DNA of 64,000 nucleotides from Marsupella aquatica. Lineage: Eukaryota; Plantae; Marchantiophyta. The translations under genes were made by a program, and so were the position numbers. This document shows positions 1-64,000 of this stretch, piece after piece. Position 1 is the first letter of the stretch. Each line of letters opens with the position of its first letter. The DNA lies in NCBI GenBank assembly GCA_973895155.1, contig OZ316895.1, positions 14,824,816-14,888,815 of the forward strand, written 5' to 3'. The notes below the pieces were generated by a model. The model ran no database searches, was not told the DNA's origin, and worked only from the letters and a program-made list of their open reading frames with translations.

Positions 1-1824
1 ATGTTGAATGTGAAGACAAGTCTGATTGTTGACACTGTACTGAATGCTAAGCCTCCTCTAAATCAATTCTGAGACGGGACTGAATGTTGAGATTGATGTT
101 AGGTTTGCCTGTGGTCGGAACACTCTGCGAAACATTTCAATATATATGCATCCGAGTTCCCAATAAGTAATAACAGCCATCGTTGTCTAAAGTGGGCCTC
201 TGGTAGTATTGTGCATCGGGGGCACTCAATAGGAAACTCATAGTTGCTTTTACCAACAACAGAAGCTGCATTTTTGAAGAAATTCCATGGACTTCATTGC
301 TTGCGCAGTTTGTGACATAAAATGTCCAATTAGATGTCGGAATGAAGACATGATCTCTAACTGTCTTGCACTGTATGTCCTTTGAACTGCATTCTTAGAT
401 AGCCCAAATAGTGGAATTCCAAGTGGGACAGTTCACAATCCACAGAGTTGAACCCATTCTGAAATAGAATATAATTCTGAAATAAAATATTTTCATTCAG
501 AGAGTCATAAAGTCAAAACTAGTTCATTTTAACTTTGGCCACTGTCTAGCATGAAAGTCTGTAATGCATATACATATTCGATACCTTCATGTTTGTTTCA
601 TGCATACATTCTTGGCAGTGACTGATGTATTCAACCTGGAATGTAATATTTTGGCTTCGATTGGCTCCTCTATTTTGCTAGCTTCTCAATGTCTGCTCAT
701 AACATTTTTTGAGAACATAGGTATAGACAGAACAGAGTAATTGGGAATTCAGATCATATTGTTGTATGCTTTGTTGGGGATCCTCTTGTGTATGTGCAGG
801 CATACACATTCTACCTGAGGGCAGTATGCCTGTACACCTCAAGTAGAACCAAGTACGATCTGTCGCTTGATATAATTCCACTACACTTCTATATTAATGT
901 TGCCTAAGTGCTTTATTGTTTTTTTTTGGTTGAAATGATGTTACTTGCATTTCATAGTCAATCTTAGTTGGTTGGCTTGGTACTCATTTGCTTCACTCCC
1001 TGGGGCTAGTGAATTTGTTTGCTGTCACTGAGTTTCTTGCGTAAGAACTACATGTTGTTTATTTTCTCGATCCATGCTCTGTTTTGCTCTCTTTCCTCTG
1101 TTTTGCTGGCTTCTTCATGTCTGCTCATAACATTTTTCAGATTGTGTAGTTATGGATAGAACATAGTAATTGGGATCATACTGTCTTCTGCTCTGTTGGG
1201 GATCCTCTTTGAATATATACTTGGTCACATGTATTGAGCTTGGAGGCAGTTTTTTCATTCCCATCTTCATTTTGTCAAGTGACCTTTCTGCCACCCGCCT
1301 CTTTTTTAGGAAGCTCCTTATTGTGTACACAATCTGTACTTTGGTTATGAAGTTTGACTGAGTGCTGCGGGCCACTTCCTGTGCCGACCTGTGCTGTAAT
1401 TTGCTTTGTTTTGCATCCACTGTTTAGTTTCCTTCTATTTTATCGACGAGTTTCATGCATATCATGTTTATAAGAGCTTTTGTGCTGATGCACAATATAG
1501 TTGTGCCAACTGAATGCCAGTCTGCCTACACTCCTACTCAGTCACTCTTGCAAGCAGTGAACTACCTCTCTGTTGCTCACTACAGGCAGAGACTTTCAGT
1601 GTTTCTGGATATTGTACGTAGTTTGCAACATTGTTGATTAGGAGTGTTTCATGCTAAGTTTATACTATGACCTCTAGTTGGAATCAAGGGAATGACACAG
1701 TGAGTGGGAACTGATAAGTTCAGGTTGGTTGTTGTTGGTGAGGCAAGTACAGCTCCTGCTCACCTTGCTGATCAAAGGACGTCAGAGGACGTGAACACAA
1801 GACATCTGAACAAAAGCAACAGTT

Positions 1825-2274
1825 ATGGTGAGCACCCGCAATGCTGAACATGTGCGGCTTGCACGCAAGGCAGAGAGGTTGTGCCTTGAGTATGTGAGAC
1901 TTGGGATCCTTCCTGCCCAGTCTGCATGGTACTTTGAGTACCCTATTGTTGCCAGGAATAACTACAGTCGGCCTGTACCTGCTTCTCTACCCTTCCCAAC
2001 ATCCTTGGTATTTCTGTCTCTTGTACATGACCCGCCACAAATTAGGGCCCAAGGGTGTGTACACAGCTGCCAATATGACTGTCCTGCCTGTCGGGCTTCT
2101 GGCCCAAAGTTGGATGACCGTTCTCTTGGGTGTCGATTTTTGCATAGAGCACAATGTATCATCTGGAACCACTCGCCATCCTGCAGTGTGCCTGGCGATG
2201 TCACTTGTCCTGGCCTCCCAGACCCCACCACCGGTGCGTTTGGTGTCTACACATGTTTGGATCACACGCTGTAG
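1825..2274 (+). CDS. CACTA cargo ORF-X, 149 aa Cys/His-rich protein of unknown function (copy A)
   Basis: ATG-started ORF (MVSTRNAEH...CVHSCQYDCPAC...), open in both copies, same strand as other cargo; no family recognised. Confidence 0.4.
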   Translation: MVSTRNAEHVRLARKAERLCLEYVRLGILPAQSAWYFEYPIVARNNYSRPVPASLPFPTSLVFLSLVHDPPQIRAQGCVHSCQYDCPACRASGPKLDDRSLGCRFLHRAQCIIWNHSPSCSVPGDVTCPGLPDPTTGAFGVYTCLDHTL

Positions 2275-3024
2275 AGGAGCACTTGTCACACCGTATGCAC
2301 AGACCAGAGTGCAATGACCTATAACTTAATGCTCTGACTTAAGCACCGCGGATAATTATTTAAAATTTTGAAGTTTGAGCAATTTTGGGTGCAGGGTTTA
2401 GGATCCATAGTATATAACTTATCCTAATTTGGCTGCACTAAGTGGAATATCCTAATGTAAGAATTAAGCAAGCTCTCTTTAAATTCTCCAATGAAAGACT
2501 GCTTGAATGACTGCTTTAACTTGGCCAACATTGTAACATTATATGACAGAATTTATGGGCCATGTCATAACCTGCAAACATCCCATACAATCACGTATTC
2601 AAACTTATTTGTCTCACTATCATAGCCTATATAGGATGTATAAAGTACAACCCTCATCACACTACTTCATCCCAATCTTGTTGGAAAAATGCTTGTTTTT
2701 CATGTGATGACTATTGTATGTGATTCAAATGCATGAAATGTTGTTGCAGATCTTTTTTGGTGAATCATAGCCACGAAATTGAGGTGCTGGTGGAGCAATT
2801 GTACTAGGAGATCAGTTTTGTGTGTGGGCTCAACATACCAAAAGTATGTCTGCCCTGCATCCTTGTGTGGCCATTGCAATTCATTGCAGTATAAGTTGCC
2901 GTTGTACCTTAAATGCTAAATTTTACTTTCTGTGAAGTCTGCTAGAATATATTGTCTGTCAAGTCTGCCAAAATGTATTGCCTGTATTGTCTACTTAATT
3001 GTACTGTCTGTCTCATGCGTAGGC

Positions 3025-3705
3025 ATGGCACGCCCCAAAATTCCAACGAAAAAGCGTGTGATAGAGGTGAGCAACACAGGTGTACCTGGGCCACACGTTA
3101 CTAACTTCTCTGCAAGTCAGATTTTCCAGAAGGCAGCTCATTGTTGTGCCATTTGTGACGATGGTGGGAGCTTGGTCATCTGTGAGGGCCCTTGCATAAG
3201 GCATTTCCACCTCAACCCGGAGTCTCACCTTGTTGCAGAAAACAATTGTCTAGGGGTGGGCCTCCCGTCAACACACCAGGGAGACTGGATGTGCACTGAT
3301 TGTCTGGAGAAGCAAGCTAAGTGTGCACAGTGTGGGAAGTTGGGGTCCTATGAGGGCTCTGTTGATGCTGCACCGGATGTTAGGAAATGTCCAGACCGTT
3401 TTTGTGTGAGGTTTTTCTGTTTTGAGTGTTTGCCTGTTCATGCCACAGCTTGCCCACTTCATAGGTGCAAGGCATGTGGTGAGCATAATGATGAGTACTG
3501 GGCTGACATAGTCCACAGTGCTAGGTGTCCCAATATGTGGCACTATCATTGCTTGAAAGATCGTCAAGCAGAGGGTTATGCTTGTGACAGAGAAATCTAT
3601 GATCACTCTGCACATGGTGTTGATTGATGGATATTTTATTGTCATTGCCATGCCATTGATCCTACCTTGCGCACTCCTATGAGAGATCACATATCTTGGC
3701 TGTGA
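3025..3705 (+). pseudogene. EDM2-like composite PHD-finger module, copy A (premature TGA at 3625-3627)
   Basis: CAICDDGG..CEGPC.RHFH..WMCTDC..CAQCGKLGS..CPLHRC..ARCP..WHYHCL..IFYCH.HAIDP..RTP.RDH. Copy B has CGA at the stop position. Confidence 0.8.
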
Positions 3706-4301
3706 AGCTGAACATTGTACATGCACAGGGCACCTGATGTGGGTGTACTATTTTTTGGGGATTGCAGAGATTCCAATTTTGAAAAGGAGTTGGGTAGGCA
3801 AGTTTGTATAGGCAGCACTTATCCTATGCTATAGCATTAGTGGCTGGGTACATGCCTATAAAAACTTATCCTAACAAGCCTTCTTGGAAGTATTTAGGCT
3901 GAGTGGTCATTTTCACAAACACTCTCATCAGACTGCTAAATTAAAACAGGACTTCAAAGTTGTAAGCATATAAATTATCAGGCATGCAATTAATCAAATT
4001 GCCCTATAAGTTTGTCATTGAATGTATCCTCCTTTACAACAAAATATGTATGTGCGGCCATGACAAGTTGGTTGCACTTCATTTCACCTTTGATATGGAT
4101 TTCCTAGTATATACTCAAACAATGTCCTGCATCGATGCAGGTGCCTAGTACTTATTGTTCATATATCCCCTGTACCTATCAAAATTGGACTTGAGCAACA
4201 GTGGACCGGATCAACTTAAAAAGCAGGAATTTTGGTGTCCTTCTATTGGCAGGTGAACCCACTCTTCCAATATTCACTCTGATCACGTAGGGTGTGTGTA
4301 C

Positions 4302-5174
4302 ATGGAGCCTGGGAAACGTAGAAAGTGTGACCACCCAGCAGTGTTTACAGGGGTCAGAGCCATTTTGGTCCATGGCCAGCATGGGTTGACCAAAGTGCAT
4401 TGGCCAACTATACAGAAACAATTCTCTGAGCTCCATGGCACTATAGTGCAGGACATCACTCTAGAGACTACACATGTTGTTGCAGGGACATGGCTATCAG
4501 TGATAAAGAAATGGTCATGGTCCTACATGAATTCTGCAATTACTGAGCGAGACCTAAAAGTAGTTGAGGCCTCTTGGATCACAGATTCCATAGCACATCA
4601 GATTGTACAGGATACTGAGCAATATGAACTGTGGGAGGATGAAGAAGCTATTGCATCAGCTTGGGCTGAACAAGAAGTCTGGGAAGCAAAGGCACGGCTT
4701 GCTGATGTCCAATATGGACCTGTACTCAACAAAGGACAAAGCTCAAGAAGGCTGAAGAGTATGTTGGCTGAGGAGATGAAGCAACCAACCCCCATTCTGA
4801 AAGGGCTGAGCATGGTTTTTGTGGAGGCGGGAATTGGAGAGGTTAAGTGCAAAGTGTACAAGTCCACAGTGCTTGACCTAGGTGGGATAGTGGAGGAGAA
4901 TATAACAGAGGACACCACTCATGTCATTACTAAGTCATATCCCAAAGCCTGCCGCAAGTTTGGGAAGGGTGACATTCGCTTTTATGTCATGTCCCATAAT
5001 GTGTTTGTGGTTTCATATGCTTGGCTTGTGGAATCAATAGCAGCTGGGAAGCGTAAAAACCCAATGGACTATGATCTTTTTTAGGCCTGGCCACGGAAGG
5101 GTCAGGATCCTCACAATGAAAACTATGTGACAACAAGTGAGGAAGAGGTTATTAGCGATTCTGAATCAGAGTGA
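4302..5174 (+). pseudogene. Tandem-BRCT protein (Pol lambda-type BRCT x2), copy A; TAG at 5082 removes only the acidic tail
   Basis: Two BRCT repeats (VFTGV..TTHVV..VVEASWITDSI; ILKGL..TTHVI..VVSYAWLVESI). Copy B reads GAG at 5082 and continues to ...SDSESE. Confidence 0.8.
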
Positions 5175-5265
5175 GGAATACGTAGTAGCATCAGTTTTGA
5201 GACAAGCTTTGTGTACAAATCACATCTTTGAAATAAATGTGATATTTGAACTAACGTAGCTTGTT

Positions 5266-5867
5266 ATGGTTGGTCGCAGTTGGACTTATTTTACTGTTGG
5301 CGGATTGTGGTTTCTTGCTGGGCCTGGGGGTGTCACTGTAAACTTACTGGGTGGGCTCAAATCTTGGCGGTAGACTTTGGTGGGTATGTTGCCTTTCCTA
5401 CATCAACAGGCGCTATGTAGGCTCCTCCTCTGGGTTGCCACATGGCTGGCCATTGTTTGGACTCTCCTGCATGGGTTGGTGTTGAAACATATTTCAACAC
5501 CGCCTGAGGATGCAAGAGACGATGAATCTTATTTTTGAGCAGATGAAATTGAAGAGCAGAATGTTGTGGGGACTTCCTTGTTGCCTGGTTTGCCAGATGA
5601 TATAATGCTGTCGGATGTGTGGCCCAGAATTCTTCTGTGGTCAACCGCACAAGACATTTGTAATATAGACTAATTAGCACACAATGGAGGGACTTGGTAG
5701 CTAGCTCCCCCCAGTGGAGGGCATTAGAACCACTTCTTGTAGGCACAGATCGAACCCCACCCTGGTATGCCCAGGGCATACTCCTTGATGACCTGATGTA
5801 CATGCCAGTGTACCTCAGGTGTGACTACCATCGAGAACAGGGTGGGTATCCAGATGAACTCTGGTAA
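5266..5867 (+). pseudogene. F-box protein, copy A (stops and 1-bp frameshift)
   Basis: Homologous to the open ORF 57043-57645; LLPGLPDDIM motif; TAG near 5371, TGA near 5536, 1-bp deletion near 5662. Confidence 0.65.
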
Positions 5868-6254
5868 TAACGTGAGGAGATCTCATACTGCTCTCACACC
5901 AGGCACGTTTGTCTATGACTATAGGTGATTGGACTCTGATATGGTCATGGATGTACGTGCTTGGTTGGCCATTGCAGACTAAGGCAGTATAAGTGAGGAC
6001 AGCGAAGGAGGTGACACCCTGAGACAGTTAGGAATTTTGTTACAGTGTGACCTGAGAATAGATACACGATTCAGGAACCTTTCTTGTTTTTGTTGGTGGT
6101 TGTAGAAAGTCTATGCATGATTTATTACACTGTATCATGTCATATGTTTTGGTAGATAGTGTGAACATCGGAACACAACTAAACAAGAAATGTATTTTCC
6201 ACTTTCATAATGAAATGACAATTAAATCTGAGTGCCTGTGTTTTGAACTCTAAG

Positions 6255-9200
6255 ATGGAGTCTAGAAGAGTGTCCGTAGGTCACCCTCCCCCTTGAACCC
6301 ATCCAACATTTGCCAGGTTGCATCTACATCATCCAATGAGGGTTTCCCAACACGACCAGAAGCTCTGGAATTGGGAACAGGCCAAAGTGGCACGGTCAGG
6401 TCCAAGTTCACGAATGAGATGTCCTTGCACTCAATGCAATGGCTCCCACACCAGAGTCTTGAGGCAGATTCATGGGCACTTGGCAATTCATGGGAGACAC
6501 CCTCGTTGGCGTGTTACAAACGATCCGAATGAGGCTGATTCTTCAGATGAGGAATGGAGGGCTGACTTTGAGAATGCAAATAGTGCAAGGCGAGACCAGT
6601 TCTTCACTGGTGGGTTGGCAGATGTGATGACTCAACTGGGTGGGTCCGAAGTCCTTCAGCAGCCTGCAGACGAAGGGATCAATGTTCAGCAAATGGTGCA
6701 GGATATTTTCCAGGATATTTATGCAATGCGGGAGGACATGGAAGATGCAGAAGAGTTTGAGACCCCACCGGGTGATGACCACGAGTCTTCAGATGAGTTT
6801 GAGATTGGGCAACAGGCTATAGTTGGAGAGGACACCATGTTTGGCTCCCCAACCGAAGTTCAGGAGGCCTTCAATCCGCTGTTCCCAGGAAGCAATTGTT
6901 CCAAATTAGCATTTGTGCTAATGTTTCTAAATATTTGTGGGAACCACAATGTGCCAAACATCTTTGTGTCCGAGGTTCTGGCCTTCTTGCAGAAAACAGT
7001 GCTACCAGGAGGTAATCTAGTGCCAAAAACATGTACGAGGCAAAGAGACTGATATCAAAACTTGGGCTGAACTATGAGTCAATACATGTCTGTCCTGATG
7101 GGCATGTTCTTTTCAGAAACGAACATTAGAAGAAGTTGACATGCCCTACATGTGGGAAGCACAGGTACCGGAACAATGGGAAGTCCAAGCAACCTGCAAA
7201 AGTACTCCGTCACTTTCCTATAATTCCCAGACTACAGCGAATGTTCAGGAGCCGTGCCATATCAGAGTTGATGACATGGACAGCTAAGAACAAAAGTCGA
7301 GATGGGCTACAACGCCATGCTGGAGATTCAAAGCAATGGAAGTTGATTGATGATGTGTATCCTGAGTTTGCTAGGGAGACAAGGAATGTTAGGCTTGGGT
7401 TATCATTGGATGGGGTGAACCCATTTGGCGAGAAGAACAATGCGTACTCTTGTTGGCCTGTAACCCTTTTGAATTACAACCTTCCCCCATGGTTGACTAC
7501 AAAGCGGTTCTTTGTAATGTTGGCATTGTTGATTCCAGGGCCAGACAGTGCTGTTGCAGCCAATATAGATGTGTATCTTGCTCCTCTAGTAGAGGAACTG
7601 AGAAAGCTATGGTACACTGGAGTGCTCACATATGATATGCTGCAGAGGATTGGTGAAGCCAATCCATTCTTGCTTAGAGCTATTGTAATGTTGACTATTG
7701 CAGATTACCCTGCCCATAGCATGATTGCAGGCCAGGTTGGGAAAGGATATTTAGCTTGCACAAGATGTGGCCCCCATGTGACAAGTGACTATTCAAAGTC
7801 CTTGAAGTGTATCAAATACCTTGGTCACCGTCGATTTCTGCCCTCTGATCACCCCTACAGACGTAGACCCAATCTTATAGCACATTTTAACAAGCGCACA
7901 GAGCTCCGCAGTCCCCCACCTTGAGTGAAGAAGGAGCAAATAAGTTCTTGGGGGGCTGCCAAGGCACAGTATGATGCAGATGGAGGAGCAGAGGATGGAG
8001 TACGAGATCCTGCAAGGTTGTATGGTGTGAAACGATAGTCCATTTTGGACTTGCAGCTGGAGTATTGGCGAGTAATCTCCTCTCCCCAACAACCCATATA
8101 TGTGATTCAGTCAATTTAGTTGTTAGATTGTATGAAGTAGTATGTATGTATTATGAAGATTGAGATTTGCTCACTGCTTGATGTTTTGGAGTTGCAGGAG
8201 TTTGATCCAAACAAACATAATATTGATGTTATGCACATAGAGAAGAACATATGCGAGAGTCTACTCTGATTTTTGAGTGGAGAAAAGGACATGGGCTCTG
8301 TACGTATGGATCTACAGGACAGGGGAATTCGACCCCACCTTTGGCTTACAACACACCAGAGCAGGGAAAATGTGTTTTTGAAGTACCAAGCACCATATTG
8401 TTGCACAGACACAGAGTGGCAGACCTTCTTATCAAGGCTGAGTTCACTCCGAGCTCCTACAGATTATGCTAGTGCATTCAAGAGGCATGTGAAGGATAAC
8501 AAATTTGGTAGAATGAAAACCCATGACTACCATGTCATGATGCAACAAGTCCTGCCATTGTGCCTGAGGGGCCTCATGCAAGAGCCTGTGCGTAAAGTTA
8601 TACTGCGTCTGAGTGATGTGTTCCATAGAGTTTGTGTGAAGGTGTGGGATGCTGCACAGTTTCCCCAATTGAAGAAAGATGTGGCACTATTGTTGTGTGA
8701 TCTTGAAATATATTTCCCGCCTGCATTCTTTGATGTAATGACTCATCTGCTCATCCATGTCGTGGAAGAAATAGACCAGTACGGGCCGGTGATAGCACGC
8801 TGGTTGTACCCCCTGGAGCGGTACATGAAGTTGATGAAGGGTCATGTGCGATCTTACTATAGGCCAGAGGCAAGTATGGCTCGGGGTTATATAAAAGATG
8901 AAACTCTGGGCTACATCACAGAGTACCTAGCAGATTACGAGCATGTGACAAGGCGAGTATGGAATTCTGATGAAGAAGAAGGGGTGTCTGGGGAAGTCCT
9001 ATAAGGTGCTGCAACCACAGTGAAGCTGACCATCAAAATTAGAGACTTGGCTCATCAGTACGTTCTAGAAAACACTGATGCAATGCAACCCTGGCTGGAG
9101 TGAGTACCTACTTTGGTCTCCTTGTATGTAACTTGTTTTCAATTTTCTTTGCTACCCTTGGTTTCTAAATTTCAGACATGTATAAAATGTGTACTCTGAT

Positions 9201-9994
9201 TGCTAAATCCATGCACTTGTATGTGTAGAGAGTACGAGGCACAAAAGGCTATTCAATCAAGCACGTCTGCCACATTCCCATGCATGTCAGAATGGCTGAG
9301 ATGCACAGTTTGAGAGCATCATGCAAGCCATCCTAATATGGATGCAGATGTCTATCTCTTGTCCAATCCTCCACGGTTGCTGGTAAAGTCTTACAAACGG
9401 ATGGCAGCATATGGCAATCACTATAGAGTGAGAGATGAAACAACTTCTTCCAGGGTAACATATGATTGCAGGCTCATTTGTGTATTTCAGCATGAGAGCC
9501 CTGATGAAAGTAGAGGAGTGTTGCAGATGGGGTATGTAGGAGAACTACGTGATATCTGGCTTCTTGACTATGGAGCCACATCCACTCCTGTAATTTTGAT
9601 GAAGGGTGAATGGGTAAGACAAGTGTGGCATGGTAACAGGGCCAGTATGAAAAGAGACCGGGATGGCTTTCTGCTTGCCAATTTCAAGTCCAAGTTGCCC
9701 GAATGGGAGCAGCCTTTTGTGTATCCCAGTCAGGTGGAGCAGGCCTTCTTCTTGGATGTGGAAGAGAACCCAGGTTGGAGGGTAGTGTGTCATAAGCAGT
9801 CCAGAAATCGTAGGGTAGAAGGGTCAAAGCTAGAGTTCCATTTAGATAGACATAGTGCATTTGAACAACCACATACTGGAGACGTTGCTACTGTTCAGAC
9901 AAGCACAGAGTATGTTCCTCTAACACGGGTGGATGCTTGGGAGGGTGAGGAGCCATTTGTAGAGGCTGAGCCTGACACCATGCGTATGCAATAA
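6255..9994 (+). pseudogene. CACTA TnpD/Tnp2-type transposase (Transposase_21, DUF4218, DUF4216-like regions), copy A, disrupted
   Basis: Motifs CPCxxC, RNVRLGLSLDGVNPF, YNLPPW, ADYPA, DVMHIEKN, FPPAFFDVMTHLLIH, WLYPLERYM, EQPFVYPSQVEQAFF. Predicted GT-AG introns 8072-8197 and 9100-9228. Stops at 6294, 7127, 7922, 8036, 8267, 9002, 9311 and a frameshift near 7030. Confidence 0.92.
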
Positions 9995-10012
9995 TGTTTG
10001 TCATTGAATAGG

Positions 10013-13000
10013 ATGGAAGAAGATGATGATGAGATGAGTGAGTCTGAAAAGCAAGCCATGATACGTGCAGCATATGTTGATGAGAGGTTGGCAGCTTTGG
10101 GAGCTGAGCTCAGACAGGGATTTTCTGCTTTGTAAGGGAACAATTATCATCCACAGAACCTATCCAGACTTTGCTCATTAATTGGAATGAATGTAGCTAT
10201 GTTTACTAGAGTTGTTCAATGGATGTTGCTTTTGGATGGCATGCAGGCTCCCAGACAGGAGAAGTGTAGTGCAGAAAAGGGCTAGGCAAAGCATCAGTGA
10301 CAGTGCAAGTGGACCTCAGCGACGCAGTGAGAGACTAGCAGTGAAGGACATTCCATCGATGGCAGATTCTACAGATGATGGGCAAAATGTTGGGTCCAGT
10401 GAAAACCATAAGGAATTTGATGATGTAGAGTACTATCCAGAGGAGGAGCCCGATGCAGATGATGAAGAATATGGGCAGGGCAAGCATAATGTCATGGAGC
10501 CCAGCAAAATTGTGGTAATGAAGTGTTGAAGTAGTGTATCACAGTAGTGATCTGTTTGGCTCATGTGAGTGTGGCAAGTCAGAGGAAGATACTTCTTTTA
10601 GGTTTATTGTCCTTGCACATATGTTCTTGCAGGCTAAGAGAGGTGGACTTGCTGCTCGGGGTATGGGCCGTGGGCACAGTACAACAACATCTGGAGGGCG
10701 AAGCACAGTGCATTACATTGCACGTTGGTCCGGACCAATGGGGCGTGCTGGGCACATACCACCTCCACCTCCAGGTAAAACCCAACAGAGCAGTGGGTAT
10801 GGAACAACAACTGTTGGTGTAGGTGGTCACACTGTTGTGTATGGAGCTGCACCACATGGTGGGCACATCCCACCCTCCTTTGCAAGTAGAGCAACAACAC
10901 ATACCCACAACACAGGTGCAGGTCAGGTTAGAGCAACCCCACGCAGCGAGGGGTACACTGTGGTGTATGGCGCACCACCAACACACAGGGCACCCTCTCA
11001 GGGGAGAGCAGCCCCACAAGTGGATGGGTATGGGCCACCACCACCTGCTGGGCACACTGTTGTGTATGTTACGGGTCCACCACCACCACACATTACACGG
11101 GGCCAAGGTAGACCAACACAACATACTGAGCAGTATGGAGCAACAGGAGACGATTGGAGATGTGAGTAGGGATTGCCCTTCAATTCTGGCATTTATGTAA
11201 ATTACTTTGGAAATATATAAAGGGTATGCTAGTGTGATGTTAAAGACCTAATTAAAGTGCTGAATTATGTGACTGCAGATTCTGTCCATCCTGATTGGGG
11301 AGTAACTGACAAGGAGGTTTACTATGAACCTGAAGTAGAGGCAGGACAAGGGACAACTGTAGCCTATGGTTCTGAGCAATGGCCAGAGCCTGATTGGTTG
11401 GCTGGTGGGGAAGATGTACAGGTAGTTGAGCCTGCCTCTTATCCACAGAGTGTCGGCAAAGCATCTGGTCACATGGCTCAGAGATGGGCATTCTGTGAAG
11501 ATGGTCACATTGCAAGTTAGATTGCAATTGGTATCCACTATTTGACATATACAAAGGTATTGATGTTACTATTGTATGATGTCACATGGATGTGGGATGA
11601 TGCAGGGGGCATTAGAAGTCCACTAAAGGGTAGTACAAAAGTTCTAGCGAATCCTAAACCTGTCACACCAAGTAGTACCACAGAAAGCAATGCAGGACCT
11701 GACAGAACCAAGAAAGGAGTAGTGGACATTGGGAGCAACCGTTGGGTGAACAGTGCATGTGCAGGGAAGAATCGTTGGTTGGCTGACTTGAAAGGTGAAA
11801 TATTGCGATGGCTGGATTTGAGTGTGGTGAATTTTGTGCAGCAGCATCGAGCGGATTGGCAACAAGTTGTTGACAATGTAGCCGCAAAATGGAAATATGT
11901 GGGCCATCCGGATGGAGTAGCCATGGAGTGTCTTCAGGCTCATGCAAAGACAATTCTGAAGAATGAGAGGTGGAGATTGCACGTATTGTTTCAAGAAGGT
12001 GGAGAGGACCAAAGAATGCCTGCTCCCCCATTGACAGATCCTCTTCAATGGAGCAAGCTAGTCCATCACTTCTTGAGTGAATCCGACAAGAGTAAGAGTT
12101 CCCAGCTGGCATATGCACCTGGCAACGTTCAGAACCTTAACTTGACAGGAAGGAAAGGGAATGCTCCGATAGTAGAGCAGTTGGTAAGAATAATCCTTGG
12201 ATTGGCAGACCTAGCTTCTACAGTGTATTTGAGTTTTTTTGTGTCCGAGAAAATAATGTGTGAAAATATGATGTATGCAGAAGGCACAAAATGGACAGTC
12301 CCCTACAAAAGAAGAGGTGAGAGCTGAAGCAAGAAAATAGAAGCAAAAATCTGACCAGAGTGATCCTTCAAACCAAGTGAGTACTCATACCAGATAGTGT
12401 TCTTTGAGGTCCACATTCCCTAGTTTGCATGAACAATGGGACCATATATTATTTACCAGATGTAATGGATTGACTCTGTTGGACATATGTGTTTGCAGGG
12501 AGGTGGATCATGTTCTCTTAGCAATTTATCAGATTGTGTGAAATGTATGGAGTCTCATGAGAATGATGTGACCGTGAAATTGAGTGAAATGGCAAGTGAG
12601 TTGACTGCTTTAAAGGAAGATGTTCATAAGCTTATTCGTGTGCAAGAAGACCAATACAAATGTATAATGAATGCAATATGGAATGGAGGTTCTAGAGACC
12701 TGCCACATTACTCCAATTTGATGAATCCAGAGGGTAACATTGAACAGCAAATGGAGATGGAGCCCATAGAAAGGGATGTGGAGGGTACCATGGCCCCAGC
12801 AATGGAAGGTAAGGTTTCTCATATGTTTCCATGATTGGAGATGAGGCAAAAAATGTGTTTTGTTATATGTTTCCATGATTGGAGATGAGGCAAAAAATGT
12901 GTTTTGTTATATGTTTCCATGATTGGAGATAAGGCAAAAATGCTGATAGGCTGTTGACTTGCTATTTTGTTATTGCAGAGGTTACCAATGTACTGAATAC

Positions 13001-13529
13001 CCCCAGTTTGGATTCATATGAAGAGTTCATAGAAGTTGCCAAAGCCGGTGAGAATGGATGCGACACGGAGGGCCAGGTGGAGATCCAAATTCCATCACAG
13101 CCAGGTGACATACAGGGTGTGACCACAGACGGTGGAGTAGAAGTAGAGCTTTCAGCTGCTGGGAGACCTATTCGGAAGGTGAAGAGTCGGGCCAGGGCAA
13201 GTGGTAGAGTGGCAGCGGCAAAGAAGCGTAAAGCTGATGCAGAATTGAAAACTCAGGCACATCCTGAGTATGTATTGTTCTCACCACAGCAAAATGAGTT
13301 GTGTGTAGGGTATGGAAAATTGCGCCCTGAGCATATTACATTCCATTGCAAAGAAGTACCAACAGGGTATTCTGTAGTGTTGTTGACAAAGCTTGTGAAG
13401 CCAAAGACCCCTTTACCAGTTCCTAATTTGAATGATGACCCGCCACAGACAATTATTGCAGATGCTCTGAACTCTTTGGTGTTGTGGCCAACAGATTACA
13501 TAGGGACACCTGAAATGTGTGGTTTGTAG
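10013..13529 (+). pseudogene. CACTA TnpA-like multi-exon gene (Transposase_24-like core, Tnp1/En/Spm-like C-terminus), copy A
   Basis: WSKLVHHFLSE..SKS..TGRKGNAPIVEQL core (11590-12183); C-terminal VGYG..FHCKEVP..PLPVP..IADALNSLVLWP (12980-13529); several GT-AG bounded segments; in-frame TAG at 12338 (CAG in copy B). Exon structure approximate. Confidence 0.75.
12820..12940. repeat. Intronic tandem repeat (~44-bp unit ATATGTTTCCATGATTGGAGATGAGGCAAAAAATGTGTTTTGTT), one unit more than in copy B
   Basis: Direct reading; copy B counterpart at about 50000-50075. Confidence 0.85.
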
Positions 13530-13789
13530 TTTTAGCCTAAACTTAGAAACAACTGCATGATTGGTGCCAAATGTTACCTAGATATTTCATAATGCAGAGT
13601 TGAATTGAGATTCACTGGATCATTCACTGGATCATCCACTGTTTGTATGAAATTATGCATGTATGTTCAATAGTTAATATGAGTTCTAAGATTCGAATAG
13701 AACTATGTTGTCTCTCATGTTTTCATGTAAGACTTGTGTACTTGTATGCTTGAGTGCTTGAATGTATGCTTGTATGCTTGAGTTGACTA

Positions 13790-14425
13790 TTAGTCATGTT
13801 TCTAGTGCTATGTGCAGGTTGCAATTGCCTTAGGTCGAGTCTAAATTTTGACCAAAAGGGTCAAAGAATGCAGTCGTGAACTAGACTAATGAGTCATTTT
13901 GGGTCATTAAGATATGACCGTGATATATTACATCGTGGTCCCCAATAAGACCAACCAGTCTAGCCCAATCTTAAGATTTTTCAGGATGATTAGTCATCTG
14001 TAGTCATCATCTGTCACTAATGTGCCCATACACTCTAAACTTTTAAGACCAACTAGTCATAATCAGTCGTCTGTGTTCCATTATTGAACCATAGCACCAG
14101 TCATATATGCGAAAGGAAACTCTTCCTCACTGACTGTTTGTGACTAATTCATACCTCATTTTGAGTCATACAAATGACTACTTTGCAGTCATTTGTAAGA
14201 CTACACCTGCTCCAAATCCCAAAATGCCCAAGTACGGATTTGGTCATTATTAGTCACAAAATGTGTCTTAAACCCTAGTCACATAGTTGACCACTCGATT
14301 TCAGTCACTTTAAATAAGACGCTATGTCAAAATTACGACTGGCTTGATACCCCCCAAACTTTAGTCACAAGGAGTCATGGGCAGTCATAAAACTTAGTCA
14401 TAAAACACCCCGGTTTCTACTAGTG
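13790..14425. repeat. CACTA 3' terminus with dense subterminal AGTCA/TGACT motifs (copy A)
   Basis: Many (T/C)AGTCA and TGACT motifs in both orientations leading to TACTAGTG; typical TnpA-binding subterminal array. Confidence 0.8.
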
Positions 14426-14429
14426 TCAC

Positions 14430-15012
14430 ATGTAAAAATTAAACATTTATGGAGGAGAAGTTAATTGGGTCATCTTCAACATTGAAACCCTTGATCAACA
14501 GGGTGAGCAATATATCCAACTTGCAGATGGCTTTAACAAAGGGAGTATAGGTGAGTTACTGATTGTTATTAGTTAATTATATGCCTTCACGTTTAATTTG
14601 TATATATATATATATGCTTCCTAATCTGCATTTGTTGTATGATTCAAGGTAGGGGTCAATAAGATCACAAGAGAATGAGATTTCTGATGAGCTGTTGGCA
14701 CTTACAAAGAAAGACCAGGTGAGAGTTACATTTACAAATTGGTTGAATTGCCTATGCTTTTGTGTAAAAATGGCTTACGTTTATCTCACTGCACATTTGC
14801 CTTTGTTTTAGGAATCAAATGCTTTGAAGCTGTTGGAGGCGCAGAGCAATTTTGGCATTCCTTACGATAATGATGGGGTCAACTATGAGTCTGAAATTGC
14901 CAAATTGAATCCAATCCTTTATGGAAGAATGTGCGGATCCTTCAAAAGGCCTAATGTTTCAGTAAAAAATAGTCTGACAGAGAATCAATTACATAATTGT
15001 TCAATTGTTTAG
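14430..15012 (+). pseudogene. Spliced gene remnant immediately downstream of the CACTA terminus, product unknown
   Basis: Exon-like segments GEVNWVIFNIETLDQQGEQYIQLADGFNKGSI|GTGAGT, ..ENEISDELLALTKKDQ|GTGAGA and TTTTAG|ESNALKLLEAQSNFGIPY.. separated by AT-rich intron-like DNA; one internal stop. Confidence 0.35.
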
Positions 15013-16699
15013 TGACTATTAAGATTGTATAGCCAATCAAGGAGGAGGATAAGGAGAATGTGGGATCATTAAGATAGATTTGATAGTTGAGCAGCAGAGC
15101 ACACTGATCATTGATATACTATATTGAATTTTTAGGACTAGTATGTAGAACAGAAAGATAGTGATGGACCTAGCTACCCAGCGCCCTCACCAATCCCAAC
15201 ACCCATGCCTAAGTGCCCCTGGTGCCCGAACGCCTCCACGAAATACCTCGAGCAAGCAACCTAGTGCCCCTTGCACCGCCAATGGCCCCTCCCATATGAA
15301 GCCGCACTTGCTCTCCAACACGACCGCTACTCAACGGTCCTCACTGTCTACACAAGCGACCAAGCGTCTCGGTAAGTAACCCTTCAGGATCTAGATCCCC
15401 CAAGTCTAGAATCTTAATTCAAGCTCAACAGACATTGGTAAGTAGGTCAGCGATAGGTCCTCTCGATGCCATAAGCCGGAACCAAAACTGACGCCCATTG
15501 TTCATCCAGAACAACTCCTTCCTTGGGCGTAGCCCGGGATCCCCCTTGTACCTATCCATCACCAACTGACCGCCCTGCCCCCAGGACATGCTCATGGCCC
15601 AAATAGCGTAGCTTGTCCCAACACGCCGGGACCAGAATGGCCCTGACTTTAGCAACCAACTCCCGGTTCAAATGGCGACCACCAACAAAAAACTTCACTA
15701 TATACTAACCAGGACAGGAGATAAACTTTACGTATGTTCATGACAATCTTGGTCATCCGTTACTTGGCTGTACCCGCTCTCCTCGGTTCCTCCACAGTCA
15801 CTCTTAGCTACCATCAGTTACGATAGTGTCAGAACCTGGTCAAACCATTACAACCTAGTAACAGTTGACCTGACCGTCATTATCCAGACATAATGGTCCA
15901 CCACAAGCCCGTTGGTCAAAGTTAAGGGCATGTCTGCTACAAACAGACCACAAATGTTTTGGCATAGACAATAGACAAGATCAATACCTTATGACACACT
16001 GTGAGCATACCTTCTTTGCACATTCTAGAAAATTATGACTTACAAATGCCTCAAAACCATTGGCCCAAATGCCCTTGTAGTCAACCAATGCCCTTAACAA
16101 GGCGGTGAAGGTATATGCTTAATAGATTCACAAACAACATTTTCTTGATTGTTACCTGCAATTACAGTTTTTACCTTGACAATTTTGGGTGCAATGTTCA
16201 TGTATGGAGCATTCGATTGTGTACTACAACACATGAAAATTTCTCATATGAACCCAATTCATGGCAGAATCGTGTTTTATAACTTGACCAATCATCAACT
16301 CCTTGGTTGAGGGCCTACTCAAACTACGACAACCAAGGATTTAAAAATGATGTGAATACGGTATGTGTAATGTCTTTGAATGTTCAATACAAAATCATTC
16401 TCACGAACGTGGTCTAGATGTTAATTTTTTCAAGTTTTGTTAGGAATATATTGTATTGGAATTTATTGGGAGGCTCAATGTCTTCTTGTTAGGGTTGGGT
16501 GGCACTCTAACTAGTGTTGTAAGGTACTTTTAGGGATGTCAATTATTGGAGATCGAGGACAATGTCACAATCCATCTTTGGTGTAGGGGGGATTTGTGTG
16601 AAATGGACATTCCTAAATATGACAAATTACCACCACGGGATAGAGTGTGCCCAAGAATATTAAGCCACAATCTCGACCACAATTTCTTGTTCTCCTTCG

Positions 16700-17130
16700 A
16701 ATAAGCCACGTTGTCCAGGACCTTCTATTTTGTCTAAAATACCTCATAGATGAAGTGATAACCAATGTCAATGTGTTTTGTCCAAGCATGGAACATAGGG
16801 TTCTTAGCCAGATGCAAAACACTTTGAATATCACACGATAACACCTATCTTTCAGGTGAAAGACCCAAATCACTCACCAATCTTTGTAGCCTGATCAGCG
16901 GGCAGATCAGCTCCATGTTTGCCTCATAGGCAACCACGTACTCAGTCTCAGTAGTAGACAACGCAACACAGGATTGAGTTGTCGACTTTCAGCTGATACA
17001 ACCTCCACATAGCATGAACACATAGCTTGTAGGACTTAGACTTCATGTTATCCAAGTTACTAGCATAATTTTAATCTACAAAACCTCTCAACTTTAAAGT
17101 AGAGTCTGCTTTACTGTCAAATAAAACTAG
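16700..17130 (-). mobile_element. Degenerate Ty1/copia RT/RNase H fragment
   Basis: Minus-strand translation GFVD.NYA..SYVFMLCGGCIS.KSTTQSCVALSTTETEY..CDIQSVLHLAKNPMFHAWTKHIDIGYHFI with stops. Confidence 0.8.
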
Positions 17131-18273
17131 CAAAATCTTATTCAACCCGTACCTAAGGGGGGTCAAAATGGTCACTTTGACCCCCGTTGGGTATCTTAGG
17201 TCCCAAAATCCACACGAATTGATTTCTCAGGTGGCACGTACTAAACTCCCTTGAGTAACTATTGCCTTGCAAAGTCTCATGAACAAATTCTACCTCAAAA
17301 AACGCCAAATCTAGATTTTCTTGCCAAAAAACAACTCCATGGAAAAGTATCTTTTTGAGGGAATCAAAGTACAACATTTTTATAGCAGAAAGAATGTGGC
17401 ACCAGCACCTGTCCAATTAGAATCTAAGGAAAAACAATCCGGGAAAGAAAAGAAAGAGAAAACTTTGTCTTTGGGCTGATCTAGGCTAGCGTTCACCCCC
17501 TCTAGCAATACTGCCAAGGTATTTGTACTAGACAAAACTTAGAGGGCTTAGTGGCAACTTTGCACAACAAAGAAATCATGGGAGCTCAATGCTCGTCAGC
17601 CCAGCCCCCACAAAAGTTTGCAAAGTCAACTCAATGCTCCTCAACGCAGCCCCACACAAGCTCAGCATAGCTCAGCCTCACAAGGAACCCGATATCATTA
17701 CAACTTGCAAAGGGCTCAATAGCATAACACAAAAGAATCATCAGACCTCACAAAAAGCCCACTAGAACCAAAAAATGCAAGCTCAATTTCAATGATAAAT
17801 CTACTATAGAATTGAATACTTCATATACTTGGAGTATAGAAGCAAGGTCAAATTTTGGTAGACTGAATTCTAGAATTGTAGATAGTGAGCTCAACTCAAC
17901 TCCTAATTACGGCAAAGACAAACCACTAACAGCTGCCAAGCTTTGCTTCTCATTGAAAGTAAATCTTATTGCATAAGTCCCTTTCCATTGAAAGATTGTC
18001 TCTCGCTTGTCTCTTCTCAGAGCTTAACTCAGTGATGGGTCAAATACATCAAATAGGTAGATAGACCTGGAAATATAGCTTTGTCGGAAGCAATGAAATT
18101 ACAACGATGTAGATAGTTTTGATGAGTAAAATGACCATTACTCATGATATTAAGTCATCATGCACATATGCAACATCCATCAAATACACAACCAGTCAAC
18201 ACAAATACATAGTTCACCTCACCAAAGGCAACATTCATTGGAACACACAAGAGAGCTTTATTGAACTCTTAAT

Positions 18274-18617
18274 TGTTGAGCAAAGACGACATTTGTAACG
18301 GCAAGCCCATGAACCATCCAACGCACAAGAGTTGACACAGAGAGATACGTGGTTCACCTCCACATGAGGCTACGTCCACGGGAACACATAAGAGCTTTAC
18401 TGCACTCTAGGCCGACCGGCCATACCAAGCATCCACAGCACAAGCTCTCCCAATCTCTCAACTAGCTCCGTAACAATGAGCCTAAGTTCCACCAGGGTCT
18501 GGCATCAGCCCTGGCTATATGCACAACAACACTACCGCTAACCTTAGCTAGGTCCTAACCCGAGTTAGCCTAACTGTGGTTAGCACAAGAGTCACAAAAC
18601 TAGAGCAATATCTAACA
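18274..18617 (-). repeat. 3' LTR (344 bp)
   Basis: TG...CA ends; 7 differences (all transitions, counted by eye) from the 5' LTR. Confidence 0.95.
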
Positions 18618-18630
18618 AACTCCCCCTTGA
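18618..18630 (-). other. Polypurine tract
   Basis: Minus strand TCAAGGGGGAGTT directly before the 3' LTR. Confidence 0.85.
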
Positions 18631-18824
18631 CTCTTGTCTTGGGGACTGGACTAAATGCTACCATATGGAATCCTCAGCGGGAAGTTCTAGACAATCACCA
18701 AACCAGGTCTCCCCCTAAAAACCATAAGGGTTAACTAAGGGTTAACTAGAACTAAGCCGTAGCCTAACAGGAATGAGTAATCCATATACAAATAGTCACA
18801 CATTGCTAAATAACTCTACTTGCA

Positions 18825-21800
18825 CTACAACTGCAAAACCTGCAAAGTAGCACGGTGTCTTGAGAAACTCTCCAAATGAATCACTTTGGTAAAGGCATCA
18901 GCGGGATTGAGCTTTCCATCAATCTTGACTAGCTCAAAAGTTTTATCAGACACTGCTTGCCTGATAAAATGGTACCTGATATCAATGTGCTTCACCCTGC
19001 TATCCATCACCTGGTTAGCAGCCAAGTGAAGAGCACTCTGACTATCACAGTTTAGAGTCATTTTTCCATGCTCTAAATCCATCTCCGCGATCAACTTATC
19101 CAACCAAATTGCTTCCTTTGCAGCTTCTGCTGCTGTAACATACTCTGCTTCTGTAGTAGACTGAGATATGCATTTCTGCAAGGTAGATTTCCAACTGATA
19201 CATCCTCCTCCAAGAGTGTATACAAACCCAGTTGTAGACCTCCTTGTATCCAAACAGCCTCCATAGTCAGAATCTACATAGCCAACTAACGTTCTATCTG
19301 ATCTATTATCAAATAGTAATCCATAGTCCTGTGTACCCTTCAGATACCTGAGAATCTACTTCACAGCTTCCCAATGTACCTTTCCTGGATTTGACATGTA
19401 TCTGCTAACCTTGCCCATCGCTAGGGCCAAGTCAGGCCTAGTACAAGTCATCAAATACATCAGAGTGCCTACTGCCTTCTCATAAGGAATCTTAGCCATC
19501 AGACCTTTCTCCACAGCATCCGTAGGAGAGAAAGCCGATGATAACTTGAAATGTGAAGCTAAAGGAATACTCACTGGCTTACAGTTTTCCATGTTGAATC
19601 GTGCAAGTACTTTCCTCGCATACTGGCCTTGACTCAAGCACAACTATCCAGTATCAGAGTTCCTAAAAATCTCCATCCCTAAGATCCTCTTAGCCTTACC
19701 AAGATCCTTCATCCTGAATTCAGCACTCAATTTTGCCTTGAGACTGTCAACCTCAGATTGATCTTTAGCCACAATCAGCATGTCATCCACATAGATCACT
19801 AGAATGATGAACCCAAACACATCATTCTTGACTGATTTCGTATACACACAAGGATCATACATCATCCTTGTAAAACCTTGAGCAAGCATGAAATCATCAA
19901 ATCGCTTGTTCCACTGTCTGGGAGACTGCTTCAATCCATACAAGGACTTGAGCAATCTGCAAACTAAGCTCTCTTGGCCCTTCTTCATAAAGCCTACTAG
20001 ATGTCTCATGAAGATCATCTCTTCCAAGTTGCCATAGAGAAAAAGCAATAACAACATCCATCTGATCCATCACCAGACCAAAAAACACAACAAGCTGACA
20101 CAAGATCTGAATTGTGGAATACTTAGCCACCGGTGAAAAGACCTCATTGTAATCCACTCCTTTCTCCTGAGTGAACCCCTTGGCAACAAGCCTTGCCTTG
20201 TAGATCTTATCTCCACCCTCTGAAGGACTGTCCTTCAACTTGTAAATCCACTTGCTGTCCACCACTTGCTGACCTCTTGGAAGCTCCACCAGCTTCCATG
20301 TCTTGTTGTCACTCAAAGATTGCAACTCCCTCTGCATTGCTGCATTCCACTCATGCTTCTGCTCTGAAGCACAAGTCTCACTATACGAAGAAGGCTCTCC
20401 TTCTTCCAAGATCAAAGCCATGTCATCTTCATCAGGTGCAATGTCAATATCATCTAGCTTAGATAAGTCTGCCCATTGACCATACCTGGTAGGAGCTCTA
20501 GTAGAACGACTGGAAGTTCTTCTAGTAGATGACTCAGGCTGATCTGTTGCTGCTGCTGGTTGAATTTGAGGTACCCCAGCAATAATTTTCTCCTCTTGTT
20601 CCATCACAGGAACCAGCTCCAAGCTTGGAGCTTCTCCATCTCTCCTGTCATGAACTGCATCATGACTAATCTCCCCCTCAACCCGGTCCGGGATGGGAGA
20701 TTTCCCCTTGTCAGTATGGGAGTCCTGAGAACTCTCCCCCTCCTTTGATGATCTGGATTCATTAAAGGACACATCTCTATTGACAATTAGCTTATAGGTT
20801 ACTTGATCCCATAACCTATAACCCTTCACACCTTTTTGATAACCAAGGAAAATGCACTTCTTCGACCTGGACTCCAACTTGGATCGAAGCTGGGAAGGTG
20901 TAAGCACATAAGCATCACATCCAAAAATCCTCAGATGTGAGTAATCTGCTGGACGCCCGTACCTCATTTCAAATGGCGTCTTGAATCCAATAGAACTGGA
21001 TGGAGAAAAATTTACCAAATAAGCTGCAGTGTTGACAGCTTCAGCCCAAAACTCATGTGGTAAGCATGATTGACTCAACATACTCCTCAAGCGGTCCAAT
21101 AGTGTTCGGTTGAGTCTCTCAGAAACACCATTCTGCTGAGGAGTATAACTTGTTGTGAGATGGCGGGTAATCCCTTGCTCCTTACAATACGTTCCAAATT
21201 CACCGAAACTGTATTCACCGCCATTATCCGATCGAAGATATCTCACCTTATTACCAGTCTAATTTTCAACTTGGGCTTTCCACTCCTTAAAAGTGGCAAA
21301 AATATCAGACTTATTGTGTAGAAAGTATATCCACACATACCTTGAGTAATCGTCTGTGAACGTGACATAGTATAACCGTCCAGAATGTGAGGGAGTAGGG
21401 GCTGGACCCCACACATCACTATGTACATACTCAAGTACCTCCTTGCTGGTGTGAGTTCCAACTCCAAAGGGTTTCCTGTGCTGCTTCCCTAGCACACAGT
21501 GCTCACAAAATTCCAACTTACAAGATTGCAAATTAGAAAGTAATCCTTTCTTCTGAAGAATAACCAAACCTTTTTCACTCATGTGGCCCAAACGGAAGTG
21601 CCACAGCCGGGCCGTCTCCTCATGACATAAGTTTACATTGGCTTCATCACAGACTACACTGCCCTCCAAAACGTATAGATTGCAATGTCTCTTTCCCTTC
21701 AATACAACTTTAGTACTAGTTGAAACCTGAAGGACACCATTAGTAGAACTCCACTGATGGCCATTTGCCTCTAAAACTCCAAGTGAAATGAGATTTTTCA

Positions 21801-23110
21801 TCATGCTGGGAATATGTCTCACATTCCTCAATGTTCTCACAGCACCATCAAACATCTGAAATCTTACAGATCCAAGTCCAACAACTTGACATGGGATTCC
21901 ATTTTCCATCAACACTGACCCGTTGGAAACCGTATAAGAACTGAAACAATCTCTTCTAGAGCAAATGTGAAAAGTACATGCACTATCTAGAATCCAGTCA
22001 TCACTACCTAGATTTGACACTACGTTGAGAGCATAACCTTGACATCACAATATGTCATCATCATCGAGTAAGTCTACCTCATGCGAGCTCGATGCCGCGT
22101 TAGCAGAGGCAGTAGGGACCTTTACTCGACAATCCCTTTTCATGTGGCCAGGCTTGTCACAATTCCAACATGCAAGAGGCTTCCTCTCTTGCGATTTCCC
22201 TCTGGATTTAGATCTCCCCCGTGATGTAGATCTAAACCTCTTTTGCCCATTCGTGCACTGCGCTGCTCTTCCCCTGTTCACATTGAGCGCAGTGCCAGAA
22301 GAAGATACTGTCTGTGATTGACCCAACTTCTTCTGAGCATCATCAGACAGTAAAGAGCTCACCACCTCATTATACAAAATGGACTTCAGATCTCTGTACA
22401 AGAGCACCTGTTTCAAGCCCTGATATGACGGCGGTAAGGAGCTTAGCAGAAGCAAGGCCTTATCCTCATCTTCAACTCCTTTTCCTAGGTTTGACAGATC
22501 AACCGCTAGACTGCCAAACTCATCTAGGTGATCCTGCATCTTGCTCCCTTCCTTGAGCCTGAGGCTCATCAAGAGAGACTTCTTGTACAGCCGGTCTGAC
22601 GCATCTTCCCGGTAGTACTTCTCTCTTAGAGCCTTGAACAGTGATGCGCAATCCGCATAATCATCTAGCTGCTTGATGATGTGCGGCTTGAGATATAGCA
22701 TCACTGCATTGACAACAATCACCTGCTCCTGTCTCCATTGCCTCACTGAAATCTCCTCCTCTCCATCATACTGCTCTCGCGAAGAGAGCAGATGAGCTAA
22801 GCCCATGGCTCGAAGAACACCCTTCACTTGCTTCTCCCACAGCAAGTAATCAGTACGACCATCGTACTTCTCCACCTCAAATTTCACTCCTCCAAAATCT
22901 AGCCATCTCCCTCTTCTTCCCCACTACCAACAGCTCTGGTAGTAACACAGCTTCCTCCACTGCACGCCTCACCGGTGATCGTACCGGTGTCACTAGTTCT
23001 TCCTCAAACGGTAGCAGCTCCTCCTCAGACTCTCCGTCTGACTGTCGCGATCCTGAAGCTCCACCGATGCCAATTCTTCCAGTATCCTCCGAGTCACTCA
23101 TATGAAACAA
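18825..23110 (-). pseudogene. copia gag-pol polyprotein, disrupted
   Basis: KFEVEKYDG, CWNCDKPGHMKRDC knuckle, WILDSACTFH protease, HSDVWGP/RSDNGGEY integrase, YGLKQSPRQW and YVDDM RT, KHIDIRYHFIR RNase H. Stops near 22045, 21259, 19644, 19356; frameshifts near 22890 and 20045. Confidence 0.95.
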
Positions 23111-24737
23111 TCACGAAAAAACGTCTTTTTTCGAAATTTCTCATAAAACTCAAAACTCAACACCGCCGCGTAGCCCACGAAGCTAGGAGTCCAATACTGA
23201 AATCCGAAATCAAAATCGAAAATTGACGGAAAAGTTATTCAAATTTCAGTCGGGGTGGGTAAAACCTTGGGAAACTCCCCCGTTTTGACCACCTCGGAGA
23301 ATAACCAAAATACCAAGTACAACCCGTTGTCGGAATTGCGATGTGATCGGTGCGTCGCGTTGCTAACTCCAGTGGCAACGTCCTCACCAAAAAAGAACCA
23401 AAAAAGTTACCGTTCGGCGGACGGAATCTTTGTCGGACGGCCGAAAAACAGCCCTCTGTTTTTTGGGAATATTCTTGCACAGTCCAACAGGTCTCACAGG
23501 GGGCCGTTCCCCCTATCTGAGTGGTTAAAACGGAGGGCGACAGGTCCCGGCACAAGAGGAAAAGCAAGGGGAAAGAAAAAGGCTTAAAATAGGGCCCTAA
23601 AGGGGGTGAAAAGCCCCTTTAAACAAGAATACATGTAAAAGGGCCGTCGTACGCACATGGGGTATACCCGGGCGGCTGCATACGCAGCCGCGTATGCCGT
23701 ATGCTGGGCCGGGGAACAAAAAAAACTTTTGCGAGGAGGAGTGAGGGGCGACCGGCGGCCGGCAGGTCGCGCGTAGAAGGAGGCAGGGCTCGAAGGGCGT
23801 CGGGGCCGGCCAAAGGGAGGAAAGCACGAAAAAATTCCCCCCTAATGTAAACACAAAAATTCGCCTGGCTGCTTCGCAACCGTGTTCGTTCAAACCGGGT
23901 CAGGGCGGCTACCATTGCACCGGCCGGCGCTCCGAAAAACAGCCGTGACAAGAAGTGTGCAGGACGGGGGCGCGCGAGAGGACGTATGTGCGAGGGGAGG
24001 GTGCAGAAACGGGATGTGTATACACATGGAAAAAATTAGCCCTAAAGTAACCCAGAAACAAATGCTAGTTACACACCTTGCCGCCGTTTGAGACAAGGAA
24101 AGTGAATGCCGCCGACGGTAAAAAGTGGCCGAATTGCACCGGCACAGTCTGCTGCTCCAGCAGAGTAGAAATTTTCCGCCGTGACGCCTTCACTCCGCGT
24201 CAAGTGCCAATCCCGGGCTCAAAACGACCGCCTCGCCGCAATCAAACCGTTGAGCCGTAGCACTTCGCGTTTCTTTCACCGGGTTGGACGTCACGAAGAT
24301 AAACCCGGTTCAGTTGTGAACAAGCTCCATAGCATGTGAAAAAACCTGAACGCCTCCATCACTCGTCACGTCGCACTTGGTAACAACTCGGTAGCAATCC
24401 AGCAACCGAAACGACCAGCTCGCTTCAACCTTCAACTTGAGCTATAATGTGTGATCCCTCCCGTACCGCACAGCTCACTCCGTTGAAAAACGCAAACTCT
24501 GGTCTCTCCCCAAAAATACCGTCGAACACGAATAAAACCCTGAACGATGCAAACTTCGATTCCTCCGCACCACGGATACCGATCAGCGAGTTCTAACCAC
24601 CGTTAGAAAGCCCTCTCACTAACCTATCCGCACAGCCACACACATTCAAGTTTCATGCGACGAAACCCTGAATGTACCATCAACAATGAACGCTGGAAAA
24701 ACCCATCACGAAAAAAGCCTTGTCACCTCCCAGGCAT

Positions 24738-24749
24738 GCTCTGATACCA
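24738..24749 (-). other. Primer-binding site, initiator tRNA-Met
   Basis: Minus strand TGGTATCAGAGC, 2 nt after the 5' LTR. Confidence 0.92.
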
Positions 24750-24751
24750 CT

Positions 24752-25095
24752 TGTTGAGCAAAGACGACATTCATAACGGCAAGCCCATGAACCATCCAAC
24801 GCACAAGAGTCGACACAGAGAGATACGTGGTTCACCTCCACATGAGGCTACGTCCACGGGAACACACAAGAGCTTTACTGCACTCTAGGCCGACCGGCCA
24901 TACCAAGCATCCACAGCACAAGCTCTCCCAATCTCTCAACTAGCTCCGTAACAATGAGCCTAAGTTCCACCAAGGTCTGGCATCAGCCCTGGCTATATGC
25001 ACAACAACACTACCACTAACCTTAGCTAGGTCCTAACCCGAGTTAGCCTAACTGTGGTTAGCACAAGAGTCACAAGACTAGAGCAATATCTAACA
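24752..25095 (-). repeat. 5' LTR (344 bp)
   Basis: Direct repeat of 18274-18617, adjacent to the PBS. Confidence 0.95.
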
Positions 25096-27345
25096 TTAAT
25101 AAGCCTGTCGGGCATATCGAGTCTTCATTGACTAAGCTCTTCTTATCTACCAATTGGCTCCGTAACAATGAGATTAAGTGTTACCCACTAACTAAGTCCA
25201 TCTAGTGTAAGTAGTAGTTGCACATCTAACCGCAACCACCACCTAAATCTGGCTTGACTAATTGCAGTTCCATAGTAACTCTAGACAGGCTAAGAGTAAA
25301 TGCCCAACAAGTTTTTCTGCATCAATAATTATCCCTTCAAAGTGATTGTTGAACTAGCTCAACTCAACTCAACTCAACTCAACTTCTTAGGCAAACAACG
25401 CAGCCCAACTCCGCTTCAAACTTTCTTGAGGATGATTAGTTGGATGGGATTTTACAAAAAGAGCCTTGCCCTTGTGATCTAGCATTTGCCATTGGCAAAA
25501 AACTAAGTTTGGACTATCCTAGTCATATATACTTGTTGTTCAAGTATTCATCACAATGGGTTAGTTGAGATTTTGGCTCCCAAGATGTGCTTGATCTACA
25601 CTGATATGCAATGTAATACTTCTTTGTCCCCTTCATTCTCCATTAGACAATTCCTTTATTGGTGGTATATATGGCCTATATGGATTTTTCCTTGAGACCT
25701 TGCCCCTCATTTGTGTCAGTCCAGCTGTGTTCAATGTTGCCTTCAAAGCCTACATGTGTGAAACAAATAAATGGGGGATCATGTTGTTAGTTGTCTTTGT
25801 AGAGTTTTAATGTTCCACATTATATGTGGACTGATGCAGGCTAGTTGTAGTTTCTTTGGACTTAAGCTATATCAAAGTTACAGGCTCTATTTAACCAATT
25901 CCATGAGCATTTGTTGCATAGCAATTGAGGATTAATCCCTACAACCCAGATTTTAAGAGCCAAGTCTCCAGTATGGCTCTTGGTATGCATGAATAGTGAT
26001 CTAGAGCCTGAGAACCCAAAAGGATCCTATCACTCATCAAAATCACAATATGACAATGAATTCAATGTTTATTGACATTGAAAGGAATGAACTTGAGGAT
26101 GACCAAGATGCGGTTGTAGCCCATCCTTGTAAAGTCTTGGCCCAAGATGACTTAGTTTGCTCATGATTGGCCATGACACCCATCTATTGACATCATTTCT
26201 CATGGTGCCCAACCAAGATCTCTACAAGTAACAATTGTTGTGCAAATCCACATCGTCATACAACATACATAACTGACATATCATACTCAGATCCATACAT
26301 AACATAGACAAGAGCATGTACACAAATACAAGCTTACCACAATTGAAATTCGTAAAATACACACTATCACAAAACATGTATAGAATCACAAACATTTGAA
26401 CCAAACCCACACCACTATCCATGACAATCTAGGTCAAAGTTAACTGGAACCATTTTAGACAAGGAGCACTACTCACTACCAAGACTAACTCTCAAAGCAA
26501 CAGGCTCAACTCAAAAAACAAACTGTTCTTTGAGCTCATTGCACACTATACCCTTCAACCTGAGGGCGTGCCCTACTGGAAAAGTCATCCTCAACAAAGC
26601 ACCCATCCAATCCTATGCATGACATCCCTATCTAGGCACTACGGCCTTACATAAGGCATGACCTCCACTAGCCTACTATATTCAATGACACATTAATCCA
26701 ACAGATTCAGGTTCAAACCATTTCTTCACCAGAACGGTTCATGACCAATTTGACTACATTTGGTTGAGAAGTGACATTTTTAATTGTACATCTTGTTTTG
26801 GAATTGAGATATCACATTTGAAACCTGACCGCAGGAATTGTGGATCGATGGTCATGAACACGCAGATATTGAGTTAAAGGGAAAATCTTATTCTACTTGG
26901 GCTCAATGTGATAGAGCTTTAGATGACTAAGAGACAAAAATGCGTTCGAGTTTTAAGAGGCTTCATAGGAATAAGAATAGGCTCTTTGCAGTGTGTCAAA
27001 AAGGGATCAAAATGATCAAGATGCTTTGCACCGCTTCATTTAGTTCCTTCACATATTAAAGGAGACAGGTAATATTAGCATTTGAACTAGTCACCTAATT
27101 CATACTTGTGATCAAGGCATACACTTGTGGAGGCATGGGGCACACATGAGACTTGGGTTGAGGAGAAGGTTGAGGGCACCGTTACAGTGAACCAGTATAT
27201 CTCAAATAAGGATTTGAGAGGTACTCTTTGAGAGACACACTCTGGTGACACCACAAATTGTAAGAAATTGGACAGACCAGAATGGTAGCAAGAATGCGGA
27301 ACATGAGTGTGGACACAAATCTTACACTAACCATAAAGATAACAT

Positions 27346-27481
27346 AGTGGAGAAACTCTTGAAGGATCCATAGCATGAGAGAGTACATGTGGTGGAGAAT
27401 CTCTTGAAGGATCCATAGCATGAGAGAATACATGTGGTGGAGAAACTTTTGAAGGATTCATAGCATGAGAGAGTACATGTG
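27346..27481. repeat. Tandem repeat, 3 x 45 bp
   Basis: Unit ~GTGGAGAAACTCTTGAAGGATCCATAGCATGAGAGAGTACATGTG; seen as a 15-aa periodicity in the ORF track. Confidence 0.85.
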
Positions 27482-28969
27482 AAGAATGAGGAAGAGAATT
27501 CTCTTCCTCCAGCCTATATCCTTCCAAGGGGACTAAGATGTGTGGGCTAAGAGTCAAAATAGCATCACAAATGTTCATTTTCCAGATAGAGAGGGTCACA
27601 ATCATGAGGGTTGTGTTGGCCCTCATTGGAATGCACAAGTGCAAATGAATAGGTCCAATACTATGGAGAGGGAGATGGTAGAGGCTGTCCAACACCAAAA
27701 TGAACTTCTTGCATTGGTACAAGGAGATGTTTCCATTGATCCAGGCAATAGTATCTAACGATATGCTATAGGATAGTCTCCTAGTCTTTAAACCAGCACT
27801 AGCCATGACAAAACCTGGATCCACCAGGTTTCACCATAAGTAGTACCCTTTTCCTAAACTATGGAGCAAATGGCACAGGAGAGGAGAAGAATGAGTGGAA
27901 AGTGAAATATGGCTAGTGACGTTTTTAAGGAGCAATTTAAGTTACATAGCTATATGGCCATTACACAATGACCATAAATATTGTGACTACTAAATTATCC
28001 ACTGAGTATAACATTTGACAGTTATTTGACATGGATGTGACTGCAATTTTGTGGGTTTGTGTTGCCAATGCTATATTTGGGCTCAGCTTAGTCCATAACA
28101 CTTCCATAACTAATCCCTTCAGGTATTCTTAAACATGATAGTTTTCTTTATAATTGTCTTTGCTTGTGAGGGTTGGATGACCAGATGGTGAGGGCACCAT
28201 TCTGGAATTTTGAAAGAAAACTTGGACCTTCCTTTTTTATCTTTTGAGGAAAACTTCAGCCAAACAAGGTTCCTGGACACAAAGTGCAAATACTTCAAAG
28301 CGGAGTGGTGGGTTTTAGTCCACCCCACAACATGCATGAAGTCACTCTACCAGTCTATATTTGTCACATTTCACAGTTTAGGCATTAAAGGAAGTTTGCT
28401 TGGATTAGGGAATAAGGGTTCAAAATGTCATACTTAAGGTTTTAGTCAAAAAAAGGTATGGCCAATCCACAATGTCTAGTATATATCAGTCTCCACCTGT
28501 ATTTACAAATGTATGTATGGGTGTATGTATGGCGCAACTCATCTAAGCACATTGCCTCACCTCTTCCTCTTTGGTCACTAAATCATGCTCAGCCTGGCAA
28601 TGGAGTCACTTCAATGGAGTCTATAGAATGACTAAAAATGGCAGAGCAAGACGGGAGTTCCTTTCACTAGAACTCACTGACTTTTTCTGGTCCCCTTGCT
28701 CAGTATGCAAAGATTTAGAAATCTAGCCTGATTACCTATTCAAGAAAGATAAGACGAAAAAAACCTTACACAAAAGAATCTCCCTTGTGATCTTTGTTTT
28801 CTTTGCCTCTTTCGCTCATGCACTCACTGTCAGTTTTGTTTTTATCTAGAGTTGTCTAGAGGCTTCAGTCTAGAAGTAGACCCCCAAGCCTCTAGTAGTC
28901 TAGACCCAACTTTGGCTTCTGTTCCCAAATATTATATAGATGTTTCAATTATATTTTTGCATTTTTACC

Positions 28970-29170
28970 CTTCATGCGGTTCTTCAGCAGTACAATAATA
29001 TCTAGTACTATACTATACATGAAATCACTAACTTGCCTGATGGGACTGATTATTCGTTGAAACACCACCTTTCATGCGGTTCTTCAGTGCAGCACAATAA
29101 TATCCAATACTATACTATACATGAAATCACTAACTTGCCTGATGGGACTGATCTATTCGTTGAAACACCA
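28970..29170. repeat. Tandem duplication, 2 x ~100 bp
   Basis: TTCATGCGGTTCTTCAG...TTGCCTGATGGGACTGAT...CGTTGAAACACCA occurs twice head-to-tail. Confidence 0.85.
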
Positions 29171-30228
29171 ACAAATCTCCACTGTTTGTTATCATTTCAA
29201 TCGTGGTGGAATTTGTTGTCAATTTCTCCAGTCTGTGGACTAAAGATACTACCAATGTTGTTATTACAGCTTTCTTTGTTTGCTTGTACTAATCTACGGT
29301 TCCTGGTGGTTCAAGCTCGTACTAATGTACGGCTCCTGGTCGTTCAAACCAATGCCGAATGCCTACGCATTTTCCATCTAGGAAAGGCACGCGTTGACCA
29401 GCTCGTTGTCTCCTTGAAAATGTCTTCATTTTCATCTTCATTTTCATCTTCGCAATGCCCACAGCTGCTGCGAGTTCCCTGACTGGTCGTTGCACCCCTG
29501 CCATGGCAAAAAGGCATTGCATAATCCTCATCGTTATTCTCACCTCGTCATCCGTATAGCTTGCCACAGTGTTGCTGCAGTCTTTTGCTCTCTCTTGGCT
29601 GGTGGTTGTAATCGCATGCCTCTCCCTCTCGTACCTCCTTACCTGCCTCTACCCACATATTTCACCGTCATCAAGCATCACATCTGGGACTTCAGAAGAT
29701 GCAGGGGCTTCATCATCACTATTGTCCCATATCTGCACACTTTTAGACGACGTTCCTCATGCTGGCCGTGCGGAAGAAGCTCGAGCCTCAGATGCCACTG
29801 TGCCGCTGAAGTCAGTCAAGTGTGGTGCTTATGTCTTCCTCCACGATGTCCACGGCCTCGTCCTCTCCCTATAGTCCCTTTTCCTCAAGCCTCGGGAACA
29901 GCCTCCCTTGCAGATCCTCCCCTGTCAGTAACTTCTTCAGGTTTCCTACTACTGGGATTGGGAGGGATCCCAGGTTTTCCTCACCATCCCTAAAGTCTCG
30001 CTAACTACTATGCACAGTAGCAATCTGTTTTTCCAGCCATGACAGTACTTTTTGGTCTTACCATACCAGGAATCAGTGTAATTCAGATAGTTGCATAGTA
30101 TCATCCGAACAATACAGCACAAACAGCCGAGAAAATTACCTGAGTGTCTTCCACATTAATTTGGAGCCTTTGCATATGGAACATTGACAAATGTTGTGTA
30201 CAATTTTGTTGACAGTTCAAGCCTTTGC

Positions 30229-32985
30229 TTACTTTTTCCTACCACCACGTTCTCTAAGTCCTAATGTTAAGGTTTCACCAGGCCCGATATTATAATGTGC
30301 CAAGGACAGGTTGTCCTTGAGAAACAGTAAGTGACTATTGAGCTTCTGCTTGTTGGCGGGCAGCGCAAGTTCATTGGCAATCTTCTCCTTCACATTCAAG
30401 ATAGTTTCAGATAGACTTTGAATGGTAAGCTCCAGCATTTGGCCTTTAAGGTTGCCTTCACCTTCGACAGCTGGTACTGATACTGTAATGCGGACTGGTC
30501 CCTGTTGAAATACGGATCAGAAAAATCGTTAAGACTTTCCAGGAAAGTATCAGAAGTCATCCCCACGGTACGATTATAATTATGAAGATGTTACACTTTC
30601 CTTATCAACCACATACAAGGTATATCGACAGGACGATTCCAAATTATCAAAAATGGCTATGTTCATGAACAATATAAAGCAAGGGGCTCAAAGAAAATCA
30701 CAAACCCACACAGAAATCAATGGTCTAGAGAAATCAAGGCAGTGTACAACACGTTAACAAATCTCTACGCAGAGACTAAATCCTGCACTGGATCCGAAAT
30801 ATGGACAAGCCCAGAAACGAACCGGATGCTGGGCCAGGAATTGATCTTCCGGAATAAGCTGCACTTCGTCCATCTTTTGTCTCTTTGGCTCTGGTTCCTC
30901 TGGTGGGGGAGGAGGCACCTCTTCTGGTGGAGGAGGTGGCGGCAAGGCTGAAGGTGGCGGTGGTGGAGGGGGAGCCATTGGCATTGCAGGGGGCATGACA
31001 GGAGCAAAGGGTCGAGGTGGAGGTGCATATTGAGGTACTCCTACCGGTGGAGGCACCATTTGAGGGGGAAGGGGTGCTGGTGACGGCCTGACCAGTGAGT
31101 GATTTTGGGCTGCAGGAAGAGCAGCAGGAGGGGGTGGGCGCATAGGAGGGGGAGGAGTAGGGAGAATTGCTGGTCTGTGGACAATGGGCGGGGCTGGGGG
31201 AGCAGTTGTGGCGGTTGATGTCGAGGGGGGAAGAAGCTGGGTTCTGGGAATGTTTGGAGCTAATCCAGGAGGAGGTGGGAGCGGTCGTTGCGGTGGGGGG
31301 GCCAGCTTTGGACCAGGTGGTGCAGCAGGACCTGGAAGAGGGCGACCATCAGCGGTAAGATTGGACTTCTCCCTGTGGATTGCAGCAATCTGTTCTTCCA
31401 CCGGCATCGTCTGGGCCATGGCTTGATTCGCAGTTCTGCTGATACTCCCTGTGTGTCCATCCCATATGACCTGTTTGGGTTCCTCTATCTTCTTTTCTAT
31501 CTCCGCCTTGACGGCATTGGACACCTCTTCTTCAGTGGTTCCAAAAATATCAGGCCTCGTCCTAGCCAGACCCACAATGTTCCGTGAAATTTCATCATCC
31601 GTGGCGAGTGTTGTCTCCCGAAGTTTGGCCATCATTCTCTCCTTCTGTTCCTTATACTTAGGGTCAATGAGGGAGATGCGCATGTGCTCAGCCATCTCAT
31701 CAATCTGAATTAGCTCGCCAGTAATAGGTGAAACCACAAACTTCCTGGGGTCCTTCTCTGCAGGAATCCTGTCCTCCGGCCTTCTCCAGTTCTTCACAAT
31801 TCTCATCGGTGGGTCTACTTCGTCCATGGGCTGCTCACTAGAATCATCGCCCTTTGCAGAGTCTTGAAGGCTGGTAGCCTTCATGCTCTCCTCAACAAGA
31901 TCCATTTCCTCTTCGTCCATTTCCATCTCCACTTCCCTGCCAGCCTGCGCAATTTCCTCTTCGTCCTCTGTTGCCAGAGCCTTGCTTCTTCGTATGACAT
32001 CCTCCAATGTCATGGGCTGAGGCAGCTCATCATCTTCCTCTTCGGCAAACTCGATGGTTTCCACCACCACGAAATCGTGCCAGTCAATCAGAGCCATCTG
32101 CATCCTTTCCTGCTCGATCTCATCCTCAGCCTTCTGTCTCGCCCTCTCCTGCGACAGCTCCCACTCTAGTCTCTGGAAACCCCTTTCTAGAACTACGGTC
32201 TTACTCAAACCGTCCGCCTTCATCCTATCAAGAAGTCCCTTCGGAGGCATGAGAACCTTTGAGTAAGCATCCGCCAATGCTGTGAAAAAGCTGAACAAAC
32301 TGTGCGTTGGCTTCAAGAAGTAGAATTGTGGGCTGCTATGCTCTCTACTCGTGAGCCCATTGAGGAAATTCTTGCCATTCCGAGCAACGAATTGCGCTGT
32401 CAGCTTGATTATATCCAGGTCCAGCGACGTTAGACCCTCGGGTAGCCTCACAGTGTATTGCTCCGGTTCTGGTGGATCCAAAACCTTGGTCACAGGTTTG
32501 GTCTCTATGTTGTCAGCTTTGGTCACTTCCAGTTCCTTGGGAACAGCAGCTGCCCCACCTTCCGGAGGTCTTGGTGCATTTGCTGCTGAAGCAGCAGCAG
32601 AGTCCACGCCGGGAGTCTGAGCTGGAGCTTGCAGCTGCGCTCTGAACTCCGTAACTCTGTGCTGATAGTAAGCATGGTACGGGTCCTCGGACTTAAGAAA
32701 GTTGAACTTCACGTTTCCTTTCTCGTTCGCGAGAATGCGTTTTTCAAACTCCGGCCCGTTCCGAGCGACAAACTGGGCAGTCTTGTCCACGATGCTACGG
32801 ACATCAGGCGGGGGATGGATGATACCAATAGTTCTCGTCTGCGTGGCTACGGACGCCGGCTTGACCTTCTCTTCATTGTCAACCTCGACCTCCGCCTCCT
32901 CTGGGAGCTGGGAAATGGGAAGCGGCCCGACGATGCCACCTGGCGGAGGTGCAGGCAGTGCCAACACCTCCCCTAATCCTGGCAT
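30229..32985 (-). CDS. SF3A1: Splicing factor 3A subunit 1 (Prp21/SAP114); exons 32985-30823 and 30501-30229, ~811 aa
   Basis: Two SURP domains (IVDKTAQFVARNG; IIKLTAQFVARNG), IDWHDFVVVETI, HMRISLIDPKYKEQK, Pro-rich region, C-terminal ubiquitin-like domain ending RERGGRKK; phase-0 GT-AG intron 30822-30502. Confidence 0.96.
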
Positions 32986-33581
32986 CGTGAATTCTCACTC
33001 TATGTCTTGTGCAGCAACCCTACATAAATCCACTCCTCTTCGTCTTCTGCTTCGAAAATCGTCGTCCCGTCTCCTCCTCCTCGCTCCGCCTCGTTTCCCC
33101 GATACTCCTCGTTATCTACTTCAATTGCTCCCCGTTGTTTCTCCCATCCTCCTCATCTACTTAAAGTTCTGAGGCACGAATACAATGGACACCCAACGAG
33201 GACCCCAATTAGCTCTGTACGGGAGATCATTCCAAAGCTCGAACAATTTGGAGAACAACAATTCAATCCATTATTCGCTTGTCATGAATCCGCTTGTTGC
33301 GAAACTGTAGCGTACCACCCCGCACAAGGGGAGTACTAGGCCACCCAGCTCGAGAACCGGGCTTTCCCGCTCAGAGAACAGGCCCACCGAACTCATGCAT
33401 CATTAACAACAAACGACATCCTCTGTACAGATTCCGACTTATTGTTCCTTCGCTTCGCTTTTGCTGTTTGCTTCCGTGGCTGAGACAGAGTGAGACGACA
33501 ACATTCTGCCCGACGAAAAACCCTAAAACCAAGTGAGCCTCGACCATGTTATAACAATTGCGTTTCTGCCTTCCTCCTATT

Positions 33582-34709
33582 ACACCAGGTTAAATCAACA
33601 CCGCATTAAGGCTCCTCAGCCTTCTTGGGGCCCGTACCCTGTCCGTCACAAATCCCAAAGCTACTGTCCGCAAACCCACTTGACCGTCAATCACCGTTCT
33701 GGCAGACTCTAAATGTATTAGCCCCCGATCCATCAACTGACGAAAAAATTTGATTCTTTTCAAATTTGAAACCCCTTAGGCCGTAGGACATGCCTAGCCT
33801 TGAACGCCCATGTCTCCCTCTATTTTCGTCCCTTGTTTTAATTCTCAGTTTTTGTTATTGTGGTTTGTTGTTTGCATTCGTGTGACTGTTCTGGCAGCCC
33901 CGCATTTGCCCAACTGTAAGAATTGTCGCATTTGTGTGACTGTTCTGGCAGCCCTGCATTTGCATAGCTATAAGGGTGGACATTTATTACGGCGGGAAGA
34001 GAGGAAGAAGGACTATGACTTTGAGGACAACAAAAGCAAGGGAACAAGCAGCTTCATCTCAAATTACCAATATGGTAAGTTCTATATTTTTTGTTTGTTC
34101 CAATTTATGTTCTATCCTTACGACAACTCTTATAGCTTCACAATGCGGGGCTGCCAGAACAGTCATACAAATGCAACAACCTTTATAGCTACGTAAACGT
34201 GGGGTTGCCAAAACAGTCACTCGAATGCGACAACCCTTACAACTGCGCAAACACGGGGCTGCCAAAATAGTCTCACGAATGCAAGCAACAAACATAGGTG
34301 CACAATTGCGACAACCCTTATAACTGGGTGATTGCAGGGCTGCCTGAACAGTCACACCAACGCGACAACCCTTATAGTTGCGTAAACGCGGGGCTGCCAG
34401 AACAGTGACATGAATACAAACAACAAATCACAATGACAAAAACTGAGAATTACGACAAGGGACAAAAATAGAAGGAGATGTGGGCGTTCAAGTCTAGGCA
34501 TGTCCCGCGTCCTAAAGCACATCAAATTCGAAAAGAATTGAACTTTTATGTCTGTCGATGGATCGGGGGCTAATACATTTAGAGTCTACCAGAACGGGGA
34601 TTGACGGTCAAGCGGGTTTGCGGGCAGCAACTTTGGGATTTGTGACGGGCAGGGTACGGGCCCCAAGAAGGCTGGGGAGCCTTAATGCGGTGTTGATTTA
34701 ACCTGGTGT
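33582..34709. mobile_element. Non-autonomous foldback DNA element (1128 bp) with ~400-bp inverted arms and 8-bp TSD
   Basis: Termini ACACCAGGTTAAATCAACACCGCATTAAGG / CCTTAATGCGGTGTTGATTTAACCTGGTGT; CTCCTATT at 33574-33581 and 34710-34717; internal 54-bp tandem units. Confidence 0.9.
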
Positions 34710-35415
34710 CTCCTATTCCTCTGGGGCACTTTGGGAGTTTTGTTCACCGAAGCAAACTGGAGGGCCATGCACACACTAAATATAGTGTTCCCAAGCTAAA
34801 AACATTTTTTTGAATACTTATATTGCCCCCAAGGTCTTTTGCAGCCAAGTGCAACCAGTCGTGCCAGATTGAGGACTTTTAGTCATGCCGTCCCTTAATA
34901 TTACAATCTTCTTTGAAATGCATCAAAAACAATGCTGGTTGCATTGTTGTAGGTAGACAGTCACTAAATGACAAATACATAAGTAATTTTCCATATTTCT
35001 ATATGTAAGTGTACACATGCATTTATCAATTAGTGCAAACCACAAATGAGCAGATAAGAGTCTCTAGTAGACTGTTACATAAAGTAATTTTAGTCACTTA
35101 CCAATTAGTTGACAAATATGGTACTTAGATAGTACTCCCATGTCCAAAGTTGGCCAAATGGTAGTATTCAGGCAATCATGTTTACAACTCCATCCCAGGA
35201 GGCCTTTGCCTTACACATTGTAAAGCCCTGTGGTGGGCATTGTAGGGTATAATGCCCCAAAAGAGAAGGGCTTTAGCCAAAGATTTTAGGGACTCTAATT
35301 GCAGACTTGAGTAGGGTTTTGCACTAGGAGATAAACCCTCACCATTAAACTAGGTAACACCATGGCAGACTTTAAGAATGTGGTCCATTCCAAAGCTTGG
35401 CATGGACCATGTGTA

Positions 35416-35747
35416 TGTTAGGGTGAACTCTAGTCTTGGGTTAACCACTTATTACTTGGACTAAGTTGCCATTAGGGTGTTAATGGCGATTAGTCATGAC
35501 TCTTGCATCTAGCATATAGGGGGCCTAGGGAAAACTCTTCTTGGAGAATCATGCTCATTATTGAGTGAGCTAGCTAGGTGTTAGGAGGAGAGCTTGTGCA
35601 AGGAGTCTTTGTATGGCCATGGTGGCCAAAGCTCTTGTGTGTTCCCATGGATGTACCTTTGACAAAGGTAACCACTTATCTCTTGGCGTCAATCTGTGCA
35701 TGCTTGCTAGTTGTGCTCGTGTTTGCTTCGTGATGATTTTCCCAACA
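35416..35747 (+). mobile_element. Solo LTR (332 bp), diverged relative of the copia LTR
   Basis: TGTTAG...CCAACA flanked by GTGTA on both sides; shares AAAGCTCTTGTGTGTTCCC.TGGA.GTA block. Confidence 0.8.
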
Positions 35748-35943
35748 GTGTATGCATGCGTTCAAGAATTGTTAATACAATGAGACCTATACAAGTGCAA
35801 CCTCGATGAGTGAAATCTCACTATAAATGCAAGAAATGCTGTTTGAAAAAATAAATAGTAACATGTCCCTCAATACTTTGATTTTAGTGCATGATTTTCA
35901 GCTATAGTAATAACACAGGCATTAGGTGATTACAAGTACTAGC

Positions 35944-36291
35944 TATTATGATTTATTTTTAGATCTAGAGTTACAACTATACCGTAGTTAAGGCTAACCT
36001 TAGTTGCAGACTTGGTTAGGTTAGTCATGTTGTGCACACTCTATATACCCAAAGCGGTGTTTGCCTGGAGAGTGGAGACTCAAGCTCATTGTTACAGAGC
36101 TAGTTGAGAGATAAGGAGAGCTTTTGCTGTGGATGCTTGGTATGGCCGGTCGACCTAGAGTACAATAAAGCTCTTGTGTGTTCCAGTGGACGTAGTCTCA
36201 TGTGGAGGTGAACCATGTATCTCTTTGTGTCGACTCTTGTGCGTTGGATGGTCCATGGGCTTGCCGTTGCAATTGTCGTCTATGCTCAACA
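35944..36291 (+). mobile_element. Solo LTR (348 bp); 3' half closely matches the copia LTR, 5' half differs
   Basis: CTAGC direct repeats at 35939-35943 and 36292-36296; ends ...TATGCTCAACA; 5' TG appears mutated to TA. Confidence 0.8.
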
Positions 36292-37275
36292 CTAGCTCAA
36301 ACTACCCGTTCTTTGAACATGAATAGCGAGGAGGACAATAAAAATGTCACCAAAATACTTTCCTTATTCACATTATTTGAAGGTTAATGAAATGATAAAA
36401 AAATAAACATGCATGCGATCATTTTAATAATCATATATAACATACCATACTCCTTTTATGCACATTACTCTTTTTATGTATATATGTTATAGTGATCATA
36501 AAACATATTTTTTTTAATGTAAATAAAAATCATGACAAAAAGCATACATGCTTTACATTTCAAATATATCATGGTCATGAGTTTTACATTCACATATGAG
36601 TCTAGATTCTTCACTCTAGCTTATAGTTGAGATTACAACTATAATTTCTTGATAACTATTGTCTTGACCATTAGCCTAAACAGTCATTTTGTGCTACATG
36701 ATAGGGTATTTTTGTGCTACATGATAGGGTATTGATTGACTCTCCTGCCATACTTCCTTTGCCATGCTGAGGTTTGATTGCCTAAAAGTAGGAATTTCAC
36801 GAGAGGTCCACAGGGACACTTTTGGTACACAGTGCTAAAATACCTGGAACGATTTTTGATGTTTGTGAATTGGGGAGCTTCATAAACACAAGGTACAAGC
36901 TTTATCCAACAAGTCACAAGTTACCTCGAATTTGATCAAATTATTGCATGTTCGATGGTGCAAACAGATTGCTGTAACCTTGCCTTGGCACTCATCGAAG
37001 TGTCACTGGAACTTAGCTACGATTGACAAGGGAGGCAATTGAGCTACTTTGCTCTTCGATCTGGGTAGCAGGATAACTACCCCCCTGTAGTTCGTGAAAT
37101 GCTACCTGCCAGACATATGACGATCCCCAGCGACCAGCAAGTTACTTGGGGCTCCTGTGCTGTAGGGACTGGCAATCTACAGTAAGTTCGCCTGTCTACA
37201 GGATATTGCGTTGGGGGTTCATGAGTACGTGAGCGGCGAAGCTTCTGAAGATTTCATCGGGTGGTGCAAGTAGCC

Positions 37276-40200
37276 ATGGGGAAATCGTCCAAGGACAAGA
37301 GGGTAAAGGCTGTGCAAGCCCCTTCTTCATATCCTTATGCCCCATGGAGTTTTAACGATTTGGGAAGTGTGGTGGGAAGTTGGCGATTAATGGATTCAGG
37401 GTTTAGGGTTTTGGCTATGTACTTTCAATTCCATCGCCCGACTGGGATTGTTATTCGTAATACGCATTCATACGCTCAGTCTCTCTTTCTCTCTCCCGGT
37501 GGACTTTGAAATAATTTGTTCTGCGTCTTTTTTTTGGCGTCTGTTGACTTCAAAGCCTTCTAAATTAAACCTATAGAAATCGTGAGAGGATCATTTTGCA
37601 TTGATTAATAATGTATCTATGCTTCTAACTTCAGCTGTATTGTCTATTTATCTTTCAGGACATTTACTATCGAAAGGCAAAGGAGGAGGGATGGCGTGCT
37701 CGCAGTGCTTTCAAGCTCCTACAAATTGATGAAGAGTTTGACATCTTTGAAGGTCTGTAGGCAAGAATGCTTTTCTCAGCCGTTTCTCCCGTTCTTACAC
37801 ACTACAAACGAATTCCTTAAAACCTCCGCCCTCAAAATCCCGTACTTGTTTTCGGTTCTATGCATTCAGATAATTACGTGCAGAGCTTAAATCTGCAAAC
37901 TTGGCTACCTAAAACTTACAATGGAATTGATGTTGCAGGCGTGAAGCATGTGGTTGACTTGTGTGCTGCACCTGGGAGTTGGAGCCAGGTATTTTTGACC
38001 TCAATTGATTCAGGATCTCTGAATGTCTTGAAGGACTCGAGATTTGACATTTTATGGATGTCTGCAAGGTGGGTGCTTTCTTTTTGATACAGAAGGAGTA
38101 ATTAGTAAAGTTTAGGACGCAGGCGGATGCTGAGATCACTTTGCTGTGTGTCACTTGTTAATTTAGGTTCTCAGCAGAAAGGTTTACTTGCCAGCGAAGG
38201 CTGCAGCTGAAGAAAGGTTAGCACTTGCCTGTTTTTCCAAGGATTTGGCCCAAGCAAATGTTTACTGTTCTCACAATTAGAGTTCTTTTCCTTACTGCTC
38301 AATCGCCAACTTACAGATAGCTACCTTTCTTATTGCACGCTTCAGTCACCCCATAAATTGTCTTAAGCAAATATGCAGAGTTCTAAAATCCTGGCCATCG
38401 GTAGACACAATTTGCAAATTCTGAAATGGGTTGTGTCGAGATGGATCGACCAAGACTAACTTCATTGCAACGAGTTGAACAATGAGATTTTCTCTGTGGG
38501 GTTTTTAATCAGCAAAGATGATCTTCCGTTAATTGTGGCCATTGATCTTCAACCAATGGCCCCCATTGAAGGAGTTATTCAAATTCAGGGTGATATCACA
38601 AGTGGCCGAACAGCTGAACTGGTACAACATAGCTTCCCCAGTTCTTTTGCTTTGAGGCTGTTTCACATACTAGTTTCTTTTTCTACATGTGGACGTTTGC
38701 AAGTAGCAATACTAGACAGGCAAAGGATTTACACTAAGGGCACTGTTTACACAGGTTATTCAACATTTTGATGGTTGCAAGGCAGATTTGGTGGTTTGTG
38801 ACGGTGCTCCCGACGGTACGAAGCCACACACTCTGGTCACGTGTAGCATTTAGTTTGTATACACGGGTATGAGATCTGGGTTTCTTTGCTTTTCCAAGTA
38901 CATGGACTCAAAATTTCGACAAGATCTTGGGAATCTGTTTCGGTTGAACGGTTGAGGGTTTGGTTGAGAAAACAGTGGTTGACCCGTTTGCTTTGTACGT
39001 TTGGTGATTGCTTATGTCCTTGACTCCTTCTGTGGCATGTGCCAACAGTAACTGGGCTACACGATATGGATGAATTTGTCCAAACACAATTGATTTTAGC
39101 GGTATGGAGCTTTTGAAACATGTGTTTTGGATGAAATTTCGATCATGCCCTTTTGTATTGGCGAAGAGTTGTAGTACAGTAGCCTTTATTCTTGTGCTGG
39201 GGTCCTTATGTTCTGCCGAAATTGCGAGATAGCGTCCACTAATCGGAGAGAGTGGAAAACTATAATGTTTTGATGGGTCCCTATCTGCTTGTTGTTGATC
39301 GACGTGAAAATTTGCGTCTGTGGATATCTCAATTTCACTGCTGGTCTTCATCTAATGATTCAGAGTGGGTATTCACTAAGGGTGAGAGTAATTGCAGGCC
39401 TTGACCATCGTTACCAATGTTCTTCGCAAAGGAGGGAATTTTGTTGCCAAGATCTTTAGAGGGAAGGACATCAGCCTTCTCTATGCCCAGGTGTGCAGTC
39501 TAATGCCTATGTTATTCATCAATTTGGATACTAGGTGTTGTCCCTCGTGAGTGTGGAACAAAGGATTTAGTGAATTCTTTCATCGTATAGCCTAGTAGTT
39601 CATGGGAGTCCTATCAGATAGTACTATTTATGTGCGTTTTCGTCAACTGTAAAGGGACCAGATGAGTACTTGTACAACGCCTTTGACTTTTCCCTGACGT
39701 TTAAGTGCAGCTGAAGATATTCTTCCCAACTGTGACTTGTGCGAAGCCAAAAAGTAGTCGTAATTCAAGTATTGGTACGCATATTCCATGGCTTTGGACA
39801 CTTCCCTTGTCATATTTTTTGATCGCTAATCAATGGTGGATATATAAGTGGTGACGGACTTGTGGACTAGCATTTCGTTGCTTTGTGCAGGTCACTTGCA
39901 GTAAGTGGGAGTTCGTTGATTTTCTCATAATGATTTGCTAAGTTCGCCTTCTTGTTTATGGCAGAGGCTTTTGTTGTCTGTCAAGGGTATAGTCCTCCAG
40001 AGGGCTTCAACTCAAAAGATCTTCAAAAAATGCTTGAAACAATAAGTGGTAAACATGATGACTTAGGTAAGCTGGCCTTCCTGTCGCTCTCTGATATGCT
40101 CATCTTTTCAACGGAGGGTGATTGAATAGTCATATAACAGAAGTACAACATTGAGTCCCAACTCTGAGGAGCTCCTCTACTGAAGGGATCAAACCATGCT

Positions 40201-40618
40201 AAAGGAAGGGTAGGGTGCAGTAAGTGACTTCCATGTTTACTAGTTTTAACCTTATGTGATCAATCTTCCGCGATCAATGTGTTACAATCAAGCATGCAAG
40301 AGGTTTGGAATTTTCCTCGGTTGTGTTGAGAATAAACCAGGGAAAATGCTCTGACCTGTATGCTTGCTCGTCGCACTTGAAAATAGGCAGAAGTTGATCA
40401 TTGCACTCTGTTGTTTGCTGGCAGATTGTAGCAGCTCTTGGCTGGAAGGACCCAACAAGATTATTATCCCATTTTTGGCTTGTGGGGACTTGAGTGGTTA
40501 TGACGCTGATCAATCCTATCCTCTCTCAATCTCAACCCAACGACTCGCACCAGTGCAGCCACCCATAGCCCCACCGTACAAAACTGCAATAGAGCTCGTG
40601 AAACACTCTCGACAATAG
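37276..40618 (+). CDS. TRM7: tRNA (cytidine32/guanosine34-2'-O)-methyltransferase (Trm7/FTSJ1); 11 exons ~37276-37302, 37659-37752, 37939-37988, 38167-38216, 38513-38621, 38755-38815, 39049-39111, 39398-39490, 39711-39774, 39965-40066, 40425-40618
   Basis: [105 protein letters not shown]; all introns GT-AG. Confidence 0.95.
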
Positions 40619-41444
40619 CTTCTTTTACGAAGGAAACATTTTAGGTTAGGCAGTGAGCGGACATTTAGAATTTGAATTAGTTTAGGACAGCAATTTAATC
40701 CGCTGCAGTGTATGCTTGTTGTGCTGTCATAATGATCTATTCACACAAGTTAAAGAAAATTGGCAGCAGAAGGACAATGTCCATGGCTCTACGACACAGC
40801 ATAGTATGAATGGGGTTGACTAGAAGTGTTATTTAACCAGATGTTTACCAGGCTTGGTTCCTCTGTCCTCAAGAATGAGTTATGATAGTTAAGATTTCCA
40901 GGAATGTTCACTGAAAATTGTGATACCAAAAAAGTCCAAATCTCCCCTTTTTTTTATGGTGGGGGAGATTTCCTTCCGCCTCTGGTCGGCAGGCTGTGCT
41001 GTAGTGTCTGGCCTGCTGCTCCCTTGGGTTTGTTTTCTCTGTGCCTGCTTATTTGCACCTTATGTGACTACAAAACATTGCCTTTCTCTAAACAAATATG
41101 TAAATCATGAAAGGGTTTTGGGTGTATAAGCATCAGAACGATCCAACAAAACAATGTAACTAACGCACTACAAAAAGCCACTTCCTTAAGTTTGTGTGTC
41201 TGTATGCCCGCATGTTTTCAGAGTATGTGAGTTTTAATTCATTTGACACAACATCGCCTTTCTCTGAAAACTATTTAATTCATGACGAGGGTTTAGGGTG
41301 CATATAACAGATCTAACAGAACAATGCCACTAATGCACTACAAAAATAGGGGGATCATGGTGTCCATCATGTCACAACTCTCATGTTCAAACAAGACACT
41401 ATACATATATAAAATAAAGCTGCCAAAGAACAGAAAACTCCAAA

Positions 41445-41675
41445 AGGCGAGCCCGGATTCCAAACGGCAAGAGACCAAATAAAGAAAGGCAAACAAAGGG
41501 AAAACCCAGGAAGGCCAAAGAGTAAAGAAAACTTCCCAACTGCAAGAGGCCCAATAAAGAAAGACAAACAAAGGGAAAACCCAGGAAGGCCAAACTAAGA
41601 GTTAAAAAACTAGCAAAGGCAAGAGACCCAATAAAGAAAGACAAACAAAGGGAAATCCAAGTAAGGCCATTGGCC
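41445..41675. repeat. Degenerate tandem repeat, ~3 x 75-80 bp, purine-rich
   Basis: Recurrent CAAGAG.CCCAATAAAGAAAG.CAAACAAAGGGAAAACCCAGGAAGGCCAAA. Confidence 0.75.
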
Positions 41676-42323
41676 AAAGAGTGACAAAAAAAACCAGGAG
41701 TCCCCCACTAGATCAAAGGAACGAAATTCTTACTTAAAGAGACCCTTTACAGATCACATCTGAAATCACATCTGAGTCAAAAGTGTACAAGGCGATATCC
41801 GAGTCTACTTTGATATGTGAGATAGATTATCCTAGCTTCAGGGACAGTCCATCCCACCTTCACCGACAAACCTCTCAATTCATCCCAGCTTAAGTTTCGG
41901 ACTTTTGTCCACGCATTTGGGATCCTCTATCCCCGTTTGGCGCTTTTGTACTTTTGGAATGGAATAGAAAGGGGAGCTGGACCCACACAGAAGTTCGTTT
42001 TTGGCTCTACCGTAGTATGAAGAGAATCTGAGATCACCATCGTCCTTTCATCCTGTCTCCGAGTGGGAACTGAGAATGTTTGGTTTCAATCTGTTCGAAG
42101 ATTTTCAGCGAGAGGCACTCCCGAACCTGTCCAGCCGATCGATACGTTTTCCTAGATGTTCAAGCAAACCTAGTAGAGAAAGAATTGCGGCCTCGATGCA
42201 TCATGTGCTAGAGTAGGAGATTCCGAGGCCGGGCAGAGTAGCCTCACAGTATGAAGCTGAATGTTCTTGCTCCTCTGTGGTGAGCTTCACCTCCCTTTGG
42301 TGTGTTTGCCGTATCTTACGAGA

Positions 42324-45202
42324 ATGCAGGCCCAGGTTCTCTGTTCGTCCTCTGCTGCGGCTGCCTCTTCCCAGTATGACGTCGCCAATTGTAGACTTTC
42401 CAACAATTTTTTGTCAAAGAACAGACTGGCGTTGGAGAAGAAGAGAAGGTTTGGCTCCGTATGCATGAGAAATGGTAGGAAGGGTCTGCCGGCCATGAGA
42501 ATTGTGTTTCAGACCGCAAGCAAAGAGTCGGAGAAATCTGTGGCCGAATCTCCTTCAAGTGGGTTGAATGCGAAAGATTTGGAGGAACGGGATGAGAGCC
42601 TGGAGCAGCAGGAATTGCTGTCTAGCACTGGAGCATCGGCACCATATCCTCCTGGCACTTCTTTCAGGGAATTGAGCTTCACGGATCATCATCTTCTGCT
42701 TCTCGGCTTTGTTGCCTGCCTGGTAAGTAGGCAACCAGAGTATCTAGGAATTTGGTGTCCTTCTGACTGGTACATTATGCATATTGGAAGAATTTTTACC
42801 TGCAGAGTGTGGCTGGAATTTTGTTGTTTCGAACTGATCCGATTCGTCCCAACTCTCGCATTGGTTTTGCTCTCGCTGAGATCTCATATGTGTATCACGG
42901 GGTGTGAAGCTCATCCATCCTTTTTCCCTGTCTTCACCCGATGTGCTGGGACCTGTGGTTGAGATACATGGGACAGCAGAAGTCTCGCCACCTACCCTTA
43001 GAAGTTGGTGGCGAGAAGGTTACTAACTTGTAGGCAGCAGTAGGGCAGCGGATGCCTTTGCAAGACATGTTTCCGTGTCTGTAAGAAATTCAGGACCTGT
43101 CCTGGTTTTGCGTTTAGAAATGTTCTCCTTCAATTCAATTTGTTCAAAACTTTCAATGTCTGTAAAATTGCTATCCCCATCTGTAATGTTGAGTTAAGGT
43201 CAGTCCTTGAGCACTGTGAATGAGAATTGATTCTACTGGTCATTTAGTATGATTTTTCCATGTAGCTTAGAAACACTAAAATGTATCTCTGCACTCTCAC
43301 TTTGTGATTTGTCAACTTCTCATTGATTTGTGTGTGCACCGTGCAGATGACCGGCGCTTTGTCTTGTGTTATGCTTGCGGCTATCCCTACTCTGATTGTA
43401 TGATTCTGCTCCACTCTCAAGCTCCTGTTTTTCTGTTGATGTGTGAGAGTTCACTCCTGCTTTAGCCTTGGGTTTCGTGTCAGGAGGCATGACGTGTGTT
43501 CCTCTTTGGATTGCTTGCCCTAAAGGTGCTGCAAGCTCGTAGAACTAAGATAGTCGTTGTAAGATGACAGATCAGGCTTAGTGGAGTACACATGAATCTC
43601 TTGTTCACTCAATTACTAGGGACCACGGTTAGAATGAAACCTTTAAAGTTAGAAAATAGAGTTTTGTATATCGAAGGTTTGTATGCATTTCTAGAGAACG
43701 TTCGGGACGGGTACTGTTCGCTTTTTCTGCGTCACTTGAAGACTCTGAAACTATTACGAGTTTAGGTGGCTTACATTTTTGGAATGAAAGGCCCGAAAAG
43801 AATTGGGCCCCGTCATTTTAGACAGGCTCCGCTGACTAGTGGTTTTCGTGTAGGCCATGAAGAAAGCTGCTGAGTCATTAGGAAAACTAGCAGATACTGC
43901 GCGGGAGGAGCTTCCTGGGACAATGGCTGCTGTCAGATTGTCTGGAATGGAAATCAGTGATCTGACAATGGAACTAAGTGATCTAGGGTACGTTTGAAAG
44001 CGAAGAGCTTAGCTTCCTGTTTTTCGTTTTGATGTCGATTTGGGTTCCTACATTGCAGTGTCCTTCCACATATTGGAAAGTGAGTTGTGTTGTAGATGGT
44101 TGATGAAAATTGCGCATCTTTGAGGGTAGATTTGCAATTATGAACCTGTTGCTACAGCATCTTTGGCGTATAGGTCTCCGTCCCTGGCCTCTCCCATGAC
44201 ACGCTGTAGTCGTGTTGGGTAAACAAAAGCCTATGCTGTTTAGTTACATGCTGATGAGCTTTTGAATTGTTAATCACTTGTATGCTGTGATTCTCACTTC
44301 TGACAGTATACTCGGTCTGCATTGCAGTCAGGAAATATCTGCAGGGGTGAGAAATTCTTCTCGTGCAGTTCGTGCTGCTGAGGATGGCCTTCGCCGTATT
44401 GGCAATTTTACTTCTGTTGGTGAGAAACTGTCCAGGCCTTGACATTTAATGTCTGGTAGAAGAGTCTATTAGATTTGGGTCCTAGTACACCTTCGCCTGC
44501 TACTGCGACTTGGAGTTCTTCATTATAGAATTGAGGATTCCTGATCTGGGATCTCTGATTGTGAAGGTAAGATTTGAACTGCATTGGAATAATATCGTAG
44601 GAGAGTTTTCAGTTGAACTCTTCCACACCCACGCATACTCCCCCAAAGAAGCCTGGCGAGCATTTGTGTGACCTAAGATTGTAAATGGAAGGAGAGCTAC
44701 TTGTCAAACATGGAGGCCATAATAATTAATCATGGAAACGGTCGTTCATTTCCATTACAAAGTTGAGATGCCTTTCAAACACAACAACCTTCTTCCGGGT
44801 ATGGTAGTACAGAAGATCAAGGTTCATTCAAGTTCACATGTGCATTTACCTTAACCTGAAAGGTTTGGAAGTGAAATCTGGTAAGTTTGGCCATCTGAAT
44901 CAGTCGCTCCCCACGATGTTGCCAATAAACATCCTGGAATTTATGAAATTGAAGTTTTGAGGACACCTTTGCCAACCAAATTTGTGCTCTTCACTGGGAT
45001 AGCTGTGCTGCAGGAGAGGGTGAACGGGCAGGTGGAGGTGGCGAGGCCAGCAGTGGCTCGCGCAGCAAGAAGTACTCGAGAGGCACTGATGCGAGCTCGC
45101 AGTTTGGTGCACAGCTTGATAACTCTGGCTCGTCTGTCTAGCTGGTTGGGTCGGTTCTGGACATTCATCAGGCCTTGGGAAAGAAAAGTAATATCTTCTT
45201 AG
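42324..45202 (+). CDS. Probable plastid-targeted DUF948-like membrane protein; exons ~42324-42722, 43347-43397, 43854-43987, 44328-44419, 45003-45202
   Basis: Ser/Ala/Arg-rich transit-peptide-like N-terminus, hydrophobic segment LLLLGFVACL-MTGALSCVMLAAIPTL, and conserved KLADTAREELPGTMAAVRLSGMEISDLTMELSDLGQEI (plant/cyanobacterial family, from recall); phases join through GT-AG introns. Confidence 0.82.
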
Positions 45203-46843
45203 TCTCGGTAGAATTATGTCCTTTCAAAGAAATATATAGATAATGTCATTCTTATAATTCCCTGAGAAGCATATGATGGGTATTTCAACAGCTCTTAAAA
45301 TCGCTCGACTCGGTGGTAGCATCCGATCTGGCCTACTTTTGTGCGATTGTTGTAAGCGGTTGGAAGAGCACGGTGGAGGAGGTGCTGAAGATGAAGCGAT
45401 TGCACTCCATACTTTTGCTGCAGTACTCCCTATAAACATTTTGAACATGATGCAGGTGCCCAAAGTCGATAGAGGTGGAGGCCAACAAGTACAAAAGTAT
45501 AATTGAGTGTCAGCAGATTTGATACTGAGTGCCGGAAATTAATGTTGCTTGTAGTAATCGTTCATCAAATAGGAGGAGGCAGTGAGGCAAGGCAGGATGT
45601 TGATGTCAACCTGGGGTAAAGGAAGTAAATGGAAGAATCCTGCAATGAAGGTGGCCTATTGAATAGCCCTAAGAAATTTGTTGCTGCAAATGGAGAGCAC
45701 GTGATTCATGCCTTAGTGTCTGCTCATTTAATGGATGGATCGCTTCCAAAAGGCATTGACACTTCTTCTAAACCAAGTAGGAAAACGATGGTCGATATGT
45801 CTTGATCGAGCGAATGTAGGGTATTCGTGCGTTTTGATTTGCGTTTTCATTGATGAAGGACGAATATGGAGTTCCTCTATGGACAGGTGGGAATCTAGAA
45901 TGTCCGCAATAGCTGTGGCAAAATAACATGACAGACGTCACTGAGGAAGCTCATGAGGCTTTGTGTAACTAAACTCCTAATTCCGTGGAAAAGCTCATGT
46001 GGACTTGTGCAAGTAAACTCTGAGTCCCCTCCAACACTAAAAGGGGACAATTTATATCCTTGTGGACACGTTAAGTTTTACATTATGCTTAAACCACACT
46101 TGCCCACATAAAAGCCCCCTTAAGTTTTTAAAATCACACTTGCCCGGATAAAAGCCCCCTTAAGTTTTTGTCTATGCTTAAACTACTCCCTCATTGCTCC
46201 TCCTCATTCCATTCCAGTGATGAAGAGTGTCTCACCATAAAAGGTGGAGCACTCACCACCTTTTGTGGAGCTCAAACCTATTCCTGAATTGGAATTGTGC
46301 ACTTTATAATGAGAGCTATGGGTAACCTGAAATTCTTTATAGGTGCAGTTGTGGTTTAACAAAATTATGGCCACATTCCTCAATAAGGTCTAGGAGTTAT
46401 TGGATCTATGTTTGATGAGTTTTCATGGTTCTCTTTTTCACTCTTTGCACCCTCTAAGAAGTAAATGACTGTGATACTGGACCTTAGAACTCTAAAGACT
46501 AACTCTTTTTGACATAAAAAAAAGGCAAACATTTCTACAAAGGAAGGGTCTTATCTTGGTAAAATGTACCATTTCATAATGGTTGAAGTGAATATTGACC
46601 GTCCATTTGAGCATCTTGTTGAATGCTAGTCTTGTTAAATGTTGTGATAAATTACATGGGAGTTTCAATTTTCACGAAATGAACCATCGTTATTTTGATA
46701 ATCCAGATTCTAAATATTCAACCTGGAGCCAAGCCTGGGGCAACCCTAAACAACTTGTAGTGGTTTGGTATATCCACATCATTTGAACCAAAACAAATAC
46801 CAAATAAACAACATATTGATTACAAGAATAAAAGGATGGAGGA

Positions 46844-47197
46844 TGCTGGAGAACATTTTAAAATATGACGTTTTTCTCAACGATAAGATCACAAATCAAC
46901 CCATGCACACGTAGTCGACACAATCAATATATGTGGTTCACCTCTTCGCCAAGGCTACATCAACACGAAAATGAAAGCTTTTCTTAAGAGTAGACTCGTT
47001 AATAGTATGGAGTCTCAACAAACCAAGAGCTCTCTCTCTCGCTCTGTGGATAAATGGTGGCACTTGACTTACAGTATAAAAATTAAAACATACATACAAC
47101 CAGCCCTATTCTACGCCCATATCATATACCAACATATACTCCATCTAAATATGTAACTCATGGATTAGGTTTAAGCTCAACATAACCGCCTCCCTGG
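46844..47197 (-). mobile_element. Possible old 3' LTR with adjacent PPT-like tract
   Basis: Contains GTCGACAC..GTGGTTCACCTC..AGGCTAC block shared with the copia LTR; ends GCTCAACA (47182) followed by TAACCGCCTCCCTGG (purine-rich on minus). Boundaries uncertain. Confidence 0.4.
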
Positions 47198-47317
47198 CGG
47201 CAGCCCTAAAAAAAAGTAACGGCCGCATATCCTCTGGCCGCTGCATCCTAAGATCCCCTGGCTAGCTTATAAAAGCAAAGAAACTGATCACTACGCTCAT
47301 TCTCTGATCAACTCTTT

Positions 47318-47661
47318 TGTTAGATATTGCTCTAGTCTTGTGACTCATGAGCTAACCATAGTTAGTCTAAATCGGGTTAGGACTTAGCTAATGTTAGCGG
47401 TAGTGTTGTTGTGCATATAGCCAGGGCTGATGCCAAACCCTGGTGGAATTTAGGCTCATTGTTACGGAGCTAGTTGAGAGATAGGGAGAGCTTGTGCTAT
47501 GGATGCTTGGTATGGCCGGTCGGCCTAGAGTGCAGTAAAGCTCTTGTGTGTTCCCGTGGACGTAGCCTCATGTGAAGGTGAACCACGTATCTCTCTGTGT
47601 CGACTATTGTGCGTTGGATGGTCCATGGGCTTGCCATTGCAAATGTCGTCTATGCTCAACA
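47318..47661 (+). mobile_element. Solo LTR (344 bp), same family as the intact copia
   Basis: TGTTAGATATTG...GCTCAACA, close reverse-complement match to 18274-18617; TSD TCTTT both sides. Confidence 0.93.
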
Positions 47662-49413
47662 TCTTTCAGCACTTCTTCTCAAGAGTAGTAAAATACTAGA
47701 GAGATCCATGACTGCGCTTGACTATGTTTTCTCCCAACATTTTTGTCTACTCCCTTCTCTCAACAGTAGCAAAGTACTCGTGAGATCCATGATTGCTCCT
47801 GATTATGTTGTTTCCAAGACATCCAGCTACATTGGAAGTTGTAATTTATCTTTGGACTATTCCTTCTGACAGATTCTTTAGCTATAGTGACTTCTTCACA
47901 CCTTTTCTTTGGCAACTGTCGTAGCTTTCTTGCTTGTTATTTTCTACCAATTATTTACTGCTCTGGAGCATCTATTGGAGTGCCTTCTGCACAAAGCAAT
48001 ATTTTGTCAGTTTTTTCACACGGGCTCCACCAATATGGCACGAGGACCACAGGTATGACACAGGATTCGCTTGGCTTGAACAAAGTATTTCCTAATTATT
48101 TCTTACTCCTTCTTTCTGTATAGTGCTAGCCTGAAATTAATGTACTTCTCCCCGTTACCGCCGCGGTTCAATGGTAGCAAAAACGTACAACAAGAATCAT
48201 TTTTTTTGGAAAATTTGATTCACCCTGGGGACGGGGGCTGAATGACGACCTCAGGGATGTATTGCAATCTGTGTCCACTGCTCTTTAATTTCAGTTGATG
48301 GTCTACCTCTGTTTGCTTGACCAGCTTATATGAGGCACCGCTTGGAAAAAAAATCCCCTCAATATTAAGGGTCTTCCTGATCTAGTGGCACTTGAGGTGT
48401 GACTCTGGATTTTCTCACATATATAAGAGATTATTATCAGTCTTAATATTTCACACTTGACCTGATTCTTACTTATTGTGTTATGATTTATCGTTTATTT
48501 GTATCCCATGCCATATGCTAATGATACCTAGTCTAATTGATCTGTCCAGTCACTAGTAGAAACCGGGGTGTTTTATGACTAAAGTTTGGGGGGTATCAAG
48601 CCAGTCGTAATTTTGACATAGCGTCTTATTTAAAGTGACTGAAATCGAGTGGTCAGCTATGTGACTAGGGTTTAAGACACATTTTGTGACTAATAACGAC
48701 CAAATCCGTACTTGGGCATTTTGGGATTTGGAGAAGGTGTAGTCTTACAAATGACTGCAAAGTAGTCATTTGTATGACTCAAAATGAGGTATGAATTAGT
48801 CACAAACAGTCAGTGAGGAAGAGTTTCCTTTTGCATATATGACTGGTGCTATGGTTCAATAATGGAACACAGGCGACTGATTATGACTAGTTGGTCTTAA
48901 AAGTTTAGAGTGTATGGGCACATTAGTGACAGATGATGACTACAGATGACCAATCATCCTGAAAAATCTTAAGATTGGGCTAGACTGGTTGGTCTTATTG
49001 GGGACCACGATGTAATATATCACGGTCATATCTTAATGACCCAAAATGACTCATTAGTCTAGTTCACGACTGCATTCTTTGACCCTTTTGGTCAAAATTT
49101 AGACTCGACCTAAGGCAATTGCAGCCTGCACATAGCACTAGAAACATGACTAATAGTCAACTCAAGCATACAAACATACATTCAAGCACTCAAGCATACA
49201 AGTACACAAGTCTTACATGAAAACATGAGAGACAACATAGTTCTATTCGAATCTTAGAACTCATATTAACTATTGAACATACATGCATAATTTCATACAA
49301 ACTGTGGATGATCCAGTGAATGATCCAGTGAATCTCAATTCAACTCTGCATTATGAAATATCTAGGTAACATTTGGCACCAATCATGCAGTTGTTTCTAA
49401 GTTTAGGCTAAAA

Positions 49414-52400
49414 CTACAAACCACACATTTCAGGTGTCCCTATGTAATTTGTTGGCCACAACACCAAAGAGTTCAGAGCATCTGCAATAATTGTCTGTGG
49501 CGGGTCATCATTCAAATTAGGAACTGGTAAAGGGGTCTTTGGCTTCACAAGCTTTGTCAACAACACTACAGAATACCCTGTTGGTACTTCTTTGCAATGA
49601 AATGTAATCTGCTCAGGGCGCAATTTTCCATACCCTACACACAACTCATTTTGCTGTGGTGAGAACAATACATACTCAGGATGTGCCTGAGTTTTCAATT
49701 CTGCATCAGCTTTACGCTTCTTTGCCGCTGCCACTCTACCACTTGCCCTGGCCCGACTCTTCACCTTCCGAATAGGTCTCCCAGCAGCTGAAAGCTCTAC
49801 TTCTACTCCACCGTCTGTGGTCACACCCTGTATGTCACCTGGCTGTGATGGAATTTGGATCTCCACCTGGCCCTCCGTTTCGCATCCATTCTCACCGGCT
49901 TTGGCAACTTCTATGAACTCTTCATATGAATCCAAACTGGGGGTATTCAGTACATTGGTAACCTCTGCAATAACAAAATAGCAAGTCAACAGCCTATCAG
50001 CATTTTTGCCTTATCTCCAATCATGGAAACATATAACAAAACACATTTTTTGCCTCATCTCCAATCATGGAAACATGATGAGAAACCTCACCTTCCATTG
50101 CTGGGGCCATGGTACCCTCCACATCCCTTTCTATGGGCTCCACCTCCATTTGCTGTTCAATGTTACCCTCTGGATTCATCAAATTGGAGTAATGTGGCAG
50201 GTCTCTAGAACCTCCATTCCATATTGCATTCATTATACATTTGTATTGGTCTTCTTGCACACGAATAAGCTTCTAAACATCTTTCTTTAAAGCAGTCAAC
50301 TCACTTGCCATTTCACTCAATTTCACGGTCACATCATTCTCATGAGACTCCATACATTTCACACGATCTGATAAATTGCTAAGAGAACATGATCCACCTC
50401 CCTGCAAACACATATGTCCAACAGAGTCAATCCATTACACCTGGTAAATAATATATGGTCCCATTGTTCATGCAAACTAGGGAATGTGGACCTCAAAGAA
50501 CACTATCTGGTATGAGTACTCACTTGGTTTGAAGGATCACTCTGGCCAGATTTTTGCTTCTGTTTTCTTGCTTCAGCTCTCACCTCTTCTTTTGTAGGGG
50601 ACTGTCCATTTTGTGCCTTCTGCATACATCATATTTTCACACATTATTTGCTCGGACACAAAAAAACTCAAATACACTGTAGAAGCTAGGTCTGCCAATC
50701 CAACGATTATTCTTACCAGCTGCTCTACTATCGGAGCATTCCCTTTCCTTCCTGTCAAGTTAAGGTTCTGAACGTTGCCACGTGCATATGCCATCTGGGA
50801 ACTCTTACTCTTGCCGGATTCACTCAAGAAGTGATGGACTAGCTTGCTCCATTGAAGAGGATCTGTCAATGGGGGAGCAGGCATTCTTTGGTCCTCTCCA
50901 CCTTCTTGAAACAATACGTGCAATCTCCACCTCTCATTCTTCAGAATTGTCTTCGCATGAGCCTGAAGACACTCCATGGCTACTCCATCCGGATGGCCCA
51001 CATATTTCCATTTTGCGGCTACATTGTCAACAACTTGTTGCCAATCCGCTCGATGCTGCTGCACAAAATTCACCACACTCAAATCCAGCCATCGCAATAT
51101 TTCACCTTTCAAGTCAGCCAACCAACGATTCTTCCCTGCACATGCACTGTTCACCCAACGGTTGCTCCCAATGTCCACTACTCCTTTCTTGGTTCTGTCA
51201 GGTCCTGCATTGCTTTCTGTGGTACTACTTGGTGTGACAGGTTTAGGATTCGCTAGAACTTTTGTACTACCCTTTAGTGGACTTCTAATGCCCCCTGCAT
51301 CATCCCACATCCATGTGACATCATACAATAGTAACATCAATACCTTTGTATATGTCAAATAGTGGATACCAATTGCAATCTAACTTGCAATGTGACCATC
51401 TTCACAGAATGCCCATCTCCAAGCCATGTGACCAACTTACCAGATGCTTTGCCGACACTCTGTGGATAAGAGGTAGGCTCAACTACCTGTACATCTTCCC
51501 CACCAGCCAACCAATCAGGCTCTGGCCATTGCTCAGAACCATAGGCTACAGTTGTCCCTTGTCCTGCCTCTACTTCAGGTTCATAGTAAACCTCCTTGTC
51601 AGTTACTCCCCAATCAGGATGGACAGAATCTGCAGTCACATAATTCAGCACTTTAATTAGGTCTTTAACATCACACTAGCATACCCTTTATATATTTCCA
51701 AAGTAATTTACATAAATGCCAGAATTGAAGGGCAATCTCTATTCACATCTCCAATCGTCTCCTGTTGCTCCATATTGCTCAGTATGTTGTGTTGGTCTAC
51801 CTTGGCCCCGTGTAATGTGTGGTGGTGGTGGACCTGTAACATACACAACAGTGTGCCCAGCAGGTGGTGGTGGCCCATACCCATCCACTTGTGGGGCTGC
51901 TCTCCCCTGAGAGGGTGCACTGTGTGTTGGTGGTGCGCCATACACCACAGTGTACCCCTCGCTGCGTGGGGTTGCTCTAACCTGACCTGCACCTGTGCTG
52001 TGGGTATGTGTTGTTGCTCTACTTGCAAAGGAGGGTGGGATGTGCCCACCATGTGGTGCAGCTCCATACACAACAGTGTGACCACCTACACCAACAGTTG
52101 TTGTTCCATACCCACTGCTCTATTGGGTTTTACCTGGAGGTGGAGGTGGTATGTGCCCATCACGCCCCATTGGTCCGGACCCACGTGCAATGTAATGCAC
52201 TGTGCTTCGCCCTCCAGATGTTGTTGTACTGTGCCCACGGCCCATACCCCAAGCAGCAAGTCCACCTCTCTTAGCCTGCAAGAACATATGTGCAAGGACA
52301 ATAAACCTAAAAGAAGTATCTTCCTTTGACTTGCCACACTCACATGAGCCAAACATATCACTACTGTGATACACTACTTCAACACTTCATTACCACAATT

Positions 52401-52895
52401 TTGTTGGGCTCCACGACATTATGCTTGCCCTGCACATATTCTTCATCATCTGCATCGGGCTCCTCCTCTGGATAGTACTCTACATCATCAAATTCCTTAT
52501 GGTTTTCACCAGACCCAACATCTTGCCCATCATCTGCAGAATCTGCCATCGATGGAATGTCCTTCACTGCTAGTCTCTCACTACGTCGCCGAGGTCCACT
52601 TGCACTGTCACTGATGCTTTGCCTAGCCCTTTTCTGCACTACACTTCTCCTGTCTGGGAGCCTGCATGCCATCCAAAAGCAACATCCATTGAACAACTCT
52701 AGTAAACATAGCTACATTCATTCCAATTAATGAGCAAAGTCTGGATAGGTTCTGTGGATGATAATTGTTCCCTTACAAAGCGGAAAATCCCTGTCTGAGC
52801 TCAGCTCCCAAATCTGCCAGCCTCTCATCAACATATGCTGCACATATCATGGCTTGCTTTTCAGACTCACTCATCTCATCATCATCTTCTTCCAT
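49414..52895 (-). pseudogene. TnpA-like gene, copy B
   Basis: Mirror of 10013-13529; in-frame TAG near 50275 and another in the Gly/Pro-rich exon near 52121. Confidence 0.75.
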
Positions 52896-52913
52896 CCTAT
52901 TCAATGACAAACA

Positions 52914-55900
52914 TTATTGCATACGCATGGTGTCAGGCTCAGCCTCTACAAATGGCTCCTCACCCTCCCAAGCATCCACCCGTGTTAGAGGAACATACTC
53001 TGTGCTTGTCTGAACAGTACCAACGTCTCCAGTACGTGGTTGTTCAAATGCACTATGTCTATCTAGATGGAACTCTAGCTTTGACCCTTCTACCCTACGA
53101 TTTCTGGGCTGCTTATGACACACTACCCTCCAACCTGGGTTCTCTTCCACATCCAAGAAGAAGGCCTGCTCCACCTGACTGGGATACACAAAAGGCTGCT
53201 CCCATTCGGGCAACTTGGACTTGAAATTGGCAAGCAGAAAGCCATCCCGGTCTCTTTTCATACTGGCCCTGTTACCACGCCACACTTGTCTTACCCATTC
53301 ACCCTTCATCAAAATTACAGGAGTGGATGTGGCTCCATAGTCAAGAAGCCAGATATCACTTAGTTCTCCTACATACCCCATCTGCAACACTCCTCTACTT
53401 TCATCAGGGCTCTCATGCTGAAATACACAAATGAGCCCGCAATCATATGTTACCCTGGAAGAAGTTGTTTCATCTCTCACTCTATAGTGATTGCCATATG
53501 CTGCCATCCGTTTGTAAGACTTTACCAGCAACCGTGGAGGATTGGACAGGAGATAGACATCTGCATCCATATTAGGATGGCTTACATGATGCTCTCGAAC
53601 TGTGCATCTCAGCCATTCTGACATGCATGGGAATGTGACAGACGTGCTTGATTGAATAGCCTTTTGTGCCTCGTACTCTCTACACATACAAGTGCATGGA
53701 TTTAGCAATCAGAGTACACATTTTATACATGTCTGAAATTTAGAAACCAAGGGTAGCAAAGAAAATTGAAAACAAGTTACATACAGGGAGACCAAAGTAG
53801 GTACTCACTCCAGCCAGGGTTGCATTGCATCAGTGTTTTCTAGAACGTACTGATGAGCCAAGTCTCTAATTTCGATGGTCAGCTTCACTGTGGTTGCAGC
53901 ACCTTGTAGGACTTCCCCAGACACCCCTTCTTCTTCATCAGAATTCCATACTCGCCTTGTCACATGCTCGTAATCTGCTAGGTACTCTGTGATGTAGCCC
54001 AGAGTTTCATCTTTTATATAACCCCGAGCCATACTTGCCTCTGGCCTATAGTAAGATCGCACATGACCCTTCATCAACTTCATGTACCGCTCCAGGGGGT
54101 ACAACCAGCGTGCTGTCACCGGCCCGTACTGGTCTATTTCTTCCACGACATGGATGAGCAGATGAGTCATTACATCAAAGAATGTAGGCGGGAAATATAT
54201 TTCAAGATCACAAAACAATAGTGCCACATCTTTCTTCAATTGGGGAAACTGTGCAGCATCCCACACCTTCACACAAACTCTGCGGAACACATCACTCAGA
54301 CGCAGTATAACTTTACGCACAGGCTCTTGCATGAGGCCCCTCAGGCACAATGGCAGGACTTGTTGCATCATGACATGGTAGTCATGGGTTTCATTCTACC
54401 AAATTGGAATTTGTTATCCTTCACATGCCTCTTGAATGCACTAGCATGATCTGTAGGAGCTCGGAGTGAACTTAGCCTTGTAAGAAGGTCTGCCACTCTG
54501 TGTCTGTGCAACAATATGGTGCTTGGTACTTCAAAAACACATTTGCCCTGCTCTGGTGTGTTGTAAGCCAAAGGTGGGGTCGAATTCCCCTGTCCTGTAG
54601 ATCCATACGTACAGAGCCCGTGTCCTTTTCTCCACTCAAAAATTGGAGTAGACTCGCGCATATGTTCTTCTCTATGTGCATAACATCAATATTATGTTTG
54701 TTTGGATCAAACTCCTGCAACTCCAAAACATCAAGCAGTGAGCAAATCTCAATCTTCATAATACATACATACTACTTCATACAATCTAAACTAAATTGAC
54801 TGAATCACATATATGGGTTGTTGGGGAGAGGAGATTACTCGCCAATACTCTAGCTGCATGTCCAAAATGGACTGTCGTTTCACACCATACAACCTTGCAG
54901 GATCTCGTACTCCATCCTCTGCTCCTCCATCTGCATCATACTGTGCCTTGGCAGCCCCCCAAGAACTTATTTTCTCCTTCTTCACTCGAGGTGGGGGACT
55001 GCGGAGCTCCGTGCGCTTGTTAAAATGTGCTATAAGATTGGGTCTACGTCTGTAGGGGTGATCAGAGGGCAGAAATCGACGGTGACCAAGGTATTTGATA
55101 CACTTGAAGGACTTTGAATAGTCACTTGTCACATGGGGGCCACATCTTGTGCAAGCTAAATATCCTTTCCCAACCTGGCCTGCAATCATGCTATGGGCAG
55201 GGTAATCTGCAATAGTCAACATTACAATAGCTCTAAGCAAGAATGGATTGGCTTCACCAATCCTCTACAGCATATCATATGTGAGCACTCCAGTGTACCA
55301 TAGCTTTCTCAGTTCCTCTACTAGAGGAGCAAGATAGACATCTATATTGGCTGCAACAGCACTGTCTGGCCCTGGAATCAACAATGCCAACATTACAAAG
55401 AACCGCTTTGTAGTCAACCATGGGGGAAGGTTGTAATTCAAAAGGGTTACATGCCAACAAGAGTACGCATTGTTCTTCTCACCAAATGGGTTCACCCCAT
55501 CCAATGATAACCCAAGCCTAACATTCCTTGTCTCCCTAGCAAACTCAGGATACACATCATCAATCAACTTCCATTGCTTTGAATCTCCAGCATGGCGTTG
55601 TAGCCCATCTCGACTTTTGTTCTTAGCTGTCCATGTCATCAACTCTGATATGGCACGGCTCCTGAACATTCGCTGCAGTCTGAGAATTATAGGAAAGTGA
55701 CGGAGTACTTTTGCAGGTTGCTTGGACTTCCCATTGTTCCGGTACCTGTGCTTCCCACATGTAGGGCATGTCAACTTCTTCTGATGTTCGTTTCTGAAAA
55801 GAACATGCCCATCAGGACAGACATGTATTGACTCATAGTTCAGCCCAAGTTTTGATATCAGTCTCTTTGCCTCGTACATGTTTTTTGGCACTAGATTACC

Positions 55901-56655
55901 TCCTGGTAGCACTGTTTTCTGCAAGAAGGCCAGAACCTCAGACACAAAGATGTTTGGCACATTGTGGTTCCCACAAATATTCAGAAACATTAGCACAAAT
56001 GCTAATTTGGAACACTTGCTTCCTGGGAACAGCGGATTGAAGGCCTCCTGAACTTCGGTTGGGGAGCCAAACATGGTGTCCTCTCCAGCTGTACCTGTTG
56101 CCCAATCTCAAACTCATCTGAAGACTCGTGGTCATCACCCGGTGCGGTCTCAAACTCTTCTGCATCTTCCATGTCCTCCCGCATTGCATCCATATCCTGG
56201 AAAATATCCTGCACCATTTGCTGAACATTGATCCCTTCGTCTGCAGGCTGCTGAAGGACTTCAGACCCACCCAGTTGAGTCATCACATCTGCCAACCCAC
56301 CAGTGAAGAACTGGTCTCGCCTTGCACTATTTGCATTCTCAAAGTCAGCCCTCCATTCCTCATATGAAGAATCAGCCTCATTCGGATCGTTTGTAACACG
56401 CCAACGAGGGTGTCTCCCATGAATTGCCAAGTGCCCATGAATCTGCCTCAAGACTCTGGTGTGGGAGCCATTGCATTGAGTGCAAGGACATCTCATTCGT
56501 GAACTTGGACCTGACCGTGCCACTTTGGCCTATTCCCCATTCCAGAGCTTCTGGTCGTGTTGGGAAACCCTCATTGGATGATGTAGAGGCAACCTGGCAG
56601 ATGTTGGATGGGTCCAAGGGGGAGGGTGACCTACAGACACTCTTCTAGACTCCAT
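52914..56655 (-). pseudogene. TnpD/Tnp2 transposase, copy B, disrupted
   Basis: Mirror of 6255-9994; its own stops (~56531, 55265) and frameshifts (~56095, ~54480, ~54388). Confidence 0.92.
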
Positions 56656-57042
56656 CTTAGAGTTCAGAACACAGGCACTCAGATTTAATTGTCATTTCAT
56701 TATGAAAGTGGAAAATACATTTCTTGTTTAGTTGTGTTCCGATGTTCACACTATCTACCAAAACATATGACATGATATAGTGTAATAAATCATGCATAGA
56801 CTTTCTACAACCACCAACAAAAACAAGAAAGGTTCCTGAATCGTGTACCTATTCTCAGGTCACACTGTAACAAAATTCCTAACTGTCTCAGGGTGTCACC
56901 TCCTTCGCTGTCCTCACTTATACTGCCTCAGTCTGCAATGGCCAACCAAGCACGTACATCCATGACCATATCAGAGTCCAATCACCTATAGTCATAGACA
57001 AACGTGCCTGGTGTGAGAGCAGTATGAGATCTCCTCACATTA

Positions 57043-57645
57043 TTACCAGAGTTCATCTGGATACCCACCCTGTTCTCGATGGTAGTCACACCTGAGGTAC
57101 ACTGGCATGTACATCAGGTCATCAAGGAGTATGCCCTGGGCATACCAGGGTGGGGTTCGATCTGTGCCTACAAGAAGTGGTTCTAATGCCCTCCACTGGG
57201 GGGAGCTAGCTACCAAGTCCCTCCATTGTGTGCTAATTAGTCTATATTTGCAAATGTCTTGTGCGGTTGACCACTGAAGAATTCTGGGCCACACATCCGA
57301 CAACATTATATCATCTGGCAAACCAGGCAACAAGGAAGTCCCCACAACATTCTGCTCTTCAATTTCATCTGCTGAAAAATAAGATTCATCGTCTCTTGCA
57401 TCCTCAGGCGGTGTTGAAATATGTTTCAACACCAACCCATGCAGGAGAGTCCAAACAGTGGCCAGCCATGTGGCAACCCGGAGGAGGAGCCTACATAGCG
57501 CCTGTTGATGTAGGAAAGGCAACATACCCACCAAAGTCTGCCGCCAAGATTTGAGCCCACCCAGTAAGTTTACAGTGACACCCCCAGGCCCAGCAAGAAA
57601 CCACAATCCGCCAACAGTAAAATAAGTCCAACTGCGACCAACCAT
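57043..57645 (-). CDS. F-box protein (200-aa open frame; true start may be downstream), copy B
   Basis: SLLPGLPDDIMLSDVWPRI..DICKYRLISTQWRDLVAS fits the plant F-box consensus (L.PGLPDD....L...R.VS..W..L..S). Confidence 0.7.
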   Translation of the reverse strand: MVGRSWTYFTVGGLWFLAGPGGVTVNLLGGLKSWRQTLVGMLPFLHQQALCRLLLRVATWLATVWTLLHGLVLKHISTPPEDARDDESYFSADEIEEQNVVGTSLLPGLPDDIMLSDVWPRILQWSTAQDICKYRLISTQWRDLVASSPQWRALEPLLVGTDRTPPWYAQGILLDDLMYMPVYLRCDYHREQGGYPDELW

Positions 57646-57736
57646 AACAAGCTACGTTAGTTCAAATATCACATTTATTTCAAAGATGTGATTTGTACAC
57701 AAAGCTTGTCTCAAAACTGATGCTACTACGTACTCC

Positions 57737-58609
57737 TCACTCTGATTCAGAATCGCTAATAACCTCTTCCTCACTTGTTGTCACATAGTTTTCACTGTGA
57801 GGATCCAGACCCTTCCGTGGCCAGGCCTCAAAAAGATCATAGTCCATTGGGTTTTGACGCTTCCCAGCTGCTACTGATTCCACAAGCCAAGCATATGAAA
57901 CCACAAACACATTATGGGACATGACATAAAAGCGAATGTCACCCTTCCCAAACTTGCGGCAGGCTTTGGGATATGACTTAGTAATGACATGAGTGGTGTC
58001 CTCTGTTATATTCTCCTCCACTGTCCCACCTAGGTCAAGCACTGTGGACTTGTACACTTTGCACTTAACCTCTCCAATTCCTGCCTCCACAAAAACCATG
58101 CTCAGCCCTTTCAGAATGGGGGTTGGTTGCTTCATCTCCTCAGCCAACATACTCTTCAGCCTTCTTGAGCTTTGTCCTTTGTTGAGTACAGGTCCATATT
58201 GGACATCAGCAAGCCGTGCCTTTGCTTCCCAGACTTCTTGTTCAGCCCAAGCTGATGCAGTAGCTTCTTCATCCTCCCATAGTTCATATTGCTTAGTATC
58301 CTGTACAATCTGATGTGCTATGGAATCTGTGATCCAAGAGGCCTCAACTACTTTTAGGCCTCGCTCAGTAATTGCAGAATTCATGTAGGACCATGACCAT
58401 TTCTTTATCACTGATAGCCATGTCCCTGCAACAACATGTGTAGTCTCTGGAGTGATGTCCTACACTACAGTGCCATGGAGCTCAGAGAATCGTTTCTGTA
58501 CAGTTGGCCAATGCACTTTGGTCAACCCATGCTGGCCATGGACCAAAATGGCTCTGACCCCTGTAAACACTGCTGGGTGGTCACACTTTCTATGTTTCCC
58601 AGGCTCCAT
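57737..58609 (-). pseudogene. Tandem-BRCT protein, copy B (TAG at 58460-58462)
   Basis: Mirror of 4302-5174; consensus 290 aa. Confidence 0.8.
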
Positions 58610-59205
58610 GTACACACACCCTACGTGATCAGAGTGAATATTGGAAGAGTGGGTTCACCTGCCAATAAAAGGACACCAAAATTCCTGCTTTTTAAGTTGA
58701 TCCGGTCCACTGTTGCTCAAGTCCAATTTTGATAGGTACAGGGGATATGTGAACAATAAGTACTAGGCACCTGCACCGATGCAGGACATTGTTTGAGTAT
58801 ATACCAGGAAATCCATATCAAAGGTGAAATGAAGTGCAACCAACTTGTCATGGCCGCACATACATATTTTGTTGTAAAGGAGGATACATTCAATGACAAA
58901 CTTATAGGGCAATTTGATTAATTGCATGCCTGATAATTCATATGCTTACAACTTTGAAGTCCTGTTTTAATTTAGCAGTCTGATGAGAGTGTTTGTGAAA
59001 ATGACCACTCAGCCTAAATACTTCCAAGAAGGCTTGTTAGGATAAGTTTTTATAGGCATGTACCCAGCCACTGATGCTATAGCATAGGATAAGTGCTGCC
59101 TATACAAACTTGCCTACCCAACTCCTTTTCAAAATTGGAATCTCTGCAATCCCCCAAAAATAGTACACCCACATCAGGTGCCCTGTGCATGTACAATATT
59201 CAGCT

Positions 59206-59886
59206 TCATAGCCAAGATATGTGATCTCTCACAGGAGTGCGCGAGGTAGGATCAATGGCATGGCGATGACAATAAAATATCCATCGATCAACACCATGTG
59301 CAGAGTGATCATAGATTTCTCTGTCACAAGCATAACCCTCTGCTTGACGATCTTTCAAGCAATGATAGTGCCACATAGTGGGACACCTAGCACAGTGGAC
59401 TATGTCAGCCCAGTACTCATCATTATGCTCACCACATGCCTTGCACCTATGAAGTGGGCAAGCTGTGGCATGAGCAGGCAAACACTCAAAACAGAAAAAC
59501 CTCACACAAAAACGGTTTGGACATTTCCTAACATCCGGTGCAGCATCAACAGAGCCCTCATAGGACCCCAACTTCCCACACTGTGCACACTTAGCTTGCT
59601 TCTCCAAACAATCAGTGCACATCCAGTCTCCCTGGTGTGTTGACGGGAGGCCCACCCCTGGACAATTGTTTTCTGCAGCAAGGTGAGACTCCGAGTTGAG
59701 GTGGAAATGCCTCATGCAAGGGCCCTCACAGATGACCAAGCTCCCACCATCGTCACAAATGGCACAACAATGAGCTGCCTTCTGGAAAATTTGACTTGCA
59801 GAGAAGTTAGTAACGTGTGGCCCAGGTACACCTGTGTTGCTCACCTCTATCACACGCTTTTTCGCTGGAATTTTGGGGCATGCCAT
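59206..59886 (-). CDS. EDM2-like composite PHD-finger protein, 226 aa, open in copy B
   Basis: Cys/His pattern from CAICDDGG to WIFYCHRHAIDPTSRTPVRDHISWL; no stop or frameshift. Confidence 0.85.
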   Translation of the reverse strand: MACPKIPAKKRVIEVSNTGVPGPHVTNFSASQIFQKAAHCCAICDDGGSLVICEGPCMRHFHLNSESHLAAENNCPGVGLPSTHQGDWMCTDCLEKQAKCAQCGKLGSYEGSVDAAPDVRKCPNRFCVRFFCFECLPAHATACPLHRCKACGEHNDEYWADIVHCARCPTMWHYHCLKDRQAEGYACDREIYDHSAHGVDRWIFYCHRHAIDPTSRTPVRDHISWL

Positions 59887-60636
59887 GCCTACGCATGAGA
59901 CAAATAGTACAATTAAGTAGACAATACAGGCAATACATTTTGGCAGACTTTACAGACAATATATTCTAGCAGACTTCACAGAAAGTAAAATTTAGCATTT
60001 AAGGTACAACGGCAACTTATACTGCAATGAATTGCAATGGCCACACAAGGATGCAGGGCAGACATACTTTTGGTATGTTGAGCCCACACACAAAACTGAT
60101 CTCCTAGTACAATTGCTCCACCAGCACCTCAATTTCATGGCTATGATTCACCAAAAAAGATCTGCAACAACATTTCATGCATTTGAATCACATACAATAG
60201 TCATCACATGAAAAACAGGCATTTTTCCAACAAGATTGGGATCAAGTAGTGTGACGAGGGTTGTACTTTATACATCCTATATAGGCTATGATAGTGAGAC
60301 AAATAAGTTTGAATACGTGACTGTATGGGATGTTTGCAGGTTATGACATGGCCCATTAATTCTGTCATATAATGTTACAATGTTGGCCAAGTTAAAGCAG
60401 TCATTCAAGCAGTCTTTCATTGGAGAATTTAAAGAGAGCTTGCTTAATTCTTACATTAGGATATTCCACTTAGTGCAGCCAAATTAGGATAAGTTATATA
60501 CTATGGATCCTAAACCCTGCACCCAAAATTGCTCAAACTTCAAAATTTTAAATAATTATCCACGGTGCTTAAGTCAGAGCATTAAGTTATAGGTCATTGC
60601 ACTCTGGTCTGTGCATACGGTGTGACAAGTGCTCCT

Positions 60637-61086
60637 CTACAGCGTGTGATCCAAACATGTGTAGACACCAAACGCACCGGTGGTGGGGTCTGGGAGGCCA
60701 GGACAAGTGACATCGCCAGGCACACTACAGGATGGCGAGTGGTTCCAGATGATACATTGTGCTCTATGCAAAAATTGACACCCAAGAGAACGGTCATCCA
60801 ACTCTGGGCTAGAAGCCCGACAGGCAGGACAGTCATATTGGCAGCTGTGTACACACCCTTGGGCCCTAATTTGTGGCGGGTCATGTACAAGAGACAGAAA
60901 TACCAAGGATGTTGGGAAGGGTAGAGAAGCAGGTACAGGCCGACTGTAGTTATTCCTGGCAACAATAGGGTACTCAAAGTACCATGCAGACTGGGCAGGA
61001 AGGATCCCAAGTCTCACATACTCAAGGCGCAACCTCTCTGCCTTGCGTGCAAGCCGCACATGTTCAGCATTGCGGGTGCTCACCAT
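60637..61086 (-). CDS. CACTA cargo ORF-X, copy B
   Basis: Mirror of 1825-2274, open. Confidence 0.4.
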   Translation of the reverse strand: MVSTRNAEHVRLARKAERLRLEYVRLGILPAQSAWYFEYPIVARNNYSRPVPASLPFPTSLVFLSLVHDPPQIRAQGCVHSCQYDCPACRASSPELDDRSLGCQFLHRAQCIIWNHSPSCSVPGDVTCPGLPDPTTGAFGVYTCLDHTL

Positions 61087-64000
61087 AACTGTTGCTTTTG
61101 TTCAGATGTCTTGTGTTCACGTCCTTTGACGTCCTTTGATCAGCAAGGTGAGCAAGAGCTGTACTTGCCTCACCAACAACAACCAACCTGAACTTATCAG
61201 TTCCCACTCACTGTGTCATTCCCTTGATTCCAACTAGAGGTCATAGTATAAACTTAGCATGAAACACTCCTAATCAACAATGTTGCAAACTACAATATCC
61301 AGAAACACTGAAAGTCTCTGCCTGCAGTGAGCAACAGAGAGGTAGTTCACTGCTTGCAAGAGTGACTGAGCAGGAGTGTAGGCAGACTGGCATTCAGTTG
61401 GCACAACTATATTGTGCATCAACACAAAAGCTCTTATAAACATGATATGCATGAAACTCATCGATAAAATAGAAGGAAACTAAACAGTGGATGCAAAACA
61501 AAGCAAATTACAGCACAGGTCGGCACAGGGCAAAATAGAGCAAAATAGAGCATGGATCGAGAAAATGAACAACATGTAGTTCTTACGCAAGAAACTCAGT
61601 GACAGCAAACAAATTCACTAGCCCCAGGGAGTGAAGCAAATGAGTACCAAGCCAACCAACTAAGATTGACTATGAAATGCAAGTGACATCATTTCAACCA
61701 AAAAAAACAATAAAGCACTTAGGCAACATTAATATAGAAGTGTAGTGGAATTATATCATGCGACAGATCATACTTGGTTCTACCTGAGGTGTACAGGCAT
61801 ACTGCCCTCAGGTAGAATGTGTATGCCCGCACATACACAAGAGGATCCCCAACAAAGCATAGAACAATATGATCTGAATTCCCAATTACTCTGTTCTGTC
61901 TATACCTATGTTCATCAAAAAATGTTATGAGCAGACATTGAGAAGCTAGCAAAATAGAGGAGCCAATCGAAGCCAAAATATTACATTGCAGGTTGAATAC
62001 ATCAGTCACTGCCAAGAATCTATGCATGAAACAAACATGAAGGTATCGAATATGTATATGCATTACAGACTTTCATGCTAGACAGTGGCCGAAGTTAAAA
62101 TGAACTAGTTTTGACTTTATGACTCTCTGAATGAAAATATTTTATTTCAGAATTATATTCTATTTCAGAATGGGTTCAACTGTGTGGATTGTGAACTGTC
62201 CCACTTGGAATTCCACTATTTGGGCTATCTAAGAATGCAGTTCAAAGGACATACAATGCAAGACAGTTAGAGATCATGTCTTCATTCCGACGTCCAATTG
62301 GACATTTTATGTCACAAACTGCGCAAGCAATGAAGTCCATGGAATTTTCTCAAAAATGCAGCTTCTGTTGTTGGTAAAAGCAACTATGAGTTTCCTATTG
62401 AGTGCCCCCAATGCACAATACTACCAGAGGCCCACTTTAGACAACGATGGCTGTTATTACTTATTGGGAACTCGGATGCATATATATTGAAATGCTTCGC
62501 AGAGTGTTCCGACCACAGGCAAACCTAACATCAATCTCAACATTCAGTCCCGTCTCAGAATTGATTTAGAGGAGGCTTAGCATTCAATACAGTGTCAACA
62601 ATCAGACTTGTCTTCACATTCAACATCCGATTGCAAGGGGCTTCGATGAAAGCACAAGACAGAGCTATAGAAGAAGAGACAGAGGAAGGCACCTGTGTGT
62701 TTGGGGAAAATGTGAAGCTCCAAAGACCACCCTAAACTGAAGTCGCAGCGCGCAGTTGGCCGGTTGTAGGTTGATAAAAGCAAAGCATAGAGCCACTTGG
62801 ACGTCTGCAATGTTGTGAACTTGCTCCTTTCCTCACACTGTGACCGATGTAGCAAGGCACAACAGTCCTATCAATCCCCACAGAATGTGGAATCTTTCCG
62901 TCGCAGTTGAGGTCCTATGCCTGATGACATGATCAAGAATGAGTAGCTACAATGTCCAGTCTCTCTTGACAGGGTGACATAGCAGCAATACATACATTGG
63001 ATCAAAGCACGAGTCGGAGAAAAACAATGAGAGATAAAAATGGACTTTTGCTCACCCATGTGTTGGATGGAAGAATGCAGCTACGAGGGCCGGTCTCCAG
63101 CTACAGCTCCTTGATGGCAAACCGCAGGCTCTTCCCGGTTCTTCAACCAAAAACTGACCCGAAACACACTCTTGCAATGTCCTGAGTTAGTCGCAACAAC
63201 TCCAATGTAGGTTGCAGCTGCCAATCCGTTCCCTCCGCCCTCCTTGCCAATGCCAACTCCCGATAGCAATGAGGCTTGTTCAGCTGACCTCCTTTGTAGG
63301 AGCTCCCAACTCCCAAAGGAAAATTGTCACTACTCAGCTAAAAAACGGCCCCTGGACCTTGTCGCTGCCAATGTGCGTCGTGCGCTCAGTTCTCCTGCCC
63401 ACCAAGAACTTCAACTATAACTTCAACTCCAATGCCCAAGAAGATTGATGAGCTCCTTAGTCAAAGACGCAGCTGGAAGGGTATGCACGCACTTACAGTT
63501 CACTAAGCTCCAATGCCCGGGACGATTGAGGAGCTGGTCCTGAGACTGGTCGCAGCTTGCACTCTTCACCTCAGGAATCCCGCGACGTTGTTTGAGCTCA
63601 CAATACGCTTGGAAGAGAAGGATAGCTGCAGTAGACTTCACCCTAAGTCTTTACGCCTCCCACACAGGTCCCGCATTAGTAAAGCTTGTGCAGTGCCTTC
63701 CGCAATAGTAGCAAAACTCCCGACTGACTCCCTCCTTCCGCAGCAGTAGTGATCACCTCCCTTGGCGCAACTGTGAATGCGCTCTACTTGCAGCCCAAGG
63801 ACTAAAATGTCCTCAGCACGCAGCGATGGAAGGTTGGCAATGGGAGAAGTTACATACGGGACCCACACCACCACAATGAGCTCGTAGTTTTACGAGGGAA
63901 AGTGAAGGAAATGCGCACCCTAGCCAGCCGCAAGGATGCACTTCCGCCTTGGTGTCTGCACCTTCTCCCGTCTCCCGATCAAACGAAGCTCAGACATGTG

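Follow-up and report, generated by a model that had tools for sequence, protein, structure and literature searches.

CACTA/En-Spm transposons, including the CACTA-ULP group, are large elements with a typical terminus, subterminal repeats and Tnp2 domains, and whole CACTA-ULP families carry an extra host-derived domain (available text of PMC2528002). Host-derived sequence is also found between the ends of Pack-CACTA elements (PMC6379663, in its available text), while fungal EnSpm elements bearing TET/JBP contain an epigenetic accessory gene which is exchanged between transposon families (PMC12730594, likewise in its available text). VANC of VANDAL MULEs is an element-borne gene whose origin lies in chromatin regulators of the host, the MAIN-like proteins (PMC13547354), and TnpA was described to activate Spm with H3K9 methylation persisting (available part of bioRxiv 10.64898/2026.08.24.746577). 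On the host side, EDM2, a part of the ASI1-AIPP1-EDM2 complex, is an H3K9me2-binding protein that shifts polyadenylation towards distal sites and favours full-length transcripts through heterochromatin, as given in the available text of PMC7529245 and PMC7472560; the binding data are for Arabidopsis EDM2, not for the liverwort paralogue.

The locus of Marsupella aquatica reported here can be compared with all of these systems. A preliminary description of the window (the whole 64-kb stretch of DNA that was analysed) had proposed a CACTA with PHD, BRCT and F-box genes as cargo, and held that no CACTA with this combination is known to have been described. Our literature search, with Repbase outside it, also found none.

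Two CACTA insertions and their gene order

Two independently inserted CACTA copies were identified in the window, on opposite strands (Table 1). They showed 98.0% identity over 13,010 aligned bases and 97.9% over a further 1,095 bases. Both had a common 3' terminus (14425; 48551) whose reverse complement starts CACTAGTAG, i.e. CACTA, and the flanks directly outside this terminus differed between copy 1 and copy 2. The subterminal region was rich in the motif AGTCA, with 22 per kb against 0.8 per kb elsewhere. The genes had been placed inside the CACTA terminus, which holds for the shared 3' end; no 5' terminus of either copy was found within the window. Because the 5' ends are outside the window, a matching 5' terminal repeat, a 3-bp target site duplication and enclosure between both termini are not visible.

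The single-strand gene order proposed before, ORF-X, PHD module, BRCT pair, F-box, TnpD and TnpA, was confirmed in both copies, with a multi-exon ORF in the last place. The cargo occupied about 6 kb 5' of TnpD, collinear and co-oriented in both insertions. Within the coding sequence of ORF-X, PHD and BRCT its description as compact intron-free ORFs is right; the start codon of the F-box ORF is uncertain. The best splice acceptor sites, predicted with a training set of nine hand-picked sites for the idea that each cargo gene has its own acceptor served by a single promoter, were not specifically beside the start codons.

TnpD matched Transposase_21 (E 1.7e-66) and DUF4218 over its cut-off, with Transpos_assoc and DUF4216 below the cut-off. 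The name TnpA was given to a multi-exon ORF 3' of TnpD for its position and exon structure. This ORF had no Pfam match, which leaves the label without Pfam support; it is called TnpA-like in Table 1. Both window copies are decayed, and neither has a fully intact cargo: stops or frameshifts were present in PHD, BRCT and F-box of copy 1 and in BRCT of copy 2.

Table 1. Positions of the features of both CACTA copies in the 64-kb window
Feature	Copy	Position	Strand	Remark
CACTA	1	1..14425	+	5' part outside window
CACTA	2	48551..64000	-	match to copy 1 ends at 62626; repetitive on to window edge
ORF-X	1	1825..2274	+	149 aa, open; conserved Cys/His-containing family
ORF-X	2	60637..61086	-	open
EDM2-type PHD module	1	3025..3705	+	226 aa; premature stop at 3625
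EDM2-type PHD module	2	59206..59886	-	open
BRCT pair (two domains, long linker, acidic tail)	1	4302..5174	+	290 aa; stop at 5082, late in ORF
BRCT pair	2	57737..58609	-	stop in repeat 1 near 58460
F-box ORF	1	5386..5867	+	broken by a stop at 5536 and a frameshift near 5661; uncertain start codon
F-box ORF	2	57043..57525	-	open, 160 aa
TnpD	1	6255..9994	+	broken by several stops and frameshifts; three exons inferred
TnpD	2	52914..56655	-	broken
TnpA-like gene	1	10247..13529	+	multi-exon; label from position and exon structure only
TnpA-like gene	2	49414..52661	-	
Subterminal repeats and 3' CACTA terminus	1	13800..14425	+	

The EDM2-type PHD module and the other cargo genes

The PHD module matched PHD-1st_NSD in Pfam (E 3e-6). 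Among 17 candidates, four were stand-alone homologues of 220-245 aa with a common end motif, at 83, 74, 53 and 45% identity, and each of them was identical in 25/25 zinc-ligand columns. For the most distant homologue only 64/167 of the other columns were identical (p 5.5e-10). The nearest longer proteins were EDM2-family members with 26-34% identity, and the nearest host protein reached about 33% in a comparison that had the gene set of Marsupella aquatica itself outside it. Trees were made with 29 and 20 of the 47 longer matches; we relied on the 20-row tree, several host rows being shortened in the 29-row one. The element PHDs grouped with four short liverwort paralogues, at about 33% identity, and this group was apart from canonical EDM2 with support of 99.9/99 (the 29-row tree was similar), and the element clade was on a long branch in the 20-row tree.

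Like EDM2 and the short liverwort paralogue (P0008-P0011), the element protein has a complete atypical PHD module with a C-terminal extension and all zinc ligands. It differs from EDM2 as a stand-alone protein which ends with the module (226 aa against 692-789 aa in the nearest host relatives), has two deletions in its interior and one His replaced by Cys, and is without the full-length architecture and the methyltransferase-like domain. Derived deletions were shared by all five element PHD proteins, and the acidic stretch preceding the first finger in canonical EDM2 was absent. Judged from its sequence, the element PHD is of EDM2 type, derived from EDM2 but not itself an EDM2. Its histone preference may differ from that of EDM2 because the acidic stretch is absent, and it could be a decoy because the rest of EDM2 is absent. 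The earlier suggestion that the cargo reads heterochromatin becomes more specific: the module belongs to the type of a known H3K9me2 reader (PMC7529245 and PMC7472560, available text), and reading by the element protein is a prediction.

No PHD of this kind was found in 232 stretches of the metagenome scans. The N-terminus of the PHD protein may mimic that of histone H3; the complex predicted for this idea scored 0.02, which speaks neither for nor against it. Bryophyte EDM2-like proteins have the same first three residues, and because 12 of the 47 longer relatives begin in this way, the residues were probably inherited from the donor.

The BRCT ORF gave two Pfam stretches (E 8e-12), and 2 of 370 candidates, both with 294-295 aa, proved to be homologues, with 60% and 53% identity. 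The search for a donor returned weak mixed matches to RTT107, LIG4 and BRCA1 (E 1e-3 to 1e-2; Atlas <0.9), and the structure model had a pLDDT of 38. Without a donor that could be assigned to one repair-protein family, the engagement of NHEJ proposed earlier is a putative role of the pair. Repeat 2 may resemble the BRCT of plant DNA polymerase lambda. No catalytic domain was found in the ORF, and no BRCT homologue in 166 viral contigs. The F-box was matched by Pfam in copy 2 only (E 1e-4, about 22.5-22.8 bits with a cut-off of 20.5); about 45 residues follow it, and no recognised substrate domain or other family was found in the ORF, so that the earlier idea of targeted degradation of host proteins is likewise putative.

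ORF-X had seven homologues among 11 matches, with 27-55% identity; the other four, three tandem-repeat proteins and one protein of 5,907 aa, were dropped. It represents a conserved protein family without a known match: Pfam gave none, the model (pLDDT 62) had none in viral or PDB Foldseek and a best VIA Z of 4.0, and one of the homologues had no usable match in Atlas; these negative results do not amount to a new fold. Of 260 metagenome stretches, four gave weak matches, which covered 25-49 residues without DNA similarity to the element and were regarded as chance. No ORF-X was found in 43 viral contigs. Cys conservation was significant in one of seven comparisons only.

Abundance, decay and selection

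In sequencing run X4, which may be the source of the window itself, the depth of the single-copy flank was 22.5. Pieces almost identical to the element covered cargo, TnpD, TnpA and the DNA upstream at 6-11 times this depth; a second set, at 72-87 times, lay on patches of both the cassette and TnpD. In run X3, from another organism and study, the two sets were at 2-6 and 57-102 times the depth of the flank. These values, which are summed contig depths and not copy numbers, point to about 10 close copies and a second family of about 80 copies sharing most of the cassette.

The abundant set matched the ORF-X-to-BRCT block at 91-98% but TnpD in patches only, so this block has had a history separate from TnpD. 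Compared with copy 2, the set had 8 differences in 380 bases of BRCT coding DNA and 37 in 549 bases of spacer DNA (p 0.001), a result from three X4 pieces at that depth among the matches listed (32 of 7,594). Among the same matches no contig of this set bridged cassette and TnpD, and none lay on TnpA or the terminus, an absence of coverage only.

Comparison of the two window copies gave, for the cargo, 35 non-synonymous changes in 1,692 sites and 7 synonymous changes in 474 sites (pN 0.021, pS 0.015, pN/pS about 1.4; the sums exclude the out-of-frame rows TnpA_last and Fbox3). This fits neutral decay without purifying selection. The cargo is found beyond these two copies, with homologues at 45-83% (PHD), 53-60% (BRCT) and 27-55% (ORF-X) identity, where a confinement to the two copies would have argued for passive capture. 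The view of the cargo as selected genes rather than passive fragments stands on the conserved homologues, the zinc ligands and the higher conservation of coding than of spacer DNA, and not on the window copies with their pN/pS. From these sequence comparisons we consider it probable that the cargo consists of long-held, selected element genes and not of a recent capture.

Proposed role and comparison with known systems

We propose that the four accessory genes, probably long held and selected, serve to keep the CACTA expressed and mobile in silenced chromatin, and we give this proposal an even chance. The PHD gene would have come from a short liverwort EDM2 paralogue, and the encoded protein would attach to H3 tails in the heterochromatin of the element itself, bringing in host partners of the EDM2 pathway. 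RNA polymerase II would then read through the poly(A) sites of the roughly 6-kb cargo into TnpD and TnpA. Given that EDM2, a reader of H3K9me2, helps full-length transcripts to form, the likeliest role of the PHD is to keep the long element transcript intact, though as a role we rate this read-through a little short of even. The F-box may dock to SKP1 as adaptor or decoy, the BRCT pair may hold repair proteins of the host at the breaks made by excision or insertion, and ORF-X is a probable zinc-binding partner. Confidence falls from the PHD origin through PHD read-through, F-box/SKP1 docking and BRCT tethering to the ORF-X partner. A wider form of the proposal is tentative, and we rather doubt it: a swappable four-gene module of liverwort CACTAs, around a captured EDM2 reader, would hijack heterochromatin read-through of the host together with SCF and repair adaptors, would have spread between CACTA families by recombination, and would oppose silencing via RNA processing, not DNA demethylation.

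Passive Pack-type capture, in which functionless host fragments are copied along with the element, agrees with two broken copies drifting neutrally and with the gene-fragment capture known for CACTAs (PMC6379663 and PMC2528002, available text). However, the nearest host protein compared is at only about 33%, the derived deletions are common to all five element PHD proteins, the 25/25 ligand columns are kept, open frames with shared ends persist at 45-60% identity, and coding DNA is conserved above spacer DNA; we regard this explanation as very improbable. Slightly less improbable is that the cargo is a separate unit, such as a gene cluster serving the host or a piece of some other mobile element, which was selected elsewhere and is in CACTAs by chance. 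The patchy TnpD match of the abundant set beside its 91-98% match to the ORF-X-to-BRCT block would suit it, as would the distant cargo homologues, which were read from contigs of 0.9-2.9 kb, none placed beside a transposase. Against it, cassette and TnpD were each covered by contigs of one depth class in two runs, both insertions have the cassette in the same order and orientation, and CpG depletion of the cargo (0.28) matches that of TnpD (0.33) and not that of one host gene (0.56). For TET/JBP, it is moreover documented that transposon families exchange accessory genes passively (available text of PMC12730594).

An explanation that we find unlikely, yet the strongest of the three, is that the selected genes are decoys that would sequester the silencing, SCF and repair complexes of the host in trans instead of recruiting them to the element. 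Every cargo gene is trimmed to an interaction module, with a PHD of 226 aa which is without the acidic stretch before finger 1, about 45 residues after the F-box and a BRCT pair without a catalytic domain. But the PHD has kept its full zinc framework and C-terminal extension, though this is compatible with either mode, and the anti-silencers known from plants have cognate copies as their targets (PMC10398659; bioRxiv 10.64898/2026.08.24.746577).

If the accessory genes do keep the CACTA expressed and mobile, host tolerance of intronic heterochromatin has been turned to the element's benefit, and DNA transposons can keep a virus-like set of accessory genes. The proposal is directly testable in Marchantia, and it draws attention to the unstudied liverwort EDM2 paralogue.

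Compared with CACTA-ULP as far as described in the available text of PMC2528002, the present element differs by its four accessory genes, each an ORF of its own ahead of TnpD, and no ULP1 domain was found in it. Pack-CACTAs are non-autonomous and without transposase (PMC6379663, available part), whereas this element carries its own TnpD domains, though broken in both copies, and a deeply diverged cargo with signs of selection. The TET/JBP gene is a single gene for an enzyme in fungi (PMC12730594, available part); here four genes for non-catalytic adaptor modules were found in a plant. Like the known anti-silencing factors, the PHD gene is element-encoded and, by its sequence, derived from a host chromatin factor. 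VANC and Spm TnpA, however, are DNA-binding factors of flowering plants that recognise sequence motifs and reduce DNA methylation (PMC13547354; bioRxiv 10.64898/2026.08.24.746577, available part), and a transposon-borne EDM2 module, a candidate histone reader from an RNA-processing pathway, would be a different route.

Structure and surroundings of the two copies

The two CACTA copies are 98% identical to each other. Both end at the same CACTA terminus and, because the flanks outside it are unrelated, they are likely separate insertions. The final 600 bases of the element are strongly enriched in a short motif. The preliminary description gave both copies the gene order ORF-X, PHD module, BRCT pair, F-box, TnpD and TnpA. 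This layout is partly confirmed: the two copies were recovered, and Pfam domains were obtained for PHD, the two BRCTs and TnpD, but for the F-box in copy 2 only; the TnpA-like exons had no match in Pfam, and no 5' CACTA terminus was found within the 64-kb window, the 5' end lying outside it. Upstream of copy 2, the DNA is repetitive up to the window edge, with rising GC and CpG. TnpD is broken in both copies, and there are stops in PHD, BRCT and F-box of copy 1 and in BRCT of copy 2. Both window copies are dead.

Features of the window
Feature	Position	Strand	Remarks
CACTA copy 1	1-14425	+	
Exon-like frames	14450-15000	+	splice-like borders; immediately beyond the 3' end of copy 1
Copia-type LTR retrotransposon	18274-25095	-	LTRs 98% identical; 5-bp target-site duplication; in-frame stops in coding region
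PRP21/SF3A1-like splicing factor gene	30757-32994	-	long single frame; Surp and PRP21 domains
Inverted repeat	33582-34709		arms about 400 bases, 87% identity, short repeats inside; possibly a MITE or foldback element
FtsJ-type RNA methyltransferase gene	37660-40610	+	single-copy; at least 10 exons; presumably TRM7-like
Spliced single-copy gene	42290-45200	+	transit-peptide-like start; no Pfam match for the pieces tried; possibly thiamine-phosphate-synthase-like
Solo LTR and partial LTR, same family as the Copia element	47316-47661 and 36072-36291		solo LTR with 5-bp duplication and very high summed contig depth
CACTA copy 2	48551 to at least 62626	-	

Origin of the PHD module

The PHD profile had 47 longer relatives at 26-34% identity. 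Names or domain content mark almost all of them as EDM2-like, and liverwort proteins rank top. Among 5 element and 20 host modules placed in one tree, the element clade was supported with 99.9/100, and the split of this clade plus four short liverwort EDM2 paralogues from canonical EDM2 with 99.9/99; the closest sister of the element clade was not resolved, and the element branch is long. Two deletions and a single His-to-Cys swap are common to the element PHD proteins, which carry no acidic stretch before finger 1. One related protein, P0004, is also like the Calypogeia paralogue upstream of this finger. The putative host is therefore probably a liverwort.

In the short liverwort paralogues (P0008-P0011), the PHD module is C-terminal and there is no methyltransferase-like domain. 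The Marchantia gene id of the short paralogue was not mentioned among the literature matches listed. The first three residues of the element PHD protein are also the start of 12 of the 47 longer proteins (P0008-P0013, P0015, P0017, P0018, P0022, P0028, P0048), which belong, with few exceptions, to non-seed plants or algae and in which this start lies hundreds of residues from the PHD module. Possibly the start and the PHD of the donor were fused in the element gene, or this N-terminal end may have a conserved role.

Distribution and conservation of the cargo

Four DNA-type runs, which represent two organisms and come from two studies, contain the cargo (ORF-X, PHD, BRCT pair and F-box). On the question of spread raised earlier, it is probably not confined to the two window copies. 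In sequencing run X4, one contig of depth 22.5 is an exact match to 9,250 bases of the flank, so the window may come from this run; near-identical element pieces, running from upstream DNA through cargo and TnpD to TnpA, had 6-11x the flank depth. A second class at 72-87x gave close coverage from ORF-X to BRCT and patchy coverage of the F-box region and TnpD, and no contig joining cassette to TnpD was among those listed for it. The same two depth classes were also seen in run X3. Class sizes come from contig depth, which is not copy number; with this limit, we take the second class to be another CACTA family, with roughly 80 copies. In spacer DNA it is 91-93% alike to copy 2 but its TnpD aligned in patches only, which suggests that the ORF-X to BRCT block was exchanged between CACTA families.

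Stand-alone homologues of matching length, nearly all from Logan contigs of 0.9-2.9 kb, were obtained for PHD (45-83% identity, 4 matches from 17 candidates), the BRCT pair (53-60%, 2 of 370 candidates) and ORF-X (27-55%, 7 of 11 matches kept). All 25 ligand columns of the PHD family are invariant, and other columns go down to 38%. Cys and His residues are invariant in the homologues of ORF-X, which had no match to anything known. A linker of about 55-60 residues connects the two BRCTs, which are similar to each other; no donor family was assignable in the search. Between the abundant class and copy 2, BRCT coding DNA differs by 2.1% and spacer by 6.7% (p 0.001, three listed pieces only). Between copies 1 and 2, the cargo gave pN 0.021 and pS 0.015, with no selection signal. 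CpG depletion of the cargo equals that of TnpD. The cargo frames are single-exon, in contrast to a neighbouring host gene with at least ten exons. The F-box passed the cut-off narrowly, with a short tail after it, and is the cargo gene whose selection is least supported.

Putative role of the reader and related systems

EDM2 PHD fingers bind H3K9me2, and together with ASI1 and AIPP1 the protein shifts polyadenylation across heterochromatic repeats towards distal sites (PMC7472560, PMC7529245, PMC10241880); Spm elements can be activated by TnpA while H3K9 methylation stays (bioRxiv 10.64898/2026.08.24.746577). About 6 kb of cargo with poly(A)-like signals precede the transposase genes, so that the element would profit from a reader of its own that secures transcript read-through into them. 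We tentatively regard this as the likeliest role of the PHD protein. The main rival is that PHD and the other domains act as decoys instead. The host-manipulation toolkit proposed earlier is partly supported, by the EDM2-derived PHD and the conservation of the cargo; roles with SKP1 for the F-box and in repair for the BRCTs are putative, being taken from domain names alone.

The combination of CACTA, PHD, BRCT and F-box was not found in the literature searched; subscription journals, Repbase and supplements were outside the search and may hold such families. Of the 15 papers that bring together at least four of CACTA, PHD, BRCT, F-box and transposon, 14 were listed, and none of these mentions BRCT. 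Within the same literature, no publication was found on BRCT in a CACTA with transposase or on an EDM2-type PHD in a Marchantia transposon. The element is a CACTA whose conserved accessory block of four genes includes an EDM2-derived reader. It is of the same general kind as CACTA-ULP families (PMC2528002), VANC derived from MAIN-like proteins (PMC13547354), fungal EnSpm elements with TET exchanged between families (PMC12730594), Helitrons with ubiquitin-pathway domains (PMC11417382) and Pack-CACTA (PMC6379663, PMC13317346).
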